Shown here in pieces: positions 1 to 64,000 of a stretch of DNA of 64,000 bases. Both the position numbers and the translations under genes were made by a program. The notes beneath the pieces were generated by a model. The model was not told the origin of the DNA. It saw only the letters and a list, made by a program, of their open reading frames with translations, and ran no database searches. Where the stretch lies: positions 576,001 through 640,000 of the forward strand of contig CP084166.1 in NCBI GenBank assembly GCA_021513695.1. Reading direction: 5' to 3'. Positions within the stretch are counted from its first letter, which is position 1. The number at the start of each line of letters is the position of its first letter. This DNA is from Candidatus Heimdallarchaeum aukensis. Lineage in GTDB: Archaea; Asgardarchaeota; Heimdallarchaeia; Heimdallarchaeales; Heimdallarchaeaceae.

Positions 1-41
1 CTAAGTATGGAATCTCACCACCATAAGGAGAGAAAAAAAGT

Positions 42-1466
42 ATGAAACTAAATAAAAAAGTGTTGACTATAATATTGTGCACAATCATCTTACTGTTAGT
101 AGGTACTTCAAATACAACTAGAGCAGTTCATCAAGAAAAGAACAGATTCGCACATACATTACACACCAATATTAGTTTAATCACTCCAATTAATATCACC
201 TCTGATGAAGATTTCTCTAAGTATGCATATGATGGTTCAGGAAGAGAAGAGGATCCATATATAATTGAGGGATATGAAATAACAGGGCAGGATGTTACAG
301 GGATATACATAGCGAATACTACGAAATATTTCATCATACGTGACTGTGTTATTGAAGGTACTAGTCAAGGAATTCATATTGTAAATGTGTCGGATGGGAC
401 AGCATTAATCACAAATAATATTTGTAAAAATATAGTAAACCAAGGTATAATCGTTGAAAACACTAATTATGCGATATTACATAACAATACTTGTAGTGAA
501 TCTAATATGTATGGCATCCATAGCCGATTCTCAGATTACCTTATATTGGAACAGAATACTTGTAATAAAAACGGAATGTGTGGAATTTTTGTAGATTACT
601 CAACTTCGACTGTGATTAGGAAGAATATTGTTATTGATAATGTGCTCTCAGGTATTATTGTACAAGATACAGTAAAAACTCTCATCTCCCAGAATTATTG
701 TTTTGATAATGATGGCATGGGTGGAATAGTGCTCTCAAGATCTCTAAATGCGACAATTATAAACAATATTTGTGTTGATGACTTTCAAGTTCAAGATGGT
801 ATTAATCTTTACAATTCAGATGGTTTTATTATAAAAAATAATACCATTTCCTATGGCAGGTATGGAATATTTGTATCTGAATCTTCACACGGGGTATATA
901 CTAATAATACTTGTATAGAAAATAGCAAATATGCTGTTTATATAAAATATGGATACAACATTTCTATCAATGAAAACAACTGCAGCGCTAATGAGCAAGG
1001 AATAAATCTTTACAACTCTTCAACAATTTATATCCACAATAATAGTATAAGTAAAAACACTATTGGACTGACTTTTGATCTCACGAATCATTCAATCATC
1101 ACTTTTAATTCATTTGAGGAGAATGAACAATATGCAATAATTATAGATTCTTCATCTTCTTCTAATCTCATCCACCATAATACGTTTGTTGACAACAACT
1201 TGCAAGGAACATCTCAAGCTTGTGACAATGGCAATAATAATACCTGGTATGACCAATCGACAAAAACTGGTAATTATTGGTCTGATAAAAAAGGAGGAAA
1301 ATATTACATAGATGGTAGTAGTAAATCGTATGATAAATATCCCCTAAAAAATCCCCCTCAACAATTTGCTGAAAAAACTTCTATTGATTTTTTCATCATT
1401 CTTATATCTTTTCTCTCTTCTACAGTTATTATGTCTTATGTCAAAAGAAACAAGTATGCTTTATGA
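42..1466 (+). CDS. secreted/membrane-anchored right-handed parallel beta-helix repeat protein (NosD/PbH1-like)
   Basis: N-terminal hydrophobic signal/anchor. Many ~22-aa repeats of the form N-N-(T/I)-(C/I)-x-x-N-x-x-G-I (parallel beta-helix). GNYWSD motif near the C-terminus, then a C-terminal TM helix plus basic tail. Paralogous to 54577..56934. Confidence 0.6.
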   Translation: MKLNKKVLTIILCTIILLLVGTSNTTRAVHQEKNRFAHTLHTNISLITPINITSDEDFSKYAYDGSGREEDPYIIEGYEITGQDVTGIYIANTTKYFIIRDCVIEGTSQGIHIVNVSDGTALITNNICKNIVNQGIIVENTNYAILHNNTCSESNMYGIHSRFSDYLILEQNTCNKNGMCGIFVDYSTSTVIRKNIVIDNVLSGIIVQDTVKTLISQNYCFDNDGMGGIVLSRSLNATIINNICVDDFQVQDGINLYNSDGFIIKNNTISYGRYGIFVSESSHGVYTNNTCIENSKYAVYIKYGYNISINENNCSANEQGINLYNSSTIYIHNNSISKNTIGLTFDLTNHSIITFNSFEENEQYAIIIDSSSSSNLIHHNTFVDNNLQGTSQACDNGNNNTWYDQSTKTGNYWSDKKGGKYYIDGSSKSYDKYPLKNPPQQFAEKTSIDFFIILISFLSSTVIMSYVKRNKYAL

Positions 1467-1727
1467 CAATTATGAGTGATTCGAATGTTAAGGTTATTAC
1501 CCAGATGTTAAATTCTAGTTAAGCTAGTTATTCAGCTAGTGCAGCTGCTTTAGGAAGCATTAAATCTTTGTTTATTGTTCTTCTTTTAGTTTTCTACTTT
1601 GGCTTAAAGTTTAAATATTCTATATGAATGAAAAAAATCAATTTTACTCTTGTAGGACTTGCAATCATTTTATCTGGATGCGATTAAGAATTTTTTAATA
1701 ATACATATGAATGTATATGTGATTAAG

Positions 1728-1937
1728 ATGGCTAAGAATATAGCAATCTCTGATGAACTCTACAAATTGCTGAAACGTTTAAAACGCCCTGGTGAAAGTT
1801 TTACTGATGTGATTTTAAGATCAATAAAACATTCTACCTCTATAATGGATATTACAGGTAAAAAAACAATACCCCTAGAAGAATGGGAAAAACTCAAGAA
1901 ATTATTTGAAATGAAAGAAATAGAGTTACAAGCGTAA
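1728..1937 (+). CDS. small RHH/CopG-type antitoxin-like protein (VapB-like, COG1753-like); no toxin partner seen
   Basis: Start taken at the internal Met (MAKNIAISDELYKLLKRLKRPGESFTDVILR), a typical N-terminus of archaeal ribbon-helix-helix antitoxins. The upstream in-frame extension looks spurious. Confidence 0.45.
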   Translation: MAKNIAISDELYKLLKRLKRPGESFTDVILRSIKHSTSIMDITGKKTIPLEEWEKLKKLFEMKEIELQA

Positions 1938-2166
1938 AAGAGATTTGCTTGAGCAGACGATAAAAGATTTCAATTGGTTTATTATTAGCAATAATAACAA
2001 ATCCAATCGGAAATGAATCTGAAATTCCATTGGGAAAAAATTTTTCTTTAATAGAGACACCTATTTTTATTTTTGTTTTTGGACTTTTTTCAATTCTAAT
2101 TTATTTTCAGTAAAACAAAAATTATGTGGAACTGTTGCAAAATTAACATTGACATCAAAAGAATTA

Positions 2167-3501
2167 TTATTTTAGTAATAACTGTAAAGCTGAAATTTGT
2201 TTCTGTTTAGGGTCTATAGTCTTATTTTTAAAGAAAATCCCACTATTTAACATCTCTTCATAGATAATTACTCCCAATATGTGTTTATTTATTGTTTCTG
2301 TTTTTTCGAAACATTTGTCTACTATTGGTTTAATCTCTTTGTAAAGTTCATACTTTCTAATTTCATCAGAACTATAATTGTGAAAATAGTAATCAATAAA
2401 TTGTATTATAATTACTGCATTTTTTTGGTTTAACATTTGATTCTTTTCTAATTTTTCCATTAATCTTCGTTTCAATTGACCTAATTTTGCCTTTATTCGT
2501 TTAGTCTCAACAGTTGATGGAAATTTTATTTGATTTGAAATTTGAATACATTTCTTACTTTTAATTTCGAAGACAAAACAAGATTTAATTGGAGATTCAA
2601 GAAGTTTTGTAACAGAAATTTCTTTTAAGAATTTTTTACCTTTTTCTGATTTTTTTAGTTTATATAATGTGTTTAATAAACTCACTTTATCTGACGAAAA
2701 GTAATTTTCGCCAAAGATTCTTTCCATACTATTTAGATATTGATATAAGGATAAATTTTTAGAACCCATAAAATCTTCTTCAAATAATTCCCAAGAATTT
2801 TCCAAAATTAATAGAAGAAGTTTGTCTATTTCTTCTAATACTAGCTTAGTTATGTACTCTTTATCAAACTTATTTTTATAAATTATTTTTTCTAAATCAA
2901 CTTCTAAGCTGACAGAATAATTGAGAGGGATTTTTTGAATGGCTTTTCTACATATTTCATCAAAACTCTCTTCTAATATTTTATCAACCTTATTCTCATA
3001 AAGTGAAGTGACTTCTAAATTAAATTCAATATTTTGAATGAAAATTCGAAAATCATGATTGAAATCTGAAATATCTCCATAAATAATCTTTGATACATGT
3101 TTATTTTTTAATAATTGGATATAAAGTTGGAACTCAATATATTTACTAAAGTTATTATTTCTAGTAAAACTCCTCATTTTTGATATTATTTTCTTCTGAA
3201 TTCTGCTACTTCTTTCAAACAGATTTATTTCTTTTGTAAGAAGATTTTCTATTTCGTCTAGAATATATTTATACTTTGAAGAATTACGAGTATTTTTATT
3301 TGATAAGGTCTTATTTTCAGTATAAGCTAAATTAGCTATGTTAAAAAAAATATTATGATTATAATGTTTTATAGGTACATCAACATCAGAAAAAACTCTA
3401 TCCAAACTTGGATATTTTATTATCACATCTTTTGCCTTTGTAATAAATTCATTTCGATATAACTTATCATTTTTTTTACCGCAATATGAAGAAACAACCA
3501 T
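2167..3501 (-). CDS. hypothetical protein (444 aa, Lys/Asn-rich, no recognisable motif)
   Basis: Long uninterrupted ORF in very AT-rich DNA between the antitoxin and hsdR; no Walker, nuclease or HTH motif recognised. Confidence 0.5.
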   Translation of the reverse strand: MVVSSYCGKKNDKLYRNEFITKAKDVIIKYPSLDRVFSDVDVPIKHYNHNIFFNIANLAYTENKTLSNKNTRNSSKYKYILDEIENLLTKEINLFERSSRIQKKIISKMRSFTRNNNFSKYIEFQLYIQLLKNKHVSKIIYGDISDFNHDFRIFIQNIEFNLEVTSLYENKVDKILEESFDEICRKAIQKIPLNYSVSLEVDLEKIIYKNKFDKEYITKLVLEEIDKLLLLILENSWELFEEDFMGSKNLSLYQYLNSMERIFGENYFSSDKVSLLNTLYKLKKSEKGKKFLKEISVTKLLESPIKSCFVFEIKSKKCIQISNQIKFPSTVETKRIKAKLGQLKRRLMEKLEKNQMLNQKNAVIIIQFIDYYFHNYSSDEIRKYELYKEIKPIVDKCFEKTETINKHILGVIIYEEMLNSGIFFKNKTIDPKQKQISALQLLLK

Positions 3502-3645
3502 ATAACCACTTTATACATCTATTTTCTTGATAACTACTGTTTAAAACTTTACTAAAAATGTTTCAAAAGTTTCATGTAGTTATTAAATACTGAAATTTTA
3601 TTTTTTTGAATTTATTAGAAAAAATGAATATGTAAGAGAAATTAT

Positions 3646-4056
3646 TTATTTTCTATTGTATTTTTCTGTTAGCATTCTTTTTAACCACAAATTTAGGAAT
3701 GAATTTAGTGAATCTCTACTTTCAGTATCTACCATGCTTTTTGATGGATAAACAACACTAAACAAATACTGATCTTTATAAGATAAAACTTCTGCAATTT
3801 TTTTTAATGAATCTATACGAATTACTACCTCTGGGTCAGGAACCAAATCATCATTTTGTAAAAAATAGTGACCCATTGATAGTATCATCTCGCTTTCATC
3901 ACGAGATAAAATACTAATATGTAACTCCATCAAATTTCCAGAATACAAAATTAGTTTTTCTTCAATTTCTTCAACATTTGGAATTAATTTCATCAAGAGG
4001 TCATAGTTTTTATGAAAGATAGTTTCAATTGTTGTAATTATCTGTTTATCTGACAC
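3646..4056 (-). CDS. hypothetical protein (136 aa)
   Basis: ORF directly upstream (same strand) of the 444-aa unknown and downstream of hsdR; no motif recognised. Confidence 0.4.
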   Translation of the reverse strand: MSDKQIITTIETIFHKNYDLLMKLIPNVEEIEEKLILYSGNLMELHISILSRDESEMILSMGHYFLQNDDLVPDPEVVIRIDSLKKIAEVLSYKDQYLFSVVYPSKSMVDTESRDSLNSFLNLWLKRMLTEKYNRK

Positions 4057-4116
4057 AATAATAATAATTAAGATTAGTTTAAAAATACCAAAAATAAATT
4101 ATGAACGCATGAGATA

Positions 4117-7100
4117 TTACACCGCTGTTGCCCACTCTTCACCAAACAACTGTGCTTGCTCCATTATTAATTTAATCGCATTAGGAGTTTGATCTGGTGG
4201 ATATTTATACTTTCGCAATAGTTTACGAATCTCAATACGCATGCGAGCTTGAACACTTTTTCTTACTGTGAAATCAATTGTAGCAGAATTTCGAACCTTA
4301 GCAACTAACTCTTTTGCTATTTTCTTTAATGTTTCATCACCCATTTCTCTTACAGCACTTTCATTTGTAGCTAAAGCATCATAAAAAGCAACTTCATCAT
4401 CATTTAATCCAAGTTCTTCTCCCTTTTTGAAAGCTTTTTGCATATCTTTCGCTAATTGAATCAATTCCTCTAAAATTGCAGCAGAAGCTATTGTACGATT
4501 GATATATTTGTTAATAGATTTCTGAAGTAATTCCTCAAAAGAACGAGATTGAACTAAATTCTTTTTAGCTCTAGAACGAATTTGATCCTTCAACAATTTA
4601 TTTAAAACCTCAACAGCTAAATTCTTTTGTTTTAATCCTCTAACTTCTTCAAGAAATTTATCAGAAAGAATAGAAATTTCTGGTTTATCCAATCCTGCTG
4701 CAGAAAAAATGTCTATAACATCTTCTGAAATAACAGCTCTAGAGATTAATTGTCTAATTGCATAATCAACTCTTTCTTTACGTTCTTTGGAAGGAGTAGT
4801 AGCTTTTACAAAACCAGCACGTACAGCTTGGAAAAAAGCTAAATCATCTCGAATAGCTAAAGCTTCTTCATGAGGAATAGCAAGAGAAAAGGCTTTATTT
4901 AGTGCTGAAAGGTTATCTAAAAACCTTTTTTTAGCACTTTCTGGAGTTTCATTAGGTAAATTAAGAATATGTTCCATAGCAGCAGGAAGTAATTGTAATC
5001 TTTGTAAAGCACTTCCTGTTTTAAACAAAGAATAATCAAAATTGTAAAACATATCTGAAACAATTTCATAATATGTTTTCATTAATTCTACAGCTTTTTC
5101 TTGAGGAATAGCTGTTTGTTCTCTTGACTCTACATTAGAATACCTAGATAATGCTTGCTTAAGAAAATAACCTATACCAATATAATCGACAATAAGACCT
5201 CCAGGTTTATCTTTATATACTCTATTTACTCTAGCTATCGCTTGCATTAAATTGTGTCCTTGCATTGGCTTATCTACATACATTGTATGCATACTAGGCA
5301 CATTAAAACCTGTTAACCACATATCTCTTACAATAACAAGTTTAAGTTCGTCCTCAGGATCTTTCATTCGATTTTCAATAATTTTTCTTTTTCTTTTAGG
5401 CCTAATGTGTGAACGCAATAATTGATCATCAGCAGCAGAACCGCTAATTACAACTTTAATGAAACCTTTTTGATCATCATTAGAATGCCACTCAGGCCTT
5501 AGTTTTATTATTTCATTATACAATAAAGCACAAATCCTGCGAGACATACAAACAATCATACCCTTTCCATCTATAATCTCAAGTCTTTTTTCAAAATGAT
5601 TTACAATATCCTCAGCTACTTCACGTAACCTATCGGGATCAGAAACAAGCCTTTCGACTCTTGACCACTTAGATTTCAATTTTTCTCGAGCATATTCTTC
5701 TTCATCTTCTGTGATTTCATCAAATTCTTCATCGATTTGACCCTTCAATTCTTCATTAAACTTAATTTTAACTAACCTTGATTCATAATAAATAGGAACA
5801 GTAGTTTTATCTCTTATTGCTTGTGAAATATCATAAATGCTAATATAATTACCAAAAACATGAATCGTATTTCTGTCGACAAGTTCTACAGGAGTAGCAG
5901 TAAAAGCAATAAAAGAAGCATTAGGCAGAGCTTGACGAATATAAGCAGCAAAACCTTCTTTTAATGAACCTTTTTCAGAAAGTTTTTTTCCAAAAGAATA
6001 ATGACTTCTATGAGCCTCATCAGCAATAACAATGATATTCCTCCTCTCAGATAAAAGAGGATATTGTGCATTCTCTTCAGGAAGAAATTTTTGTATTGTA
6101 GTGAAAATTACACCACCACCGGTTGTTTTAAGCAAATCCTCAATATTATCTTTTGTCGCTTCATGATTTTTTGGATTGTACCTCCTTGCTGTGGCTTGAA
6201 TAGAAGTTTGACGAAGAAGATCCCTTGATAAAGTAAAAGTTGTAAAAAGTTGGTCATCTAAATCGTTTCTATCAGTAATAACAACGACAGTAGGATTGTT
6301 AAGTAGCTGGATTAACTTTGCGGTATAAAATAACATTGTAAGACTCTTACCAGAACCTTGAGTATGCCAAACAACACCAATCTTTTGATCACCATCACTT
6401 CCAGTAGCTCGTAAAGTTTCCTTAATAGCACGATTAACAGCATGATATTGATGATAAGCAGCAGATTTCTTGACTATTGTTCTACCATCGTCTTCAAAAG
6501 TAATAAAAAATCTGATGTAATCTAAAAAACGAGAAGGTTCTAAAATACCACGAAATAAAACTTCAAGAGATAAGATTGATTGGTCAGCTAATATCTCTCC
6601 CTCAATAGTGCGCCAGGGAGTAAAACGCTCCCAATTAGCAGATAAACTGCCAGCTTTAGATTCATAACCATCACTAATAACAATTAACTCATTAGTCCTA
6701 AATAAAGAAGGAATTTCTTTTTTATAAGTCTGAATTTGATTATAAGCATCTCTTGTAGTCGTTTCTTCTTTAGATGGGTTCTTAAGCTCAATAACTACTA
6801 AAGGAATACCATTAACAAAGAGAACAATATCAGGTCGGTGATTGTGTTTGTCAGAACCAACACCTTCTATAACAGTAAATTGATTTACAGCTAAAAAATC
6901 ATTATTCTCAGGATTCTCAAAATCAATAACTCGTACTATATCTCCCTTTACACGACCATCATGGTAATAAGAGACTTCTACACCATCAACTAACATTCTA
7001 TGAAAAGAACGATTGTTTGTTAATAAATCAGGAGAATCAATACGGTTGAGTTTCTGCAAAACATCTTCAAGCACTTCTTTAGGTTTATCAGGATTAAGTT

Positions 7101-7272
7101 TATGTAAAGCTGATTTTAGTCTATCTTTAAGAATAATCTCACTATATGATAACCTTTCAGGATTATTTCCTGTTGGTGCAATATCTGGACCAAACTTGGT
7201 ATCATAACCTAATTCTCTTAAAATTTCCATAGATGCTTCTTCTAACTCTTTTTCAGTTATTTTCATAATCAA
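4117..7272 (-). CDS. hsdR: type I restriction enzyme R subunit (SF2 helicase/endonuclease)
   Basis: Helicase motif I WHTQGSGKSLTM, motif II IADEAHRSHY (DEAH), motif III FTATP, motif VI QAIARVNRV; 1051 aa. Overlaps hsdS by 20 bp. Confidence 0.9.
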   Translation of the reverse strand: MIMKITEKELEEASMEILRELGYDTKFGPDIAPTGNNPERLSYSEIILKDRLKSALHKLNPDKPKEVLEDVLQKLNRIDSPDLLTNNRSFHRMLVDGVEVSYYHDGRVKGDIVRVIDFENPENNDFLAVNQFTVIEGVGSDKHNHRPDIVLFVNGIPLVVIELKNPSKEETTTRDAYNQIQTYKKEIPSLFRTNELIVISDGYESKAGSLSANWERFTPWRTIEGEILADQSILSLEVLFRGILEPSRFLDYIRFFITFEDDGRTIVKKSAAYHQYHAVNRAIKETLRATGSDGDQKIGVVWHTQGSGKSLTMLFYTAKLIQLLNNPTVVVITDRNDLDDQLFTTFTLSRDLLRQTSIQATARRYNPKNHEATKDNIEDLLKTTGGGVIFTTIQKFLPEENAQYPLLSERRNIIVIADEAHRSHYSFGKKLSEKGSLKEGFAAYIRQALPNASFIAFTATPVELVDRNTIHVFGNYISIYDISQAIRDKTTVPIYYESRLVKIKFNEELKGQIDEEFDEITEDEEEYAREKLKSKWSRVERLVSDPDRLREVAEDIVNHFEKRLEIIDGKGMIVCMSRRICALLYNEIIKLRPEWHSNDDQKGFIKVVISGSAADDQLLRSHIRPKRKRKIIENRMKDPEDELKLVIVRDMWLTGFNVPSMHTMYVDKPMQGHNLMQAIARVNRVYKDKPGGLIVDYIGIGYFLKQALSRYSNVESREQTAIPQEKAVELMKTYYEIVSDMFYNFDYSLFKTGSALQRLQLLPAAMEHILNLPNETPESAKKRFLDNLSALNKAFSLAIPHEEALAIRDDLAFFQAVRAGFVKATTPSKERKERVDYAIRQLISRAVISEDVIDIFSAAGLDKPEISILSDKFLEEVRGLKQKNLAVEVLNKLLKDQIRSRAKKNLVQSRSFEELLQKSINKYINRTIASAAILEELIQLAKDMQKAFKKGEELGLNDDEVAFYDALATNESAVREMGDETLKKIAKELVAKVRNSATIDFTVRKSVQARMRIEIRKLLRKYKYPPDQTPNAIKLIMEQAQLFGEEWATAV

Positions 7273-7960
7273 TTTCCGCCAAAAATTTTTCTATATTAGT
7301 AATTCGAAGCCTACCTGAGATAAGTTGAGGAAGTAGAATATCTCTTAATTTAATTAAAATATTAATTTCATCCTTATTTTTTCTAATTTTTTCAAAGATT
7401 GGGTCAATTATTTCTCTAAACTTTAGTAAAGTAGTCTTATCAGGTTTTATAATCGGAATCCTAAAAAGGTTACTTTGATTAATTTTTAATTGTACTGCAC
7501 CAGTTATATAAGGTCTAATGTTTATATTCATGAGATGTAACATAACAAATTCTGTACAAAATTCATTTTTTCCTTGTATTACATGAACATGATTATTCGC
7601 CCAAAATTTTCCATGTACATATTGTAAGATGGGTTTTTCATTGTTATCAATAACTGAACCATCTTCTGCCATTAAGAGAAAAATGCCATCAAAAATGTAA
7701 TCATCAATATAGTCTAAAATACTAGCTGCCCCATAATATGGATAAATACCTTTTCTTACCTTTCTTTCTATTTTTGATAAAGGAATTCTTTTTGAATCAT
7801 ATATACTTATGACTTCTTTGAGCGTCCCAACTTCCCATCCTTTTGGTATTTCTTTATCTACTTCCTCATTATATTCAAATTCGCCATCTTTGAAAGGTTC
7901 AAAATCAATAAACCAAGATCTGAAGATAGTTTGGGCTATCTCTTCTAAAACTTTGTTCAT
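7253..7960 (-). CDS. hsdS: type I RM specificity subunit, half-size (central conserved motif + one TRD + C-terminal conserved helix); probably 5'-truncated
   Basis: Begins with the HsdS central conserved block IFRSWFIDFEPF and ends with the C-terminal conserved LRDILLPQLISGRLRI. Only 235 aa versus about 400-450 for two-TRD HsdS. No hsdM upstream; an IS lies 130 bp away. Confidence 0.7.
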   Translation of the reverse strand: MNKVLEEIAQTIFRSWFIDFEPFKDGEFEYNEEVDKEIPKGWEVGTLKEVISIYDSKRIPLSKIERKVRKGIYPYYGAASILDYIDDYIFDGIFLLMAEDGSVIDNNEKPILQYVHGKFWANNHVHVIQGKNEFCTEFVMLHLMNINIRPYITGAVQLKINQSNLFRIPIIKPDKTTLLKFREIIDPIFEKIRKNKDEINILIKLRDILLPQLISGRLRITNIEKFLAEIDYENN

Positions 7961-8092
7961 CTTCTGATTGAGTTCAATTTTTTGATCTATAGAGCTTAAT
8001 AATTTACTAATAAATTTTTGTATTCTTAAATTAGGTATAGGAAGTGGGATATTTTCAATAATTGAGGTATTTAAGGAAGGTCTAGTAGTACC

Positions 8093-8855
8093 GGTAGTGT
8101 CTAGTTTTCTTCCGACAAAAATATTTGTGGGGACTCTAATAGTAAGATATGAACATTCAAAAACTATCTACTCTTTTTAAGAGATGCAGAGTCCCCAAAA
8201 AAATAATAATAAAAGCTATTTATGAATATATTGGTTCAAAGAATGGGTTGAGGACAGTAGCATGGAAGAATGGTTTAACGCATCAAACATTATGGTATTG
8301 GGTAAAGAAGTTCAGGCTCTTTAGGGAAAGTTTACATAGAGTTGTAGCAGAGAGAGGGGGAATACCAGAGATTATAGTAGTAGATGAAACAGAGATTAGG
8401 ACCTCTCAAGGCTCAATATATCTGTGGTTCGCGTTAGATCCTTACAACAAGACTTTACTGGGTTTTAGTATTACTAAAGGACGGAGTAATCTTGAATGTT
8501 TACTAACTTTCCGTTATTGGCTCAAATGTTGGGGTTTTAAGCCTCGTATTGTCGTTACAGATGCAGGAGTATGGTATCCTGTCTTACTTCGTCTAGGTAT
8601 CAAAATCTCCGTTATCAAAGGTGGTTTACGCTCCTATATTGAACGTTTTAATGCTACTCTTAAGAGTTATCGTTGGTTTCATTCTATTCTCCACTGCACT
8701 TGTCCTATCCGTGCCGTCTATGGCTCTACTCATCTTTCTGGTTTTCTTACTCTCTTTATGCTCTATTATAATTTCGTTCGTCCTCATCAGAGCTTAGGAC
8801 ATCCTCCCCTTAGTTCCTTTTTACCTAGGAGGTGGTATAAAAACTAGACACTACC
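8093..8855 (+). mobile_element. IS6-family-like insertion sequence (~763 bp) with 16-bp terminal inverted repeats
   Basis: Left IR ggtagtgtctagtttt (8093..8108) and its perfect reverse complement aaaactagacactacc (8840..8855), flanking a single transposase ORF. No clear target-site duplication. Confidence 0.7.
8149..8847 (+). CDS. DDE transposase, IS6-like
   Basis: 232 aa. VVDETEIR...VVTDAG...RPHQSL blocks resemble IS6/IS26 Tnp (DETY...D...E spacing). The N-terminal 64 aa are repeated at 43001..43195. Confidence 0.75.
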   Translation: MNIQKLSTLFKRCRVPKKIIIKAIYEYIGSKNGLRTVAWKNGLTHQTLWYWVKKFRLFRESLHRVVAERGGIPEIIVVDETEIRTSQGSIYLWFALDPYNKTLLGFSITKGRSNLECLLTFRYWLKCWGFKPRIVVTDAGVWYPVLLRLGIKISVIKGGLRSYIERFNATLKSYRWFHSILHCTCPIRAVYGSTHLSGFLTLFMLYYNFVRPHQSLGHPPLSSFLPRRWYKN

Positions 8856-9122
8856 AGTCAAAAATAGAAAAAAAATATAAAAGGCTTTTCTAAATAACAA
8901 CATTAGTTAAAGTATGTGGATTCTTACTAACAACCTTTGAATATAATTCATTTTTTATTTTTTGAATTATCTTCGCTCTATATTCCTCTTCTTTTTTGAA
9001 TCTAAATTAAACAATATAATTTTGTTCAACAGATAATTTTATATTGGGTTATAACCCATTACCGCCCAGAAGTCTAAAAAATAAAATAAGAGGCGATAAA
9101 AATAGGATATGGATCAGGAAGA

Positions 9123-9524
9123 ATGCGTGGTGGAGGAAGAGGAAGAGGAGGAGGATTTGGATTAGGAGCAGGAGGAGCATGTATTTGTCCAGTGTGTGGT
9201 ACAAAAGCTGCTCATGCAAGAGGGGTACCTTGTTTTCAATCTCGATGCCCACAATGTGGAGCACCAATGACTAGAGCAGAAGCTTATGCCGGCCCCCAAC
9301 CACAGAATAGTAAAAACGTACAAGAAGAGAAAGAATACAAATTTGATACAGCAGCAAAACCGCATATAGACCAATCTAGATGTAAGGGGTGTGCTTTATG
9401 CATTAATAGTTGTCCTTTTAATGTTATTAGAATGGAAAATGGTCATGCAATTATTGATTCTTCACGCTGCAGAAGTTGCGGAGTATGTATTTCTTCTTGT
9501 CCTGAAGGGGCGATAGTTTATTAG
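9123..9524 (+). CDS. Gly/Arg-rich (RGG-like) N-terminus + 4-Cys zinc ribbon + 2x[4Fe-4S] ferredoxin domain protein
   Basis: MRGGGRGRGGGFGLGAGG, then CICPVCG...CPQCG, then two CxxCxxCxxxCP motifs (CKGCALCINSCP, CRSCGVCISSCP). Confidence 0.6.
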   Translation: MRGGGRGRGGGFGLGAGGACICPVCGTKAAHARGVPCFQSRCPQCGAPMTRAEAYAGPQPQNSKNVQEEKEYKFDTAAKPHIDQSRCKGCALCINSCPFNVIRMENGHAIIDSSRCRSCGVCISSCPEGAIVY

Positions 9525-9556
9525 AAAATGTAAAAAAAAATTAAAAAATACTCTTT

Positions 9557-9934
9557 TTATATTTTTAGTGGATCAATAATTATACTTTCTTTATCAAAAG
9601 TTGCCAAGTAAAAGTCTTCTGTTAAAGTGAGACAACCAGTTGGACAAATATCTTGACATAGTGCACAGAAGCAACATTTTCCTAAATCTATTTGTGGATA
9701 AGTTTTTGGGTATTTCTCTTTATATTCTTCTTTTACTTCTACCATCTTTATCGCTTTATTTAAACAAATTTTGGCACAAGATCCACAAGAGATGCAGTTA
9801 TCGATGTCAAACTTATGTTTTGCTCTCTCTCTTTCTGATATCTCTACTTTCTCCATTGGAAAAAGAACAGTCATTGGTCTTTTGAACAAATTCTTGAATA
9901 TTTCTGAAATAATACTTAGTTTCATTGTTATCAC
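9557..9934 (-). CDS. NuoI/EchF-like 2x[4Fe-4S] ferredoxin subunit
   Basis: CISCGSCAKIC and CCFCALCQDICP motifs; 125 aa; last gene of a B-C-D-I operon. Confidence 0.8.
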   Translation of the reverse strand: MITMKLSIISEIFKNLFKRPMTVLFPMEKVEISERERAKHKFDIDNCISCGSCAKICLNKAIKMVEVKEEYKEKYPKTYPQIDLGKCCFCALCQDICPTGCLTLTEDFYLATFDKESIIIDPLKI

Positions 9935-9935
9935 C

Positions 9936-11048
9936 TCATCTATCTACATCAGCAGGACATTGGTTTAAACTCCAATAAATAGCAGGGACGTCAGCATAAT
10001 AAGAATCAGTAAGTAAATGCTTTAAAATAGGTATCATGTGAGTAAAAGAAGGTCCTCTGATCTTAACTCTATAAGGAGTCTTTTTTCCTGTAGCAATCAT
10101 ATAAATAGCTCCTTCTCCTCTTGATAGTTCATTACGTGTATAGGTTTCTCCTTTAGCTTTGCGGAAGTGAACAATAGGTTTCATATTAGACGTTTTTACT
10201 TCCCCTTTTGGCATTCTGTCAATTGCTTGCTTAACTATCTTCTTGCTTTCTTCTATTTCTTGCATAGCTATCAAATATCTTGAATAAGCATCTCCTTCAT
10301 CAAAAACTGGAATTTCAAACTCCAATTCATCATAAATTTCATAAGGATCATCTCTTCTAACATCTGAAGCAACCCCGCTAGCCCTTAAAATAGGTCCTGT
10401 TGCACCTAGTTTAATAGCTTCTTCTTTCGTTAACACTCCTACTTCTTTGAATCTTTCCAACCATACAGGATTTTCTTTTTTTGCGAATTTATGCATATAG
10501 TCAATCTTTTCAAATAAAGTAAGAATCTTTTTTTCTGCTTTCTCTGGTAAATCTTTTCTTACTCCTCCAGGGCAGATATATCCAGCTGGATAAAGTCTTC
10601 CTCCAGTAATATAATCGAACACATCTAGCATATAGTCTCTGTATCCCATTGCAACATTAAATCCAGTAGTAAATCCTGTTCCCATTGACATTACAGCGTA
10701 CCATATAAAGTGCGATTGTATTCTTGACAGTTCTGCAAGTATAACTCTGATGTATTTAGCTCTTTCTGGGATATCATAACCCATTAAAGTATCAACAGCT
10801 TCTGCATGGAGAAGATTCCACTGAAGAGGTTCTAAAACACATATTCTATCTGATAATACAGAGTTTTGCATTGGTTCTCTATATTCCATTAACTTCTCAA
10901 AACCCCTATGTAAATATCCTGGATCAACTACAGCTTTCATCACTCTTTCTCCACGAAGCTGAACTCTCACTGAAAAGTTTCCTGAACCAGGGTGAGCTGG
11001 TCCAAAGTACATTTCAAAATCTCCTTGTCTTTCTTCTATTTCAGTCAT
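9936..11048 (-). CDS. NuoD / [NiFe]-hydrogenase large-subunit-like protein with degenerate Ni-Fe ligand motifs
   Basis: 370 aa. N-terminal RICVLE...W where hydrogenases have RxCGxCxxxH; C-terminal NQCPADVDR where hydrogenases have DPCxxCxxH. Only the first Cys of each pair is retained. Confidence 0.8.
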   Translation of the reverse strand: MTEIEERQGDFEMYFGPAHPGSGNFSVRVQLRGERVMKAVVDPGYLHRGFEKLMEYREPMQNSVLSDRICVLEPLQWNLLHAEAVDTLMGYDIPERAKYIRVILAELSRIQSHFIWYAVMSMGTGFTTGFNVAMGYRDYMLDVFDYITGGRLYPAGYICPGGVRKDLPEKAEKKILTLFEKIDYMHKFAKKENPVWLERFKEVGVLTKEEAIKLGATGPILRASGVASDVRRDDPYEIYDELEFEIPVFDEGDAYSRYLIAMQEIEESKKIVKQAIDRMPKGEVKTSNMKPIVHFRKAKGETYTRNELSRGEGAIYMIATGKKTPYRVKIRGPSFTHMIPILKHLLTDSYYADVPAIYWSLNQCPADVDR

Positions 11049-11593
11049 TTTTTCACCTCAAAATAAATATCTTCTCGGGGATTACTTTCATCATAATATT
11101 CTTGTTGTACATATTTTCGCCAGTCGAAGTCCTTTCTAAACGGAGGAGGGCCAGTCCAGTCTTCCAACATTAGTGGAGTAAGATTAACGTTTCCTTCAAA
11201 AATCACGCCATAAAACTCATGGCATTCTCTTTCACATAATTCTGCATTTTTACTCCATAGAGAAGTAACAGAAGATATTGTAGGATTTTCTCTATTTATC
11301 CTTGTTTTTATCGTTAAAAGCATTTTTTCTTTATAGGACCATAAATGGTAAGCAATTTCAAAATTATTCTTTTCAATCCAATCTGTAACACTTATTGTAG
11401 AAAGATGTTCAAAACCCATATCATAAGCAATCGAACAAGCATCTACTATTTCTTTAGGTTCAATAGATACCCAAAGTCTTTTTTTTCTTTGGATATTAAC
11501 CTTCTTGTTTAATTTCTTACTTAAAGCCGTTACAATTTTTTCTTCTTTATCCAAATTATTCTTCTCTTTCTCTACTACACTCATTTTACTCAC
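11045..11593 (-). CDS. NuoC (30 kDa subunit)-like protein
   Basis: 182 aa with the ...ECHEFYGVIFEGNVNLTPLMLEDWTGPPPFRKDFDW block typical of NuoC; 4-bp start/stop overlaps with neighbours. Confidence 0.8.
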   Translation of the reverse strand: MSKMSVVEKEKNNLDKEEKIVTALSKKLNKKVNIQRKKRLWVSIEPKEIVDACSIAYDMGFEHLSTISVTDWIEKNNFEIAYHLWSYKEKMLLTIKTRINRENPTISSVTSLWSKNAELCERECHEFYGVIFEGNVNLTPLMLEDWTGPPPFRKDFDWRKYVQQEYYDESNPREDIYFEVKK

Positions 11594-12030
11594 TCATCCG
11601 GCATTCCATGAACATGTTGAACTATTTTGAAAACAGCATCAAAAACAGCTTCAGGTCTGGGAGGACAACCAGGAATATACATGGTTACAGGAAGATAATC
11701 TTCAAGCTTCTTAACAGTGTTATATGAATCCCAATACATCCCACCTGTTATTGGACATGAACCCAATGCTAAGACAAACTTTGGATCAGGCATTTGCTCA
11801 TAAATCTTTTGTGCTCTCTTCATTGATTTTGGTGTCTGAAAACCAGCAATAAACAACACATCAGCCTTTCTTGGTGAATTAACTGTTATCATTCCAAAAC
11901 GTTCCATATCCCATCTTGAACCTACAACTGGAACAAGTTCAGTAAATCCACAAGAGTTAAACCAATTAAAAACCCAAATAGCTTTTACAAAATATTTCAT
12001 CACAGTTTTCTTCTTAACCATCCTTTCCAC
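11590..12030 (-). CDS. NuoB / hydrogenase small-subunit-like [4Fe-4S] protein
   Basis: Motifs GSCPITGG and IPGCPPRP present. The usual tandem CC motif reads SCGFTE, so one of four canonical Cys is missing. Confidence 0.8.
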   Translation of the reverse strand: MERMVKKKTVMKYFVKAIWVFNWFNSCGFTELVPVVGSRWDMERFGMITVNSPRKADVLFIAGFQTPKSMKRAQKIYEQMPDPKFVLALGSCPITGGMYWDSYNTVKKLEDYLPVTMYIPGCPPRPEAVFDAVFKIVQHVHGMPDE

Positions 12031-12398
12031 TTTCTTCTCTTTTGTTTAGAAACACTATACACGAATTCTTGCTATAATTATTTAAAAAAAAATTTACTTA
12101 CATATATCTTTTAGGGTAAGAATTTAATCGTGTTGCTATACTTACAAGCCCAAAAATGATAAAATAGGTCAAGGACTTTTCGGATAACCGAACATTAATC
12201 AGTATAAATACTTGCCTAATCATGTGAATAATTATGCACATGGTCAAAATGGTGATAACTGCGAATTAATCAATGAAATAGGTGTTTAAGAAAAAGCACT
12301 TCTACTTTGAAAAAGAAAAATAAATGAAAATAGTAAATCCAAAAAGTTACAGTAAATAGATAAAAATATAATAAAAAAGAAAATAAAAGACATCTAAG

Positions 12399-14156
12399 TT
12401 ATGATTTATAACTCCCATATAGATAAAGAAATCGTTCTAAATAGTACAAGAAAACTTGATTGAAATAACCGGGAAAATAAATATCAGCTGCGTGACCTGC
12501 ATATGGAAAAGTTAGTAAAGCACAATCTGTTTTTCCAGTGCCTAAATAAGCATTTTTTATTATCTCTGACTCTTCAATCAATCTATCTTTTTCTCCTTGA
12601 AATATCAAACAAGGAGGAGAGCTCTCATTGATCAATATACTTGGATTGACCCATTCGTCCTTACTTTTTGTTGCAAACTCATATTTAACATTGTTTGCAG
12701 GATAATAAGGAATTATTCCTTTTATCCTTAATTTATTTGAAAAAATTTCAGTATAATTTCCAGAATCTATGCTTAGCGCAGTAGCTAAAGCGAGTTGCCC
12801 TCCTGCAGAACTTCCAGAAATAAATACTTTATCTAAATTTGCTCCGTATTCTTCCGCATGCTCTTCCAAGTAAAAAGTGAAATTACCTATTTGTCGAATC
12901 ATATCGTCAATAGTAAATTGTCCATAAACATTTTCTGGTCCGATTTTTAGCTTTCCAAAAACTGGTGTCTCATTATTTAGTCCGTATTGGATGTCAAAAA
13001 CACAGTATCCTTGTGCTGCAAGATATCTATTCATCATTTGTACATTAAGCTGTCCCTTATCTCCAAGAACCCACCCTCCTCCGTGAATTCTTATAATTGT
13101 TGAATTTTTTCCAGGTAAGGTTTCACTTGTTTGTTTCGGTAAGTAAGCATCAAAATAGAGTTTAATATCTTTATCAACTGAATAATTACTTTTGCTACCA
13201 TTAAAGTAAAGCACATCTGTTATAACTTGAACATCAAATTTTCCAATGCCAAAAAAGTATCCTGTTAGTTGAAAAGGATCATCGAGAAAATAATCTGTAA
13301 AACTAGAATTTTCTATAACTTTTTTCCAATCACCATCAAAATAAGGATTAAAAGCGTTTGAGAATTCTAATTCTGCTTGTTTTATTGTATAAGGAGTATA
13401 AGCTACTGGAACAAAAGAGAGAGAAGTAAAGGTTAACCCAAAAACTGCTATTAAGGCAATTTTTGCCTTAAAATATTTAGATCTCTTATTTGAAATGTTG
13501 ATGAGTGTAGATGAAGAGTTTAAAACTATTAAACCAATAAAAATCCCTGCAGGAGCAACAAAAACGCTTAACAAAAAGAAGAAAGTGTTTTGCATTCTTG
13601 GAGCAAAAAATATTATCGATGTAACTATCCCTAAACTCAACCCCAATAACGCCAAAATTAAAAGAATGACTTTAGCTATTTTACAAACTATTGTACCCTT
13701 TTCTTTTTCTTTTTCTTTTTCTTTTTCTGTGTTTTCTAGTTGATCTTTTATTCTTCTTTTTTTCACTAACCAGTAAAGACTTATAAAAGCAGGAAAAGAA
13801 AATAAAAACAATAAACTAAGAACAATCGCAACAGAAAAGATCACATTTATAGATTTGACAGGTGTGAAACCTGTAAAATTAACAAAAAATAGTACAATAA
13901 AGGAAAGAAAAGAGAAAACAAAGTAAAGGTATGATAGAATTCTAATATCACTTTTTTGTTTCGGCGATTCTAATTGTTTTGAGTTCAGGAAAGACAAAAA
14001 GAAGTAATTAAACATAATTGTAAATATAATGAATAATCCATTAATATTCCAAATTAAAGAATTTGAGGGATTTGCTAAATAAATTGAGCCTGTGATAATA
14101 TTTAGAACATTGATTATAATTGAAAATATGGTTATGTACAAAGGAAACTGTTTCAT
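12399..14156 (-). CDS. membrane-anchored alpha/beta-hydrolase (esterase/lipase, HSL/Aes-like)
   Basis: About 230-aa polytopic N-terminal domain, (KE)n linker, then HGGGW oxyanion motif (IIRIHGGGWVLGD) and GSSAGG nucleophile elbow. Confidence 0.7.
   Translation of the reverse strand: MKQFPLYITIFSIIINVLNIITGSIYLANPSNSLIWNINGLFIIFTIMFNYFFLSFLNSKQLESPKQKSDIRILSYLYFVFSFLSFIVLFFVNFTGFTPVKSINVIFSVAIVLSLLFLFSFPAFISLYWLVKKRRIKDQLENTEKEKEKEKEKGTIVCKIAKVILLILALLGLSLGIVTSIIFFAPRMQNTFFFLLSVFVAPAGIFIGLIVLNSSSTLINISNKRSKYFKAKIALIAVFGLTFTSLSFVPVAYTPYTIKQAELEFSNAFNPYFDGDWKKVIENSSFTDYFLDDPFQLTGYFFGIGKFDVQVITDVLYFNGSKSNYSVDKDIKLYFDAYLPKQTSETLPGKNSTIIRIHGGGWVLGDKGQLNVQMMNRYLAAQGYCVFDIQYGLNNETPVFGKLKIGPENVYGQFTIDDMIRQIGNFTFYLEEHAEEYGANLDKVFISGSSAGGQLALATALSIDSGNYTEIFSNKLRIKGIIPYYPANNVKYEFATKSKDEWVNPSILINESSPPCLIFQGEKDRLIEESEIIKNAYLGTGKTDCALLTFPYAGHAADIYFPGYFNQVFLYYLERFLYLYGSYKS
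13697..13728. repeat. (TTCTTT)n-like microsatellite inside the esterase gene, encoding a (KE)n linker
   Basis: ttctttttctttttctttttctttttct; translates on the minus strand to KEKEKEKEKEK. Confidence 0.6.
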
Positions 14157-14357
14157 AGAAGTTTTAATTCTTGTTTAATTTATTTATTTTTCTACTGTTA
14201 TTGCAAAAGTTTGTCCAATAGATGTACAATCAGTTCCTATTTGTGATTTTGTTACTAAGAAACAAATGAAATGCTCTTTTTTCTTTCACAAATTATTAAC
14301 ATTCAGTCTTAAAAATAGTTGAAAAAATAAAAAAAGAAAGTAAGAATCAGCTGTTAT

Positions 14358-16733
14358 CTAATTTATTTCTTCTTTTGTAACTTCGGGCATTTTCTTTGGC
14401 CACCAGTTCCATTTCTGAGCTAATGACATTATTGCTGGAACTAAAATTGTTCTAATAAAGAAAGTATCAACTAATACTGAAATACAGAGGATAAAACCTA
14501 CCTGATTCAATATCATTTCAGAGCTAATTAATAATCCTGAGAAAGCTATCGCCATTATTATTCCAGCAGCCGTAATTATTGTTCCTGTTTTTTCTACTCC
14601 CTTTATTATTGCGGATCTATCTGAATATCCCTTTTTCCTATATTCACTTATTCTGCTTAATAAGAATATATCATAGTCTAGTCCTAAACCCAGAACTATT
14701 GAAAAGGTAATTATTGGAACTATCCAATAAAGTGAATTCACCCCTCTTAAGACATTTGGGAACAACCAATCTAATACATTTTGCTCAAAAACTAGAACGG
14801 CAAGACCAAAAATCCAACTTAAGGTTAATCCAATAGTTATTAGCAGTCTTAAAGGGATGAAGAAAGAACCAAACATTATTACTATTAGGACATAGACTAT
14901 AAGAATTACAGTTAGAATCATATAGGGGAAAAGGTTTGTTGTTACTTCTAGAGAATCAATCCAGAATATAGCTCCACCAGCAAGGTAAATTTCGTATCCA
15001 AACTCTTTCTCAAAGTCCTTCAATAATTTTCTTGTATGTTTCACCCAATCTAATGCTTCTTTTCCTTGAGGGTCAAAAGGAGTAATTATTTCAAAGAGTG
15101 CAGAAGAATTGTCTGATGTAGCATAATTAGTCCACATTTGTTTATACAAATCAGAATTACTATCTGATGAAGATGGATTTAAGAGTATAGAGGCATAGAA
15201 CCATGGAATGGCTTGACCGTTCAACCAAGAGATTCCTGTTATAGATTCGTTAGTTAACTTCGTCTCAAGAGAAAGATTGGCTATGATCTTCTGACTATTT
15301 TCAAAAAATGTGGGATTCCTAACTCCATTAGTTTCATTGGTCTGAATAATTAAATAATAAGGTAACAATTGTCCAGCGTCAAAATCCTCTTCCAAGATAG
15401 CATAAGCAGCCCATGTTTGTGAATTTCTAGGTAGAAGATGTTTGTTTTCTAGACTAAGTTCCATTTTCATTACGTTCACAGATATCGGTACTGCGATAAC
15501 AAGAATTAACAAGATTATTGGAACAGCATATTTTTGAGAAAACTTTGTAATTGTAACCCAATTTAATTTCTTTCTTGCATCTTTGATATTTTCTTTAATT
15601 TTTTTGTTTTTACCATTGTTCTTTATTTTCTCCAGTTTCTGTTCTATTTTCTTAATGTATTTCTCATTATAGAAAAACTTACCAAAAGTAAGCAAAGCTG
15701 CAGGTGTAAAAGTTAGATTTGTAACTAAAGTAACAACAACTGTAATCCCTGCAGATAAGCCCAAAGAAGCAATGGCATTAACAGGAAAGAACATTAAACC
15801 TAAGAAACAAACAGCAAGAGTTAAACCAGAGACAAGTATTGTATGGCCAGAATGTTCATTCATTAATGAAACAGCTGTAAAATTATCTTTACCCTTCTCC
15901 ACTTCTTCTCTGTATCTAGTGAGTAAGAAAAGACTATAATCAATAGATATGGCTATAACTAACGACATAACAATACTTGGAGCAAAAGAAAGAATAGTGT
16001 AGATGTATGTAAACCCGTAAAGAATGAGAAAAGTAGTAAAGATACTAATTGCTATACTAATTAAAGGCAAAATCATAAGTTTAAGTCTTCTGATAACTAT
16101 AGCTAATACAATTAAAGCAATAGGTAAAATGAACGAATCCATGCGTTTTAGATTATCAACTATTGCTGTGCTGAAATCTCTATCCATAACTGCTAAGCCT
16201 GTAAGATATACAGAATACTCTTCTTCATTCAAATGAATCTCAAAAGCAGTGTCTTCAACATATTCAATAAAATCTTCCTCTACATCTTTATTCTCGGTTT
16301 CATAGATCACAATAATTAGAGTTGAAGTTAGATTCTCAGAAACGAATGATTTTGCAACATCCGATTGATTAATGGCTTGTAACCCATAATAACTGTAAAT
16401 TCCCTTAATTATCTGACTATTTTCAAAATTATTTAATTTTTCAATTAAAGCAAAAGTATAGTTCTGAACTTCAGGATTAAGAACAGAATTATTATTATTT
16501 GATTTTATAATAATGATTAAGCTTGTACTATTTGCTCTTTCAGGAAATACTTGCTCTAAAACTTGTTGAGCTTTATATCCATCAGTATACTCAGGAGGTT
16601 CAAACACATTTTCAGTTTTATCAAAAAAATTGAAACCATATGTTATTCCCAAAACTAGTATAATTATCCAAAAAACAAGTATTGGTACTCTAAATTTTTT
16701 TATGTATTTGTTATATCTATCAACAATCCCCAT
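14358..16733 (-). CDS. MMPL/RND-superfamily membrane transporter
   Basis: Two TM bundles separated by large extracytoplasmic loops; hallmark IDYSLFLLTRYREE and LDYDIFLLSRISEYR motifs in each half. Confidence 0.8.
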   Translation of the reverse strand: MGIVDRYNKYIKKFRVPILVFWIIILVLGITYGFNFFDKTENVFEPPEYTDGYKAQQVLEQVFPERANSTSLIIIIKSNNNNSVLNPEVQNYTFALIEKLNNFENSQIIKGIYSYYGLQAINQSDVAKSFVSENLTSTLIIVIYETENKDVEEDFIEYVEDTAFEIHLNEEEYSVYLTGLAVMDRDFSTAIVDNLKRMDSFILPIALIVLAIVIRRLKLMILPLISIAISIFTTFLILYGFTYIYTILSFAPSIVMSLVIAISIDYSLFLLTRYREEVEKGKDNFTAVSLMNEHSGHTILVSGLTLAVCFLGLMFFPVNAIASLGLSAGITVVVTLVTNLTFTPAALLTFGKFFYNEKYIKKIEQKLEKIKNNGKNKKIKENIKDARKKLNWVTITKFSQKYAVPIILLILVIAVPISVNVMKMELSLENKHLLPRNSQTWAAYAILEEDFDAGQLLPYYLIIQTNETNGVRNPTFFENSQKIIANLSLETKLTNESITGISWLNGQAIPWFYASILLNPSSSDSNSDLYKQMWTNYATSDNSSALFEIITPFDPQGKEALDWVKHTRKLLKDFEKEFGYEIYLAGGAIFWIDSLEVTTNLFPYMILTVILIVYVLIVIMFGSFFIPLRLLITIGLTLSWIFGLAVLVFEQNVLDWLFPNVLRGVNSLYWIVPIITFSIVLGLGLDYDIFLLSRISEYRKKGYSDRSAIIKGVEKTGTIITAAGIIMAIAFSGLLISSEMILNQVGFILCISVLVDTFFIRTILVPAIMSLAQKWNWWPKKMPEVTKEEIN

Positions 16734-16840
16734 TTCATATCACCCACGTTTTGTTTATTAATATGCGTTTTTTGTTGTCAGTATCCTAAACATAACAACA
16801 CCCTTATATAAACATAACCTAATAACTATTCTGAGAAGAG

Positions 16841-17530
16841 ATGAATGATAGTTTCAGGATGAGAAAAGATCAAAGAAAAGAATTAATTAAACAAGTAGCA
16901 ATACAAAAAATGGTTGAAGAGGGTATAGAAAACGTAAGTATGAAATCTATTGCAGAAGAAGCAGAAATATCAGATACGCTACTCTACCGCTATTATCCCA
17001 GTAAATATGTGATATTATATGACTTCTTCTTATGTGAATTTGATAAAATAAATGATCGAATTGAAGAAATCTTTGAAACAATCAAAATAATGATTACTGA
17101 CCTTTCTCAATCAATTCCAATTCTAGTTAAAATATTGAAAAAACTTCTAAGAGAGTTCAAGTATGGATTACTCTTATTAATAAATGAAGAGGAAAAAATA
17201 TTTACTTACTTGGAAGAAGGAAGAAAAATTTGGGAAGAGAAAGGAGAAAACGTTCCTACTCTTTCATTAGAATATTTCCTAAATAAGCAAACAGTGGAAG
17301 TTATCGCAGAATATTTCTTAAGATGTAAAAAGGACGGGTTCTTTAAAGAAACAATTGACCCAAAAGTTGCTTCAATGATGCTTATAACAATAATCTGGCA
17401 AACAATAATAAAAAGACCATACAAGTTCTTAGAACCAGAAATGAAAGAAGAAGAATATGATAGATTACTTGATGCACAAATAGATATCATAATCAAGGCT
17501 TTAACTCCAAAGTCTAAAAGTGAAAAATAG
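16841..17530 (+). CDS. TetR/AcrR-family transcriptional regulator
   Basis: N-terminal HTH SMKSIAEEAEISDTLLYRYYPSK; divergently oriented to the MMPL gene. Confidence 0.7.
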   Translation: MNDSFRMRKDQRKELIKQVAIQKMVEEGIENVSMKSIAEEAEISDTLLYRYYPSKYVILYDFFLCEFDKINDRIEEIFETIKIMITDLSQSIPILVKILKKLLREFKYGLLLLINEEEKIFTYLEEGRKIWEEKGENVPTLSLEYFLNKQTVEVIAEYFLRCKKDGFFKETIDPKVASMMLITIIWQTIIKRPYKFLEPEMKEEEYDRLLDAQIDIIIKALTPKSKSEK

Positions 17531-17575
17531 AATTAAAATTTTAAAGATATAAAGAAAAAGTGGGTCTATTATTAC

Positions 17576-18151
17576 TTAAGCTATGATAAGCTCGATAAAA
17601 TCGTTTGCAAATTTTTCTACTTTTTTCCAATCTCTGAAGTCAACAATATTGTTTTTCATATCTGGTTCATGTTCTTTGGCCACTACAGAAGCAATTTTCT
17701 TATCTAGCCAGCCCATTCTACTATTATCTGACAGATCAAGTTTTCCTCCAAATGCTTCAATTAGTTGAAATTCTAAACCTAGTTTTTCAATTCGTTCAAT
17801 TATGTATTGTTTTTTAATTTCATCATATCTTTCTTGCTGTGCAGCAAAAGCTGAACTAATGAAAAATGCCTTTTTTCCGCTATATTGTTTTAGTTTTTCT
17901 TTCTCCTTATTCAGATAATTTTTTACTTCTTTTACCCACATTGACATCTTAATTCCTGTACCTATAACAACACCATCGTAATTATTAATTTTAGGAAGAT
18001 TTTTGTTTTTGACTTTTTTTAAATCAAAAATGTCTGTTTTAATTTCTTTTTTCTCAAACATCTCCTTTAATTTCTCAGCTACTTCTTCTGTTGCTCCAAA
18101 TCTTGTTCCATATAGGATTAAAACTTTCTTATCAGTAATTTTATTCACCAA
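17576..18151 (-). CDS. flavodoxin-like fold protein
   Basis: KKVLILYGTRFGATEEVAEKL N-terminal flavodoxin signature. Confidence 0.5.
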   Translation of the reverse strand: MVNKITDKKVLILYGTRFGATEEVAEKLKEMFEKKEIKTDIFDLKKVKNKNLPKINNYDGVVIGTGIKMSMWVKEVKNYLNKEKEKLKQYSGKKAFFISSAFAAQQERYDEIKKQYIIERIEKLGLEFQLIEAFGGKLDLSDNSRMGWLDKKIASVVAKEHEPDMKNNIVDFRDWKKVEKFANDFIELIIA

Positions 18152-18397
18152 TTTGATTTACAAAATGCATAGAATATAACTTTTTGCTTTTACAAAACAG
18201 AAATAAAATAAGTCTTGAGAACTGAGAACTAAGGTGAAAAATAGTGTCACTTTGATACAACTCTCAAGACAAGAAAAACATAAACAACACAGAAATTAAA
18301 AATTAATTCTATATTATTGGACTTAACCCCTATCTCCATTTCAACGCTTTTTTTCAATAATTAATAAAAGAACAAGAAAAAAGAGTAAGAAGGTATT

Positions 18398-18826
18398 TTA
18401 TAATATAATGAAGAAATAGAGAACAATTTGTGATATGGTGAAGGATAGAATAGACAAAACGAGGAAAAACCTACATAAATACTTGAAAAATAGTTGTTTT
18501 CGGTTTTGGGGATTAATTCTGTGAAATAATCGCGTAGAAATGTTTGGCTCTTCTTTTTTTGATAAGCTAATTAAATGTGGAATAGCAAAGGTTGCAGCAA
18601 GATCTGTGCTTATTGTTACAAAGGGTATTAATACTAACACAAAATATAGCACACTCAGGGTCAAGTCTTCTGTAAAGATAGATTTTTCAAAAAAAGTAAA
18701 TGGAATCACTACTCCTACAAAAGTGAACAAAAACAATATCAGTACTTCAAATATAAAACTACCTTTCCACGATATTTGCTCGGGAGAGCTGATAATGATT
18801 TTTTTGTTTTTCTTATTAGGTTGCAT
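18398..18826 (-). CDS. small integral membrane protein, unknown function
   Basis: About 4 predicted TM helices; no motif. Confidence 0.35.
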   Translation of the reverse strand: MQPNKKNKKIIISSPEQISWKGSFIFEVLILFLFTFVGVVIPFTFFEKSIFTEDLTLSVLYFVLVLIPFVTISTDLAATFAIPHLISLSKKEEPNISTRLFHRINPQNRKQLFFKYLCRFFLVLSILSFTISQIVLYFFIIL

Positions 18827-18830
18827 AGTT

Positions 18831-20405
18831 TCAATCCTTTGAAGTGAGATGATATTTATATTCTTTTCCGAATATTTTTAGAAATTTTGCGATATATAAT
18901 TCAAAATCTATTATCCCACCTACTTGTTTATTATCTGCCTTAATAACTGCATATTCTAAAGGAGCATGCGCTCTTCCACTATGTCCCATTCCTGCTACTA
19001 TAAAAGGTATTTTCAATTTTTGCTGGAATAAAGAAAATGGAGCTGAACCTGCAAGTAGAGGTAGGACCATTACTTCTTTTTTGAATTCCTTGTACAACCT
19101 GTAAGAAATTTGAGCTAATGGATGTGAGAAAGGTATTTTTGCTGGCTCATATCCTCCTTTTTCAAATTCATATTCTATCATTGGAAAGTTTCTATCAAGA
19201 AATTCACTATATTTCTGTATCACATAAGATCTTGACTGAAATGGAGGGATTCTTATATCTAAATTTGCTTTTACTTCATGAGGGATTATTGTCATTGTTC
19301 CTTCTCCATAATATCCTCCTTCTATCCCATTTACTGATAACCCAGGTTTAAACAATATTTCTATTACTGCTTCTTTTCCCTTTAGTTCTTCTCCTTCTTT
19401 ATTGTTTCTAAATCTTTGAATTAGTCCTCCCCGCTTCATATTTTCTTCAAGAGAGTATTTTTTTAGATACTCCTCAATTATTTTTTCATCTTCCTCATTA
19501 GGATTTATTATTGCGGGATCATCCATTATTCCAGGAACAAGTATCTCATTTGTTTTATCATTTTTGAGCGAATGAATACATTCTATCAGTTTAAAGATCG
19601 GATTTTCTATTAACCCTGACAACGATGAATGCATATTGATTTTTGCTGGTCCTCCCCACTCTCCTCCTTTACACCGAAGTTTTAAAGCTACTATTCCTTT
19701 CACTCCTAAAGGCATACTTATCCTACCTAATTCATCTTCCCAAAAAGCAGGAAAAAGCAAAGCATCAGCTTTTTCTAGTTTTTCTTTATATTGTTCTATA
19801 AAGGGACCAATGTGTGTTGAACCTAGTTCTTCTTCTCCTTCTAGAGCAAAGATTATATTTACTGGTAATTCTCCATACAGTTCCTTATATACTTCTAAGA
19901 CATTAAAAAAAGCTATCGTTGGGCCTTTCTGATTACATACTCCTCTACCAAGAAGACATTTTCCTTTATATCCTTCTATCCACTCAAAATCAATTATTTC
20001 TGCGCCAAAGGGGTCAATCATTTTTTCTTCATAAACCCATTTTTCTGGAAATACAGGTTGAACATCATACATGCTGTAAAATAGAATAGTAGGTTTAGTT
20101 TCATCATGAACTAATTCTCCATAAACTACAGGGTGACCAAATTCACCTTTAGTCAAATCAACTAAATGAACGTCTTCTCCTCCTAAATGGACAATTTTCT
20201 CCATTAACATTTCTGTCATTTTTTCTATTCCGTTTCCATCAGCAGATACCGAAGGTTGTTTAATAAATCGTCTAATTTCTTCAATATGTTTAGTTTCAAA
20301 ATCTGTTTTTATTTTTGAATAAATTTCTTCAATATTCAATTTAATCACTAATAATTTACATTGTTTGTATAAATAGCTTTTGAGACTTTTTACTAAAAAT
20401 ACCAC
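18831..20405 (-). CDS. M20-family (CNDP/Dug1-like dipeptidase) homologue with substitutions at two metal-ligand positions
   Basis: EGEEELGS and GRGVCNQKGP blocks align to M20 EG(M)EE(S)GS and GRGxxDxKG. The Asp is Asn here, and the HxDVQP His is replaced (YSMYDVQP). Confidence 0.7.
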   Translation of the reverse strand: MVFLVKSLKSYLYKQCKLLVIKLNIEEIYSKIKTDFETKHIEEIRRFIKQPSVSADGNGIEKMTEMLMEKIVHLGGEDVHLVDLTKGEFGHPVVYGELVHDETKPTILFYSMYDVQPVFPEKWVYEEKMIDPFGAEIIDFEWIEGYKGKCLLGRGVCNQKGPTIAFFNVLEVYKELYGELPVNIIFALEGEEELGSTHIGPFIEQYKEKLEKADALLFPAFWEDELGRISMPLGVKGIVALKLRCKGGEWGGPAKINMHSSLSGLIENPIFKLIECIHSLKNDKTNEILVPGIMDDPAIINPNEEDEKIIEEYLKKYSLEENMKRGGLIQRFRNNKEGEELKGKEAVIEILFKPGLSVNGIEGGYYGEGTMTIIPHEVKANLDIRIPPFQSRSYVIQKYSEFLDRNFPMIEYEFEKGGYEPAKIPFSHPLAQISYRLYKEFKKEVMVLPLLAGSAPFSLFQQKLKIPFIVAGMGHSGRAHAPLEYAVIKADNKQVGGIIDFELYIAKFLKIFGKEYKYHLTSKD

Positions 20406-20489
20406 TACAATATTTTAGTAGTATTGTAGAGAAAACTGTCTTTGAGTAAAAAATAAAAGATACAGGTGTAAATTAATTTAGGTGAGTAT

Positions 20490-20831
20490 ATGATCAAAAA
20501 ACATTATGATCAAGTTGAAAAACTAGACGTAACAGACTACGGTTCTACAGGAACAACAATTAGATGGTTGATAACAAAAGAAGATGGTGCACCTAGATTT
20601 ACCATGCGAAGATTTGAAATTGAACCAAATGGTCAAATTGGAATGCATAGTCACCCACAAGAGCACGAAATTTACATTTTACAAGGAACTGGAATAGTTT
20701 ACAATGATAAAGAAGAATTTAATGTAAAAGCTCACGATGTATTGTTTGTTCCTCCAGATGAACCCCATGGCTATAAGAATACTGGAAATGAAAACTTCAC
20801 TTTTATCTGTGTCATTCCGTATTTAGAATAA
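20490..20831 (+). CDS. cupin-domain protein
   Basis: GMHSHPQEHEIYILQGTG fits G(x)5HxH(x)3-4E(x)6G. Confidence 0.7.
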   Translation: MIKKHYDQVEKLDVTDYGSTGTTIRWLITKEDGAPRFTMRRFEIEPNGQIGMHSHPQEHEIYILQGTGIVYNDKEEFNVKAHDVLFVPPDEPHGYKNTGNENFTFICVIPYLE

Positions 20832-21283
20832 AAAAATTAACTTTCTTTTACATTTTCAATCCATTTTTTCATTTCATCTATTGTAGGCATAGAACATTTT
20901 GAAACTATCCTTGGACTAGGCTTTTTAGCTACTTCAGTTGCTTTCTATAGTAACTCTTCTGGTTCATGAAATTGCTTATCTGGAGCTTTTGAACTATTAA
21001 GATAAACTTCTATATTTTTTAAGAACAATTTCTTCCATTTTGGTTTAATAAGTTGTAATGTTTCTACTGCTACTTTGTGATTACAGAACGACTCATTGAT
21101 TTTAATGCTATATTAAAATATGATGTCTAAAATTACATTTAAATAAAGAAAGCTTTTCAGTTTGTGGTTGTTCAATTTCTATACAGTGCAAAAAAAATCA
21201 ATAATTATATTTTCAGCTAAAAAAGTCATTGATTAAAATAGTTGTTAGAAAAACCTTAAATTTTATTATTTTCATTAAAAATT

Positions 21284-22066
21284 ATGGGAAAAGCTGAAAA
21301 AGATTATATTGATCGACTAGATGCCCAGTACAAACGTCAATCTGTATGGACGAAAGATTATAGAAATAAGATTTACCGTCAGATTGGTATTAAAGGGGCT
21401 AGAAGAATACTAGAAGTTGGTTGCGGAACAGGGGCCATTACCAAAGAAATTCGAGAAAAAAGCTCTGCTCAAATAACAGCCATCGATAGAGATCATTTAG
21501 TTATTGCTACTGCTCAAGAAAATATTACTGAGGTAGAATTTTATCGTATGAGCGTTGAAGAGATGTCCTTTCGGGATGAAACATTTGATATTGTTTTGTG
21601 TAACTATTTCTTTATGTGGCTTAATAAACCTTTCAAGTCTCTTATGGAGATGGTTAGAGTTTGTAAAACTGGAGGATATATTGTTGCTCTTGCAGAACCT
21701 GATTATGGAGGATGGATAGAACATCCTGATTTTGGTTTGGGAAAAAAACACATAGAAGGAATAAAAAAGCAAGGGGCTGACCCATTTATAGGGAGAAAAC
21801 TTCTTTCATTATTTGAATCTGGAGGGTTAGAAACAACTCTCTCTGTTGTTGCTAATGTCTGGGGAAAAGAAAGATTATTAGAACAAATTAAGAATGAATG
21901 GAAACTTGTTTTAGAAACAGAACAGATAAATGATGAAGAATACCAAGAAATAATAACCAAAGAAGTAAAGACTATAGAAGATAACATGAGAATGATTTTC
22001 TTACCTATATTTTCTGCTATAGGTAAAAAAATAAAATGTGTGCAAAAGCCCTCAACTCCTCCATAA
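21284..22066 (+). CDS. class I SAM-dependent methyltransferase
   Basis: Motif I ILEVGCGTGA; acidic motif II IDRD. Confidence 0.75.
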   Translation: MGKAEKDYIDRLDAQYKRQSVWTKDYRNKIYRQIGIKGARRILEVGCGTGAITKEIREKSSAQITAIDRDHLVIATAQENITEVEFYRMSVEEMSFRDETFDIVLCNYFFMWLNKPFKSLMEMVRVCKTGGYIVALAEPDYGGWIEHPDFGLGKKHIEGIKKQGADPFIGRKLLSLFESGGLETTLSVVANVWGKERLLEQIKNEWKLVLETEQINDEEYQEIITKEVKTIEDNMRMIFLPIFSAIGKKIKCVQKPSTPP

Positions 22067-22146
22067 ACTCTTTTTTTACTATTAAGTAGGCAACACTTAA
22101 TATCCCTACAAAGGATTTTTTTATAAGAAGTTAGAGTGGAAGTCAA

Positions 22147-22845
22147 ATGGATACTAGTTCAAAAATTTTTTTAGTTTTGTTTACATTAACATCGATTCTT
22201 CATATTATAGAAGAGCTTAAAATAGATCTAAAGAAAAAACAAAATTCTATTTTGAGCTCAATTACTAAACTTCTTCTTATTCCATTTTTATTAGTATTTT
22301 ACATAATTTCAGCAATTACAGTATATCCTCTCATAGTCACAGCATTAGTTTCAGGGTTCTTAGGTGATTTATTTTTACTTTTACAAAGATTATATAGAAA
22401 AGAACGCTTCTTCTATTTAGGACTAGGTTCTTTTGCCCTTGGACATGTTTTCTATATTTTTAACTTCATAATTTTGACTTCTTTCCACAATTTTAGATGG
22501 TACTCTATTTTCCTTACATTTCCATTTATTTTAGGAGGAATAATAATAACTAAAATTCTATTAGTGCATATTAAAAAGAAAGAAGAGAAGATTTCAGTAG
22601 TTTTTTACATTTTAATGATGGTTATTTTAGGGATTAGTTCTTCCATACTTTTCGCTTCAAGTTATCGAACAAGTGAATTACTAATCTATCTCGGAGCTAT
22701 ATTTTTCGCAATTTCAGATGGAACAAACGGATATTGCAGATTTGTTAAACCGATTAAATACAAAGGAACTATAATTATGAGCACTTATATTGTAGCTCAA
22801 TTTTTGATTATTTATGGAATGTCCTCACTTACTAACATCATTTAG
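22147..22845 (+). CDS. YhhN-family (lysoplasmalogenase-like) membrane protein
   Basis: About 7 TM helices; GDLFLL and LGHVFYI blocks resemble YhhN GDxxL / (S/G)HxxY motifs. Confidence 0.45.
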   Translation: MDTSSKIFLVLFTLTSILHIIEELKIDLKKKQNSILSSITKLLLIPFLLVFYIISAITVYPLIVTALVSGFLGDLFLLLQRLYRKERFFYLGLGSFALGHVFYIFNFIILTSFHNFRWYSIFLTFPFILGGIIITKILLVHIKKKEEKISVVFYILMMVILGISSSILFASSYRTSELLIYLGAIFFAISDGTNGYCRFVKPIKYKGTIIMSTYIVAQFLIIYGMSSLTNII

Positions 22846-22903
22846 ACACTCTTTCTTTTTCTATTCTGACAACTTTAAATAATACCTTTTTTCGAATTAA
22901 AAT

Positions 22904-23278
22904 ATGAAAGATCTTGATGAATTTAAAGAATTCAGAAAAAAGATGAATGAAAGAATCTTTTCTTATGGAAACAAACAAATAAACAGATTTTTCTCTTTAG
23001 ACTCCCAGTCTTATCGTGAAGGAGCTTTATCTGAAAAAGTAAAAGAACTCTTAGGTTTAGCTACTTCCACAGTTTTGAGATGTGAAGACTGTATTACTTA
23101 TCATATTATAAGAGCTGTTCAAGTTGGATGTACCGATGATGAGATAATAGAAGCACTCGAAATAGCTTTAATCGTTGGGGGGTCAATTGTTATTCCCGAA
23201 TTGCGGAGAGCGGTGTCCACACTAGAAGATTTGAGAGAAAGACAAAAGAAAGGATTATCTATAGATGAATTAGTTTAA
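22904..23278 (+). CDS. carboxymuconolactone decarboxylase (CMD/AhpD-like) family protein
   Basis: LRCEDCITYHI (CxxCxxxH core of the AhpD-like fold). Confidence 0.65.
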   Translation: MKDLDEFKEFRKKMNERIFSYGNKQINRFFSLDSQSYREGALSEKVKELLGLATSTVLRCEDCITYHIIRAVQVGCTDDEIIEALEIALIVGGSIVIPELRRAVSTLEDLRERQKKGLSIDELV

Positions 23279-23344
23279 CACCCCTTCTTTTTTTCATAAC
23301 GTTCTCTTTTTACTGTTAAAAACGAAGAGAAGTAGTTTTGTATC

Positions 23345-23875
23345 TTAACTGTATGTTTTTAGTTTATCTAATTCCATATGTAACAATTTTTTAGCTTCTG
23401 TATTCTTGGAATTTAACCTTAAAGCTTTTTGGAAACACCTAATTGCTTCTTCTCCAGCAAGTACCTTTCCCAAACTGATCCAATCTCTTTCAGATTGGGG
23501 TCTTTGTTCGCCTAAGACAAATTTTAATCCTTCTTCAGGTTTCCCAAAATCTACAAAAACTACATGTTGTTGTATTAGTCCTGTAGATTGGATATTTGGT
23601 AAAATCGTTTTTAACAACGTTTCTTTATAAGTTGGCTCTTGATGTTTTTTTGAAACCAACCAGTACCACTCTGTTACATCTTCTTTTATTTTTGTTACCA
23701 ATATATGAGACTTATATTTTACTTCAGTTTTACACTTTGGGCATTTGTATACATTTATTTTTCCATTTATAATCTGTTTCAGCCTAAACGGTTCTTCATT
23801 CAAATTAATTGAAGAGCAAGCTCGAATTTCAAATTCTTTCGAACAATTTGGACAAATTATAACCTCTCTTTCCAT
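23345..23875 (-). CDS. zinc-ribbon protein with C-terminal TPR-like helix pair
   Basis: CPNCSKEF...CPKCKTEV 4-Cys ribbon; C-terminal EEAIRCFQKALRLNSKNTEAKKLL. Confidence 0.4.
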   Translation of the reverse strand: MEREVIICPNCSKEFEIRACSSINLNEEPFRLKQIINGKINVYKCPKCKTEVKYKSHILVTKIKEDVTEWYWLVSKKHQEPTYKETLLKTILPNIQSTGLIQQHVVFVDFGKPEEGLKFVLGEQRPQSERDWISLGKVLAGEEAIRCFQKALRLNSKNTEAKKLLHMELDKLKTYS

Positions 23876-24016
23876 TGAGCCCCCCTTTTTCAGACTCTAA
23901 ATATAACATATATAAAATAACTTTATAAATCTACTCATTCACAAAAAAAGTCAATTATTACGAAAATAAGCATTTGAAGGAGTATAATAGAGTATTTTTG
24001 AATGAAAGGTTTTTTT

Positions 24017-24069
24017 TGTCGATATTTTTTTCGACACAAATAATAAATTGTCGATATTTTTTTCGACAC
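24017..24069. promoter_or_regulatory. two tandem copies of a 20-21-bp palindrome TGTCGA-N8/9-TCGACA in a divergent intergenic region; candidate operator
   Basis: tgtcgatattttttTcgaca at 24017..24036 and again at 24049..24069 (32-bp period). Lies between the divergent starts of 23345..23875(-) and 24217..24846(+). Confidence 0.4.
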
Positions 24070-24216
24070 AAGTATATTTTCAATCAATTTATTATAGTAT
24101 AAAAAATACTCAGATAGTTTTTCTTTATAATTTAAAGCTCTAAATTATAAAAAAGATGCTGATTGGTTTTTATTGGTACAGAAAAAATCTTTTTAAACTG
24201 AAAAATCTCTTTTAAA

Positions 24217-24846
24217 TTGAATTCAATGATTTCAAGAACATCGATGCTTAAACCAGAATTGCTTAAAAAAATGATGGCTGAAAGTGAAAAGAAAATCAGA
24301 GTAGAAAAAGAGTCTATTAACGCAATTAATGTTTTTCCAGTTGCTGATGGAGACACAGGAGCAAATATGTATTTTACGATAAAGAAAATAGTAGAAGAAG
24401 TTCAAAACGTAACAGATGAAGAAAAAATTCTTTCAGCTATTAATAGAGGAGCATTTTTAGGTGCTAAAGGAAATTCAGGTGTTATTTACTCTCAATTTTT
24501 AATAGGTATAGTTGAGAGCCTGGAAGAACAACAAGAAATTACAATAAATTCATTTTCTAAGGGGCTAGAGCAAGGAGTAGAATATGCTTATGACGCAGTA
24601 ATGAACCCTGTAGAAGGGACAATATTAACTGTTATGCGTAAAGTGGCTGAAAAAGCTGCACAAATAGCAAAAACAAATGAAGAAATTGGGTGGGTAGAGT
24701 TTTTTGATGAATTAATTGAAACAGCTTACAAATCTTTAGAAGAAACTCCAGAACAACTCGAAGTGTTAAAAAACGCAGGAGTAGTAGATGCAGGAGCAAA
24801 AGGTTTTGTTCATATATTAGAATCATGGAGAAAAGCTTTGGAATAA
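24217..24846 (+). CDS. DAK2/DhaL-domain protein (dihydroxyacetone-kinase L-subunit-like nucleotide-binding domain)
   Basis: VFPVADGDTGANM motif and GAKGNSGVI loop characteristic of DAK2; 209 aa; no DhaK partner nearby. Confidence 0.6.
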   Translation: MNSMISRTSMLKPELLKKMMAESEKKIRVEKESINAINVFPVADGDTGANMYFTIKKIVEEVQNVTDEEKILSAINRGAFLGAKGNSGVIYSQFLIGIVESLEEQQEITINSFSKGLEQGVEYAYDAVMNPVEGTILTVMRKVAEKAAQIAKTNEEIGWVEFFDELIETAYKSLEETPEQLEVLKNAGVVDAGAKGFVHILESWRKALE

Positions 24847-24906
24847 ACCTAAATGCTCATAGTTTTCATTTTTCATTTAATTACCTTTAAATAATATTAG
24901 ATTCCT

Positions 24907-26205
24907 TTGCTTGTTATGACTACTTCAGAAGAGTCAATACCAAGTGATAAATTTCTGAACTTAGAAAAAAATAAGATAGTAGAGGGAGAGATATTAAAAG
25001 AAACGGATAAGGAAAAAATAACACTAACTCCTAAAACAGGAAAAACAAGAAGTAAATTTGAATTGTATTTCTTTAGTACAGAAGTAATACTTATGATCGC
25101 GGGTATTGTTATTCTAATTTTAGTTTCAATTAGTCCTTGGCTTTTCTTTGAACACAATTTAATAATAAATAGAGATGAGTATGGAACAGTAATCAGCACA
25201 AGTATGTATATTGGAGATTTATCCCCATTGGCATTAGGATTAACTACTGTTTGCTTGATGTTTCCTTTATTAAACAACTATTTGTACATTTTTGTATTAG
25301 AAAGTGAAAAAAGATTAAAAGCTTATATTATACGATCTGCTACAAATGCAATAGCTTTAGCAGTAATGCTTGCTGTAAAAGCAAATGGAATTTATTTTAA
25401 AAGCAATTATTCACAGGCAGTTTTTTTTGCAATTTATACACTTTTTGGAAACTTTTACTTGAGAACAGCCTTATTGTTTACAAGAAAAAAATCAAAGAGT
25501 ATCTTATTCAGCAGAATAGAATCAGCTTCTCCAGCAGAAATAGAATGGAAAAAATACAACAAAATTTCAGGTTATCTAGCAGTAATATTAGGAATATTCA
25601 TGCTGCAGTTTATTTGGTTAATATACCATCTCATAATTAGACCTGCAAAAATAAACAAAACAAAGGATCAACTAATCATTGAATTTTTGGATTTTGGCCA
25701 AGAAGTAAACTGTAGTAAAATAGCCTTAGAGCTCGCCATTTCGCTTGAAGAAGTAATTTATAGAATAAAAAAGCTAGTATTTAAAGAACAAATCTCTGGA
25801 GAGTTTTCACGTTATGGTTTTATTTTACATGAGATAAAAAATCCAAAATGGTTCTCAAATAAAGTATCCGAGAAATACGAAGCATTTATTCTGACAGTGA
25901 AAATGTCAGAAAAAGAAAAGCATGTTAACAGATTCTTTGATATAGCGGAAAGAAAGAAGATTAGTGTTAATGAATTTAGAAGAATATTTAAGATCAAAGA
26001 TGATTATATCATAAGTGATTTTGTTCTATTACTACCTCCCCATACTGTTAAATTGAGAAAAAACATTGTATTAGGAAAGCAATTCCTTTTATTTAACTAT
26101 GATTTGATCTTGATGAAAAGAAAGCAAATCAAAGAAAGTTTGCTTTACCACTTTGACGAAGTATTTAACCTAAAGATTACTGAAAAGGTAAAAACAAAAA
26201 AATAA
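24907..26205 (+). CDS. membrane protein (N-terminal TM bundle) with C-terminal helical, wHTH-like soluble region
   Basis: 5-6 hydrophobic helices in the first 250 aa; no catalytic motif. Confidence 0.4.
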   Translation: MLVMTTSEESIPSDKFLNLEKNKIVEGEILKETDKEKITLTPKTGKTRSKFELYFFSTEVILMIAGIVILILVSISPWLFFEHNLIINRDEYGTVISTSMYIGDLSPLALGLTTVCLMFPLLNNYLYIFVLESEKRLKAYIIRSATNAIALAVMLAVKANGIYFKSNYSQAVFFAIYTLFGNFYLRTALLFTRKKSKSILFSRIESASPAEIEWKKYNKISGYLAVILGIFMLQFIWLIYHLIIRPAKINKTKDQLIIEFLDFGQEVNCSKIALELAISLEEVIYRIKKLVFKEQISGEFSRYGFILHEIKNPKWFSNKVSEKYEAFILTVKMSEKEKHVNRFFDIAERKKISVNEFRRIFKIKDDYIISDFVLLLPPHTVKLRKNIVLGKQFLLFNYDLILMKRKQIKESLLYHFDEVFNLKITEKVKTKK

Positions 26206-26355
26206 ACTACTTATCTATTATACATTTTTTCTTTTTCGATCTTCTTTTTGCTTTTTATTTTTTCATAGAAATTTGTATTCTGAGTCTTTTTTAAAAGAAA
26301 CAATTTTTAGATTTTTTAGATAAAATTTATTTAGTAGCATTACATTTGGATTTTT

Positions 26356-27426
26356 ATGATATGGCTTTCTTTATCTTATTCAATTTTTTCTTTAATAATT
26401 TTAACAATGTTTCTGATTGTTATTATTATAAAACAACTTGAACTTCGATGTACAGCAGTTTATTTTCTAATCATGATCATTGTATCTATTATTGGATGGA
26501 TAGTTGGAGATATGTTACAGATCATTTTTAGCAGCTTGGAAAATAAAGAATTGGTTCTCCTATTTTCACGAATAGCTACTATAAGTAGCATGATTGCAAT
26601 GATTAGCACAGTCTTATTTGCTAGAGTTCTAACTGCTCGTCAAACTTTGAATTCAACAATCGTAATTATTGCTTTCATGTTGTTTAGTGCTGTCGTTGCT
26701 CTCACTTTAAGTTCTAGTTATAAAGTAATTGATCCACCTAAAGATGTAGAATTTTACAAGACCGAAGCAGAACTCTTATGGGTAATTTTTGATGGAGTTT
26801 TGGTAATATTTGCTGGTTCTGTTTTCCTTTACTATCTTATTCGACAAAGAAAAATTGTACAAAAAAGATACTTACCTGTTTTAACTTTAATGAGCGTAGG
26901 AGTCATAATCGCTTTCTTTGTTAGCACTATCCTTTACACAATTTATGCGATATGGTTTATTGTTCCTTTATTACATTTAGAACTGGTAAGCGCTAGTTTA
27001 GGCGCAATAATAATAGGAATAGCAATGATCAAAGGAGGAAAAGAAGCAATTTACTATTCATCAAGAGTTTTCTCATTACATATTTTTGATGAAGTAGGAA
27101 TAAGCTATTATGCTAGTGTTTTTCAAGCAGGATATATAGTTGATGAGCAATTAATCTCAGGAGTAGCATCAGCTATTATAAGTTTTGCAAAAGAACTAAT
27201 CGGAAAAGAGGTTTTTCCACGAGAAATAGATCTTGACGATTACTCATTATTACTAGCTAAAAAAGACAATATAATTATTCTAATAAGCGTGGAATATCCT
27301 ACTGCACATCTAAGACAGACGATGAACAATATTATTGAAAAATTCAGTATGGATATGAGTGAAGAGGAAATAGGAAATCTTGTTGAAAACTATATATGCT
27401 TTGAACCAAGAAAACTAGTCCACTAA
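26356..27426 (+). CDS. polytopic membrane protein with C-terminal Roadblock/LC7 (MglB-like) domain
   Basis: About 8 TM helices. C-terminus ...GISYYASVFQ...LISGVASAIISFAKELIGKEV...DDYSLLLAKKDNIIILISVEYP fits the beta-alpha-beta-beta Roadblock pattern also seen in 46018.. and 57494.. Confidence 0.5.
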   Translation: MIWLSLSYSIFSLIILTMFLIVIIIKQLELRCTAVYFLIMIIVSIIGWIVGDMLQIIFSSLENKELVLLFSRIATISSMIAMISTVLFARVLTARQTLNSTIVIIAFMLFSAVVALTLSSSYKVIDPPKDVEFYKTEAELLWVIFDGVLVIFAGSVFLYYLIRQRKIVQKRYLPVLTLMSVGVIIAFFVSTILYTIYAIWFIVPLLHLELVSASLGAIIIGIAMIKGGKEAIYYSSRVFSLHIFDEVGISYYASVFQAGYIVDEQLISGVASAIISFAKELIGKEVFPREIDLDDYSLLLAKKDNIIILISVEYPTAHLRQTMNNIIEKFSMDMSEEEIGNLVENYICFEPRKLVH

Positions 27427-27634
27427 TTCTTTCTTTTTTCATTTTTTGCCTAATTTTCGTAAATTTTTATAAGAAAAGCAAGTAAAAATTCTTTAAGCTC
27501 CAATTATTTGTAAAAAATGAGAAAAAAAGAGAATATTAGAGATAAATTCTTAAAAAGGCAAAAATTGAGACAACAATAAAAAAGAAGTTTTAGCATAACA
27601 AGAAAAAGAATCAAATTGAGAGAGAGGTAAAGTA

Positions 27635-28102
27635 ATGAAAAATTACTCAAAATTAATTAAATTTTCTACAGTAATAGCACTACTAGGATTCTTAGTTTCA
27701 CTTTTTCTTTTGTATTCTGAACTAACAAATTCATTTTATTGCGTAATTGAAAAACAATTTTTTGACTGTGCAGAAGTAAATAGAAGCTCTTATGCTACTA
27801 TTCTTGGAATACCAATAAGTCTTATGGGAGCTGTTTACTACTTATTTATTATTATAACTGCAATAATGATAACTAAACAGGTAAAAGAAAAGCTCTTACT
27901 TGATATTTTACTTCCTGTAACTACAACTGCTGGGTTAATTTTCTCTGTCTATTTGACTTTAATAGAAGCATTGGTAATAAAAAAATTCTGTGAATATTGT
28001 TTAACATCAGCAATTTGTAGCCTTATCTTGGCTTTAATTTACTTAATAAGACCTATTGCTAAACTAAAAAAATTCACAGCTAGAAAGGTAAATACAAGCT
28101 AA
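27635..28102 (+). CDS. VKOR/DsbB-like thiol-disulfide oxidoreductase membrane protein
   Basis: 4 TM helices; loop Cys pair (FYCVIEKQFFDC) and CEYC active-site motif at the start of the last TM helix. Confidence 0.5.
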   Translation: MKNYSKLIKFSTVIALLGFLVSLFLLYSELTNSFYCVIEKQFFDCAEVNRSSYATILGIPISLMGAVYYLFIIITAIMITKQVKEKLLLDILLPVTTTAGLIFSVYLTLIEALVIKKFCEYCLTSAICSLILALIYLIRPIAKLKKFTARKVNTS

Positions 28103-28313
28103 AGTTAATCTAATCGAAATAATCAAAAACTTAAAATAGGCTAAAATTTTTTATTTATATGGCTGAAGCAATAATATATTTTTGTATTTCCGCTTCAGCC
28201 CTCCCTCCCTCAATTTTGCATATTAATAATTAAATTCTCAAATTTTTTGAACATTCAAAATTAAAAAAAGTTAAGGAACTGTTTGTGATAAAAAAAGAAA
28301 AAATGTAGTTAGT

Positions 28314-30413
28314 TTATAGTAAAGGAATTAATCCTGCTCCACCGTTAATGAGCATTAGTAATCCCATAAAGATGGATGAGGTTAGACTCATTACTACTAG
28401 TAAAGTGTTTATTGATGGTCCTGCTGTATCTTTGAATGGATCTCCTACAGTATCTCCAGTTATTGCTGCTTTATGAGTTTGTGTTCCTTTTCCTCCTAGG
28501 TTTCCATCTTCTATCCATTTCTTTGCGTTATCCCAAGCTCCTCCTGCATTACTCATGAATATAGCAAACACGAAACCAGAGAGTATTGACCCTGCTAGAA
28601 ATGCACCTAAGGAAGCTACTCCGAAGAATATTCCTACAAGTAGTGGTAACATAATTGATATTATACTTGGTAGTATTAACTGTTTTAATGATCCTTTTGT
28701 AGCAATTGCGATTGTTTTTGAGAAATCTGCAGGTTCTTCTCCTGTTAGAATCTTTGGATTTTCTTTGAACTGTCTTCTTATCTCATCAACCATCTTTGCT
28801 GCGTTCTTCTGTACTCCTAAAATCAGTACTGCACTAAATAATGCTGGAGCCATAACTCCAAAGAATGCGCCTATTAACACATTTACTGATAGCAAGTTTA
28901 TTCCACTTTCTACTATTCCAGCTTCTTGAGCATATGAGAACATTAGTGCTACTACAGCTAGATTTGCAGCTCCTATTGCAAAACCTTTAGTAATTGCTTT
29001 GGCTGTGTTTCCTGCAGAGTCTAATCTATCAGCAATGCGAATAGTTTCTTCTCCTAAACCACCTTGTTCAGCGATAGCTCTTGAATTGTCTACAATTGGG
29101 CCATAGGCATCATTTGAAACAATGGTTCCTACAATAGCCAACATTCCTACTGCAGCCATTGCTACTCCAAATTGTGCATCAAGTAAGTAAGCTAAGAACA
29201 TAGCGATAATTATACCTACTCCTGGAGGCACAACGCTTATAAGTCCATAGGAAAATCCAGAAAGGATTACTAGTGCATCTCCCTCTTCAGCTGCTTTAGC
29301 AATGTTTCTTGTTGGAGGAAGATCATCTCTAGTAAAGTAGTCACTTGTCCAACCAATGACAATTCCGCTAGCAAGACCTAGTATAACAGCAAGATAGTTT
29401 CTCCACAGGCGACTAATATCTTCTTGAGTTAAGGAATTGTTCAAAGTCATAAGCCAGACAATAAATGCACCTAAAGCTGCAAATATCAAAGTAGCTAAAT
29501 AAGTTCCAAGGTTTAGAGAACGTCCAGGGTTATCAGAACTTATTATTTTGATAATGAAAATACCAATTAATGAAGCGATGAGTCCAATTCCTGAAAGCAC
29601 GAGAGGATAGACAATAAAAGTTTCTTTAGCAGCAGACAGAATAAGAGAATTAGCTAAAATCATAGCGGCAACAATGGAAGCTACATAAGAGTCAAATAGA
29701 TCAGAACCCATTCCAGCTAGATCTCCGACGTTATCTCCTACATTATCTGCAATTGTAGCAGGATTTCTTACATCGTCTTCAGGTAAGTCGAATTCACTCT
29801 TACCAACTAAATCTGCACCTACATCAGCTGTTTTAGTATATATTCCTCCACCACATTTCATGAACAGTGCAATTGTACTAGCTCCAAAACTGAACCCTAG
29901 TACCACATATGGTGATTGGAATATCCAGTACAATCCTGAAACACCTATTAGTGCAGCACCTACTACTGCTAAACCCATTACAGCTCCTCCGAAGAAAGCA
30001 ATGTCAAAACCTTTCTTTGTTCCTACAGTACAACCTTGTGCAGCTCTTGTATTTGCTTTTACTCCAACCATCATTCCTAACCAACCAGCAATCATACTTG
30101 CTGCTGAACCTATGAGATAAGATATAGCTTGCTCCCAGTTTAGATCTCCAGCAACAACAGGAACTTTATATTCTGTCATTTCAGAAGGTAAGAATAGTAG
30201 AATTACTAAGAATAGTATGAATACAAAGATGCTAAGCACTGTGTATTGAACCTTCAAGTAAGTTTCTGCCCCTTTTTCTATATAACCTGAAACTTCTTGC
30301 ATTTTTTCATTTCCAGGGTCTTCTTTCATGACTAAGAATGCGAAGAAAACCGCCATTCCTATCGAAATTACCCCTGCTATTAGCGATACAAGTAAAATTA
30401 ACGGTACAGCCAT
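28314..30413 (-). CDS. hppA: membrane-bound proton/sodium-translocating inorganic pyrophosphatase
   Basis: GGIYTKTADVGADLVGK, DNVGDNVGD, GNTAKAITKGFAIGAA and DTVGDPFKDTAGPS signature blocks; 699 aa, polytopic. Confidence 0.92.
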   Translation of the reverse strand: MAVPLILLVSLIAGVISIGMAVFFAFLVMKEDPGNEKMQEVSGYIEKGAETYLKVQYTVLSIFVFILFLVILLFLPSEMTEYKVPVVAGDLNWEQAISYLIGSAASMIAGWLGMMVGVKANTRAAQGCTVGTKKGFDIAFFGGAVMGLAVVGAALIGVSGLYWIFQSPYVVLGFSFGASTIALFMKCGGGIYTKTADVGADLVGKSEFDLPEDDVRNPATIADNVGDNVGDLAGMGSDLFDSYVASIVAAMILANSLILSAAKETFIVYPLVLSGIGLIASLIGIFIIKIISSDNPGRSLNLGTYLATLIFAALGAFIVWLMTLNNSLTQEDISRLWRNYLAVILGLASGIVIGWTSDYFTRDDLPPTRNIAKAAEEGDALVILSGFSYGLISVVPPGVGIIIAMFLAYLLDAQFGVAMAAVGMLAIVGTIVSNDAYGPIVDNSRAIAEQGGLGEETIRIADRLDSAGNTAKAITKGFAIGAANLAVVALMFSYAQEAGIVESGINLLSVNVLIGAFFGVMAPALFSAVLILGVQKNAAKMVDEIRRQFKENPKILTGEEPADFSKTIAIATKGSLKQLILPSIISIMLPLLVGIFFGVASLGAFLAGSILSGFVFAIFMSNAGGAWDNAKKWIEDGNLGGKGTQTHKAAITGDTVGDPFKDTAGPSINTLLVVMSLTSSIFMGLLMLINGGAGLIPLL

Positions 30414-30577
30414 TTTTTATACTCCTATTTTTTTCTTCTTTTCCGTATCATACACCCGTATTTAAAATTTGTGCAAATAAAAATTAATATGATTAACAGT
30501 TTTTTTAATAAAATAATTCATGTTAAATGGTTCAAAGATGAAGAAAAAAAGCGTTTAGGATATATGAAAAGAAAAAA

Positions 30578-31834
30578 TCATTTTAGTTTTTTCTTTAACT
30601 CTCTTACAAATAAAAATACAGTTAATACTGTAGCCCCCAAGGCAAGTAAAAACAAATAAATTAAAGTTATCTCAAATGGAGAATTATCTAGAAAATATCC
30701 AAAAGACCAAGGAAATACGGCTGCTAAAGTATTAGGTATTGCAAACAAGAAACCAAGTGCCGTTGATCTATTCCTTTGATGTACTTCTTCTGTTACATAT
30801 TTTGTACTTGCTGCACTACTAAAGTGTAAAAAGGCTATAAAAGTAAAGTACAACATTATTATTCCCCATGTACCAGCATTTTTTCCTAATAGAAAAATAA
30901 GTAAAATCGATACTGATGAACCTGCTAAAGAGATTAACATTGTTAAAGGAGCGTTCTTTTTATCACTTAATATTCCTCCAAAAATTGCAGTTAAACCTCC
31001 AATAATTAGCATAACAGAAGATAACCATCCAGCATTTAGAATACTATAATTGTAATAATCCACAAATATTATGCTTAGAAATTGTGTAACTATTTTATAC
31101 AACCCTGATCTGAGTGAGGAATAAGCTAAACATGTAATCACTGCTAATGTAAGTACTGCAAAGAACTCAAATTTTAGCCAATAAAGAATTCTTTCTTTTG
31201 TTGATAACGAACTTCTTCTCTTCTCAATTTCTTCTAGTTCTTCTTTTTCAAAACTGTAATTAATTAATTTATTAAATCCTATAAACATCAGAAAAGCTAA
31301 AACAATTGCTCCTGTTCCAAAAAAGAGAAAGAATTTCCTCCATCCAATCCATTCACTAAATGAAGCTACTATTCCTGGGGTAAGTGCTGTTCCTATCATT
31401 CCTAATGCTGCATTTAGAGCCATTGTCAATCCTTTTTTATTCTCATAAAGATCAGCTATTGCTGCATAAGCTACAGGATGATAAAATGATGCACCAAAAC
31501 CTACAGTTGCTGCTGCAAGAGCTAATGTAGAATAGTTTTGAGCTACTGAAGCTATTATTAGATGTAAAGCCATGAAAAATACACCTAAAGGAACAAACAG
31601 TTTTTTACTTGCTAGCCATTTATCGCCTAGTACTCCTACAGCAAAAGTACAAAGTGCAAAAACTACCATCTGAATAGTTGCCAACAAACCAATTTGTTTA
31701 TTGTTCATTACTATATCATTTCTTATGACAAACATTGCTGCTCCAAATACATAAGCATAGAAATGGTTTAGGAAATGACCAAAAATCAAGATACTTAATG
31801 AAGCAATAGGATTTTTACTGTGTATCCGCGACAT
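30578..31834 (-). CDS. MFS transporter
   Basis: 12 predicted TM helices in 6+6 arrangement; GxLxDKWxxxK-like motif between TM2 and TM3. Confidence 0.7.
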   Translation of the reverse strand: MSRIHSKNPIASLSILIFGHFLNHFYAYVFGAAMFVIRNDIVMNNKQIGLLATIQMVVFALCTFAVGVLGDKWLASKKLFVPLGVFFMALHLIIASVAQNYSTLALAAATVGFGASFYHPVAYAAIADLYENKKGLTMALNAALGMIGTALTPGIVASFSEWIGWRKFFLFFGTGAIVLAFLMFIGFNKLINYSFEKEELEEIEKRRSSLSTKERILYWLKFEFFAVLTLAVITCLAYSSLRSGLYKIVTQFLSIIFVDYYNYSILNAGWLSSVMLIIGGLTAIFGGILSDKKNAPLTMLISLAGSSVSILLIFLLGKNAGTWGIIMLYFTFIAFLHFSSAASTKYVTEEVHQRNRSTALGFLFAIPNTLAAVFPWSFGYFLDNSPFEITLIYLFLLALGATVLTVFLFVRELKKKLK

Positions 31835-31974
31835 TCTATCTCTTCCACTACTTTTGATGTTAATTTTTGAATATTATTTTTAAACTTTTTTTTGAACGAA
31901 GTTTCCTAGATAAAAAAATTTAAACATGCAAAGAAGAGAATATATTAGAAACAATTGATTAACTACGATATTGG

Positions 31975-32547
31975 TTGAACTCCATGACAGAAAAACAGTT
32001 TATTTTCAAAATTGTACTTATTGGTGATGGCGCAGTAGGAAAAACTTCTATTAGAATGCAATATATGGGATACGGATTCAATACCAGTCATCTTATGACC
32101 CTGGGAGCAGATTTTTCATCTATTGATAAAGAAATTATTCCTAACGAAAAATGGAAATTTCAAATTTGGGATTTAGCAGGACAACAAATGTTTGAACAAG
32201 TTCGAGCTCGTTTTTACAAAGGAGCTCAGGGTGCCTTACTTGTCTTTGATATCACTCGCCCTTCCTCTTTTCAAAACCTTCCCATGTGGTTAAACGAATT
32301 GTATAAATTCAACGGATCAGGAGTTGTCCCTGTTGTAGTCCTTGCTAATAAGAGTGATTTGAGAGATAGAAAAAGTGTTAAATTCAAACATGTAGAAAAA
32401 TATGTTTCTGAATTAAATCTGCGTACCCAACGCTATGGTGTAACTAATTATTGTTTAGAAACAAGTGCCAAGACTGGATTAAACATCGATAGAGCTTTTG
32501 AAATTCTCGGGAGAAGCATTCGAGATAAATCAAGCAAAAAAACATAA
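31975..32547 (+). CDS. Rab/Ras-like small GTPase (canonical motifs)
   Basis: G1 GDGAVGKTS; switch I TLGADF; G3 WDLAGQ; G4 LANKSDL; G5 ETSAK. Confidence 0.8.
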   Translation: MNSMTEKQFIFKIVLIGDGAVGKTSIRMQYMGYGFNTSHLMTLGADFSSIDKEIIPNEKWKFQIWDLAGQQMFEQVRARFYKGAQGALLVFDITRPSSFQNLPMWLNELYKFNGSGVVPVVVLANKSDLRDRKSVKFKHVEKYVSELNLRTQRYGVTNYCLETSAKTGLNIDRAFEILGRSIRDKSSKKT

Positions 32548-32628
32548 TACCCAATACATTAATTTTTTATACTTTAAGTGATTCTTTTAAGTATATACTA
32601 ATAAACGAAAGATTCTGAGGAAAAACCA

Positions 32629-33195
32629 ATGCTCACATTTAAGATCCTTTTTATAGGCGATAATAGCGTAGGTAAAACTACTTTATTTAAAAAAATTGTT
32701 CAAAATGAAAAAAATAAAGAAAAGATCCCTTCTCTAAAAGCAGAAATAGTAAAAGTTTATCGTACAATCCAAGGAGAAGAAGTAGCTTTTGAACTATATG
32801 ATTTACCTGCGAGAGAACTTTTATCATCTCCTCAAAGAACAAAATGGTATTTAGGGACTGATGGAGCGTTTATAGTTTTTGACATTACAAAAGCAGAAAC
32901 GTTCAGAAGAGTAACATTCTGGCTAGAACAATTAATAAATTATAACAGAAAAGGGAAGATACCTATAGTATTAGTAGGTAATAAAATAGATATGAGAGAC
33001 AATCCTAATGTGAGAAATAGGACACTAAACCCTATAGATGCTCAAGCTTTCTGTCTTCGACTAAATCGTACATCAGCTAGAGAAGGAATTAATAATGAAT
33101 TCTTCGAAGTCTCAGCAATCTCAGGGAAAGGTTTAACTCAATTACTTGATGCATTAGCTAAAAATATTTATAACCATCACAAAAAAATAAAATAG
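32629..33195 (+). CDS. small GTPase paralogue with degenerate switch I/II (G3 = DLPARE)
   Basis: G1 GDNSVGKTT, G4 VGNKIDM and G5 SAISGKG are intact. Switch I reads SLKAEI and the DxxGQ motif is replaced by YDLPARE (no Gly, no catalytic Gln). Confidence 0.7.
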   Translation: MLTFKILFIGDNSVGKTTLFKKIVQNEKNKEKIPSLKAEIVKVYRTIQGEEVAFELYDLPARELLSSPQRTKWYLGTDGAFIVFDITKAETFRRVTFWLEQLINYNRKGKIPIVLVGNKIDMRDNPNVRNRTLNPIDAQAFCLRLNRTSAREGINNEFFEVSAISGKGLTQLLDALAKNIYNHHKKIK

Positions 33196-33227
33196 GAAAC
33201 ATAGCTCTACTCGGAGATAAGATTTGA

Positions 33228-33773
33228 ATGTTTTTAGTCGCTCACATTGGATATACTTTATTAACTGCTGAAATACTCGCACACCTATATTATTGGTTGT
33301 TCTTAAAGAAAAAGAATTTGGAGCCTACAGATAGTTGGGGAATAGTTCATTTTGCTTTTCTACCCCTCATAATAGGTGCTCTTGGTCCAGACATTATTGA
33401 TAAATTAATTTCAGAACCTATAACAGGTTATGGCAGGTATATTGGACATTCTATTCCGTTCGCTATATTGATATTTATTTTATTTATAGCCATTTTTTGG
33501 AAGAAACCAACAGTTTATTCAGCTTTGATTCTTGGGTGGATAATGCACATCATTCTGGATACAGCAGGTTTTATTCCCTGGTTTTTCCCTTTTGTAGAAT
33601 ACAACTTTCAATCAAAAACTCAAACATATATTGAGCTTCTTTTTCAACCATATGTTTACAATAACGAAATTGGAGGATTCCTGTGCATACTTTTTCTCGC
33701 AGTTCTTTACTTTAGAAGAGGTTTTACTCTCAGATCTTTTATTCAACATATCTTTACTTTCTCTCCTAAATAA
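33228..33773 (+). CDS. DUF457-like membrane-bound metal-dependent hydrolase family protein
   Basis: Small polytopic protein with conserved His residues (MFLVAHIGY..., GHSIPF, MHIILDTAGF). Confidence 0.35.
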   Translation: MFLVAHIGYTLLTAEILAHLYYWLFLKKKNLEPTDSWGIVHFAFLPLIIGALGPDIIDKLISEPITGYGRYIGHSIPFAILIFILFIAIFWKKPTVYSALILGWIMHIILDTAGFIPWFFPFVEYNFQSKTQTYIELLFQPYVYNNEIGGFLCILFLAVLYFRRGFTLRSFIQHIFTFSPK

Positions 33774-33825
33774 TTTGAATAGATTTAAATAGTAGTCCAT
33801 TACTACTATAGTAGTAATAGGGCGA

Positions 33826-35067
33826 TTGAGTATGAAATATTGCACAAAATGTGGAACAAAAACACCAGAAGATGCAGTTTTTTGTTATGTATGTGGAACA
33901 AAAATTGATGATCTATCTGTTGATTTACAAAAATCAACAAAGGACAAAGTAAGCGATCACAGACATTACTATCCTCACTCTTCACAACAAATAGATGATA
34001 AATACTACAAAGATTATACCCACAAAGAACACGTTTTTCTTAAAATCTTAGCTATTGTCTTTATAATTGGAATGATCACTGCTTCTATTTCTTTATTTGC
34101 TGTTTTCAGCTCTTTCAGAATGGATGTCATTGGTACTCAAAATTACTATTTAGAAGAAGCAAACTCTAATGAAGTTTTTCTAAATATTTACAACGGTATT
34201 GGAGACATAGACATTATCTTTACTGATGATACAGACATAATGGTCGAAATAAATGTAATCGTATTAGGCAGAAAAAATGTTGATGAGTCAGAATTTGCGG
34301 AATTTAAAATAAATGATTATGAGAAAAATCTTACCATTGAGTTTGATTCTGGAGAACAAATCTTTTCTTTCTTTAATAAGAAAATTCTTGAATATGATAT
34401 TAGCATTACTTTAAACTCTAAACTAGTTCTATATGCAGATGTTCAGATGGAAACGGGAGACTTTTACTTGGACATCAATTGCCAAACAGCTAATATAAAC
34501 AATTTAAATATTGTAACAAAGACAGGTGATGTTAGCATTTATGCATATTCCACGGAAAATGTAACAATCAACAACGTATATCTAGTTTCCACAACTGGAC
34601 AAATTCAGTTTAGTTTAAGTGATGAAGGAGCAAATTACATCAGCAATGTATTTGCAACCACAACCACAGGAAAAATATTTTTCGATTTTGGTAGGAATAG
34701 TATATACAATGGAAATGAAATAGAACTTACAACAACTACAGGAAAAATAGTCCTATACTGCACTAACATGCAATATTTAGAAAATGTTACTTGGTTAATT
34801 TCTACAAGTACAGGTTCGGTTTATGCAAATATCACTCAAGATTTTATCATTGAAAAACAATTACAAATTTCTTTCTTTATTACAGTTAATACTGGGTCAA
34901 TAGAAATTCTTGCTGAATTCCACGATGATATTGGTTACCTTTTCGAAGCAACAACTGATACTGGAACAATTACAATTCCTGAACAATCTCCAAATTATGA
35001 TACTGCTTTAAACAAGTATTATTTTTCCTTAAGCACTGACACTGGAAACATAATGGCAGAATTGTAA
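33826..35067 (+). CDS. zinc-ribbon - TM - DUF4097-like beta-repeat (putative adhesin-fold) protein
   Basis: CTKCGTK...CYVCGTKI at the N-terminus, one TM helix, then repeated TTTGKI / STSTGSV / TDTGTI beta-strand motifs. Confidence 0.5.
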   Translation: MSMKYCTKCGTKTPEDAVFCYVCGTKIDDLSVDLQKSTKDKVSDHRHYYPHSSQQIDDKYYKDYTHKEHVFLKILAIVFIIGMITASISLFAVFSSFRMDVIGTQNYYLEEANSNEVFLNIYNGIGDIDIIFTDDTDIMVEINVIVLGRKNVDESEFAEFKINDYEKNLTIEFDSGEQIFSFFNKKILEYDISITLNSKLVLYADVQMETGDFYLDINCQTANINNLNIVTKTGDVSIYAYSTENVTINNVYLVSTTGQIQFSLSDEGANYISNVFATTTTGKIFFDFGRNSIYNGNEIELTTTTGKIVLYCTNMQYLENVTWLISTSTGSVYANITQDFIIEKQLQISFFITVNTGSIEILAEFHDDIGYLFEATTDTGTITIPEQSPNYDTALNKYYFSLSTDTGNIMAEL

Positions 35068-35136
35068 TCTTATGCAGCATTTTTTTCTTTTTTTTGATTA
35101 CAATAAATTAAAAAATGTTCAAAATTAGTTTTTCAT

Positions 35137-36282
35137 ATGACCGATAAATACATTGAACAAATTAGAGAAGATTCTCCTACTTTGAACCAAGTAGCTTTTT
35201 TGAATCATGCGAGCACAGCTCCTTTACATGGAAGAACACAGCAAGCTTTCTATGATTATTTGAATCAATGGTCTAAATACAATTTTACTGAATCAAGAGA
35301 AAAAAGTCAACTCGCTCGTGAAGAATTTGCTAAATTAATTGGAGCTTCAAAAGAAGAAATTCTTTTTACTTCTGATGTTACTCAAGGAACTAATTTAGCA
35401 GTTCACATGTTAGATTATGATGAAAAAAGCAATATTGTCTGCTATTGGAATGATTATGCAGGACAAGTACATAGTGCCCTTTTCTTGCAAAAAAAGAAAA
35501 ATATAGAGTATAGACCTGTTCCAGATCGAGATGGATACATTTATCCTGAGGACTTTGCAGAAAAAATAGACAAAAACACTAAAATTGTTCTTTTGTCTCA
35601 TGTTCAATGGATTACTGGATTTAAGTCTGATATCAAGGAGATAGCTAAAATCGCTCACGAAAACGGTGCAATGATTTTAGTCGATGTAATTCAAAGTTCG
35701 GGTGTTCTCAAGATCGATGTTAGAGATTGGGATATTGATTTTCTTACTTCGGGTGTAGCTAAATGGCTTTTAGGACCTAATCAAACAGGTTTTTTCTATA
35801 TGAGAAAAAGATTCATTGATGAATACGATCCTCCTTTTCCAGGTTACCAAGGAGCAGATTATGGCTCTATTGAGTCTCCTTATTGGAATGTTAAAAAAAT
35901 ACAATACAGAGAAGGGATAGATAAGTTTCAAATTGCAAACATAGGTCCAATGATGTATCAAATTGCCTACGAAGGAATGAAAATAATCACTGATTATGGA
36001 ATAGAAAAAGTAGAGAAAAGAGTTTTAGAACTAACTGCTTATCTTATTAAGAGAATCCAAAATTTAGGCAATTATGAGCTTTTAAGTCCTGTTGAAGATA
36101 AGTATAGAGCTGGGATTGTTAATTTCAAAGTTGATAAAAACATTGAGATAGCCAAAAAACTTGCAGAAGAAAAGATAGTTGTTTCTCCAAGATATGGAGG
36201 AATCAGGATTAGTCCTCATTTCTATAATACAAAGGAAGACTTAGACAAATTTATTGAAAAATTCAAATCTATAAAGAAATAG
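35137..36282 (+). CDS. class V PLP-dependent aminotransferase (cysteine desulfurase/kynureninase-like)
   Basis: TSGVAKWLLGPNQTGFFY with the PLP-Lys in the SxxK(W)xxGP context typical of class V. Confidence 0.65.
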   Translation: MTDKYIEQIREDSPTLNQVAFLNHASTAPLHGRTQQAFYDYLNQWSKYNFTESREKSQLAREEFAKLIGASKEEILFTSDVTQGTNLAVHMLDYDEKSNIVCYWNDYAGQVHSALFLQKKKNIEYRPVPDRDGYIYPEDFAEKIDKNTKIVLLSHVQWITGFKSDIKEIAKIAHENGAMILVDVIQSSGVLKIDVRDWDIDFLTSGVAKWLLGPNQTGFFYMRKRFIDEYDPPFPGYQGADYGSIESPYWNVKKIQYREGIDKFQIANIGPMMYQIAYEGMKIITDYGIEKVEKRVLELTAYLIKRIQNLGNYELLSPVEDKYRAGIVNFKVDKNIEIAKKLAEEKIVVSPRYGGIRISPHFYNTKEDLDKFIEKFKSIKK

Positions 36283-36380
36283 AAGTAGATTATCTCTATC
36301 TTACTTTTTTTGATGCTTACTAATTTTTCTGCCTAAATTTTATATAGTAGTACCATTTTATCCTCTTAATACAAATACAT

Positions 36381-39275
36381 ATGACCAATACGGGTGATTT
36401 AAAAGTGAAAAAAAAGAAACTTGAAGAGCCTGAGGAAGTAAAAGAAGAAGTTTATTGGCATGCGTTAAAAAAAGAAGAAGTCTTTAAGCGCTTGAATACT
36501 TCTGAAAATGGACTTAGCTCTGAAGAAGTCTCAAAAAGACACGAAATATACGGTTTAAACAAGATTGTAATTAAAGAACGTTTTAAAATTCTAAAAATGA
36601 TTATTGAACAATTTCAAGATTTCCTTGTACTCTTACTAGTTGTAGCTGGCACCATAAGTTTAGGTGTAGGTATTTCATATTCTTCTCCTGGAAATATTTC
36701 TACAGAGATCTATGATGCTATTGCCATTTTTGCAATAGTATTACTTAATGCTAGTATAGGATTTGTTCAAGATTACAAGTCTAATCAAGCTTTAGAAAAA
36801 CTAAAAGAGTATTTCGAGCAAGATGTGGTTACTATAAGGAACGGAAAAGAGTTCATTGTTCCTTCTTCAGATCTTGTTCCTGGAGATATAATTGTAATAG
36901 AGGCAGGAGACAAAATCCCAGCAGATTGTAGAATTTTACAATTAAACAATTTAAAAATAGATGAAGCCCCCCTTACTGGAGAATCAAAATCTATAACCAA
37001 GAGCCTAGATCTTGTAGACAAAGATGCAAGAATACACGATAGAAAAAATATGGTTTTTATGGGTACGACTTGTGTTTATGGAAGAGCTAAACTTGTAGTA
37101 GTAAAAACTGGAATGGAAACAGAGATGGGTGAGATCGCCAAACTTACACAAGTTAAAACAGAGATGACTCCTTTACAGAAATCTCTTGATAGGTTTGGTA
37201 AAAGTTTAGGTGCGATAATTCTAGCTTTATCTGCTGTTATTATGATTGTTGAAATTATTTCTGAGATTCATTTTTATGGTTCAGAGAAAACAATCTTCGA
37301 GATTATATTTGAGAGCTTTGAAACCGCTATTGCTTTAGCTATTTCTGCTGTTCCTGAAGGTTTGGCCGCAGCGATAGTTATTACCTTAGCAATAGGAGTT
37401 TCACGTATGGCTAAAAAACGTACAATAGTTTCTAGATTACCAGCGGTTGAAACTTTAGGAAGCGTTAACTACATTTGCTCTGATAAAACAGGAACATTAA
37501 CCAGAAATGAGATGACTGTTAAAGAGATATGGACACCAGATGACAAATATATTGAAGTGGAAGGAAGCGGATATCTAAAAGAAGGAAGATTTATGCAAGA
37601 AGATAAAGTCTTCGATCCTTCAAAATCACCATCGCTAATGAAAGTGTTAGAAATTTCTTATCATTGCAACAATTCTTCTTTGATAAGAAACGGTAATTCT
37701 ATCCAAGTCAGAGGTGACCCTACCGAAGCTGCTCTTCTAGTTGTTGCTGAAAAAGGAGGATTGACTGAAGCTGATAAAAAAGAGAGAATTCATGAACTAT
37801 TTTTTGACAGTGACAGAAAAAGAATGACTACAATCCACAAAGATGGCGAAAAGAATATTGCACTCATGAAAGGTTCTCCACCCATTGTTTTACAAAGATG
37901 TAAATATATTTTAATTAATGGTAAAGTTGAACCTTTAACCGCAGAAATACAAAAGTCTATAGAAGAAGCTAACGTTAACATGTCATCTAAAGCTCTTCGA
38001 GTTTTGGCAATGGCTTACCGCGAGGTTCCTGATGACTTTGACAGAGATGATTATGACTCTATAGAAGTAGATATGATTTTTGTAGGATTAACAGGAATGA
38101 TTGACCCAGCAAGACCAAACGTAAAAGAAGCTATACAAGAGTGCAAAGAAGCTGGTATAACTACAATCATGATTACTGGAGATCAAAAAGAAACTGCTGT
38201 AGCTGTAGCCAAAGAAATAGGAATACTAACTTCTGAAGATGAACTAGTTGTAAATGGAGAAGAATTAGACCTAATGACTGAAGAAGAGTTAGTAGAGAAA
38301 ATAGAGAAAATAAAAGTCTATAGTAGAATGAGTCCCAAAGATAAATACAGAGTGGTCGAGACCTTACAAAAATTAGACAATTTTGTTGCTGTAACTGGAG
38401 ATGGAGTAAATGATGCTCCTGCACTAAAGAAAGCTGATATCGGTGTTGCTATGGGAATCACTGGAACTGATGTAACTAAAGAAGTTGCAGATATGGTTAT
38501 TACAGACGATGCTTTTAACACAATAGTTGATGCAGTAGAAGAAGGAAGAAATATCTTTGCTAACATGAAGCGATTTATAAGATACACTTTAAGTAGTAAT
38601 TTTGATGAATTGTTTGCAGTGTTACTTATTACTTCTTGGTTAGGAGTTTTACCCTTTACCCCCTTACAAATTCTGTTCCTTAACTTATTAACTGATGCCT
38701 TACCAGCTTTAAGTTTATCCTTTGAACCATATGATCCAAAGTTGATGAAGAGACCTCCAAGAGGAAAACATGATTCATTCCTTCGAGAAATGTATTCTTT
38801 CGCAGTTATTTCAGGTATAGTTGCTTTCTTTGCATCTGTTTCAATGTTCTTACTAGTATATTTCCACATGGGTCCTCAAAAGTTCGGTTCAATAGACATC
38901 CCAGAGAACAAGGACCAAATAGTAGCTTATGCCCAATTTATGGCTTTCATTGTAACCCTTACATTTGAATTAGTTTTCGTGTTCATAGCTAGAAATGACA
39001 ACGATGTCAAAGTCTATGAGACTAATCCTTTCAAGAACAAGATGCTCATCTGGGCAGTTATTAGCTCTGTTGTGTTACTTGCCTTAGTAATTTTCATTCC
39101 TGTGCTTCAAAGTATTTTCACTTCGTTCGACAACTATTACTATGTTCCTGATCTGGTAGACTGGGCATGGATAGCTCTCTTCACTGTCGGATTCAATATT
39201 ATTATTGAACTCTTCAGAGAACTTATGATGACAAAGAAGATGAGTAAAATCGCTCACAAAATTGGTTTTGCCTAA
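36381..39275 (+). CDS. P-type cation-transporting ATPase (type II, Ca2+/Na+-ATPase-like)
   Basis: Phosphorylation site CSDKTGTLT; TM4 PEGL; MITGDQKETA; hinge TGDGVNDAPALKKADIGVAMG; 10 TM helices. Confidence 0.92.
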   Translation: MTNTGDLKVKKKKLEEPEEVKEEVYWHALKKEEVFKRLNTSENGLSSEEVSKRHEIYGLNKIVIKERFKILKMIIEQFQDFLVLLLVVAGTISLGVGISYSSPGNISTEIYDAIAIFAIVLLNASIGFVQDYKSNQALEKLKEYFEQDVVTIRNGKEFIVPSSDLVPGDIIVIEAGDKIPADCRILQLNNLKIDEAPLTGESKSITKSLDLVDKDARIHDRKNMVFMGTTCVYGRAKLVVVKTGMETEMGEIAKLTQVKTEMTPLQKSLDRFGKSLGAIILALSAVIMIVEIISEIHFYGSEKTIFEIIFESFETAIALAISAVPEGLAAAIVITLAIGVSRMAKKRTIVSRLPAVETLGSVNYICSDKTGTLTRNEMTVKEIWTPDDKYIEVEGSGYLKEGRFMQEDKVFDPSKSPSLMKVLEISYHCNNSSLIRNGNSIQVRGDPTEAALLVVAEKGGLTEADKKERIHELFFDSDRKRMTTIHKDGEKNIALMKGSPPIVLQRCKYILINGKVEPLTAEIQKSIEEANVNMSSKALRVLAMAYREVPDDFDRDDYDSIEVDMIFVGLTGMIDPARPNVKEAIQECKEAGITTIMITGDQKETAVAVAKEIGILTSEDELVVNGEELDLMTEEELVEKIEKIKVYSRMSPKDKYRVVETLQKLDNFVAVTGDGVNDAPALKKADIGVAMGITGTDVTKEVADMVITDDAFNTIVDAVEEGRNIFANMKRFIRYTLSSNFDELFAVLLITSWLGVLPFTPLQILFLNLLTDALPALSLSFEPYDPKLMKRPPRGKHDSFLREMYSFAVISGIVAFFASVSMFLLVYFHMGPQKFGSIDIPENKDQIVAYAQFMAFIVTLTFELVFVFIARNDNDVKVYETNPFKNKMLIWAVISSVVLLALVIFIPVLQSIFTSFDNYYYVPDLVDWAWIALFTVGFNIIIELFRELMMTKKMSKIAHKIGFA

Positions 39276-39469
39276 ATTCTTTTTTCTTTTAATTTTCTTT
39301 AATTTTCTTTAACTTTACTATCTAAAAGATCTTGAAATTCAAAATTCTGCAATTTAATTATTTGAAATGAACTGTTTAACGTTTAAATTAAATAATAAAA
39401 GGGTTTAACCGAATCTATTTATTAACTCTTATATAATAGATGATTCCTTAATTTTCAAGGTATTAAACA

Positions 39470-40513
39470 ATGAATCCTGTCATTGAAATAGAAAATATTG
39501 AGAAAATATATCGTAAAAAAAGTAGAAAAGGTCTATTTAAGCGTGAATTAATAGAAGTTAGGGCTCTTGATAATATTAGTTTTAACGTTGAAGAAGGGAT
39601 TATTTTTTCTCTTCTTGGTCCTAATGGTGCAGGAAAAACTACTTTAATTAAAATTCTTACTACTTTGCTCTTACCCACAGCAGGAAAAGCAAGAATTTTG
39701 GGTTATGATGTTGTTAAAGAGGGAGGAAAAATTAGGAAGCACATTAATGCTATGCTGATGGGAGAGAGAAGTATTTACTGGAAGTTAACAGGTTATCAGA
39801 ATTTAGAGTATTTTGCTTCATTGTATCACATACCTAGAAAAGTTGCAAAAGTTAAAATCGATAAACTATCTGAAAAGTTAGATCTTAGCGATTTTATTAA
39901 TAGAAAAGTGGAAACTTACTCAAGTGGTCAAAAATTTAAGATAGCTTTTGCTAAATCGCTATTAAATGATCCTAAGCTCATTTTTCTAGATGAACCAACT
40001 GCTACTTTAGACCCAAGAGCAGCAAGAGAAGTCAGAGAAATCATTAAACAACTAAATGACGAAGGAACTACTATTTTTCTTACTACACATAATATGAATG
40101 AAGCAGATGAATTATCAGATGAAGTAGCAATTTTGGATTTAGGAAAAATAATCGAAATCGATACCCCTGAGAATCTAAAAGAACAGATTCATACTTCAGA
40201 GAGTATAGTAATCGATGTTCCTTTTATTGAACTAAGAAGTAAAGATAAATTGTTATCTGATATCAGGAGTCTTTCTTTTGTTAGTGATATTGCCTATAGT
40301 CAAGTGGTCAACGGAAACGGGAATAAAGGAGAAGAAAAAACAAAAATAAGGATAACCACTTCAAAAGAGATTAATTTGTCAAATATTGTAAATCTCTTTG
40401 AAAAAAATTCTATTCCTATCTTATCAATTAATCAAGAGAAAATAAGTCTAGAAGATGTATTTCTATCAAAAACAGGAAGATTACTATCAGAGGATACTAG
40501 TAAAAGGGTGTGA
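39470..40513 (+). CDS. ABC transporter ATP-binding protein
   Basis: Walker A GPNGAGKTT, signature SSGQKFK, Walker B IFLDEPTATLD, H-loop TTHNM. Confidence 0.9.
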   Translation: MNPVIEIENIEKIYRKKSRKGLFKRELIEVRALDNISFNVEEGIIFSLLGPNGAGKTTLIKILTTLLLPTAGKARILGYDVVKEGGKIRKHINAMLMGERSIYWKLTGYQNLEYFASLYHIPRKVAKVKIDKLSEKLDLSDFINRKVETYSSGQKFKIAFAKSLLNDPKLIFLDEPTATLDPRAAREVREIIKQLNDEGTTIFLTTHNMNEADELSDEVAILDLGKIIEIDTPENLKEQIHTSESIVIDVPFIELRSKDKLLSDIRSLSFVSDIAYSQVVNGNGNKGEEKTKIRITTSKEINLSNIVNLFEKNSIPILSINQEKISLEDVFLSKTGRLLSEDTSKRV

Positions 40514-41421
40514 TTCAAATTATTGAGAAACAAGAATCTTTTTCTTATTTTTTCAAGAAAAATCTTATTGTCGTTAAAGGAGTATTTAGACAACAATGGC
40601 AAATAGCAAAGTCTTATCTCTCAAATACTAGTATTGCATTCATTGTACCAATTGTAATGACTGCACTTCCTTTATTACTTATAAGAGCAGTAGGAGTAGA
40701 TGAACAACTTATTGCAGCTAACTTTTTTGGAGGGCATTCTGGGTCTATAAGTGGTTTTATTGCTATCGGGTCTAATATCTGGATGTTAATGCTTGCTATT
40801 CTCTGGGATTTTTCAACTTATTTACGTGATGAGCAAATGACAGGAACACTAGAAACACTACTTATGAGTCCGGCTAAAAGATATTCTATCATCGCTGGAA
40901 GAGCAAGTTTTTCTATCCTTTTTAATGTAATAATAAGCTTTTTTGCAACTATCATCAGTTTATTGATCTTTGCGAGAGATATGCTTTTTGAAATTGGACT
41001 ATTACCATTGTTTTTACTCTTGGTTCTCACTGTGATTGGTTGCTTACCTATGATTGGCCTTTCTTACTTCATTGGTGCATTAGTCCTGAAGTTTAAAGAA
41101 GTTTATTCTTTAGTTAATCTTCTTCAATGGTTTTTTGGTCTTATAATGGGGGTGTATGTTCCAATTACTAGCCTACCTTTGATAGTGAGAGTATTTAGCA
41201 TAATGTTCCCAGCTACATGGAGTGTATCTGATATTAGAGCTATTACTGCAGGTTCTCCACCTATGTTGTTATTATTGGGAATAAAAAATGCAGGATTCCC
41301 TATATTGATAAGCACATTAATAGTTATAGGATTTGCAATCTTTTGGGGAATAATAGGTTTTGTAGTATTTTCAAAATACGAGCTTAAAATCAAGAGAAAT
41401 GAAGGTTTAAGTAAATATTAG
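40510..41421 (+). CDS. ABC-2 type permease
   Basis: 6 TM helices; translationally coupled (4-bp overlap) to the ATPase. Confidence 0.6.
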   Translation: MIQIIEKQESFSYFFKKNLIVVKGVFRQQWQIAKSYLSNTSIAFIVPIVMTALPLLLIRAVGVDEQLIAANFFGGHSGSISGFIAIGSNIWMLMLAILWDFSTYLRDEQMTGTLETLLMSPAKRYSIIAGRASFSILFNVIISFFATIISLLIFARDMLFEIGLLPLFLLLVLTVIGCLPMIGLSYFIGALVLKFKEVYSLVNLLQWFFGLIMGVYVPITSLPLIVRVFSIMFPATWSVSDIRAITAGSPPMLLLLGIKNAGFPILISTLIVIGFAIFWGIIGFVVFSKYELKIKRNEGLSKY

Positions 41422-41432
41422 GAGTTGAAGTT

Positions 41433-42287
41433 ATGGAAAGTTTAGCAAATAAATTCAAGAAAATTAACAATAATATTAATGTTTTAATCAGTCAAATTAA
41501 AAAAGTTATAATTATCCAACTTAACTATCCAATAGACTTTGTTACACAAATATTCACAGCAGTTTTTGTTGGTTTATGGTTCGTCTTTCTTTTCCAGTCA
41601 TTATCTAGTGGAAATGTTTCTGAATCAAGTGATTTTGGAGCTTTTATGGTTTGGGGTTTAGTCGCCTTCTTCTTCTACAGTACAGCTTTATGGTCTATAG
41701 GTAGATTCGTAAGAAGAGAACAATTAACAGGAACTTTGGAATCTATTTGGATTACACCAAATAATAAAAATTGGGTAATTATTTCGAATGGAGTGGGAGA
41801 ATACTTCATTTTTGCTGCTGCAAACCTATTTATAATTACAGCTTTCTCACTTTTTGTTAAAATACCTTTTAACAATCTTGGAATGGGAATAATTATCTTA
41901 TTTTTAGAGTTTGTTCAATCTATTGGATACGGTCTATTTTATGGAGCTCTTGTCTTCAAAATAAAAAATGCTAATGCAATAAGTAACTTAGTACAGTTTG
42001 GTTCTATAATAATATGTGCAGTTTTCTTTCCCTTTAGCGTTTTCCCAGATTGGATGATATGGATATCTCGACTTCATCCTTTTAGTTGGGTAGTTGATTC
42101 TTTAAGATCTAATATGATGGGTAAAGAGCCTGAACTCATAAATAAAGGTATATGGGGACTAACAGCTTTGCAAACAGAGATTGTTATTCAAATTCTGATA
42201 AATATGGCACTTTTAGCTATTGGTCTGCTACTATTCAATTGTGTAAAAAAGAAAGCTTTAGTTGATGGAACTTTATCTCATTATTAG
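41433..42287 (+). CDS. ABC-2 type permease (second membrane component)
   Basis: 6 TM helices; same operon. Confidence 0.55.
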   Translation: MESLANKFKKINNNINVLISQIKKVIIIQLNYPIDFVTQIFTAVFVGLWFVFLFQSLSSGNVSESSDFGAFMVWGLVAFFFYSTALWSIGRFVRREQLTGTLESIWITPNNKNWVIISNGVGEYFIFAAANLFIITAFSLFVKIPFNNLGMGIIILFLEFVQSIGYGLFYGALVFKIKNANAISNLVQFGSIIICAVFFPFSVFPDWMIWISRLHPFSWVVDSLRSNMMGKEPELINKGIWGLTALQTEIVIQILINMALLAIGLLLFNCVKKKALVDGTLSHY

Positions 42288-42298
42288 TTCCATCTCAA

Positions 42299-42883
42299 CT
42301 ATTTTCCAAACAACAATCTAATTTTAGTTTCTATTTCTTTAACCTCTTGCTCTTTTCCCTCTTGTGATAAAACTTTTGCGAGAAGTGATAAAATATCCTT
42401 TGAACCAGGGTTTATTTCTATTGCTTTTTTAAGCAAAGTTTCTGCTTTTGCTAGTTCTTTTTTTTCAACTTTTAGTTTAGCTAATTCAAAAAGCGCAGAA
42501 CTGTTTGTACTATCACTTTCTACTGCTTTTGCAAAAGCATTCTCTGCTTCTTCAACATTTTCAAGTTTTAAATAACAGATACCCAAGTTAAACCAAGTTA
42601 TAGTATCGGAATTGTTAATACTGAGAGCCTTGTTATAAAGTTCTAAAGCTTTTTCAAGATCTCCTTTCTTTTCAGTCAAAACTCCTAAGTTAGTTAAACA
42701 TTGAACATAGCTTGGTTCATACTCTAAAGCAGTTTTATAAGCATGAATGGCTTCATCTATTTCTCCTTTTGACTCGAGAATTGCTCCTAGATTAAACCAC
42801 CCAAAAGGATCTGATGGATTTTCTCTTATATATTCCTTAAGATCTTCTATTATTTCGGACATTTCTTCATCCATTTTTATCAC
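42299..42883 (-). CDS. TPR-repeat protein
   Basis: Five 34-aa repeats with W-LG-Y / A-F-A-P signature positions. Confidence 0.65.
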   Translation of the reverse strand: MIKMDEEMSEIIEDLKEYIRENPSDPFGWFNLGAILESKGEIDEAIHAYKTALEYEPSYVQCLTNLGVLTEKKGDLEKALELYNKALSINNSDTITWFNLGICYLKLENVEEAENAFAKAVESDSTNSSALFELAKLKVEKKELAKAETLLKKAIEINPGSKDILSLLAKVLSQEGKEQEVKEIETKIRLLFGK

Positions 42884-42944
42884 TGAACTATTGAACTAGG
42901 AGCTTTTCTCTTTTTCTTTTATATATTTTGCCTATATAAATTTA

Positions 42945-43190
42945 GGTAGTGTCTAGTTTTCTTCCGACAAAAATATTTGTGGGGACTCTAATAGTAAGAT
43001 ATGAAAACACAAAAACTATCTGCTCTTTTTAAGAGATGCAGAGTCCCCAAAAAAATAATAATAAAAGCTATTTATGAATATATTGGTTCAAAGAATGGTT
43101 TGAAGACAGTAGCATGGAAGAATGGTTTAACGCATCAAACATTATGCTATTGGGTAAAGAAGTTCAGGCTCTTTAGGGAACGTTTAAAAA
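42945..43190 (+). mobile_element. truncated second copy (left end, ~245 bp) of the IS6-like element, including the transposase N-terminal fragment
   Basis: About 95% nucleotide identity to 8093..8340: same left IR ggtagtgtctagtttt and the first 60 transposase codons. Homology ends at about 43190 and there is no right IR. Confidence 0.65.
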
Positions 43191-43312
43191 AATAACTTTT
43201 TGATTCCAATAAACATTTAATACATTACCTTTTTTATTAATGTACAATTAGATTACAACAACAATTAAATATTAGTCATGCATCTAGTTTATTTGGTAAA
43301 AAAGGGGTAGAA

Positions 43313-45883
43313 ATGTCTTCTAAAGATAAAAAACAATCTTCAGAACTAGAAAAAGCGATATTAGAAGCAAAATCAAGATTACAAAAAGTTGTTTCAAAGA
43401 AAGAAGGAAAATATATAAGAAAAAACGAATTAGAAAATGCGATTAATGAAGCTATTAGGAGTTTAAAACCTGTTTCTGAAGAATTAATTAATAAAAAAAT
43501 GAAAAACAGTGCTTTTAAAGAAGAACTATTAAAAGCAAAGTCTGAACTAAAACAAGTAAAACAAGCAAAGAAGAGAGTAACAAAGAACGAAATGGAATTA
43601 GCTATTAAAGAGGCTATTAAAAATCTAAAACCAATAACTGAAAAAGGAAAAAAACAAATGACTTCAAAAGGAGAACTAGAATTAGCCATTTTAGACGCTT
43701 TTTCTAAACTCATAGAAGTTTCAGAAGAAGAGAAAAACTATGCATTAACTAAAAAAGAACTGGAAATAATAATAAGAGATGCAAAGAGTAAATTGAAAAA
43801 AGTGCCAGGAAAAGAACTTAGGCACGCATTATCTAAAAAAGAGATTGAGCACGAACTAAGAGACCTAAAAAGAAAATTAAAACCTGTTCCAGAACAAGTA
43901 AAAGTTCCAGAACTCTCAGTTAAACAACTTAGAACAGCAATTAAAGAAGCAAAAGTAAGATTAAAACCAGTTCCAGAGAATTTAAAAAGCATAAGTTCTA
44001 TCTCAGTGGGAAGATCAATCAAGAAAGAAGGAGAGAAAATAAAAAGGAAACTTCTTCCAATTCCAGGAGACGCAAAAACTTTTGAAATACAAAATATCGA
44101 ACATATTAAACTCTTTTCTGCAGAAAGATTGGATTTCAAGAAGTTCTTAATAAAACTAGAAAAACAGAAACAACAACCACTACTAAAAATAATAATCAAT
44201 CCAAAAACAAAGTTCTGTAAGATAGAATTAATGAACAAAGATAACCCCACTTCTCCATACAACATTACGGCGGGAGGAGATATTTTAGAATTCACATATA
44301 CTTATCGTTTCTTATTTAAACACGGTTACATAAAAATAGAGAATAACTACCCTCTACTCCTTTCAGATAAACAATGGATTGTGTGGTATCTGAGAGAAAA
44401 AATAGAATTAACTTTCGTGGATATAGCCTTTGCAATGGACGAAACAGTAAGAAACGTGAGAAACTTGTTCAATCAAGCAGAAAAAAGAATAAATCAAATA
44501 CTAGACTTCGTTGTAAATGAAGAGCATTACCAGCTAGTTGCAGCACATGCAATGAAAAGAAAAGGAGTAAGAATACAACAGATTGGAGATACAATAATAG
44601 AGCCAAAAATTACAGAAAAATATCTGATTGAACAACAACAACTAGAAGAGCTAACACATATTGAAGAACTTGAAAAGAAAGTAGAAATACCAAGAGAGTG
44701 GGTAATAAAAACAGCTTATAAAATAGAAACACTAAAGGGAGGATATTATCTGTGGAAAGAGTTTCTAGGAGCACTAAACAAAGATTCCCTGTTGATGATA
44801 GAGAACGACAGCTTACCCCACGAAGAAGAATACTTGATAAACGCAATAGGTTTAGGAGGAGAGATAATTCCTGACATCAAGAGCAACTTCAAAAAACTCA
44901 TAGACATATTCTCAGAAGCTCCAGATGAACTAGTAAAAATAGGAGATACAGCCTTTTTCATGGGTTATATGGATAACATTTATTCTAGCCAATTTTGGAA
45001 TATAAGAAACTTCGTTAAAGGAAACAGGAAAAATTGGAAAAAAGATTTCGTAAAAATAGCAATAAAAGCATATTCAAAAGCTCTAGAAAAAATTAACCCA
45101 GCAGTTTATCCTATAAAGTACGGAGTGCTAAAAAACGATTTAGGAGTGTTCTACTTTTTTCTATCAGAACTAGAGCAAACTAAAAAGAATACTCTAGAAG
45201 CAATCAAAAATATGCAAGAAGCAAAAAATGCATTACCTTTAGAATTCTTTAAAACAAAACATAGCGATATATGCTACAATTTAGGACTAGCCCACTTATT
45301 AATTTCAAAAATAGAAAACAAAGAAGAGAACATAAAACAGGCAATTCTAAATTTCAATTTTGCCCTACAAGGAAGAACATTAAGAATGTACCCTCTAAAA
45401 TACGCGATAACGGAAGTAAATCTAGGAATAGTCTACCAAAAACTGGCAGAAATAGAAGAAACGTCATTAAACTGCACACTAAGTATAGAATCTTATAACA
45501 ACGCTCTACGATCAAACACACTAGACATAATGCCCACAGAAGCAGCAATGATATACAACAACATAGGACTAGCTTATTGCACATTATCAAAAGAACAAGA
45601 AACAGAATACAATATTTCACAAGCATTAATAGTACTAAACGATGCTTTAACAATAAGAAATGAAGCACAGTTCCCAGTTGAATACGCAATAACAACAAGT
45701 ATTTTAGGAAAAGCTTACACAATTTTAGCTACAGTCAAAGAAACAAAAAAGAATTACGAAAAAGCTATATCTGCATTTAACAAAGCAATTAGAATATTTA
45801 TCAAGAAATACGAAGATTTCTATCAAGCTATAATTCATGAAAAGGAGAAAATTGAAGAAAAACTAATAGATATTTCACAATAG
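43313..45883 (+). CDS. large repeat protein: N-terminal ~9 Lys/Glu-rich 25-30-aa tandem repeats, central sigma-70-region-4/LuxR-like HTH, C-terminal TPR-like helical repeats
   Basis: Repeats ELEKAILEAKSRLQKV / ELENAINEAIRSLKPV / MELAIKEAIKNLKPI ... LRTAIKEAKVRLKPVPE. HTH candidate LSDKQWIVWYLREKIELTFVDIAFAMDETVRNVRNLFNQAEKRIN. Minus-strand ORFs here are shadows. Confidence 0.55.
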   Translation: MSSKDKKQSSELEKAILEAKSRLQKVVSKKEGKYIRKNELENAINEAIRSLKPVSEELINKKMKNSAFKEELLKAKSELKQVKQAKKRVTKNEMELAIKEAIKNLKPITEKGKKQMTSKGELELAILDAFSKLIEVSEEEKNYALTKKELEIIIRDAKSKLKKVPGKELRHALSKKEIEHELRDLKRKLKPVPEQVKVPELSVKQLRTAIKEAKVRLKPVPENLKSISSISVGRSIKKEGEKIKRKLLPIPGDAKTFEIQNIEHIKLFSAERLDFKKFLIKLEKQKQQPLLKIIINPKTKFCKIELMNKDNPTSPYNITAGGDILEFTYTYRFLFKHGYIKIENNYPLLLSDKQWIVWYLREKIELTFVDIAFAMDETVRNVRNLFNQAEKRINQILDFVVNEEHYQLVAAHAMKRKGVRIQQIGDTIIEPKITEKYLIEQQQLEELTHIEELEKKVEIPREWVIKTAYKIETLKGGYYLWKEFLGALNKDSLLMIENDSLPHEEEYLINAIGLGGEIIPDIKSNFKKLIDIFSEAPDELVKIGDTAFFMGYMDNIYSSQFWNIRNFVKGNRKNWKKDFVKIAIKAYSKALEKINPAVYPIKYGVLKNDLGVFYFFLSELEQTKKNTLEAIKNMQEAKNALPLEFFKTKHSDICYNLGLAHLLISKIENKEENIKQAILNFNFALQGRTLRMYPLKYAITEVNLGIVYQKLAEIEETSLNCTLSIESYNNALRSNTLDIMPTEAAMIYNNIGLAYCTLSKEQETEYNISQALIVLNDALTIRNEAQFPVEYAITTSILGKAYTILATVKETKKNYEKAISAFNKAIRIFIKKYEDFYQAIIHEKEKIEEKLIDISQ

Positions 45884-46017
45884 TTTTTTCTTTCTTCTAT
45901 TTTCAATTTGCTAAATGTTTAATTAGTATACTGAGACAAATTTTAGGTATTTACTTGATTTATTGGTAGTATTTTTACTTATGTTTATAAATAAAAAATA
46001 CTATATTTTATTGCAAA

Positions 46018-48018
46018 ATGAAAAGTTTTTTACCTAAATTTCTGCTTAATGAAATCGATCTTTATTTAGATGATTCTCAGAAGTCTATTTTTGAAGAGAA
46101 GGTTAAAAGTATTGTAAGTAATGCTTCTGACTATGATACGATTTCCAAGGACATTACTGCCTTTCTTTTGAATGAAGATTTTACTGATTTAACGACTTAT
46201 GATCAAATGCTTATTCTTGTTTCAATTCTTCTAAATTACTGGAAAAAGGATTATTCTCTTATTTTTAGCATCTATGACAAATTTCATTCTTTTGATTTAC
46301 CTCTTAGCGTTATGATTTGTTTTCTTCTATTTTTTCAAGAATCTTTTGATTTAACCACTTTTAACCTTTGGAGAGAGAAGATAGAAGAGTACATTACAAA
46401 CATTTCTGATTCTACTGAAAAAGAATTTCTTAAAACTGCTATTGAGCAATTTGCTTCTAAGCTTGAGCAAAGGCCTGAGGTTGGTTATCGTTCTATGAAT
46501 CAGCTTATTCGTTCTCTTGAGGAGAATGAGCATATTTCTTATCGATATCCTTTTGTTTTCGAGGCTTTAGAGATTGATCTTATTCAGTACTCTAACATTT
46601 TAGCTGATGAAGTTTTTTCTGAAATCTGGATTGAGTCCGCTAGAAGAAGAGCTGAAGTTATGGAAAACTATGGCATGTTAGTTCAAGTTAACAGCCTTCT
46701 TGCTAGTATTTTAGTTAAAGAGTATCATCTTGAAAAAGCTAAAGAGAAAATTGAGGAGGGGTTAGAGATTGCTAAGAGGATCAATTCTCCTATTTTAGCT
46801 GCTCAAATTGAGTTGAACAAGGCCTTGTTATTGAAGATGCAAGGTAAGTTGGACGAAGCTTTGAAGTTATATGAAAAAATTGCTAAAGTTAAGAATCTTC
46901 CTCAAACTTTTCAATTGGATATTTACAGTAAAATAGGTGAAATTTATCTCAACAAGGACGAGATAGTTAAAGCTGAAGAATACTACCTTAAAGCTCACGA
47001 GATTAATAAGAAACTTAATTTTATCAATCCTCTTGTTGAAATAGTTATAGGTTACATTAACCTGATTTTAGAGAAAGATAAGGGGGAAGCTTTAGATGAG
47101 GGGTTGAAGATTGCTGAAGAACAGTTTGATTTTTCTTCTATTCCTTACTACTACTTCTACAAAGGTATTTATGAGCAACAAAGGGTTAACTTATCCTTAT
47201 CTATTGAATACCTTGAACAAGCTTTGAACTCTTTTGAGCACCAAAAGAACTTTGAGGGTATTGTTTATACTAACGGTGCATTGGCAGAGTCTTATCTTCA
47301 GATTTACAAGCTTCTTCACGATAACAAATATTCTTCTCGGTTCCTCTATTATATTGACAATCTTATTGAAATACTAAAGGAGTTAAACAATCCTTTGTAT
47401 GTTGAAGCAATAAAGACTAAAGCAGGTTACTATTTAGATAAAGGTTTAATTAAAAATGCTGAAGATCTGTTTATTGATGGAATAGAATTTGCTAGGACAC
47501 GAGGATTAAAAGAGGAAGAAATATATCTTAAGGAATCGCTTACTAACAAGAAGAATTTAACAAAAATAACTTTAGAAGGTACTCAAATACTCTTTAGAAA
47601 AATAAGGATGTTCAGCTTTGGTAAGCATAAAACTGTTCCCACCAAATTATACTTACTTTTAGCCATTAATGAAGCTGGAATTCCTTTAGTTTCTCACTCT
47701 TTTACTGAAGAAGAGATGGTAGATGATCTTTTAGTTTCAGGGTTAATTTCAGCTATAATTAATTTCTCTTCTGAAGTTCTAGGAAAAGGAGGAGAAACCT
47801 TACGATCAATAAATCATGAGGGCAAAGCTGTTATAGTAGAGAAAAAGGACAATGTGATGGGTATCTTAGTTGCTGAAGATGAGAATTTCGAGATGAGACT
47901 GGAACTTAGACAGTTTTTGCAGAAAGCGCTTGATAAGTTAGTTTCTGGACTTCCTATTGTCAGAGAAAACGACAGTGAGATTTTTTCTATTATAGAAGAA
48001 GTTTTTGAGAGAAAATAA
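46018..48018 (+). CDS. TPR-repeat protein with C-terminal Roadblock/LC7 (MglB-like) domain
   Basis: Multiple TPR-like helices in residues 200-520. C-terminal LLLAINEAGIPLVSHSF...LVSGLISAIINFSSEVLG...EGKAVIVEKKDNVMGILVAED matches the Roadblock beta-alpha-beta-beta-alpha layout. Confidence 0.6.
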   Translation: MKSFLPKFLLNEIDLYLDDSQKSIFEEKVKSIVSNASDYDTISKDITAFLLNEDFTDLTTYDQMLILVSILLNYWKKDYSLIFSIYDKFHSFDLPLSVMICFLLFFQESFDLTTFNLWREKIEEYITNISDSTEKEFLKTAIEQFASKLEQRPEVGYRSMNQLIRSLEENEHISYRYPFVFEALEIDLIQYSNILADEVFSEIWIESARRRAEVMENYGMLVQVNSLLASILVKEYHLEKAKEKIEEGLEIAKRINSPILAAQIELNKALLLKMQGKLDEALKLYEKIAKVKNLPQTFQLDIYSKIGEIYLNKDEIVKAEEYYLKAHEINKKLNFINPLVEIVIGYINLILEKDKGEALDEGLKIAEEQFDFSSIPYYYFYKGIYEQQRVNLSLSIEYLEQALNSFEHQKNFEGIVYTNGALAESYLQIYKLLHDNKYSSRFLYYIDNLIEILKELNNPLYVEAIKTKAGYYLDKGLIKNAEDLFIDGIEFARTRGLKEEEIYLKESLTNKKNLTKITLEGTQILFRKIRMFSFGKHKTVPTKLYLLLAINEAGIPLVSHSFTEEEMVDDLLVSGLISAIINFSSEVLGKGGETLRSINHEGKAVIVEKKDNVMGILVAEDENFEMRLELRQFLQKALDKLVSGLPIVRENDSEIFSIIEEVFERK

Positions 48019-48101
48019 AACTAAAATTAAAACTAAAATTGAAATTAAAAGCAAAATTGAAATTATAAAATCAAAGAAGGTAAAAATTAGGAAAAAAGAG
48101 A

Positions 48102-50084
48102 TTAGGAAACTAAAGGTCTAACTTGATACTTTAGTCCTATAATTTTCATTATATCTACTGCATCTTCAATGGTGTTTGCTGATACTTCTAGTTCTTCAAT
48201 TATTTGATCTATATAGAGTATTTCTACTGTACTCATCTTTTCTGTCTCTGGAAGAAGTTTTTCTAGAGCTTTATGATTATTTATGTCTAATTCATGTTCT
48301 ATAGCATGTACATCGTTAAATATTGGATGAGAAGCAAGTGGTTGAATGCATACTACTTCTAATACTTCTACTGCTTTGTCGATCAAGTCGCATAGTAAAT
48401 CACACTCTTTTCTCAAGTATTGGGCAAAATAATCTTCTATTTTCTCTCTTGGAATATAGAGTATTTTCCTTAGAGAGCGTAAGATGTAACCTATCGCTTT
48501 ATCGAGTGTTGTTGTAAGTTTGTAAAAGTGGTAGTCATCTGGAGCAGGTCTAACACTGCTGTACATTACTTGAGTAACCTTAAATACAAGATCATCTGCA
48601 CGCCTTTCTTCTTCTTTTGCTTCCCTCATAAGTTTAATGGCTTGTTCTTTATCGCCATCCAAATATTTCTTAAATGACTGAGCTAGTAAATGAATTGTTT
48701 TCTGTACTTTTTCTGCGTGTTTTATTGAATGAGAGGCTTGCACCCATCCTGGTCTTGTTTCTATTGCTAATATTAAGAATGATAAGCCAAGAATGATTAA
48801 TAGTATTCCACTTACTAAGAAAGGAAATTTGAAGACATTACTAACTACACTATTGCCTAGAAACTGTAATGATTCAAAATTTACTACTAGTCCTGCTAAA
48901 CCGAGTACAAGTAAAGGTCCAGTGAAGTAGCCTGAATCTAAAGATGAGCGATAAACACCTATACTTTTTTCTCTTTTTATTATAGGAACAACATCCTTTG
49001 TTATACTTGGAAGAGAAGGATAATACAGAGAAGTACCTAGTCCAGCAAGCAAAGTTAATAATACTACAACTCCAAAAACATCAGTGAATATAATCAGTAT
49101 AATACTAGATCCAGCAAGAATAAATCCAAGTATCATAGGTGTTTTTCTTCCAATTCTATCGCTTAATTTACCCGTGAAAGGCATACTTATTGACCAAGCT
49201 AAAGTGAAAACTGAGGTGGCTATACCAATTTGTACATTAGAAAAACCGTAAACAGTTGATAATAGGAGCGGAAAAATCAAAACTAGAATACTATCTGTTA
49301 TTCTAGAAATGTGTCCTCCCAAATTTGCTAAGATTAGTGTTGGAACTCTAAAAATATTTTTTGTACTCCATCTACTTTCCACTTTTGTTGCATCCAACAG
49401 TACTGAATCTTTTGTTCCTGCAACCAGATCTGTAGTTTCTACATTCTTAATAAATACAAAACCAAAAGCTAGAGCTGTTCCTGCAATTATTAAAGCAAAG
49501 ATGAAAGTTTCAGCAAAACCTAAGTTATTTGCTATCACACCTGCTAAGAATGAACCTAAACTTGAGCCTAAGTACACTGAAAATTCCATTGAACCCACTG
49601 AAAAAGCTGCTCCTTCGTAACCTGCAATATCAGTGAGTGCTGACATAGTCGAAGTAAAGAGTAAACCTAATCCCCCTCCGATGAAAGCGTTACCTAAAGG
49701 TAAAGCCCATAAGTTTCTTGAAAATGCTAAAGCGAATGAACCACAAAGAAGCAATATTAGTCCTATTCTAATAGTCCATTTTCGTTGATATTTGTCACTA
49801 ATAGATGAGCTAAAGAATCCTGCTATACCTTTAAATAGCCCATAAGCTATTACAGCAGAAGATATTTGGAGAAAAACTATGAAACTTTTTTGGAAATTTT
49901 CTTTTGATTCAAAGAGAGGAAAATCGGTAAATGATTCACCAAAGAGAGAAAGAGAGGTTCTTTGAACACCATAAGCTATACCTGCAAAAAGTAGTACAGT
50001 AATTATTGGTCCCCACTTGGAGATAGACTTTAAAAATGAGAAACTTTCCAGCTTTTTTTCTTTCATTTCCATACAATTATTCAA
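48102..50084 (-). CDS. MFS transporter fused to a C-terminal ~200-aa cytoplasmic helical domain
   Basis: 12 TM helices in the first 450 aa, then a charged helical region (HSIKHAEKVQK...EERRADDLVFKV...). Confidence 0.65.
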   Translation of the reverse strand: MNNCMEMKEKKLESFSFLKSISKWGPIITVLLFAGIAYGVQRTSLSLFGESFTDFPLFESKENFQKSFIVFLQISSAVIAYGLFKGIAGFFSSSISDKYQRKWTIRIGLILLLCGSFALAFSRNLWALPLGNAFIGGGLGLLFTSTMSALTDIAGYEGAAFSVGSMEFSVYLGSSLGSFLAGVIANNLGFAETFIFALIIAGTALAFGFVFIKNVETTDLVAGTKDSVLLDATKVESRWSTKNIFRVPTLILANLGGHISRITDSILVLIFPLLLSTVYGFSNVQIGIATSVFTLAWSISMPFTGKLSDRIGRKTPMILGFILAGSSIILIIFTDVFGVVVLLTLLAGLGTSLYYPSLPSITKDVVPIIKREKSIGVYRSSLDSGYFTGPLLVLGLAGLVVNFESLQFLGNSVVSNVFKFPFLVSGILLIILGLSFLILAIETRPGWVQASHSIKHAEKVQKTIHLLAQSFKKYLDGDKEQAIKLMREAKEEERRADDLVFKVTQVMYSSVRPAPDDYHFYKLTTTLDKAIGYILRSLRKILYIPREKIEDYFAQYLRKECDLLCDLIDKAVEVLEVVCIQPLASHPIFNDVHAIEHELDINNHKALEKLLPETEKMSTVEILYIDQIIEELEVSANTIEDAVDIMKIIGLKYQVRPLVS

Positions 50085-50179
50085 AAAAAATAAATAATAA
50101 AGGTTGTTATCTGAATAAAAAGAAAAATCAAAGAAAATGCAATAAATTTAAATTAAAAAATGAGTTTGCCAAATCGGAA

Positions 50180-51007
50180 ATGACGAGACAAAAAAAGAAA
50201 AAGGATTATTTTGTAAAGAAATTCTCTGTTAGCAGACAAATTTTAGCAGATTATAACGATGTCGCAGCTACTTTCCCCAGAGTAAGAGGACATTTAGAAT
50301 ACGACATTACAAATGCAAAGAAAAGAATAGAAGAGATAAAAAAAGTAGATAAGTACGACATTTCTTATACTGCTTGGATTGCAAAATGTATTAGTCGAGC
50401 AGTTAAAGAAGATTTAAGATTCAACTCCTATAGAAAAGGCAGAAAAATCATTGTCTTTGAAAAAATTGATATTAGTATAATCGTGGAAATTACAACTAAA
50501 GAAGGAAAGAAAGTGCCTTTTAACTATGTTATTAGAGATGTAGAGAGTAAAAGTGTAAAGGAGATAACAGAGGAAATACGTGCAGTTCAAAAGAGAAAAA
50601 TAGAAGAGACAGAACAGCTCACAAGAGATAACTCGAGTAAATTTTCTTCTCTTTACTTGCTTATTCCACGCTTTATAAGAAAAATGGTCATAAAATCAAT
50701 TTTGAAGAACCCATTTAAATTAAAGAAACTAATAGGTACAGTAGGTATAACTTCTCTTGGAATGTTCGTTCAAAACTTTGCAGGATGGGCTATTCCTTTT
50801 GCTGACAAAACCTTAAATGTAGCAGTTGGGGGAATGAAAAAAACTGTAGGTCTAGAAAATGGAGAATTAAAAGAAAAAACATTATTGTGTATAACCTTTT
50901 TAGTAGATCATAACCTTATAGATGGAGCGCCAATAGCTAGATTTGTTGCTAGAGTTGGTGATTTAATGAAAGAAGCAACTTTTCTTGAGGATATAAGCAA
51001 ACCTTAA
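50180..51007 (+). CDS. stand-alone 2-oxoacid-dehydrogenase E2 / CAT-like acyltransferase catalytic domain protein
   Basis: C-terminal LVDHNLIDGAPIARFVARVGDLMKEA fits the E2 catalytic DHRxxDG motif. No lipoyl or E1/E3-binding domain. Start set at an internal Met to avoid overlap with the convergent MFS gene. Confidence 0.55.
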   Translation: MTRQKKKKDYFVKKFSVSRQILADYNDVAATFPRVRGHLEYDITNAKKRIEEIKKVDKYDISYTAWIAKCISRAVKEDLRFNSYRKGRKIIVFEKIDISIIVEITTKEGKKVPFNYVIRDVESKSVKEITEEIRAVQKRKIEETEQLTRDNSSKFSSLYLLIPRFIRKMVIKSILKNPFKLKKLIGTVGITSLGMFVQNFAGWAIPFADKTLNVAVGGMKKTVGLENGELKEKTLLCITFLVDHNLIDGAPIARFVARVGDLMKEATFLEDISKP

Positions 51008-51493
51008 TCACCTTCACAACTCTTTTTTTCGAAAATAACAAAACAAATTTTTTTTCTCAATTTCTGAAATTAGCAATCTATACAAAAATTAAAAGAAAAA
51101 GTTATTAAAACAGAAATAAGGTTACAGGTTCTGATAGGAAAATAGAAAAAGACTCTACGTTATTGGAATATTTTCTGTTTAACAAAAATCTACTTTTGAA
51201 AAATAAAGTGTAGTTTTCAAGAAAAACAAAGAGAAGCCTTACAAGAGAACTTTGAATAAAGAACTTCTAAAAATTGTAATCAACTCAAAAAAATCTAATT
51301 CTTTTATTATTTTCTTCAATTTTTATCCTTTTTCTTCATATTCTTAGAGTATATCTCTTCTATCTTGTAAACAATTTTCTTAAAATCTAAGAATTCTATC
51401 TTTCTATTTTAACCATAAGTATTTGTAAAAAAGAAACTTTAATATAAGGATTACCAGATAGAGTAACAGTAACAAACTTGTTAGTGGAGCAGA

Positions 51494-52171
51494 ATGAACA
51501 AACAATATGAAGATGTATTACATTTTAATCAGAAGCAAATATTGGTTCTAAATGAAAAACAAACAGAATTAATTCGTGACCCCCAATACTCTCCTATAAC
51601 AAGAGTTCTTCGTTCTGGTCCTTTAACAGTTCAAGAAATAACTGAAGAATATAACAAACTAATACTCATGAATTGCCAAATTGATAACGAAAATAATGGT
51701 AATTTTGAAAAATTAAAAAGATCAGAGAAATCTATCTATAGATATCTTCGAGATCTTGAGGAATCAGGATTAGTTACTGTAGCTGGTCAAAGAGTCATTT
51801 TTGGTCAAACAGCTACACAAAAGCTATGGTCGAGAACAGCAAAAATTTTTGTTTTTAAAACACAAACTGTTAATTTTTGGAAAACAGAAGAAGGTTTGAA
51901 ATACGCAGAGAAAATTAATGATTTACTGCATATTATTTTTGAAGATTATGACAAAGAGTGTAAATACACCCAGGAGTTATTAATTCGCTTAAATAAAATC
52001 GCTGAAGAATCAATTTTAAATATTTTTACAAAAAATCCCAAGAAAATTGATGAAATAATTGGGGGGTGTGATTTCGAAGATCTAAATCACATTCTTAAAG
52101 AACTTCATCTTTTAATTTTATTACTAAAAAAGGATGAAGTTGAAGCTTTACTACAAAGTTGTTTTGACTAA
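51494..52171 (+). CDS. winged-helix (ArsR-like) DNA-binding protein
   Basis: LTVQEITEE...KSIYRYLRDLEESGLVTV segment. Confidence 0.4.
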   Translation: MNKQYEDVLHFNQKQILVLNEKQTELIRDPQYSPITRVLRSGPLTVQEITEEYNKLILMNCQIDNENNGNFEKLKRSEKSIYRYLRDLEESGLVTVAGQRVIFGQTATQKLWSRTAKIFVFKTQTVNFWKTEEGLKYAEKINDLLHIIFEDYDKECKYTQELLIRLNKIAEESILNIFTKNPKKIDEIIGGCDFEDLNHILKELHLLILLLKKDEVEALLQSCFD

Positions 52172-52182
52172 TTTGAATTTAT

Positions 52183-54399
52183 TTACCCTAATACTAGTTC
52201 TTTTTCTGGTTTTGACTTCTGTTTAGTCTTTTTTGTATCTATTGTTTTTTTCTCTATTTCTGTATCTTTTTTCTTAACTATATCATCTTTCTGTTGATCT
52301 AGGGATGTTTCTACTTTCTCTTTCTTTTCTTTAATATACTTAGCTTCTTCTACACTTACTTCTTCTGTCTCTTTTGTATCATTTTGTTGTTTTTTCTCTT
52401 TGATTTCTTCTTTAGAAGGAACAACTTTTTTTGAAATCCTCTCTTTTCTAGTATCTTTTGCTTCTTGTCTCGTTTCTTTTTTTACCTTTGTCATTATTTT
52501 AGGTTCTGACTTTTGTTCTTTCTCTTTTTCTAGTTCTTCAACTATTTTAATTTGCATTTCTTTTTTGACTCTTTCATATAAATTGACTGACCAAGGTAAA
52601 TTCTCTTGAATTGAAATATTAGAGAGAGAACGAAGAATCTCTATAACAAATTTTTTCTGTGTTTCCTTGTTACTTGAAAGCTTGTTATATGCATTTGACA
52701 AAATAGAATAAACTTTTTCTTCCTCAGTGTAAAGAAACAACATATTTCTGATTACTGTTGAAAGATCTCTATTTTTCTCAAATTGGAAAATGTTCTTGCA
52801 TATTATATCTTCAAATACTTTTTTAAGGGTAGAATCATTTTTTTCTACTGTTTTTAGATCAAAACAAGTTTGAATACTTTCAATAGTTAAGTTTTGTAAA
52901 GAGTTAGAAATGAAACCCTTTTTTTGATTTAATGTTGTGATTACTCCATTTAGGAAGTTTGTGCTCAAGGTTTCTGCGCAAATAGATAACAGTTCATTTT
53001 TTTGATTAGTAAAAACTAATTCACTCTTTAGATTTTGTAAAATGACTACAACTTCTTCTACATCAAAGTCTCCTGAAATCTTGTTTTTTATTGATTCCTC
53101 TGAAAAGAATACTGAATAATAATAGAATTTTTCACTTAACTCTGATAACGTAGGATCTTTACTTTTATTCATATCTTTTATATTCATTGAAAGTGCAACT
53201 AACAACCCTCGAATAATTTTTTCAAAATCTCTTTTTTCTTCTTCTTTTGAAACTTGGAGTTTAAATAACATTATAATTAGTTTATTGATTTGTAAAAGAA
53301 CTAGTTCTTTTTCTTTTAATGTTAAATCTGATAACTCGGTATCTATTGCAATTACTGATTTATCTAATAAAAAGTTTAGATTTTCTCTTGTCTTTGAATT
53401 AAGTTTGCTTTCTTTACCTAAAGCATGAAAATAAGCAAAAGTGCTAATAGCAAATAAATTAATTCTCTCTTCTAGTCTATTTAAAAAAACTTCAAAGTTT
53501 CTAACTATTTTATCTAATTTTTCTTCAGGTTTATCTTGCTGCTCTAAACCTATTTTAAAGCTATTTAGGTAGTCTATTGAACATTTTGAAGAAAAGATGT
53601 ACAATATTGTTGGATAAAAAGTTAGATATTCAAGGAGCTCTTTCTTAATCAAATTAATGTCAAAGAAATAGTTAGATGCTCCCATTAAAAGTGCAAAATC
53701 AGTAAGAAATTGTGCTTTCTCAATAGGTAAAAATTTTAACAAATCGTTTTCTAAATACTCAAATCGAATGAGTTTTCTTCCGCAAGAAGGGCAAGACTCT
53801 TCATTAACTATTTTTTGTCCACATATTGAGCATAAAACAGTCTTTTTTCTTATTTGTATTCCACATTGATTACAATAATTGCTGTCAGGGTGATTAGAAG
53901 AATCACAGTTTAAACATTTAACAACCTTAAAAGAAGGTTTTTCTTTTCTTTCAAAGTATTCTTCTTTTTGTTCTTGTTCGATACTTGTCTCTTTCTGGTG
54001 AATGTCAAATTTTAAACCACAATATTTACAAAAACGAGCGTTTGGAGGATTAACAGTTTGACAGTTTGAACAAATCAAAATGTTTGGTTCACTTTTTTTC
54101 TCTGTAAATCTTGCACCACATTGGGTACAAAATTTTGCATCAATTTTTTGCATAGATCTACAAAAAGGACAAGCTTTTGTCTGTGAGCTACTTTTATTTT
54201 TCTTGTTTCTTTCATTAGCAAAGTTGTATCCACATTTAGAACAAAACAGAGCTTCATTTCGAACATATTTCTGACAAACAGGACATTGTTTAAGAAGTGT
54301 ATATTCAGTAGGAGTATCGATTTTATTTCCACAGTGAGTACAATAAGAAACTTCTTTTTTATTCAGAAGACCACATCTATTGCACATCTTTTGTATCAT
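52183..54399 (-). CDS. protein with six tandem N-terminal zinc ribbons, central helical domain and K/E-rich C-terminal tail
   Basis: CNRCG..CTHCG, CPVCQ..CSKCG, CPFCR..CTQCG, CSNCQ..CKYCG, CLNCD..CNQCG, CSICG..CPSCG. Confidence 0.6.
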   Translation of the reverse strand: MIQKMCNRCGLLNKKEVSYCTHCGNKIDTPTEYTLLKQCPVCQKYVRNEALFCSKCGYNFANERNKKNKSSSQTKACPFCRSMQKIDAKFCTQCGARFTEKKSEPNILICSNCQTVNPPNARFCKYCGLKFDIHQKETSIEQEQKEEYFERKEKPSFKVVKCLNCDSSNHPDSNYCNQCGIQIRKKTVLCSICGQKIVNEESCPSCGRKLIRFEYLENDLLKFLPIEKAQFLTDFALLMGASNYFFDINLIKKELLEYLTFYPTILYIFSSKCSIDYLNSFKIGLEQQDKPEEKLDKIVRNFEVFLNRLEERINLFAISTFAYFHALGKESKLNSKTRENLNFLLDKSVIAIDTELSDLTLKEKELVLLQINKLIIMLFKLQVSKEEEKRDFEKIIRGLLVALSMNIKDMNKSKDPTLSELSEKFYYYSVFFSEESIKNKISGDFDVEEVVVILQNLKSELVFTNQKNELLSICAETLSTNFLNGVITTLNQKKGFISNSLQNLTIESIQTCFDLKTVEKNDSTLKKVFEDIICKNIFQFEKNRDLSTVIRNMLFLYTEEEKVYSILSNAYNKLSSNKETQKKFVIEILRSLSNISIQENLPWSVNLYERVKKEMQIKIVEELEKEKEQKSEPKIMTKVKKETRQEAKDTRKERISKKVVPSKEEIKEKKQQNDTKETEEVSVEEAKYIKEKKEKVETSLDQQKDDIVKKKDTEIEKKTIDTKKTKQKSKPEKELVLG

Positions 54400-54576
54400 A
54401 GAACCCCAGCGCTAACTTCTATTTAGAAAGTACCATACAAGTATATATAACTAGTTTTTTAAGATTGGATTTAGAATTAGATTTATCACAATTTTTGTTG
54501 TACAATCACTTGTACAAACTATTAATCACGATGTACAAAGTCTTTATATAAATAGAATGAAATTTCAAAGTAATAT

Positions 54577-56934
54577 ATGAAAAAACGAACGAACATTAAA
54601 AAAATAAATTTCATATTGTTCTTAATTTTTGTTCTTTTTGCAAGTTTTGCAATTGAACATGTTACAATAAAAGCTTCAGATAGCACCAACATAGGAAACC
54701 AGAAACATTTCGTTGATGACAACGCTGAGATCTTAATTATTTCAGATAATGATTTTGTTAAATATGGTTTTCCAGGGGATGGTTCTGTAGATAATCCATA
54801 TATTATCAGCAACCTAGATTTAAATACATCGAAAATGTTTGGTATATTTATTTCTAATGTAAGTTCATATTTTGTAATAGAAAACTGTTTTATTAGATCT
54901 TCTTATTACGGAATATCAGTTAGTGGTCTTGAAGAAAACAGAGCTACTATAAGAAACAATACCTTTTACAAAAGTATTGTAGCTGTTGAAATTAGCCATT
55001 CTCCAGGAATAACAATAATTAACAATAATTTCACTGAAAACAGAGATTATGGGATTTTTATTGAATATTCACCTGATTCCGTTTTGAACTCAAATTACTT
55101 TTTCAAGAATGGCGTGGGTTATTCCGGAAATGGTCTAATTATTAAAGAATCTGAAAATTCAACAATTACCAATAACTCTTTTGTTAGGGATGGTTTAGCT
55201 ATAGAGCCCTCAAATTTTGACATTAAATTGAGCTTATTTAATAATACAGTTAATAATAAACTAATTGGCTACTTCACTAAACAGAACAATATAGTAGTAG
55301 ATCAGTCTATTTATGGTCAAATACTTATCATTGAATGCTCAAATGTTTTTATTTCAAATCAAACGATTTCAGAAACTAATGTTGCTATTTCTGTTTATAA
55401 CTCAAATAGTATACTTATTTCAAATAATACTCTTATGAGCAATGATAAAGGGATTTTCTTATTTCAAACCTATGACTTTGCAATAGAGAGAAACTTTCTA
55501 GAAAATAATTCATTGAATGGATTAGAAATCAACGATTGTACTAAATTCAACATCGTAGATAATGAGATAATCAACAACAGGAAAGGGATTGAGTTATTTA
55601 TTGTCGATGGTTACTCAATTTCTAACATTAATAAGAACACAATTAAGGAGAATTTAGAAGAAGGACTTTCATTAAACACTGTAAATAATTTAAACATAAG
55701 CGAGAATTTCATATACAAAAATTTAGTAGGAATATATGCTTATTATTCTTCTAATGTCTATATAGTTGCTAATTCATTTGAAGTTAATTACCTTTATGCT
55801 ATAACTTTAATGGAAAGTGTAAACAACTTCTATATTTATTATAATCTCTTTGCAACCAATAATCTTGAAAACAAAAACGAATCCCAGTGTTTAGATAATG
55901 GAGTAAATAATCTATGGTACAATCCAGATACAGAAAAAGGAAATTATTGGACAGATCTTAATGACCAAAAGGTTTACTCAATAGGAGGTTCTGCAGGAAG
56001 TATTGATGCATATCCTATGGACCCATTTATAGTCGATTATCCTCCTTTATTTAATTGGCAACTTTACCTGATTCTTCCACTTACTTTAACAACCCTTTTA
56101 TCTGCAGGAGCTTATTTCTTGATCAAAAAAAGAGAAAGAAGAAATTCCAATCTTTCTGATTACAAGAAAGAGCTGAAAAAAGAGAAAGAGTGGGCTAGTG
56201 CTATTACAGAGAAAAAAGATAAAGTAGGTTCTCCAATTAGTAATCTAAACAAACAGATTAGAAAACATTTGGTAAAGAACTTTTCTAAATGGTTTATAGT
56301 AGGTTCAATTTCAGTACTTGTTATTAGCTCTGGATTTTTAGCTTACAAACTTTCGGTCTCTCCTGATAATACTAACCAAAACGGTGCAATGGTAAAATAT
56401 GCCCAAGCTCTTCAACAATCTATTCCTGAAGCTGTCTATATAGAGATTATAGGTAATGCTACATCGGCAATACATGAGAGTTTAATGGATGCACATATTT
56501 ATCGTATAAGCCCCTATCCAGATTTGACTTGGGAAGTTACAGCTAATATTCTCAAATTTGATGATGAAGGAAGAGCTTACCTTGAAGAAATTTCTTTCAC
56601 TCTCGACAGTTATGTAATTGATGAAATCGGACAAAATCTCTTCGAATCTCTCAACAACACCGTGATTTTAGGACATTACGGAGAAAAACCCTACAACGAT
56701 GAAGATACTTACAACATAAATATTAAATGGGGTTTAAGATTTTTCTTGGAAAATACTACAATAATTGAGTTGATTGTACTAGAGAATGGTCTTGTAGTAT
56801 ATGCAAAAGGCTACTGGGTAACTTTTTCTAATTATTCAACAAACATGATCGGAGCTTTAATTATTGGACCAGAATCTGCTTTTGACAATACTATTCGAAT
56901 TCTAAGAGAGATTTTTGAGGAAAATATAAATTAG
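54577..56934 (+). CDS. secreted parallel beta-helix repeat protein (paralogue of 42..1466) with TM segment and extra C-terminal domain
   Basis: Signal/anchor FILFLIFVLFASFAI; NNxF/NNT repeat ladder; KGNYWTD motif; TM helix LYLILPLTLTTLLSAGAYFLI at about residue 500, then a 270-aa C-terminal domain. Confidence 0.6.
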   Translation: MKKRTNIKKINFILFLIFVLFASFAIEHVTIKASDSTNIGNQKHFVDDNAEILIISDNDFVKYGFPGDGSVDNPYIISNLDLNTSKMFGIFISNVSSYFVIENCFIRSSYYGISVSGLEENRATIRNNTFYKSIVAVEISHSPGITIINNNFTENRDYGIFIEYSPDSVLNSNYFFKNGVGYSGNGLIIKESENSTITNNSFVRDGLAIEPSNFDIKLSLFNNTVNNKLIGYFTKQNNIVVDQSIYGQILIIECSNVFISNQTISETNVAISVYNSNSILISNNTLMSNDKGIFLFQTYDFAIERNFLENNSLNGLEINDCTKFNIVDNEIINNRKGIELFIVDGYSISNINKNTIKENLEEGLSLNTVNNLNISENFIYKNLVGIYAYYSSNVYIVANSFEVNYLYAITLMESVNNFYIYYNLFATNNLENKNESQCLDNGVNNLWYNPDTEKGNYWTDLNDQKVYSIGGSAGSIDAYPMDPFIVDYPPLFNWQLYLILPLTLTTLLSAGAYFLIKKRERRNSNLSDYKKELKKEKEWASAITEKKDKVGSPISNLNKQIRKHLVKNFSKWFIVGSISVLVISSGFLAYKLSVSPDNTNQNGAMVKYAQALQQSIPEAVYIEIIGNATSAIHESLMDAHIYRISPYPDLTWEVTANILKFDDEGRAYLEEISFTLDSYVIDEIGQNLFESLNNTVILGHYGEKPYNDEDTYNINIKWGLRFFLENTTIIELIVLENGLVVYAKGYWVTFSNYSTNMIGALIIGPESAFDNTIRILREIFEENIN

Positions 56935-56937
56935 AAG

Positions 56938-57423
56938 GTGCGTATAATGAATATTGTGGCAAAAGAGAAACAAGATATCATCGCTGAACTTAACGGAACA
57001 GCGCTACGTATTTTCCTTTTTCTTTTAAAAAACAATGAAATAGGAATACGAGACGCTCAAAGAAAATTAGGCCTTAAGAGTGCTAGCCATGTACAGTACC
57101 ATCTACAAAGATTTGAGCATTTAGGTATAGTGGAAAAGATGCCTAATAGCAGATATTGTCTTACAGAAAAATATTCTGAACTTCGAAGCATAAAACTAGG
57201 TCTTTTAACTGAAATATACATCTACAAAGGTGTTATAATTCCTTCTATTGGTTTTTTTTCTGGTGCTCTATTTACAACATTAATTATTTCTTTAATTTTT
57301 TACTTTCAAGTAAACAAGCTTTCAGGATTTCTAATTAGTATAATCGGAGTCTTTGCTACAGCAGTATATTTTCTAATCCAAGCTATTCAAATACTTAAAA
57401 ACTTTAGAGAGAATGAAAAATAA
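56938..57423 (+). CDS. membrane-anchored winged-helix transcription-regulator-like protein
   Basis: wHTH IRDAQRKLGLKSASHVQYHLQRFEHLGIV, then two TM helices; start 4 bp after the beta-helix gene. Confidence 0.5.
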   Translation: MRIMNIVAKEKQDIIAELNGTALRIFLFLLKNNEIGIRDAQRKLGLKSASHVQYHLQRFEHLGIVEKMPNSRYCLTEKYSELRSIKLGLLTEIYIYKGVIIPSIGFFSGALFTTLIISLIFYFQVNKLSGFLISIIGVFATAVYFLIQAIQILKNFRENEK

Positions 57424-57493
57424 CCACAATATTTGAATTGACCAAACGATAAAAAAATACAAAAAAGAATGAGAAACTTTCTCTTTTTTTGAA

Positions 57494-59419
57494 TTAATTA
57501 ATATATGTTAGAATGAAAGAATCTTGTATAAGATCTTCTATTTTCTTTTCTTCTATTTTGTCAAAAAACTTACCTGTTTTTGGAATGGAAGTTAGTTTAT
57601 GCCATAATTCCTCGAATTTTCCAATGTTATTAACAAAGTTATCTATCTTTTTATTGGCAGTGAAAGAAGAGCCTTTGAACACATAACAAAAGATTATTCC
57701 TTCCTTGTTTTTGAACGTCAAAAAGTAGTCATGATATTCTACTTGCTTGATTGAACCTTCTGTTGCTAAAACCTCTTTTAATATGTTATTTAAAGCAGAA
57801 AGGAATCCTGAAAATAGAATACTGTCATATTTCTCCTCACTAAAGTTATAACTGTAAAGTGGTATTCCATGTTCATTTAGAATAAGCAACATAACTGGAG
57901 TGTCTTTTTCTATTACTTCGAGTTCGTAGCTAACCCTTTGTATCATCTGCGAAACTAAAGTGTCAACTTGTGTTTTTTCTATTCTTTTCTTTATACTCAC
58001 ATCAGAATTAAGAATTGCTTTCCATTTATTATGTTCTCTTACAATTGAATCATATTCTAAACTTATTTTTTGAGCTAAATTGTCTAATCCTTGAGAAAAA
58101 GCTATCTCCTGCGCTTTTAATAAATCCTCTTGAGCTTCATCAAGATTTAGTTGAATTAGATTAATCTTTCCTTTTAACCAGTAAGCTTCTGCTAAGAGAG
58201 ACCTAGATATTTGCATTTCTGCAATTTTTAATAGCTGAATGTTTATATCCTTTAGTTCATCTATAATTTCGCTTTCATTAAAAATAGTAAGCTCTTCTAG
58301 CAATATTTCAGTAAGGTTTAACATCGCATGAATATTTATCTCATTGTAAATTTCATTCGTTCTAATAATAGAATGAAGAAGAGAGATAGCTTTCGCTTGT
58401 GAAACAAATCTTTTTCGCTCTTTTAATACACTTGCTTCTGTTAGTTTAGCATAAAAACTCAAAAACTTGTTTTTTTCCTTTCTAGATAATTTTTTTAATT
58501 CTTTCAAGTATTCCTGAGCTTTCGATATTTGCCCTAGTAAAATGTGTAACTTAGTCAAATAATAGGTGGATTCAGCTATAATATAGTTAAATTTAACTAA
58601 TTTTGCATAATTTATACTTTTATCGAAAAAATCTAAAGCTAGATTAAACTCTCCTTTACTGAAATAAACGATGCCTATATTATTGAAAACTTGTGAAATT
58701 CCAAAAATATTTTCTTTTTCTTGATAGTTAATTAAAGCATCGTTATATAGTTCAACCGCTTTATTTAGATTTCCTTTTAATCTATAAATCTCACCTATAG
58801 AAATTAAAGTATTGTTAATTATTTGCTTCGAGTTTAAAAATTCACCATAAACAAGACACTCTTCAAAACAAGCAAGGCTTTGATTTAGATTTCCTTTTTG
58901 GGCATTTATTTTTCCTTCTCTATATTTTAAAAAAGCATAAATTTTGGTCTCATTCTTCTCTTTAACTAATTGTAAAGATTTTTTTACTAAATTCAGTGCT
59001 CGTGGTAGATCTTTATAGATAACCAGTAAAGCTTGGCAGAGATTGAAAATGGCATTAACTTCATTTTTATCTTTCTTAATTACCTTTGATTTTGTTTTTT
59101 TGAAGTGTAATAAAATTTCTTCACTTTTTTTGTTTTGTGATAAAAGGAGAGAAAAAACCTCTATCAAATAATAGTAAACATAGAAATCATTAGCCATAAG
59201 TTCTTTCTCATTTTCAAGGTAACTTAAAAGTTGAAGGCCAAATACTTTGCAATCCTCTACTTTACCAAACTCATAAGCTGTTTCAACTTTGTGATTTAAT
59301 AAACTTCTTTTTTCAATTGAAGGTTGTTTTCTCTCTTCTTCATGGTTATTTATTTGGGTAATAATTTCAGAATATTTGGTTGAATCTAGAATTTTTTCGT
59401 TTTCTATGAAATCTATCAC
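57494..59419 (-). CDS. TPR-repeat protein with C-terminal Roadblock/LC7 domain (paralogue of 46018..48018)
   Basis: TPR helices through residues 60-470. C-terminus VMLLILNEHGIPLYSYNF...ILFSGFLSALNNILKEVLA...DYFLTFKNKEGIIFCYVFKG. Confidence 0.6.
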   Translation of the reverse strand: MIDFIENEKILDSTKYSEIITQINNHEEERKQPSIEKRSLLNHKVETAYEFGKVEDCKVFGLQLLSYLENEKELMANDFYVYYYLIEVFSLLLSQNKKSEEILLHFKKTKSKVIKKDKNEVNAIFNLCQALLVIYKDLPRALNLVKKSLQLVKEKNETKIYAFLKYREGKINAQKGNLNQSLACFEECLVYGEFLNSKQIINNTLISIGEIYRLKGNLNKAVELYNDALINYQEKENIFGISQVFNNIGIVYFSKGEFNLALDFFDKSINYAKLVKFNYIIAESTYYLTKLHILLGQISKAQEYLKELKKLSRKEKNKFLSFYAKLTEASVLKERKRFVSQAKAISLLHSIIRTNEIYNEINIHAMLNLTEILLEELTIFNESEIIDELKDINIQLLKIAEMQISRSLLAEAYWLKGKINLIQLNLDEAQEDLLKAQEIAFSQGLDNLAQKISLEYDSIVREHNKWKAILNSDVSIKKRIEKTQVDTLVSQMIQRVSYELEVIEKDTPVMLLILNEHGIPLYSYNFSEEKYDSILFSGFLSALNNILKEVLATEGSIKQVEYHDYFLTFKNKEGIIFCYVFKGSSFTANKKIDNFVNNIGKFEELWHKLTSIPKTGKFFDKIEEKKIEDLIQDSFILTYIN

Positions 59420-59679
59420 CTTAACAAAGAATTTAATAAATTCGCTTCCTTCAACTTAAAGAATATTTCTATTTACGTGCGTGATTTGTATTATAATGAA
59501 ATTATTGATTTTTAAACCTATAACTAAATTATTCTTAAGCTTCTACTTCTCTTTTTTTAATTTGAAAGATTTAAATAGATTCAAGTCACAAAATTACCAA
59601 TAAATTGGAAAAAATAAATAAATGCATCTAAAAATTGGATTTTATTCAGTTAAAAATAGAATTTTAAAGAGTTGATAAG

Positions 59680-62600
59680 ATGAAAAAGAAGACAATAACT
59701 TTGATCTTTATACTGTTAATAATGATTCAAGTATCTTCTTTATTTATAGAAACAGAAGCTTCAAATTACATATATACTCAACTTAAGTGGAGAAAAATAT
59801 CAAGCTACAATTATGGAGAAGCTTCTTTCTTTGACTATGATAAAGACGGAAAATTAGATGTTTTTTTTAAAACAGCAGAAGGCATAGAAATTTACAATCA
59901 TAAAGGAAATCTATTAAAGAAAATTCATGGTTATTTCCAATATACCCCCACAATTACAGACCTAGAAAAAGATGGAGATTTAGAGTTTATTACTCAAAAC
60001 TACTATGGAATAGAAATATACGATTCTACCGGACAATTAAAAGAACAGAACTTAACTTTATATAGTGCCTACGCGAGAATTGTGGTTGCAGACATTAACA
60101 ATGACGGGATACAAGAAATAATTTATCATTCCACAGGTGATATAATATGCTTCAACAATCAATTAGAAGAAATTTGGAGCTATAAATTTGAAAATCCAGA
60201 CTATTATGGAAGTATTTATGATCTCGTAGTTAATTCAGATGCAGATTCTGAAAAAGAAATTGTAGTTTATTATGACAACTCGATTTATCTATTTAATACA
60301 GATGGTGAAAAAAAATGGTCAAAATCCTTACCTTCTGAAGGAATTGTCGCTTATGATTTTAATGATGATGGTATAGATGAAATAATTGGAACCAAATCAT
60401 CAGATTACACAATTTACTCTTTAAACAGTCAAGATGGTTCTGAATTGTGGATTAATGAAATGGCTGTAAACTTAAACCCTTTGCCTATTGACCTTGATCA
60501 AGATGGAATTGTAGAATTAATAGCTCTTTCTACTGATAATGACAAGTCTGAATCTTATATTAATTATATCAATGGAAAAACAGGAGAAGTAGAAGAACAG
60601 GTAACTGTAGATCAAAGATTCTTTACTAATTCATATTACGAATTCTTTCCTGAAACTCCAGCTGTAGGAGATTTTGATGGTAATGGGGTGTTGGACCTTA
60701 TCTTTCTTGCTTTTTCATATGCTTATAGTGTTGCTACACTGATTTATTCTGCAGATGGGTATAGAATAGCAGAATTTGACGAGGGTTCACTAACAACTCC
60801 AACAATTGTTGACCTGGATGGTAATGGAAGAACAGAAATAATGATACGTGATTATTCAGGAATATTCTGCTATGAGGTTACTGGATCAACTTCTGGAAAA
60901 AATATCTGGTATAAAGAAAGAGGAAATATAGCTAATACAATGGTAGTAGATACAGATGGAGACTTGCTAGATGATATAAGCGAAGAATTTTATGGTTCAG
61001 ATAAAGGAAAAGAAGATACTGACGGTGATACCCTTTTAGACGGAATAGAGATAATTGGTTCTGGTTCTTCACCTATAAAACAAGACACTGATGGAGATGG
61101 TTTAACAGATGATGTTGAATATGAATTAGGTTTCAACCCAAGATTAAATGACTTAGATTTGGATTATGATGATGATAGTTTAACCAATTATGATGAAGTA
61201 TTTGTTTATTCAACAAATCCTATGTCTAATGATACAGATAACGATTTACTACTTGATAATGAAGAAATTAATACTTATGGAACGTCTCCAACAAACAACG
61301 ACACAGATGCAGATGGTGTTATTGATGGAGAAGAAGTACATACTTACGGAACATCACCATTAGATAATGATTCAGATGACGATGGAATGGAAGACGGATA
61401 TGAAGTCTTATACAACTTAGATCCTCTTGTAAATGATAGTTATGGAGATATTGACTCAGATGGTTTGTTAAATATTGAAGAGTTTACATACAATTCAAAC
61501 AGTTCAAATGTAGACACAGATAATGACACAATTTCAGATGGTGATGAAGTTCATACTTATGGAACGTCTCCAACAAACAATGATTCTGATGGAGATAATC
61601 TCACAGATAATGAAGAAATTTATACTTATGGAACGTCTCCAACAAACAACGACACAGACGCAGATATTATGTGGGATGGTTGGGAGATTGAATATGGATT
61701 TAATCCCTTAATCGACGATGGAGATGAAGATTTAGATTCTGACGGTCTTTCCAATGCTGAAGAATTTATTTATTCAACAGAGCCTAACAATACTGACTCA
61801 GATTCTGACCAACTCCTTGATGGAGAAGAAGTACATACTTATGGAACAGACCCTGCTAAAATTGATAGTGACGAGGATGAGCTTACTGATTATGAAGAAG
61901 TTATAGTTTATACAACAAATCCTGTGTCTAACGATACTGATAATGACTTAATGGGTGATTATTATGAGGTTAATCATGGTTTAAACCCCCTTGTAAACGA
62001 TACTTTAGGCGATCTTGACAATGATACTCTAACAAATTATGAAGAATTTTTACTTGGTACTTTACCTAATAACAATGATACTGATGGAGATGGAATGAGT
62101 GATGGTTTTGAGTATCAATATGGACTAATTTTAACTGACAATGATTCTTCATTGGACAAGGATAAGGATGGTTTATCTAACCTTGACGAATTTTTACATA
62201 ATACCAACCCTCTCTCTAATGATACTGATGGAGATGGAATGTTTGATGGTTTTGAAGTGCAATATAACCTTAACCCAAATTTAAATGATTCTGCAGGAGA
62301 CCCTGATGCTGATGGAATATCAAATATTGATGAAATGAAATATGGTTCATCACCAATTAGCTCTGATACAGACAGTGACCGTCTAACCGATCCTGAAGAG
62401 ATATTCATCTATCACTCTAATCCTGCAATAAAAGATACAGATGGAGATGGTTTAGAAGATGGAGAAGAAGTACTTGATTTTGGTACAAGCCCAACTAACG
62501 AGGATACAGACGGGGACACTCTTAGTGACTATGTAGAGATTTATGTTTTCCTCACTGACCCAACAGACCCTGATACAGATAACGATGGAATGAATGATGG

Positions 62601-63624
62601 AGAAGAAATAGAAATAGGAAAAGATCCGCTTACTAAAAACTACTACACACCACTTTCTAAACTTCTACTTATATTGCCTATTGTTGGAGGAATAGTCCTC
62701 TTTGGTGGCTTAATATATGGAGCTATGATTTTTTCTAAGAAAATTAAAGAGAGAAAGCGTAAAGAGATAGTAGAAAAAGAGATTCTGTTGCTTAAATCTG
62801 AGCATCTAAATTTAGATGACAGGATAAACATTCTAGCAAAAAAAGAATCTATTTTTACTGATAAAATCACTTTTCGCTCTTTGGTTGATGTGACTAAACT
62901 CTATTTCAACTTTCTTGCAAAATTTGACGATAAATACACTTTAATTACTAAATTCAAAGAAGTTGGTAATCTTCAGGAATGGAATGAAGTGAAGGAGAAA
63001 GCTTTTTCATCCTTTGAACGGCTATTAAATACAATAAAAGACAATCTCCATTCCTTTGACATAAACGACATAATAAAGAATCAGTATCCTTCACTAATAA
63101 ATCTTGAAAAGAAAGGCGAACTAACAGCAAAAGAACTCTTACAAGTTCATTCTGATGGAAAAGATTTACACCTCTATGTTGAAGAATTCAAAAAATATCT
63201 AAAGATTTTACTAAGAAGATTGAACGCTTTAGAATCTCTCTTTTCAACTAAAGATGAGCTTTTGGATATTGTTGCTTCAAGTTCAATTATTACTGCTCTA
63301 AAAGAAAAAGATTCATTAATTACTCAACTAGAGAGGAACGAGATCAAATATGTTCGAGAAAAAATAAATGCAGAAAATCATTGTATTTACTGTGGTATTC
63401 AACTACATGATGATGCTAAAACATGTTCAAACTGCCAACGCACTCTTCCTTCTTGCCCTATTTGTAAAAATACTTTCAGATTCTTTGATGAAGTCTATAC
63501 TTGTCCCGAATGCTTTTCAAAGATTCATAAAGATGAACTGGAGATTTGGTTAGGAGATAAAGGAACTTGTCCTAAATGTAACAAATCTATTACTTTATAC
63601 AACTTAGATGTTGAAATAATCTAA
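59680..63624 (+). CDS. giant type-I membrane protein: signal peptide, FG-GAP (integrin-alpha-like) beta-propeller, ~20 TSP3-like Ca-binding repeats, TM helix, cytoplasmic coiled-coil and C-terminal 10-Cys zinc finger
   Basis: Signal ITLIFILLIMIQVSSLFI. FG-GAP blades DYDKDGKLDVFF, DLEKDGDLEFIT, DINNDGIQEIIY, DFNDDGIDEIIG, DLDQDGIVELIA, DFDGNGVLDLIF, DLDGNGRTEIMI. About 23-aa repeats N(D/T)TDxDGxxDGEEVHTYGTSPxN. TM LLILPIVGGIVLFGGLIYGAMIF. Tail CIYCG..CSNCQ..CPICK..CPEC..H..CPKCN. Confidence 0.7.
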   Translation: MKKKTITLIFILLIMIQVSSLFIETEASNYIYTQLKWRKISSYNYGEASFFDYDKDGKLDVFFKTAEGIEIYNHKGNLLKKIHGYFQYTPTITDLEKDGDLEFITQNYYGIEIYDSTGQLKEQNLTLYSAYARIVVADINNDGIQEIIYHSTGDIICFNNQLEEIWSYKFENPDYYGSIYDLVVNSDADSEKEIVVYYDNSIYLFNTDGEKKWSKSLPSEGIVAYDFNDDGIDEIIGTKSSDYTIYSLNSQDGSELWINEMAVNLNPLPIDLDQDGIVELIALSTDNDKSESYINYINGKTGEVEEQVTVDQRFFTNSYYEFFPETPAVGDFDGNGVLDLIFLAFSYAYSVATLIYSADGYRIAEFDEGSLTTPTIVDLDGNGRTEIMIRDYSGIFCYEVTGSTSGKNIWYKERGNIANTMVVDTDGDLLDDISEEFYGSDKGKEDTDGDTLLDGIEIIGSGSSPIKQDTDGDGLTDDVEYELGFNPRLNDLDLDYDDDSLTNYDEVFVYSTNPMSNDTDNDLLLDNEEINTYGTSPTNNDTDADGVIDGEEVHTYGTSPLDNDSDDDGMEDGYEVLYNLDPLVNDSYGDIDSDGLLNIEEFTYNSNSSNVDTDNDTISDGDEVHTYGTSPTNNDSDGDNLTDNEEIYTYGTSPTNNDTDADIMWDGWEIEYGFNPLIDDGDEDLDSDGLSNAEEFIYSTEPNNTDSDSDQLLDGEEVHTYGTDPAKIDSDEDELTDYEEVIVYTTNPVSNDTDNDLMGDYYEVNHGLNPLVNDTLGDLDNDTLTNYEEFLLGTLPNNNDTDGDGMSDGFEYQYGLILTDNDSSLDKDKDGLSNLDEFLHNTNPLSNDTDGDGMFDGFEVQYNLNPNLNDSAGDPDADGISNIDEMKYGSSPISSDTDSDRLTDPEEIFIYHSNPAIKDTDGDGLEDGEEVLDFGTSPTNEDTDGDTLSDYVEIYVFLTDPTDPDTDNDGMNDGEEIEIGKDPLTKNYYTPLSKLLLILPIVGGIVLFGGLIYGAMIFSKKIKERKRKEIVEKEILLLKSEHLNLDDRINILAKKESIFTDKITFRSLVDVTKLYFNFLAKFDDKYTLITKFKEVGNLQEWNEVKEKAFSSFERLLNTIKDNLHSFDINDIIKNQYPSLINLEKKGELTAKELLQVHSDGKDLHLYVEEFKKYLKILLRRLNALESLFSTKDELLDIVASSSIITALKEKDSLITQLERNEIKYVREKINAENHCIYCGIQLHDDAKTCSNCQRTLPSCPICKNTFRFFDEVYTCPECFSKIHKDELEIWLGDKGTCPKCNKSITLYNLDVEII
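61230..62640 (+). repeat. nucleotide-level tandem/dispersed repeats encoding the TSP3-like units of the giant protein
   Basis: acttatggaacgtctccaacaaacaa(c/t)ga recurs at about 61274, 61556 and 61624; longer about 90% identical blocks 61240-61400 vs 61540-61690. Confidence 0.55.
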
Positions 63625-63722
63625 CTTTTTCTTTTCTTTTATAGGTTTTATTACTTTCAGTTACCTCTCTCTCTGTTACTGAAAATAGGTAAATATTTAA
63701 CCTTAAAAAACTAATAACTCTT

Positions 63723-64000
63723 ATGCCTATCAAATTCGATTTTTCTGCTTATTATGCGTTTAAAGAATTAATAAAAAAGAAAGTAGGAAAAGAAAAAATC
63801 AACAAAGAGTTAGAAGAATTATTTTCGATAAAAGGATATGAGCTATTATTTGAACGAGAGTATAACAAAGAATTTTTCTCAAATGTATTTAAATTTGTCC
63901 TATATCCTGAATTAGCTGAAGTTACAGAGAAAAATCAACTAAAAAGATATGAAAGGTACATTAATCATTTTAATAATATTATTTCTATTCAAGAACAAAT
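63723..64000 (+). CDS. hypothetical protein, 3'-partial (runs off window)
   Basis: ATG at 63723 (MPIKFDFSAYYAFKELIKKKVGKEKINKELEELF...) open to the window end. Confidence 0.3.
   Translation, partial: MPIKFDFSAYYAFKELIKKKVGKEKINKELEELFSIKGYELLFEREYNKEFFSNVFKFVLYPELAEVTEKNQLKRYERYINHFNNIISIQEQ

Follow-up and report, generated by a model that had tools for sequence, protein, structure and literature searches.

The window, a 64-kb stretch of DNA from Candidatus Heimdallarchaeum aukensis, was found to contain a gene for a 356-aa protein predicted to consist of an N-terminal bundle of seven transmembrane (TM) helices (7TM) and a C-terminal cytoplasmic domain of the longin type. The protein belongs to a family that, in our computational searches, extends across the Asgard archaea. 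This structural description is drawn from predicted models and is very probably correct. As for function, the reading that we favor, with a probability of roughly 45% for the whole chain, is that of a one-component 7TM sensor in which a dimeric longin platform would recruit or activate a Ras-superfamily GTPase. The coordinates of the features are listed in Table 1.

Table 1. Positions of the features in the window
Feature	Positions	Strand	Residues	Remarks
7TM-longin gene (ORF)	26356..27426	+		ATG 26356, stop 27424-27426; 356 aa
7TM bundle	26356..27054	+	1-233	N-terminus outside; GPCR-like predicted fold
Predicted beta-hairpin, TM4-TM5 loop	26719..26769	+	122-125 and 135-138	AF2 pLDDT ~72
TM7-to-b1 linker KGGKEAIYYSSR	27031..27066	+		Short; G227, G228, Y233, and S236 each at least 90% conserved (A1)
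Cytoplasmic longin domain (predicted)	27067..27393	+	238-346	
Paralogous longin domain, C-terminus of 666-aa TPR protein (46018-48018)	47635..48009	+		BLASTP 7e-11, 29% identity; HMM 2.3e-35
Paralogous longin domain, C-terminus of 641-aa TPR protein (57494-59419)	57515..57910	-		HMM 3.2e-25
AT-rich TATA-like element ataaaatttattta	26320..26333	+		23-36 nt 5' of ATG; read from sequence
T-rich tract	27427..27448	+		Immediately 3' of stop codon; read from sequence

In the proposed mechanism, the protein would act as a stand-alone Asgard membrane sensor, with the 7TM bundle sensing a ligand or ion at its outer face. The longin domain would pair, through helix a1 (small-xxx-small motif SGxxSA) and the edge of its sheet, with a second longin domain, which may be that of another copy of the same protein or of a soluble TPR-longin paralog. 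The pair would form a flat platform that binds a Ras-superfamily GTPase and positions it at the membrane or activates it in a GEF-like manner, and a conformational change of the 7TM bundle would be relayed to the longin domain through TM7 and the conserved linker. In all characterized longin/Roadblock systems, dimers are built through the a1 helix and the strand beside it, and their surface provides the binding site for a small GTPase, as in TRAPP-Ypt1, Mon1-Ccz1-Ypt7, MglB-MglA, and Ragulator-Rag (PMC10933270). We infer the ligand pocket, the dimerization, the GTPase binding, and the direction of regulation; the GTPase step, drawn by analogy with these systems, is tentative when taken by itself. 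A stronger version, an archaeal one-component receptor-GEF in which a ligand-triggered platform of the TRAPP/Mon1 type would activate the GTPase and which possibly shares ancestry with GPCRs, seems improbable.

The C-terminal domain of the target is, as first proposed, the third copy in the window, the other two ending the TPR proteins of 666 aa (+ strand) and 641 aa (- strand). TPR repeats were detected in both proteins with Pfam, and the longin domain of the 666-aa protein gave a weak PF19036 match (E 0.033). The 856-aa TPR protein at 43313-45883 (+) was rejected as a carrier, as the domain was not found in it. Its N-terminal ~220 residues consist of repeated K/E-rich units of ~35 aa (...ELE.AI.EA...LKPV...), and its TPR lie at the C-terminus. 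When a profile of the target tail (A2) was searched against 1.84 billion representative proteins at E<=1e-3, 603 clusters were obtained, to which a word-indexed homology search with the domain profile added only 8 proteins. Architectures were counted in the best 150 of the 603 representative clusters. Of these, 32 were proteins of 300-400 aa that end in the domain and have 5-8 predicted TM segments, and the domain was combined with at least nine TM segments in 18; another 28 were short or stand-alone, and 44 were long and soluble, in many cases with TPR repeats. Among soluble members of the family, TPR-longin was the most frequent architecture, and such proteins could be the heterodimer partner of the target. 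Fusions of the longin domain to proteins of 10-15 TM segments that resemble transporters were also found. Family members with a source name were all from Asgard archaea (Heimdallarchaeia, Hodarchaeales, Promethearchaeota [Loki], Helarchaeota, Odinarchaeota, and Thorarchaeota), annotated as "hypothetical" or "membrane protein of unknown function." The profile of the target TM domain found Odin 7TM proteins at ~1e-14, and the Hel members were colinear and weakly aligned. Given this reach, the 7TM-longin architecture is old within Asgard.

A tandem pair of Ras-family GTPase genes (31975-32547 and 32629-33195, + strand; Pfam Ras, E 4e-40 and 6e-26) is located ~4.5 kb downstream of the target, beyond a VKOR gene and two transporter-type genes on the minus strand. 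We compared seven homologous loci, covering three Heimdall-type contexts plus Loki, Hel, and Odin. Within 6-8 kb of the target homologs, neither a conserved GTPase nor any other conserved partner was found, and a second copy of the longin domain was absent within the same distance at all seven loci. A GTPase gene near the homolog was present in one sub-lineage only, ~7 kb away on the opposite strand. Association with a GTPase is thus unsupported by gene order. These results agree with a previous report that GTPase genes in MK-D1 generally lie outside operons with Roadblock or longin genes (PMC10933270). Amidohydrolase, NIPA, and IF-2B neighbors were conserved within one Heimdall sub-lineage only, and a Dak2 gene recurred loosely, in the window and at L002.

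Several other genes were noted at these loci and in the window. At two Heimdall loci (L003, 15064-16628; L004, 6191-7755), a Ras-family GTPase gene is adjoined by two small ORFs of 149 aa and ~120 aa that have no annotation; at L001 (15361-16172), the small ORF pair is present and the GTPase gene is absent. The pairs at all three loci were unmatched by the longin profile used here and could be Roadblock-type partners. In the window, a YdjM-family membrane protein gene follows the tandem GTPase genes. The upstream neighbor of the target (24907-26205, + strand; 432 aa; uncertain TTG start) encodes several TM segments and a soluble C-terminal half of ~200 aa; its product matched no Pfam or NCBIfam family, and the gene is not conserved beside the homologs. 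The 699-aa polytopic protein encoded at 28314-30413 (-) carries motifs of the membrane H+/Na+-pyrophosphatase type, DNVGDNVGD and GGAWDNAKK, as read from its translation. At 59680-63624 (+), a 1314-aa product combines FG-GAP repeats, bacterial TSP3 repeats, and, at the C-terminus, a double zinc ribbon that gave a weak RING-finger match (zf-RING_2, E 0.004). Type I restriction-modification R and S subunits (4117-7960, - strand, and 8149-8847, + strand) lie beside a degenerate rve-type integrase ORF, which suggests a mobile or defence island.

Longins also function independently of GTPases, as in SNAREs, adaptor sigma/mu subunits, and SRX. The longin domain of the target may be a protein-protein adaptor only, which heterodimerizes with the TPR-longin paralogs or binds another cytosolic partner and tethers scaffolds to the membrane without a GTPase. 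The missing GTPase linkage at the seven loci fits this reading, as do the presence of the domain at the end of at least two TPR scaffold proteins in the window and the share of long soluble proteins among the best 150 clusters. Moreover, the strongest conservation in the longin domain was found in the a1 helix (LISGvaSAIisFakE; L-I-S-G-x-x-S-A-I-x-x-F-x-x-E), which is the dimer interface in the superfamily. However, longin/Roadblock dimers mostly act on GTPases and are repeatedly fused to GTPases in Asgard archaea (PMC10933270), and Asgard genomes encode dozens of orphan small GTPases without lipid anchors. We regard the adaptor-only reading as possible but doubtful and retain the sensor with a GTPase platform as the preferred one.

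Next, the membrane domain was analyzed. Eight TM helices had originally been claimed, but seven were found in the AF2 full-length model (residues 2-30, 33-59, 64-93, 101-118, 140-167, 170-200, and 203-233), and hydropathy likewise gave seven segments in the target and most homologs. Among 18 full-length homologs, the mean number of K+R was 1.4, 2.3, 3.5, and 2.1 in loops 1-2, 3-4, and 5-6 and after TM7, respectively, and 0.3, 0.8, 1.1, and 0.6 at the N-terminus and in loops 2-3, 4-5, and 6-7. By the positive-inside rule, this distribution indicates an N-out/C-in topology, which places the C-terminal domain in the cytoplasm. The AF2 model gave the same orientation, so the cytoplasmic location assumed in the original prediction held. 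The TM4-TM5 loop, in which the model placed a beta-hairpin, is acidic and extracellular, varies in length among homologs, and occupies the position of ECL2 of GPCRs.

The helix residues conserved at 85% or more (W48, D52, Q55, T117, W142, S190, Y194, H207, and E209) are all near the outer ends of the helices. Since the conserved polar residues of the Heimdall subfamily, D52, Q55, T117, W142, S190, Y194, H207, and E209, all lie in the outer half of the bundle, they suggest an outward-facing pocket for a ligand or ion. The putative pocket residues are kept only in this subfamily and are lost in the distant Loki, Hel, Thor, and Odin relatives, in which only structural positions are retained (F88, G111, G182, G216, and, in part, W48). 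In the AF2 model, the helix bundle superposed on solved GPCRs; this likeness is that of a predicted model, and AF2 models of seven helices may drift toward GPCR-like packing. Neither GPCR sequence homology nor class signature motifs were detected in the target, and it matched none of the known 7TM sensor family models in Pfam and NCBIfam. The likeness of the modeled bundle to GPCRs may be convergent or generic to seven-helix bundles. In a word-indexed homology search that used the profile of the TM domain alone, the 7TM module was seen only together with the longin domain, and no new architectures came to light. Searched against PDB sequences, the full-length family profile gave only low-complexity TM matches (a designed coiled coil and LH1 protein W), which were discarded.

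The conserved charged or polar residues within the TM helices (D52, H207, and E209) would also suit a transporter, a channel, or an intramembrane enzyme, with the longin tail serving as a regulatory or ligand-sensing module of the GAF/PAS-like kind. The fusions of the longin domain to transporter-like proteins point in the same direction, as does the grouping of longins with GAF/PAS-like folds (PMC4917890). We consider this reading unlikely and continue to interpret the 7TM bundle as the sensing part of a one-component protein.

Longin and Roadblock domains are sister folds of one superfamily, and the b-b-a-b-b-b core is common to the target domain and Roadblock/LC7. The class of the C-terminal domain was examined with two models. 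In the full-length AF2 model built with the family alignment (pLDDT 80.9, pTM 0.81), the domain comprised b1 (238-245), b2 (250-255), a1 (262-282), b3 (290-292), b4 (297-303), and b5 (306-312), followed by helices a2 (317-329) and a3 (336-346). The same order, b-b-a-b-b-b-a-a, was obtained in a model of the domain alone based on a 65-sequence alignment (A4; pLDDT 87.9, pTM 0.80). Confidence in helix a1 was low in the full-length model (pLDDT 47-58) and high in the domain-only model. There is no helix of the domain before b1: residues 1-6 are coil in the domain-only model, and TM7 precedes b1 in the full-length model. Roadblock domains have a helix ahead of b1 and at most one past b5 (PMC10933270). 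Because the lack of a helix before b1 and the two helices after b5 correspond to the longin order, the modeled domain is of the longin type (TRAPPC1/C4, Mon1/Ccz1 type) and not of the Roadblock type.

Structural comparison gave a consistent result. The closest neighbors were solved longins, Bet5 (11.4), Ccz1 (11.4), Trs23 (11.2), and delta-COP (11.1), followed by a second Ccz1 (11.1), MON1 (11.0), AP-4 mu (11.0), and human CCZ1 (10.9), with alignments of 103-112 residues to the target domain. Roadblock proteins were close behind (MK-D1 Roadblock3, 10.9; MglB, 10.8; LAMTOR2/p14, 10.0), covering only 88-100 residues. At the sequence level, the target tail matched no Pfam model at E<=10, the curated longin models included; its link to longins is thus transitive and structural. 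Among 92 sampled family members, six matched PF19036 ("First longin domain of FUZ, MON1 and HPS1") at E<=1e-3, the stand-alone member P0069 reaching 27.5 bits against a gathering score of 26.1, and another member (P0060) gave a weak Sybindin (TRAPPC1/C4) match. When the 65-sequence profile was searched against all PDB sequences, the best matches were Bet5 (0.0035), Trs23 (0.015), a second Bet5 (0.017), and MON1 LD1 (0.089), with a Roadblock protein (0.39) and AP-4 sigma (1.2) at lower ranks. The single longin profile matches are each weak, and all point in one direction, every sequence-level link being to a longin family.

These results bear on the original prediction of a Roadblock-like tail; with a domain of the Roadblock/MglB/LAMTOR type, the protein would anchor a Rag- or MglA-like GTPase at the membrane in the manner of Ragulator. 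The superfamily fold was borne out, but element order, structural neighbors, and profile matches assign the class to longin. The helix order in both models, the shorter Roadblock alignments, and the direction of the sequence-level links argue against the Roadblock reading. In addition, Robl_LC7 (PF03259) had no match in the target at E<=10 and was not among the 25 most frequent families of the 92 sampled members. A Roadblock-type tail is therefore quite unlikely, and the domain is treated as a longin below.

The ORF itself was in the ORF list at exactly the positions first described, on the + strand, and its product is, as expected, a polytopic membrane protein with a soluble C-terminal domain of ~120 aa. 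A search of 5.8 billion proteins yielded 23 homologs of 354-383 aa with 35-100% identity to the target, which aligned end to end (A1), with conserved length and no frame disruptions; those with named sources were from Heimdallarchaeota/Heimdallarchaeaceae MAGs. On the basis of these homologs, their conserved length, and their intact frames, the sequence is judged to be a real gene. No Pfam domain was found in any of the 23 homologs, and scans of the whole target protein and the isolated tail with Pfam and NCBIfam returned nothing usable. An AT-rich genome (local GC around the gene, 28%, in a low-GC window) yields long random ORFs on other strands, but a spurious ORF or a chance domain similarity is refuted by the conservation of length and motifs in 23 full-length homologs down to 35% identity, and the confident AF2 models and the 603 clusters found by the domain profile leave this explanation with practically no weight.

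The gap of 150 nt between the ATG and the upstream gene is AT-rich and contains a TATA-like element, possibly an archaeal promoter of a stand-alone transcript, and the T-rich tract past the stop codon is a possible archaeal terminator. Together, these two elements suggest a stand-alone transcript. Scans for sigma-70 promoters and intrinsic terminators are uninformative for an archaeon. In the nearest named relative, a Heimdallarchaeaceae MAG, the ortholog is called as two adjoining ORFs on a 44.9-kb contig (P0208 and P0171; ACTSRR_01305 and ACTSRR_01300) of 146 aa and 178 aa with 92-96% identity to the target. A frameshift, a pseudogene, or an assembly error could account for the split.

The small GTPases encoded in an Asgard genome number from dozens to more than 100, beside many longin/Roadblock domains. 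Since these genomes have neither prenylation nor GDI nor the known GEF complexes of eukaryotes, and since their GTPase genes seldom share an operon with a regulator, how Asgard GTPases are recruited to membranes has been a question ever since the first report of Lokiarchaeum (PMC4917890; PMC10933270). An Asgard-wide, conserved family that combines a receptor-shaped 7TM domain with a longin of the Rab-GEF type is a concrete, testable candidate for GTPase signaling at the membrane. If the receptor-GEF version were true, receptor-to-GTPase signaling and the membrane targeting of Asgard GTPases that lack lipid anchors would be older than eukaryotes. If the GPCR-like fold were borne out by experiment, it would bear on the dispute over whether the GPCR fold arose in prokaryotes. 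Even if no GTPase is bound, this is a large unannotated family of membrane-anchored longins that is worth a curated model.

The nearest known longins are those of the Rab-GEFs, TRAPP Bet5/Trs23 (TRAPPC1/C4) and Mon1-Ccz1 LD1 (PF04099, Sybindin; PF19036 and PF19031). In eukaryotes, these belong, as soluble subunits, to multi-protein complexes recruited peripherally to membranes, whereas the longin of the target is covalently fused to a 7TM domain, and the target scored below every threshold of the corresponding Pfam models. The described Asgard longin/Roadblock proteins (Klinger 2016; Liu 2021; Tran 2024, PMC10933270; PDB 8yqg, 9jue, and 7yh1) have the superfamily, the organisms, and the presumed role as GTPase platforms in common with the target; Lokiarchaeum alone has 41 longin-like and 38 Roadblock domains, and the superfamily comprises 130 asCOGs. 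In the published architectures, the domain either stands alone or is joined to GTPases, TRAPPC3, DENN, or two-component domains, and the stand-alone members of our family probably overlap with the "TRAPPC1-like longin" modeled from MK-D1. Asgard ESP surveys, a structural-modeling survey (PMC12962969), a 2026 review of GPCR origins, and keyword searches yielded no account of a longin joined to a 7TM, GPCR-like, or polytopic membrane domain; the asCOG tables of Liu et al. lay outside this scope, so an asCOG may exist. With Ragulator (LAMTOR1-5), the target shares the idea of a membrane-attached platform of the Roadblock/longin superfamily for a small GTPase. Ragulator, however, carries Roadblock domains on lipidated LAMTOR1 without a TM segment and anchors Rag GTPases on lysosomes, whereas the target carries a longin on a 7TM bundle. 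In the longin SNAREs (VAMP7, Sec22, and Ykt6), the longin is N-terminal and is combined with a SNARE coiled coil and one TM segment at the C-terminus; by contrast, the target has seven N-terminal TM helices and a C-terminal longin and lacks the coiled coil.

The predicted bundle resembles those of eukaryotic GPCRs (classes A, C, D, and F and the GPCR-like domain of LYCHOS/GPR155), with seven TM helices and an N-out/C-in topology, but the target has no detectable sequence similarity to them and none of their signature motifs. In place of a heterotrimeric G protein, which is absent, the putative output domain is fused to the receptor. This one-component logic, a 7TM domain joined to a cytoplasmic signaling domain, is common to prokaryotic 7TM sensors (7TMR-DISM and related proteins, including E. 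coli DgcT/CdgI); one-component sensors of this kind are known, and DgcT/CdgI has been called GPCR-like (PMC10760455). Whereas the outputs of these sensors are GGDEF, HD, kinase, and similar domains, with longin not among them, and the bacterial 7TM modules are promiscuous, the 7TM module of the target was found only with a longin, which would be its output.

Follow-up and report, generated by a model that had tools for sequence, protein, structure and literature searches.

A canonical Rab-like GTPase and a conserved, candidate pseudoGTPase-like paralogue encoded side by side in Heimdallarchaeaceae

Two consecutive genes of Candidatus Heimdallarchaeum aukensis code for Rab-like small GTPases: a canonical one (hereafter G1) and, downstream, a paralogue (hereafter G2) that carries substitutions at several of the positions that define the GTPase motifs. 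G2 is under strong purifying selection, is not decaying, and belongs to a small family that was observed in no group but Heimdallarchaeaceae and that, judged by its sequence, may be a new family of pseudoGTPase-like proteins. Purifying selection, the constant pairing with G1 and the pattern of the G2 motifs make a regulatory or pseudoGTPase-type partner role a reasonable reading.

Organization of the locus

The window (the whole stretch of DNA analysed, 64,000 nucleotides) contains G1 at 31984..32547 on the plus strand, coding for 187 residues from an ATG that is the start both in gene callers and in orthologues; an in-frame TTG at 31975 is an alternative start, giving 190 residues. G2 (32629..33195, plus strand; NCBI protein UJG41324.1) codes for 188 residues. 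The G1 protein is 100% identical to a Ca. Heimdallarchaeum aukensis database protein labelled 'GTP-binding protein', and the Asgard origin that the first-pass annotation of this DNA had proposed for the pair is confirmed by database records, which are from Heimdallarchaeum. The spacer between both genes (81 nt; 32548..32628, plus strand), described from its sequence and an alignment of orthologues, contains an oligo-T run shortly after the G1 stop. Ahead of the G2 ATG lie a TATATA box, at a distance of about 35 nt, and a GAGG, at about 8 nt, both of which are kept when the window spacer is aligned with four orthologous spacers. The conserved TATA-like box and the oligo-T run suggest that G1 and G2 are separate transcription units, the second perhaps with a promoter to itself.

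The next gene (33228..33773, plus strand), 32 nt 3' of G2, codes for a polytopic membrane protein of the YdjM family, recognised by Pfam (PF04307; 46.6 bits, cut-off 29), which NCBI names 'metal-dependent hydrolase' and in whose family H6, E15, D55, D58, K59, R70, H74, S75 and H107 are invariant. It is probably co-transcribed with G2, and the spacers between the two genes are 12-120 nt long where measured. A YdjM gene follows G2 in the window and in lineages L003 (two copies), L004, L006, L007, L022, L029, L030, L042 and L045, and is missing after G2 in L009, L010, L027, L041, L043 and L046. The papers found on YdjM say nothing informative on its function.

G1 is a canonical Rab-like GTPase

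Both proteins match the Pfam Ras profile (PF00071) over positions 1-161 of 162, with 137.3 bits for G1 and 91.3 bits for G2, far above the cut-off of 21.6, and are members of the Ras superfamily. G1 contains all five G motifs (GDGAVGKT, MTLGADF, WDLAGQ, NKSD and SAK), and its nearest solved structures are those of Rab8A (E 6e-32) and of a Thorarchaeota Rab, 7ezb (E 9e-31), as expected for the Rab-like protein with full motifs initially described. Compared with the RabF consensus, its LGADF, KFQIWDLAGQQ, FYKGA and LVFDIT segments resemble RabF1, RabF2, RabF4 and RabF5, and RabF3 diverges. A C-terminal Cys that could be prenylated is absent from both proteins, G1 ending in RDKSSKKT and G2 in NHHKKIK, and the C-terminus of G1 is polybasic.

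Sequence, fold and selection of G2

G2 retains, as had been noticed in the first reading, the P-loop (GDNSVGKT, residues 10-17; 32656..32679), the NKID motif (residues 118-121; 32980..32991) and the SAI motif (residues 162-164; 33112..33120), all of them read from the sequence and on the plus strand; the first, fourth and fifth G motifs are thus present. Alignment to RabA1a places Ser35 (32731..32733, plus strand) at the position of the switch-I Thr35, Lys37 at that of the switch-I Gly and Glu39 at that of the acidic residue. In switch II, which reads YDLPARE (DLPARE, residues 58-63; 32800..32817, plus strand), the Asp of the third G motif (Asp58) is kept, Ala61 replaces the DxxG Gly and Arg62 the catalytic Gln, in agreement with the loss of both residues reported initially. 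The claim that the Thr, Gly and Asp of switch I had also been lost holds for the Gly, but in this genome the Thr has been exchanged conservatively for Ser, and an acidic side chain remains in the form of Glu. The second and third G motifs therefore depart from the consensus (Thr to Ser and Gly to Ala, respectively), and SLKAEI and ELYDLPARE do not conform to RabF1 and RabF2. In Ras terms, G2 carries the equivalents of T35S, G60A and Q61R, together with Lys at the Phe28 position and Asn at the Gly12 position. NCBIfam recognises a generic 'small_GTP' domain and nothing more specific, and an assignment to SRbeta was rejected, the SRPRB match being sub-threshold (23.2 bits vs 25). Related GTPase domains often have a non-canonical third motif (119 of 350).

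The AF2 model of G2 has a confident GTPase fold (pLDDT 91.6, pTM 0.89), in which DLPARE is the least confident block, and in Foldseek it comes closest to structures of Rab, Ran and Ras proteins (TM 0.7-0.8), with the PDB entries for NRAS Q61R and Q61K also among the fold matches. The structure prediction proposed beforehand thus supports a P-loop GTPase fold. Of the features by which pseudoGTPases are recognised, G2 has the GTPase fold together with Arg at Gln61, Ala at Gly60 and Ser at Thr35. Its dN/dS against close relatives is 0.034 and 0.045 (0.025 and 0.022 for G1), and in deep comparisons its dN is about 1.5-2 times that of G1.

Distribution of the G2 family and its pairing with G1

Searching 1.84 billion representatives exhaustively with HMMER recovered two single-domain clusters of the G2 family and no more; the multi-domain top 'relatives' that were looked up (P0129, P0130 and P0156) are eukaryotic multi-Rab gene models from a cockroach, a bivalve and a diplonemid, and were discarded. 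The family was also surveyed in metagenomes with a degenerate DNA pattern. No lineage has a disrupted ORF, and G10, G15 and K16 of the P-loop, the N, K and D of the fourth G motif and the motifs DxPxxE, LNPIDA and RLNR are invariant. For the fifth motif, the clade of the window and the majority of members have S-A, several lineages have S-S and L045 has S-T. The switch-I position is mostly Ser, with Ala in L003, L004 and L045. The third motif takes the forms DLPARE, DFPRRE, DLPAGE, DIPAKE, DIPGRE and DIPGKE, in which the Gln61 position is Arg or Lys in every lineage but L007 (DLPAGE). The DxxG Gly is lost in some lineages only, the clade of the window included, and about half of the lineages retain DxPG together with the switch-I Ser (the DIPGRE and DIPGKE forms). 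D58, P60 and E63 are conserved across the family, indicating that switch II is constrained and not drifting.

A G1 orthologue lies directly 5' of G2 in all 15 distinct lineages with upstream DNA, over a range in which dS exceeds 1.5 (saturated) and G1 identity falls to 60%, and the more distant G1 homologues that were checked (55-57% identity) are solitary. The pair belongs to a conserved block of genes (H+-PPase, MFS, G1, G2, aminotransferase and P-type ATPase), so its adjacency could partly reflect slow rearrangement within one family. A zinc-ribbon gene and the YdjM gene are gained and lost across the range where the G1-G2 pairing holds. The pair may or may not have arisen by tandem duplication: the extended alpha4 insertion common to G1 and G2 is also found in other Heimdall Rab-like proteins, and in a simple NJ tree of archaeal and metagenomic relatives both proteins are not sisters (3% bootstrap).

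Proposed role of G2

The explanation that we prefer, although tentatively, is that G2 would act at the membrane as a partner of G1 that stays bound to nucleotide and does not switch. The Lys and Thr of the P-loop, NKxD, SA and the Asp of the third motif are intact, so G2 is predicted to bind guanine nucleotide still, and the five substitutions (Gln to Arg, DxxG Gly to Ala, Thr to Ser, and Lys and Asn at the equivalents of the guanine-stacking Phe28 and of Gly12) make it probably unable to hydrolyse GTP or to switch conformation. With the Phe28 equivalent gone, nucleotide exchange is predicted to be fast. If it resembles the H-Ras mutants T35S, G60A and Q61R, G2 would sit nucleotide-bound in an open, 'state-1-like' form as a fixed, non-cycling scaffold or regulator, and G1 alone would cycle. 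The pair would probably act at a membrane, with the YdjM-family protein in about half of the lineages. Many orthologues keep DxxG and the switch-I Ser, so 'non-switching' may hold in some lineages only, this one included. Also weighing against the proposal are the spacer signals for separate transcription, the synteny of the entire block, the NJ tree and the frequency of non-canonical third motifs in related domains. A more specific form of this proposal, rather improbable as it stands, is an obligate asymmetric heterodimer in which a permanently nucleotide-loaded G2 would gate or localise G1 and, in lineages with YdjM, would dock on and regulate a membrane-embedded metal-dependent hydrolase.

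Alternative explanations

A less likely possibility, still to be taken seriously, is that G2 works independently of G1, as an atypical GTPase that, like Rnd or RhoH, is constitutively loaded with GTP and is governed by its expression level and not by cycling, its position beside G1 being history. The same motif evidence applies to it, and the TATA-like element before G2 (suggesting its own promoter), the synteny of the entire neighbourhood and the separation of G1 and G2 in the NJ tree all favour it, but the pairing is maintained in 15 of 15 lineages despite such divergence, while the YdjM and zinc-ribbon neighbours vary over the same range.

It is somewhat less probable that G2 is a working GTPase with non-canonical catalysis, in which the Arg or Lys at the Gln61 position would act in cis, or a GAP would supply the residues required, as RapGAP (for Rap) and TBC GAPs (for Rabs) do. 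The basic residue found at that position in nearly the entire family, the DxPG and Ser kept by about half of the lineages and the strong purifying selection on the switch II residues are consistent with this. However, the clade of the window lacks the DxxG Gly as well, the switch-I hydroxyl is lost in the three lineages with Ala, Ras Q61R/K is GTPase-defective and G60A and T35S are state-1 forms, and the locus has no linked gene for a candidate GAP.

The first-pass annotation had gone further, counting three Roadblock-domain proteins in the window and proposing that they form with the GTPase pair, as its GAPs or partners, a signalling module. Such a module would be comparable to MglA-MglB or Rag-Ragulator. 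As a claim about the locus this is largely refuted, and we consider it very unlikely. What the window contains is not standalone Roadblock proteins but C-terminal longin-like domains in a multi-TM protein (26356-27426) and in two TPR proteins (46018-48018, and 57494-59419 on the minus strand), 5, 13 and 25 kb from the GTPase pair with unrelated genes between. None of the three isolated domains matches Robl_LC7 (PF03259) even at E up to 10, two of them match Fuz_longin_1 weakly (E-values of 0.004 and 0.03; scores of 14.9 and 17.7 bits, below the cut-off of 26.1), and the third does not, so none of the three is above a Pfam threshold; no standalone Roadblock gene turned up when the small ORFs of the window and its large unannotated ones were scanned with Pfam. 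The model of the 46018-48018 domain, of moderate confidence (pLDDT 67), has the bb-a-bbb-a-a topology of longins, and its Foldseek matches (prob 1.0, TM about 0.55-0.65) include AP sigma, Fuzzy, TRAPP, Mon1/Ccz1, MglB and MK-D1 Roadblock2, with LAMTOR also among the structural matches; the superfold of the other two was assigned by alignment to this modelled domain. [quoted passage not shown] 2024, PMC10933270).

Finally, that G2 is a decaying duplicate on its way to becoming a pseudogene, as the loss of several canonical motif residues and its higher dN in deep comparisons might suggest, is refuted by the selection analysis (dN/dS 0.03-0.05), together with the intact ORF everywhere, the confident fold and the family-specific invariant motifs.

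Comparison with known systems

G1 is comparable to the Asgard Rab-like GTPases (for example 7EZB), with a single domain, segments that closely resemble four of the five RabF signatures and no prenylation Cys. G2, too, comes closest to Rab, Ran and Ras, whether judged by sequence or by fold, but it departs from the consensus of RabF1 and RabF2 and is without the switch-I Thr, the DxxG Gly and the catalytic Gln. PMC10933270 does not describe a conserved pair in which a degenerate Rab-like gene accompanies a canonical one.

The H-Ras T35S and G60A mutants adopt state 1: GTP is still bound, but its hydrolysis is drastically impaired and effectors are engaged less well (PMC4867591). The G2 protein of the window carries naturally the equivalents of these changes and of Q61R (compare H-Ras/N-Ras T35S, G60A and Q61R/K), but the Ras mutants are engineered or oncogenic single changes, whereas G2 is an evolved, conserved combination that adds the loss of Phe28 and Gly12 and the DxPxxE motif.

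PseudoGTPases have the GTPase fold without catalytic motif residues and are presumably interaction modules (PMC12490416, PMC5593906). G2 shares with pseudo- and atypical GTPases (Rnd, RhoH, CENP-M, the pG domains of p190RhoGAP and the psGD of AAGAB) a fold kept under selection after loss of catalytic residues, but it is archaeal, is encoded beside a canonical paralogue and is known from its sequence and a model. Unlike class i pseudoGTPases (AAGAB), it keeps the first, fourth and fifth G motifs, and nucleotide binding is predicted.

In Rag GTPases, each of the two subunits hydrolyses GTP, and dimerisation takes place through a roadblock domain at the C-terminus. The analogy with Rag/Gtr drawn at first is limited to the presence of two paralogous small GTPases, which in the Rags work as an obligate pair, since G1 and G2 (187 and 188 residues) consist of nothing but the G domain and lack this C-terminal domain. 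Pfam Gtr1_RagA gives 30.7 bits for G1 and no match for G2, for which a Rag assignment was rejected. An operonic Rag-like GTPase pair, predicted by AF2 to form a heterodimer, is reported from MK-D1 (PMC10933270).

MglA, which is regulated by the Roadblock protein MglB, is likewise Ras-like and prokaryotic, and its third G motif is altered. In MglA, Thr replaces the Asp, and the Gly and Gln are kept. The MglA-type motif first suggested for G2 is not found, because G2 keeps the Asp (Asp58) and loses the Gly and Gln; the neighbours of G2 are G1 and YdjM, with no mglB or other Roadblock gene adjacent, and this assignment was also discarded.

Significance

Few known archaea are as closely related to eukaryotes as the Heimdallarchaeia, whose large repertoires of small GTPases are central to ideas on the origin of membrane trafficking. 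Matching individual Asgard GTPases with their partners has been hard because their regulators are generally not co-operonic, at least in MK-D1 (PMC10933270). The locus described here offers a concrete, conserved and testable pairing of a canonical Rab-like protein with a 'T35S/G60A/Q61R-like' paralogue, often accompanied by a membrane protein. If G2 is merely an atypical GTPase, one more defined family would still be added to the catalogue. If the heterodimer exists, it would be an archaeal pair of active and inactive GTPases controlling a membrane enzyme, and possibly a prokaryotic precedent for the paired-GTPase logic of eukaryotic trafficking. If G2 is the nucleotide-bound, non-switching partner that we favour, the regulation of Rab-like proteins by pseudoGTPase-type partners would predate eukaryotes.

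Sequence and predicted fold of G1 and G2

The two GTPase genes of the window, which is about 30% G+C and belongs to the Candidatus Heimdallarchaeum aukensis genome (a closed assembly; Wu et al. 2022, PMC8813620), lie on the same strand and in the same frame (G1, 31975/31984-32547, +; G2, 32629-33195, +, UJG41324.1). The mechanical G1 ORF starts at TTG 31975 (190 aa); the start at ATG 31984 (187 aa) is backed by public gene calls and orthologue alignments. Both products match Pfam Ras end to end (137 bits for G1, 91 bits for G2) and carry generic database labels, and no further small GTPases were found in the window. G1 is 100% identical to a Ca. Heimdallarchaeum aukensis protein and has the complete set of motifs (GDGAVGKT, TLGADF, WDLAGQ, NKSD and SAK). 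Its nearest solved structures are Rab8A (E 6e-32), the Thorarchaeota Rab 7EZB (E 9e-31), Rab2, Rab10, Rab7 and Rab1, bearing out its first-pass annotation as a full-motif Rab-like GTPase. It lacks a C-terminal cysteine, and orthologues at 60% identity or more occur widely within Heimdallarchaeaceae.

Aligned to Rab structures and to G1 (Ras numbering), G2 retains the P-loop Gly/Lys/Thr, the aspartate equivalent to Ras Asp57 (Asp58), NKxD (as NKID) and SAx (as SAI), and replaces Thr35 by Ser35, Gly60 by Ala61, Gln61 by Arg62, Phe28 by Lys and Gly12 by Asn. The first-pass annotation had correctly read the P-loop, NKxD and SAx as kept and the switch-II glycine and catalytic glutamine as lost; the switch-I threonine that it also gave as lost is indeed gone, but a serine takes its place. 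An AlphaFold2 model of G2 (53-sequence alignment) has a confident GTPase fold (pLDDT 91.6, pTM 0.89), with residues 61-70 (switch II) as the sole weak block, and Foldseek matched it in the PDB to Rab10, Rab32, Rab2, Rab7, Rab11, Ran and K/N-Ras (TM 0.7-0.8); G2 is thus predicted to be a P-loop GTPase after all its substitutions. In the same model, residues 30-33 form a short additional beta-strand in the switch-I region before beta2, which recalls the GDP-type conformations of Arf and Ran.

The G2 family

Small GTPases number in the dozens in Asgard genomes (74 in MK-D1), and non-canonical G3 motifs are frequent in related GTPase domains (119/350, including sporadic DxxARE and DxxGRE), so that a degenerate paralogue is in itself unsurprising. 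The G2 family is narrow. A word-indexed search of 5.8 billion proteins returned only four clusters of orthologues (98-50% identity), all with YDLPARE or YDFPRRE, and 1.84 billion representatives, scanned exhaustively with HMMER, yielded only two single-domain family clusters, with generic GTPases ranking below. With a family-specific DNA pattern (LNPIDA...RLNR) and context look-ups added, the total comes to about 15 distinct full-length sequences, and every named member is annotated as Heimdallarchaeaceae or Heimdallarchaeum. Next after the two clusters, the G2 profile scored best against eukaryotic gene models in which 2-6 Rab-like domains stand in tandem (P0130, Blattella germanica PSN49720.1; P0129; P0156), several with DxxGRE; these models are probably tandem arrays fused by gene prediction.

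The G3 variants of the family are DLPARE (the window's clade), DFPRRE, DLPAGE, DIPAKE, DIPGRE and DIPGKE. The catalytic glutamine has become Arg or Lys in all lineages but one (L007, DLPAGE), the DxxG glycine is lost in some lineages only, and the switch-I position is mostly Ser (Ala in three). Because D58, P60 and E63 are kept throughout, the alignment argues for a new constraint on switch II and against drift. Against close relatives, dN/dS was 0.034 and 0.045 for G2 and 0.025 and 0.022 for G1, and in deep comparisons amino-acid change in G2 is about 1.5-2x that in G1. Such strong selection excludes a decaying pseudogene; nor is G2 an accident.

Gene context

At every locus where upstream DNA is present (15 distinct lineages), G2 is directly preceded on its own strand by a G1 orthologue, with spacers of about 48-206 nt. 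Since G1 homologues at 55-57% identity (P0057 and P0067) are solitary and in unrelated contexts, pairing with G2 defines the G1 orthogroup. The surrounding block is also syntenic across the family (H+-pyrophosphatase, MFS transporter, G1, G2, sometimes YdjM, aminotransferase, P-type ATPase). An oligo-T run past the G1 stop and a conserved TATATA element some 35 nt ahead of the G2 start suggest that G2 may have its own promoter, together with YdjM.

This YdjM-family (PF04307) membrane protein gene (33228-33773, +, in the window) follows G2 after measured spacers of 12-120 nt in the window and at loci L003 (two copies), L004, L006, L007, L022, L029, L030, L042 and L045; in the L009, L010, L027, L041, L043 and L046 group it is absent and a class-V aminotransferase gene comes directly after G2. 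Invariant residues of its product, which carries the NCBI label 'metal-dependent hydrolase', include His, Asp and Glu. In L003, a Heimdallarchaeaceae MAG, the two copies are in tandem (2690-3253 and 3344-3889). YdjM is kept in every lineage whose G2 lost the DxxG glycine (the window, L003, L004, L006, L007 and L045), whereas the clade without YdjM kept the glycine; L030 has both, and the co-occurrence may come down to a single evolutionary event or to two. The next gene after YdjM (33826-35067, +), shared with the closest relatives only, encodes a protein that combines a single zinc ribbon with a TM helix and a beta-rich repeat domain.

Longin-like domains and other features of the window

The three proteins reported earlier as Roadblock-domain proteins are not confirmed as such, no scanned ORF of the window matching Pfam Robl_LC7. 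They do have in common a C-terminal domain of about 120-140 aa, which follows a polytopic membrane region in one (26356-27426, +) and long TPR regions in two (46018-48018, +; 57494-59419, -). As isolated domains, two matched Fuz_longin_1 below threshold and the third had no Pfam match. An AlphaFold2 model of one (pLDDT 67) has longin topology and matches AP sigma subunits, Fuzzy, zeta-COP, TRAPP and Mon1/Ccz1, with MglB, MK-D1 Roadblock2 and LAMTOR somewhat lower; on these modelled matches the domains probably have the longin/roadblock superfold, a fold with general relevance to the regulation of GTPases. A GTPase-Roadblock module at this locus is not borne out: the pair and the three genes are separated by 5, 13 and 25 kb, a domain HMM found zero copies in the flanks of all orthologous G2 loci, and in the Asgard archaeon MK-D1 small-GTPase genes are generally outside operons with RB or longin genes (Tran et al.). 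Homologues of the three proteins are few and unannotated, and their two architectures, TPR-longin and multi-TM-longin, may represent GTPase regulator candidates peculiar to the Heimdall group.

Elsewhere in the window, a Type I restriction subunit HsdR (1050 aa) lies beside a single-domain HsdS fragment (234 aa), followed by a 232-aa ORF without Pfam match that looks transposase-like by eye (4117-7960, -, and 8149-8847, +); no HsdM was seen in the vicinity, pointing to a disrupted R-M locus. NuoB-, NuoC- and NuoD-like subunits and a 2x[4Fe-4S] protein (9557-12030, -) form a module like group-4 [NiFe]-hydrogenase or complex I, adjoined by a ferredoxin with a Gly/Arg-rich N-terminus (9123-9524, +). 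Other proteins include one of 856 aa (43313-45883, +) with about seven degenerate N-terminal repeats (K-E-L-E-x-A-I-x-E-A-x-x-x-L-K-P-V) before a TPR-containing region, one with six or more zinc ribbons and a tail rich in Lys and Glu (52183-54399, -), and one of 1314 aa (59680-63624, +) with FG-GAP repeats, a long bacterial TSP3 (calcium-binding) array, a TM helix and a Cys-rich zinc-ribbon or RING-like C-terminus.

Possible function of G2

The classical alleles Q61R and Q61K abolish hydrolysis, and structures with them are among the Foldseek matches of G2; loss of the aromatic Phe28 in Ras F28L accelerates nucleotide exchange. H-Ras T35S and G60A are mainly in 'state 1', with GTP bound, switches disengaged, effector affinity lost and GTPase activity drastically impaired (PMC4867591). 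The window's G2 unites equivalents of all these changes (T35S, G60A, Q61R and loss of the Phe28 aromatic), and by this analogy it is most likely nucleotide-bound, probably GTP-bound, non-hydrolysing and non-switching. Its strict co-inheritance with G1 favours, tentatively, a role as fixed partner of a cycling G1, in which the pair would act at the membrane, with YdjM where present. Synteny of the wider block makes adjacency a weaker functional argument; that G2 is instead an autonomous, constitutively loaded atypical GTPase seems unlikely. Somewhat less likely still is an enzyme that remains active through non-canonical or GAP-supplied catalysis, which is more plausible in the DIPG[RK]E lineages than in the window's. 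A G1-G2 heterodimer combined with a membrane enzyme is improbable.

The likeness to Rag/Gtr heterodimers or to the altered G3 of MglA, as proposed at first, is not upheld; the defining features of both systems are lacking. By sequence and predicted fold, G2 belongs with the atypical or pseudo small GTPases and is a candidate pseudoGTPase. Literature searches found no description of the G2 family. The novelty lies in a defined, strongly selected family, restricted to Heimdallarchaeaceae, whose members invariably accompany a single canonical Rab-like orthogroup and, in many cases, a YdjM-type membrane protein as well.

Follow-up and report, generated by a model that had tools for sequence, protein, structure and literature searches.

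Membrane traffic in eukaryotes is regulated at its core by small GTPases together with longin and Roadblock platforms. Two large open reading frames, ORF A and ORF B, of Candidatus Heimdallarchaeum aukensis bear on how the archaeal ancestor had this system wired. Both are located in a 64,000-nucleotide stretch of genomic DNA (the window; Table 1). A sequence-only reading of the window had described them as paralogs of 640 to 670 amino acids (aa) in which a tetratricopeptide repeat (TPR) scaffold is fused to a C-terminal Roadblock/LC7 (MglB-like) domain and had suggested that they serve the Rab-like GTPases of this genome as adaptor/GAP platforms. The two ORFs are present exactly where this reading had placed them, with lengths of 666 and 641 aa. 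Exact-sequence look-up assigned the window to Ca. H. aukensis and identified ORF A as UJG41335.1, annotated as "tetratricopeptide repeat protein." Between 48 and 63.6 kb, the window runs collinear with Ca. H. endolithica, with protein identities of 68 to 95%, and the gene at the position collinear with ORF B shares 85% identity with it (tblastn, locus L013). The start of ORF B agrees with that of its ortholog P0013.

Table 1. Coordinates of the TPR-longin features in the window and of one related locus (L006, numbered separately)
Feature	Position (nt)	Strand	Description or basis
ORF A, TPR-longin protein	46018..48018	+	ATG start, 666 aa; ORF listing
ORF A residues 7-530, all-alpha solenoid	46036..47607	+	28 helices, about 14 helical hairpins (DSSP on AlphaFold model)
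ORF A residues 542-665, C-terminal longin domain	47641..48012	+	AlphaFold model, strand/helix order
ORF B, second TPR-longin protein	57494..59419	-	GTG start, 641 aa; ORF listing
ORF B residues 130-442, MalT-like TPR region	58094..59032	-	Pfam matches
ORF B residues 502-636, C-terminal longin-like domain	57512..57916	-	BLASTP to ORF A domain, family profile, weak Fuz_longin_1 match
7-TM longin protein	26356..27426	+	356 aa; longin-like domain at residues about 238-339 (27067..27372)
L006, example of a triplet of TPR-longin paralogs	2148..4196, 4255..6345, 6378..8423		Co-directional

TPR solenoid and C-terminal domain of ORFs A and B

The proposed TPR scaffold was borne out by TPR matches at or above the Pfam thresholds in both proteins. 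The repeats of ORF A that are detectable by Pfam cover residues 228 to 333 (matches to TPR_2, TPR_1, TPR_12, and TPR_MalT), with scores of 31.0 bits for TPR_2 (cutoff, 27) and 28.3 bits for TPR_1 (cutoff, 27.8). For ORF B, TPR_12 reached 57.4 bits (cutoff, 30.1), TPR_MalT 45.0 bits (cutoff, 45), and TPR_2 46.4 bits. An AlphaFold model of full-length ORF A, computed with a 70-sequence alignment, displayed a pLDDT of 86.4 and a pTM of 0.85, and its first 200 residues formed helical hairpins. Foldseek matched the modeled solenoid to the TPR domains of LGN/Pins (E = 1.4e-5, 17 to 18% identity), APPBP2, Tom70, APC5, and the Rap family, all of which are superhelices that bind peptides or proteins. 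Pfam detected no catalytic domain in ORFs A and B, be it an NTPase, a kinase, DENN, or any other, and a hydropathy scan revealed no convincing transmembrane segment in either of them. ORFs A and B thus resemble LGN/Pins and MalT-like scaffolds in the LGN match of the ORF A solenoid and in the TPR_MalT matches common to both proteins. They differ from these scaffolds by the absence of GoLoco motifs and of the NB-ARC, AAA, or other STAND NTPase domain of STAND/MalT-type signaling NTPases, with no NTPase domain match in 70 relatives either, whereas the known scaffolds lack a C-terminal longin.

The C-terminal alpha/beta domain comprises about 120 aa in both ORFs. The motifs on which the Roadblock assignment had been built were found (GIPL at residue 554 and LVSGLISAI at residue 572 of ORF A; GIPL at 518 and LFSGFLSAL at 535 of ORF B), but the assignment itself did not hold. 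A model of the isolated ORF A domain (residues 530 to 666, 11-sequence alignment, pLDDT of 60.6) gave the order E-E-H-E-E-E-H-H, with elements E15-22, E27-32, H41-61, E69-71, E74-81, E84-91, H95-115, and H123-133. The full-length model gave E544-551, E556-561, H570-588, E597-600, E603-610, E613-619, H624-643, and H653-664 and hence the same order, beta-beta-alpha-beta-beta-beta-alpha-alpha. In the ORF A model, G554-I-P556 is part of the b1-b2 loop, and helix a1 carries G575xxxA579. Neither model shows the Roadblock topology alpha-beta-beta-alpha-beta-beta-beta(-alpha). Longin domains lack the N-terminal helix of Roadblock and carry an extra C-terminal helix instead (Tran et al., PMC10933270), and the predicted order, which is that of a longin, argues against a Roadblock domain. 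Roadblock/LC7 proteins such as MglB, LAMTOR2/3, and dynein LC7 (PF03259) begin with a helix and have no more than one helix at the C-terminal end, whereas the ORF A domain is modeled with two strands first and two helices last. Its nearest structural neighbors are solved longin domains and not Roadblock proteins, and the best structural matches include AP sigma and mu subunits.

Profile searches pointed in the same direction. Robl_LC7 (PF03259) gave no match at an E value of ≤1 for full-length ORFs A and B or for their C-terminal fragments, and a Robl_LC7/MglB search of the last 110 to 140 residues, which had been proposed as a check, was likewise negative for both. Across 44 family domains, Robl_LC7 matched 2 (best E = 0.0047), and one relative reached 11.7 bits compared to a cutoff of 23. 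Strictly, the predicted fold is thus a different one from that originally assigned; nonetheless, longin and Roadblock are related folds, both of which act as platforms for GTPases (PMC10933270). What stands of the original architecture is a helical-repeat scaffold that ends in a small alpha/beta domain belonging to the Roadblock/longin/profilin superfamily.

The description of ORFs A and B as paralogs applies to their C-terminal domains, which are homologous beyond chance (A546-634 versus B510-596, 30% identity, E = 6e-9, BLASTP). It does not extend to the helical parts, which yielded no significant alignment (best E = 2.2, BLASTP), and the two proteins belong to different subtypes. The ORF B domain also matched the family profile, which had the ORF B sequence among its members.

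An Asgard family with a Mon1/Fuz-like longin

A profile of the domain was searched among 1.84 billion proteins, with clusters at 50% identity. It matched 1,430 representative clusters at E values of ≤1e-3, 197 of them at ≤1e-10. Most of the best 150 of these 1,430 are 600 to 790 aa long and carry the domain at the very C terminus (median tail of 1 residue). TPR_12 was detected in 68 and TPR_MalT in 64 of 70 full-length members (Pfam), and some relatives carry this domain behind short N-terminal regions of other kinds. All named members are from Asgard archaea (Heimdallarchaeota/-aceae, Hodarchaeota, Promethearchaeota/Lokiarchaeota, Harpocratesius, Odinarchaeota, and Thorarchaeota), and their public labels are solely "tetratricopeptide repeat protein" or "hypothetical protein." The domains divide into at least two subtypes, an A-type ("LRSINHEG...VLVA..ETF"), which includes ORF A, and a more common B-type ("ERIKH..YT...FCYVFKG.SY"), which includes ORF B. 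We are highly confident of the structural identity of these proteins, a TPR solenoid plus a longin in a family seen only in Asgard archaea.

Conservation was computed over 209 domains. The hairpin Gly is conserved in 95% of them and is followed by Pro at position +2 in 50%. Helix a1 carries a conserved run, L-[IV]-[SG]-G-[FL]-[LI]-[ST]-A-[IL]-N, whose G (91%) and A (93%), at a spacing of four residues, rank with the best-conserved positions of the domain; a Phe (88%), an Ile (86%), a His (70%), and a terminal Phe (89%) follow the same trend. No universally conserved Arg was found among the 209 domains, the best Arg being present in 66% and offset by one position between the subtypes, and a GAP arginine finger was rejected on these grounds. 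Longin GAPs are marked by a contiguous GP motif before b2 and a catalytic arginine finger (PMC12290439). The family resembles FLCN, NPRL2, SMCR8, and the "GP-motif" Asgard longins in its longin fold and in the Gly and Pro of the b1-b2 loop (PMC12290439) but differs from them in its noncontiguous G-x-P motif (G-I-P in ORFs A and B), of which the Pro is kept in half of the domains. It further differs in that a DENN/NPRL2 C-terminal domain is absent from ORFs A and B and from the 25 most frequent Pfam families in 70 relatives. With both the universal Arg and the contiguous GP motif absent from the family, the GAP role that had been suggested is unsupported.

The only fold-relevant Pfam matches of ORFs A and B were weak ones to Fuz_longin_1 (PF19036; LD1 of FUZ/MON1/HPS1). 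The ORF A domain scored 14.7 bits (E = 0.036) and residues 510 to 582 of ORF B scored 14.6 bits (E = 0.039), both under the gathering threshold of 26.1. Fuz_longin_1 matched 25 of 44 diverse family domains at E values of ≤1 (best E = 1.3e-6), while Intu_longin_1, Sybindin, and Longin matched 4, 2, and 1, respectively. The A-type relative P0008, whose domain is 50% identical to that of ORF A, reached 31.6 bits, which is above the 26.1 cutoff, and has a precomputed PF19036 assignment as well. A comparison of the family profile with PDB sequences returned the LD1 of MON1A (E = 0.53) and Trs23 (E = 0.86), both sub-significant; the sub-significant MON1A alignment has a G-x-P-[VL]-Y-S hairpin and an "RSI.H.G" strand in common with the family. 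A single-domain sequence search of the PDB produced noise only (e.g., ribosomal P0 and adenosine deaminase). In sequence, the longin of ORFs A and B thus appears closest to the first longin of the eukaryotic Mon1/Fuz/HPS1 Rab-GEF subunits. Judged by the models and the profile matches, the C-terminal domain is a longin of the Mon1/Fuz LD1 type, within the Roadblock/longin/profilin superfamily, and not a Roadblock domain.

The overall layout differs from that of the eukaryotic proteins. The tri-longin Rab GEFs (Mon1-Ccz1, Fuzzy-Inturned, and BLOC-3) have three longin domains, whereas ORFs A and B have one; the first longin of Mon1/Fuz/HPS1 is N-terminal, whereas that of ORFs A and B follows the TPR solenoid at the C terminus. 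In the full-length model of ORF A, a single longin domain and not three consecutive ones comes after 28 helices. We also considered that the A-type might be Mon1-like and the B-type Ccz1-like. This idea was dismissed, since the tested B-type domains had no Fuz_longin_1 or Intu_longin_1 matches and Intu_longin_1 matches were scarce and weak.

A screen of all reading frames of the window with a family profile built without the sequence in question revealed a third copy of the domain (E = 6e-18), which had not been part of the sequence-only reading. It belongs to UJG41319.1, labeled "hypothetical protein" (exact-sequence look-up), and shares 29% identity with ORF A (E = 6e-8, BLASTP). The hydropathy scan predicted seven transmembrane segments between residues 7 and 220 of this protein, which had no Pfam match.

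Gene neighborhoods

Many Heimdallarchaeota MAGs (GTDB genomes) encode full-length orthologs of ORF A, at about 43% identity. In all ten other Heimdallarchaeota loci with sufficient upstream sequence (L003 to L012), the ortholog is the last gene in a back-to-back series of three TPR-longin paralogs (10 of 10), which share one direction and code for about 680 to 740 aa each. The first two genes of the triplet share 25% identity over their full length, and each has its own domain variant. Ca. H. aukensis lacks the triplet at ORF A, where the upstream gene codes for an unrelated 856-aa protein (UJG41334.1, exact-sequence look-up). That this TPR protein is a degenerate family member was rejected (BLASTP, E > 0.1), and a WH2 reading of its repeats had no Pfam support. 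A split form was observed on metagenomic contig L014, where a 554-aa TPR gene is directly followed by a 110-aa longin gene, and another metagenomic contig (L015) harbors a stand-alone 115-aa copy of the domain. The tandem triplets hint at hetero-oligomers. Taken together with the split-gene form and the GxxxA on the central helix, they lead us to infer that the longin may be a homo- or heterodimerization module.

The two GTPase genes that had been noted between 31975 and 33195 were confirmed as tandem Ras-family genes (31975..32547 and 32629..33195; PF00071, E = 4e-40 and 6e-26). They were the only GTPases obtained when every large ORF of the window was compared with Pfam, and the same comparison yielded no Robl_LC7 gene. 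The pair lies 13 kb from ORF A, with unrelated transporter and enzyme genes in between. No GTPase gene was found beside family members in the window, L006, L014, or L015. Asgard GTPase genes are generally located outside operons with Roadblock or longin genes (Tran et al., PMC10933270). A conserved neighbor of the family is an MFS-PhoU_div transporter gene; because its orientation is convergent or other genes intervene, this probably reflects plain synteny.

Proposed function, alternatives, and meaning

We propose that ORFs A and B are soluble scaffolds, each built of a TPR superhelix of about 520 residues and a single longin at the C-terminal end. The longin would act as an assembly module that pairs with a second longin, provided by a TPR-longin paralog or by the 7-TM longin protein of the window. 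Pairing may occur via the central helix with its nearly invariant GxxxA pair of small residues and an edge strand, by analogy with longin and Roadblock dimers; in Roadblock dimers, the central helix is where dimerization takes place (PMC10933270), and dimeric platforms for small GTPases are formed by longin domains as well (PMC13408092). The resulting two-longin platform could dock a small Ras-superfamily GTPase, as TRAPP, Mon1-Ccz1, and Ragulator do, and a GEF-like or adaptor mode would be likelier than a GAP mode. A peptide or protein partner would occupy the TPR groove and thereby be tied to the membrane or the GTPase switch. The 7-TM longin protein could fix such assemblies to the membrane. 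Because no examined family member adjoins a GTPase gene, the platform role is drawn by analogy only. An adaptor or regulator role for small GTPases is plausible, and a GTPase-platform function of the TPR-longin proteins is a tentative proposal that falls somewhat short of an even chance. For the explanation as a whole (scaffold, longin pairing, GTPase docking, and TPR partner binding), we consider the chances to be balanced.

The main rival is an assembly or coat-like role without GTPase regulation. The longin would then serve for oligomerization and core packing, and the solenoids of the paralogs would build a hetero-oligomeric scaffold or cargo adaptor. In AP and COPI, the sigma and mu N-terminal longin domains are oligomerization and core-packing modules, and the half-complexes combine a large solenoid subunit with a sigma- or mu-type longin subunit. 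The structural matches to AP sigma and mu and the absence of a GTPase linkage would fit such a role. However, the sequence likeness is to the LD1 of Mon1/Fuz and not to sigma-adaptin, and Clat_adaptor_s is outside the 25 most frequent of the 38 Pfam families matched by 44 domains. In addition, the solenoid is of the TPR type, whereas adaptins are of the HEAT/ARM type, and appendage and mu-homology domains were not detected. We regard the coat-like role as unlikely.

A signal-transduction module, in which the longin-like domain senses a ligand or signal or provides an output and is joined to varied inputs (MalT-like TPR or 7-TM), is a doubtful alternative. It would draw on the 7-TM module in the window and the other short N-terminal regions that carry the same domain, on the frequency of TPR_MalT among the members, and on the longin fusions with two-component signaling domains described by Liu et al. 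(10.1101/2020.10.19.343400). Such a module would resemble the Asgard NPRL2-like longin fusions to two-component domains. The original proposal of a Roadblock/LC7 (MglB-like) domain and of GAP platforms for the Rab-like GTPases is highly improbable. The models lack the N-terminal helix and end in the two C-terminal helices of a longin, Robl_LC7 did not match either ORF, no Arg is universally conserved, and the GTPase genes are not adjacent. In a bolder version of our preferred reading, the GTPase-docking scaffold, the TPR-longin paralogs and the 7-TM longin protein would join via their Mon1/Fuz-like longins into hetero-oligomers that are anchored in the membrane and serve Asgard small GTPases as exchange-factor platforms. 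The family would then also be the archaeal stock of the LD1 found in the tri-longin Rab GEFs of eukaryotes (Mon1-Ccz1, Fuzzy-Inturned, and BLOC-3); we consider this version a long shot.

The Roadblock/longin superfamily of Asgard archaea comprises 130 asCOGs with many lineage-specific architectures (Liu et al., 10.1101/2020.10.19.343400). Fusion partners described for Asgard longin and Roadblock domains include GTPase, TRAPPC3, DENN, NPRL2-C, Vps28-C/adaptin-appendage, and two-component domains (Liu et al., 10.1101/2020.10.19.343400; Tran et al. 2024, PMC10933270), and some Vps28-C/adaptin/longin proteins carry TPR repeats (Makarova et al., PMC10936438). The longin of a Lokiarchaeota Roadblock-Longin protein (PDB 8YQG) is a further example from this group. 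That longin and Roadblock proteins have expanded in Asgard archaea and shuffled their domains is already well known, and the TPR-longin family is a variant of that theme. Among the papers searched, a set that did not extend to the asCOG tables, none described plain TPR-solenoid-longin proteins as a family, their affinity to Mon1/Fuz, the tandem triplets, or the 7-TM variant.

The present analysis corrects the Roadblock call to longin. Furthermore, the "TPR protein" labels conceal a large, paralog-rich, and so far Asgard-only family with a Mon1/Fuz-like longin. Its triplets, split-gene form, and membrane-anchored copy are concrete candidates for archaeal longin hetero-complexes. If GTPase binding proves true, the TPR-longin proteins would provide a prokaryotic model of GEF platform assembly; if it proves false, the longin domains of Asgard archaea would be general assembly modules.

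Gene neighborhood of ORF A and its orthologues

Immediately upstream of ORF A, the gene for the TPR-longin protein UJG41335.1, lies the gene of an 856-aa protein (UJG41334.1) that carries TPRs at its C terminus and about eight copies of the Lys/Glu-rich motif ELExAIxEAxxxLK(P/K)V within its N-terminal ~260 residues. The repeats bear some resemblance to WH2 motifs, which bind actin and are composed of a helix plus LKKV; however, their spacing is not like that of WH2 motifs, and no WH2 match was obtained in a Pfam search of the protein, even at E ≤ 10.

In other Heimdallarchaeota MAGs (loci L003 to L012), the ORF A orthologue was found to be the last gene of a conserved, codirectional triplet of TPR-longin paralogues, and this triplet is missing at the ORF A position in Ca. 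H. aukensis. On the metagenomic contig L014 (6258..8333), the TPR-longin architecture is divided between a gene for a 554-aa MalT-like TPR protein and, after a gap of 78 bp, a separate gene for a 110-aa longin protein. This arrangement could represent a true split or a frameshift.

In many Heimdallarchaeota MAGs, the ORF A orthologue is followed, 2 to 4 kb further downstream, by a conserved gene in convergent orientation that encodes an MFS transporter fused to PhoU_div/DUF47 (55 to 59% identity). Conserved counterparts of the 1314-aa and 738-aa proteins are also present in the relative Ca. H. endolithica.

Features of the window and of one comparison locus (L006)
Feature	Coordinates	Strand	Remarks
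Type I restriction-modification genes	4117..8847		HsdR, 1051 aa; HsdS fragment, 235 aa
Complex-I-like or group 4 [NiFe]-hydrogenase-like subunit cluster	9557..12030	-	
7-TM longin protein UJG41319.1 ("hypothetical")	26356..27426	+	356 aa
Ras-family small GTPase, first of tandem pair	31975..32547	+	PF00071, E 4e-40
Ras-family small GTPase, second of tandem pair	32629..33195	+	PF00071, E 6e-26
856-aa protein	43313..45883	+	
MFS transporter	48102..50084	-	C-terminal PhoU_div/DUF47 domain
738-aa protein	52183..54399	-	At least four double zinc ribbons
1314-aa protein	59680..63624	+	FG-GAP repeats, bacterial TSP3 calcium-binding repeats, TM segment, C-terminal zinc ribbons
Example triplet of TPR-longin paralogues	L006 2148..8423		

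GTPase genes and other loci

The tandem Ras-family GTPases showed weaker matches to Arf, Roc and Gtr1/RagA. Their genes are followed by that of a YdjM-family membrane protein and displayed no positional linkage to the TPR-longin genes of the window. Elsewhere, an rve-type integrase ORF adjoins the HsdR/HsdS genes, which possibly constitute a mobile or disrupted defence locus. The complex-I-like or hydrogenase-like cluster comprises a 20-kDa subunit, a 30-kDa subunit, a 49-kDa/NiFe large subunit and a 4Fe-4S ferredoxin.

A longin protein with predicted transmembrane segments

For UJG41319.1, which has no match in Pfam, seven TM segments were predicted, followed by a C-terminal longin-like domain of the same kind as in ORF A and ORF B (the second TPR-longin protein). 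UJG41319.1 represents a membrane-anchored relative, one left out of the sequence-only reading.
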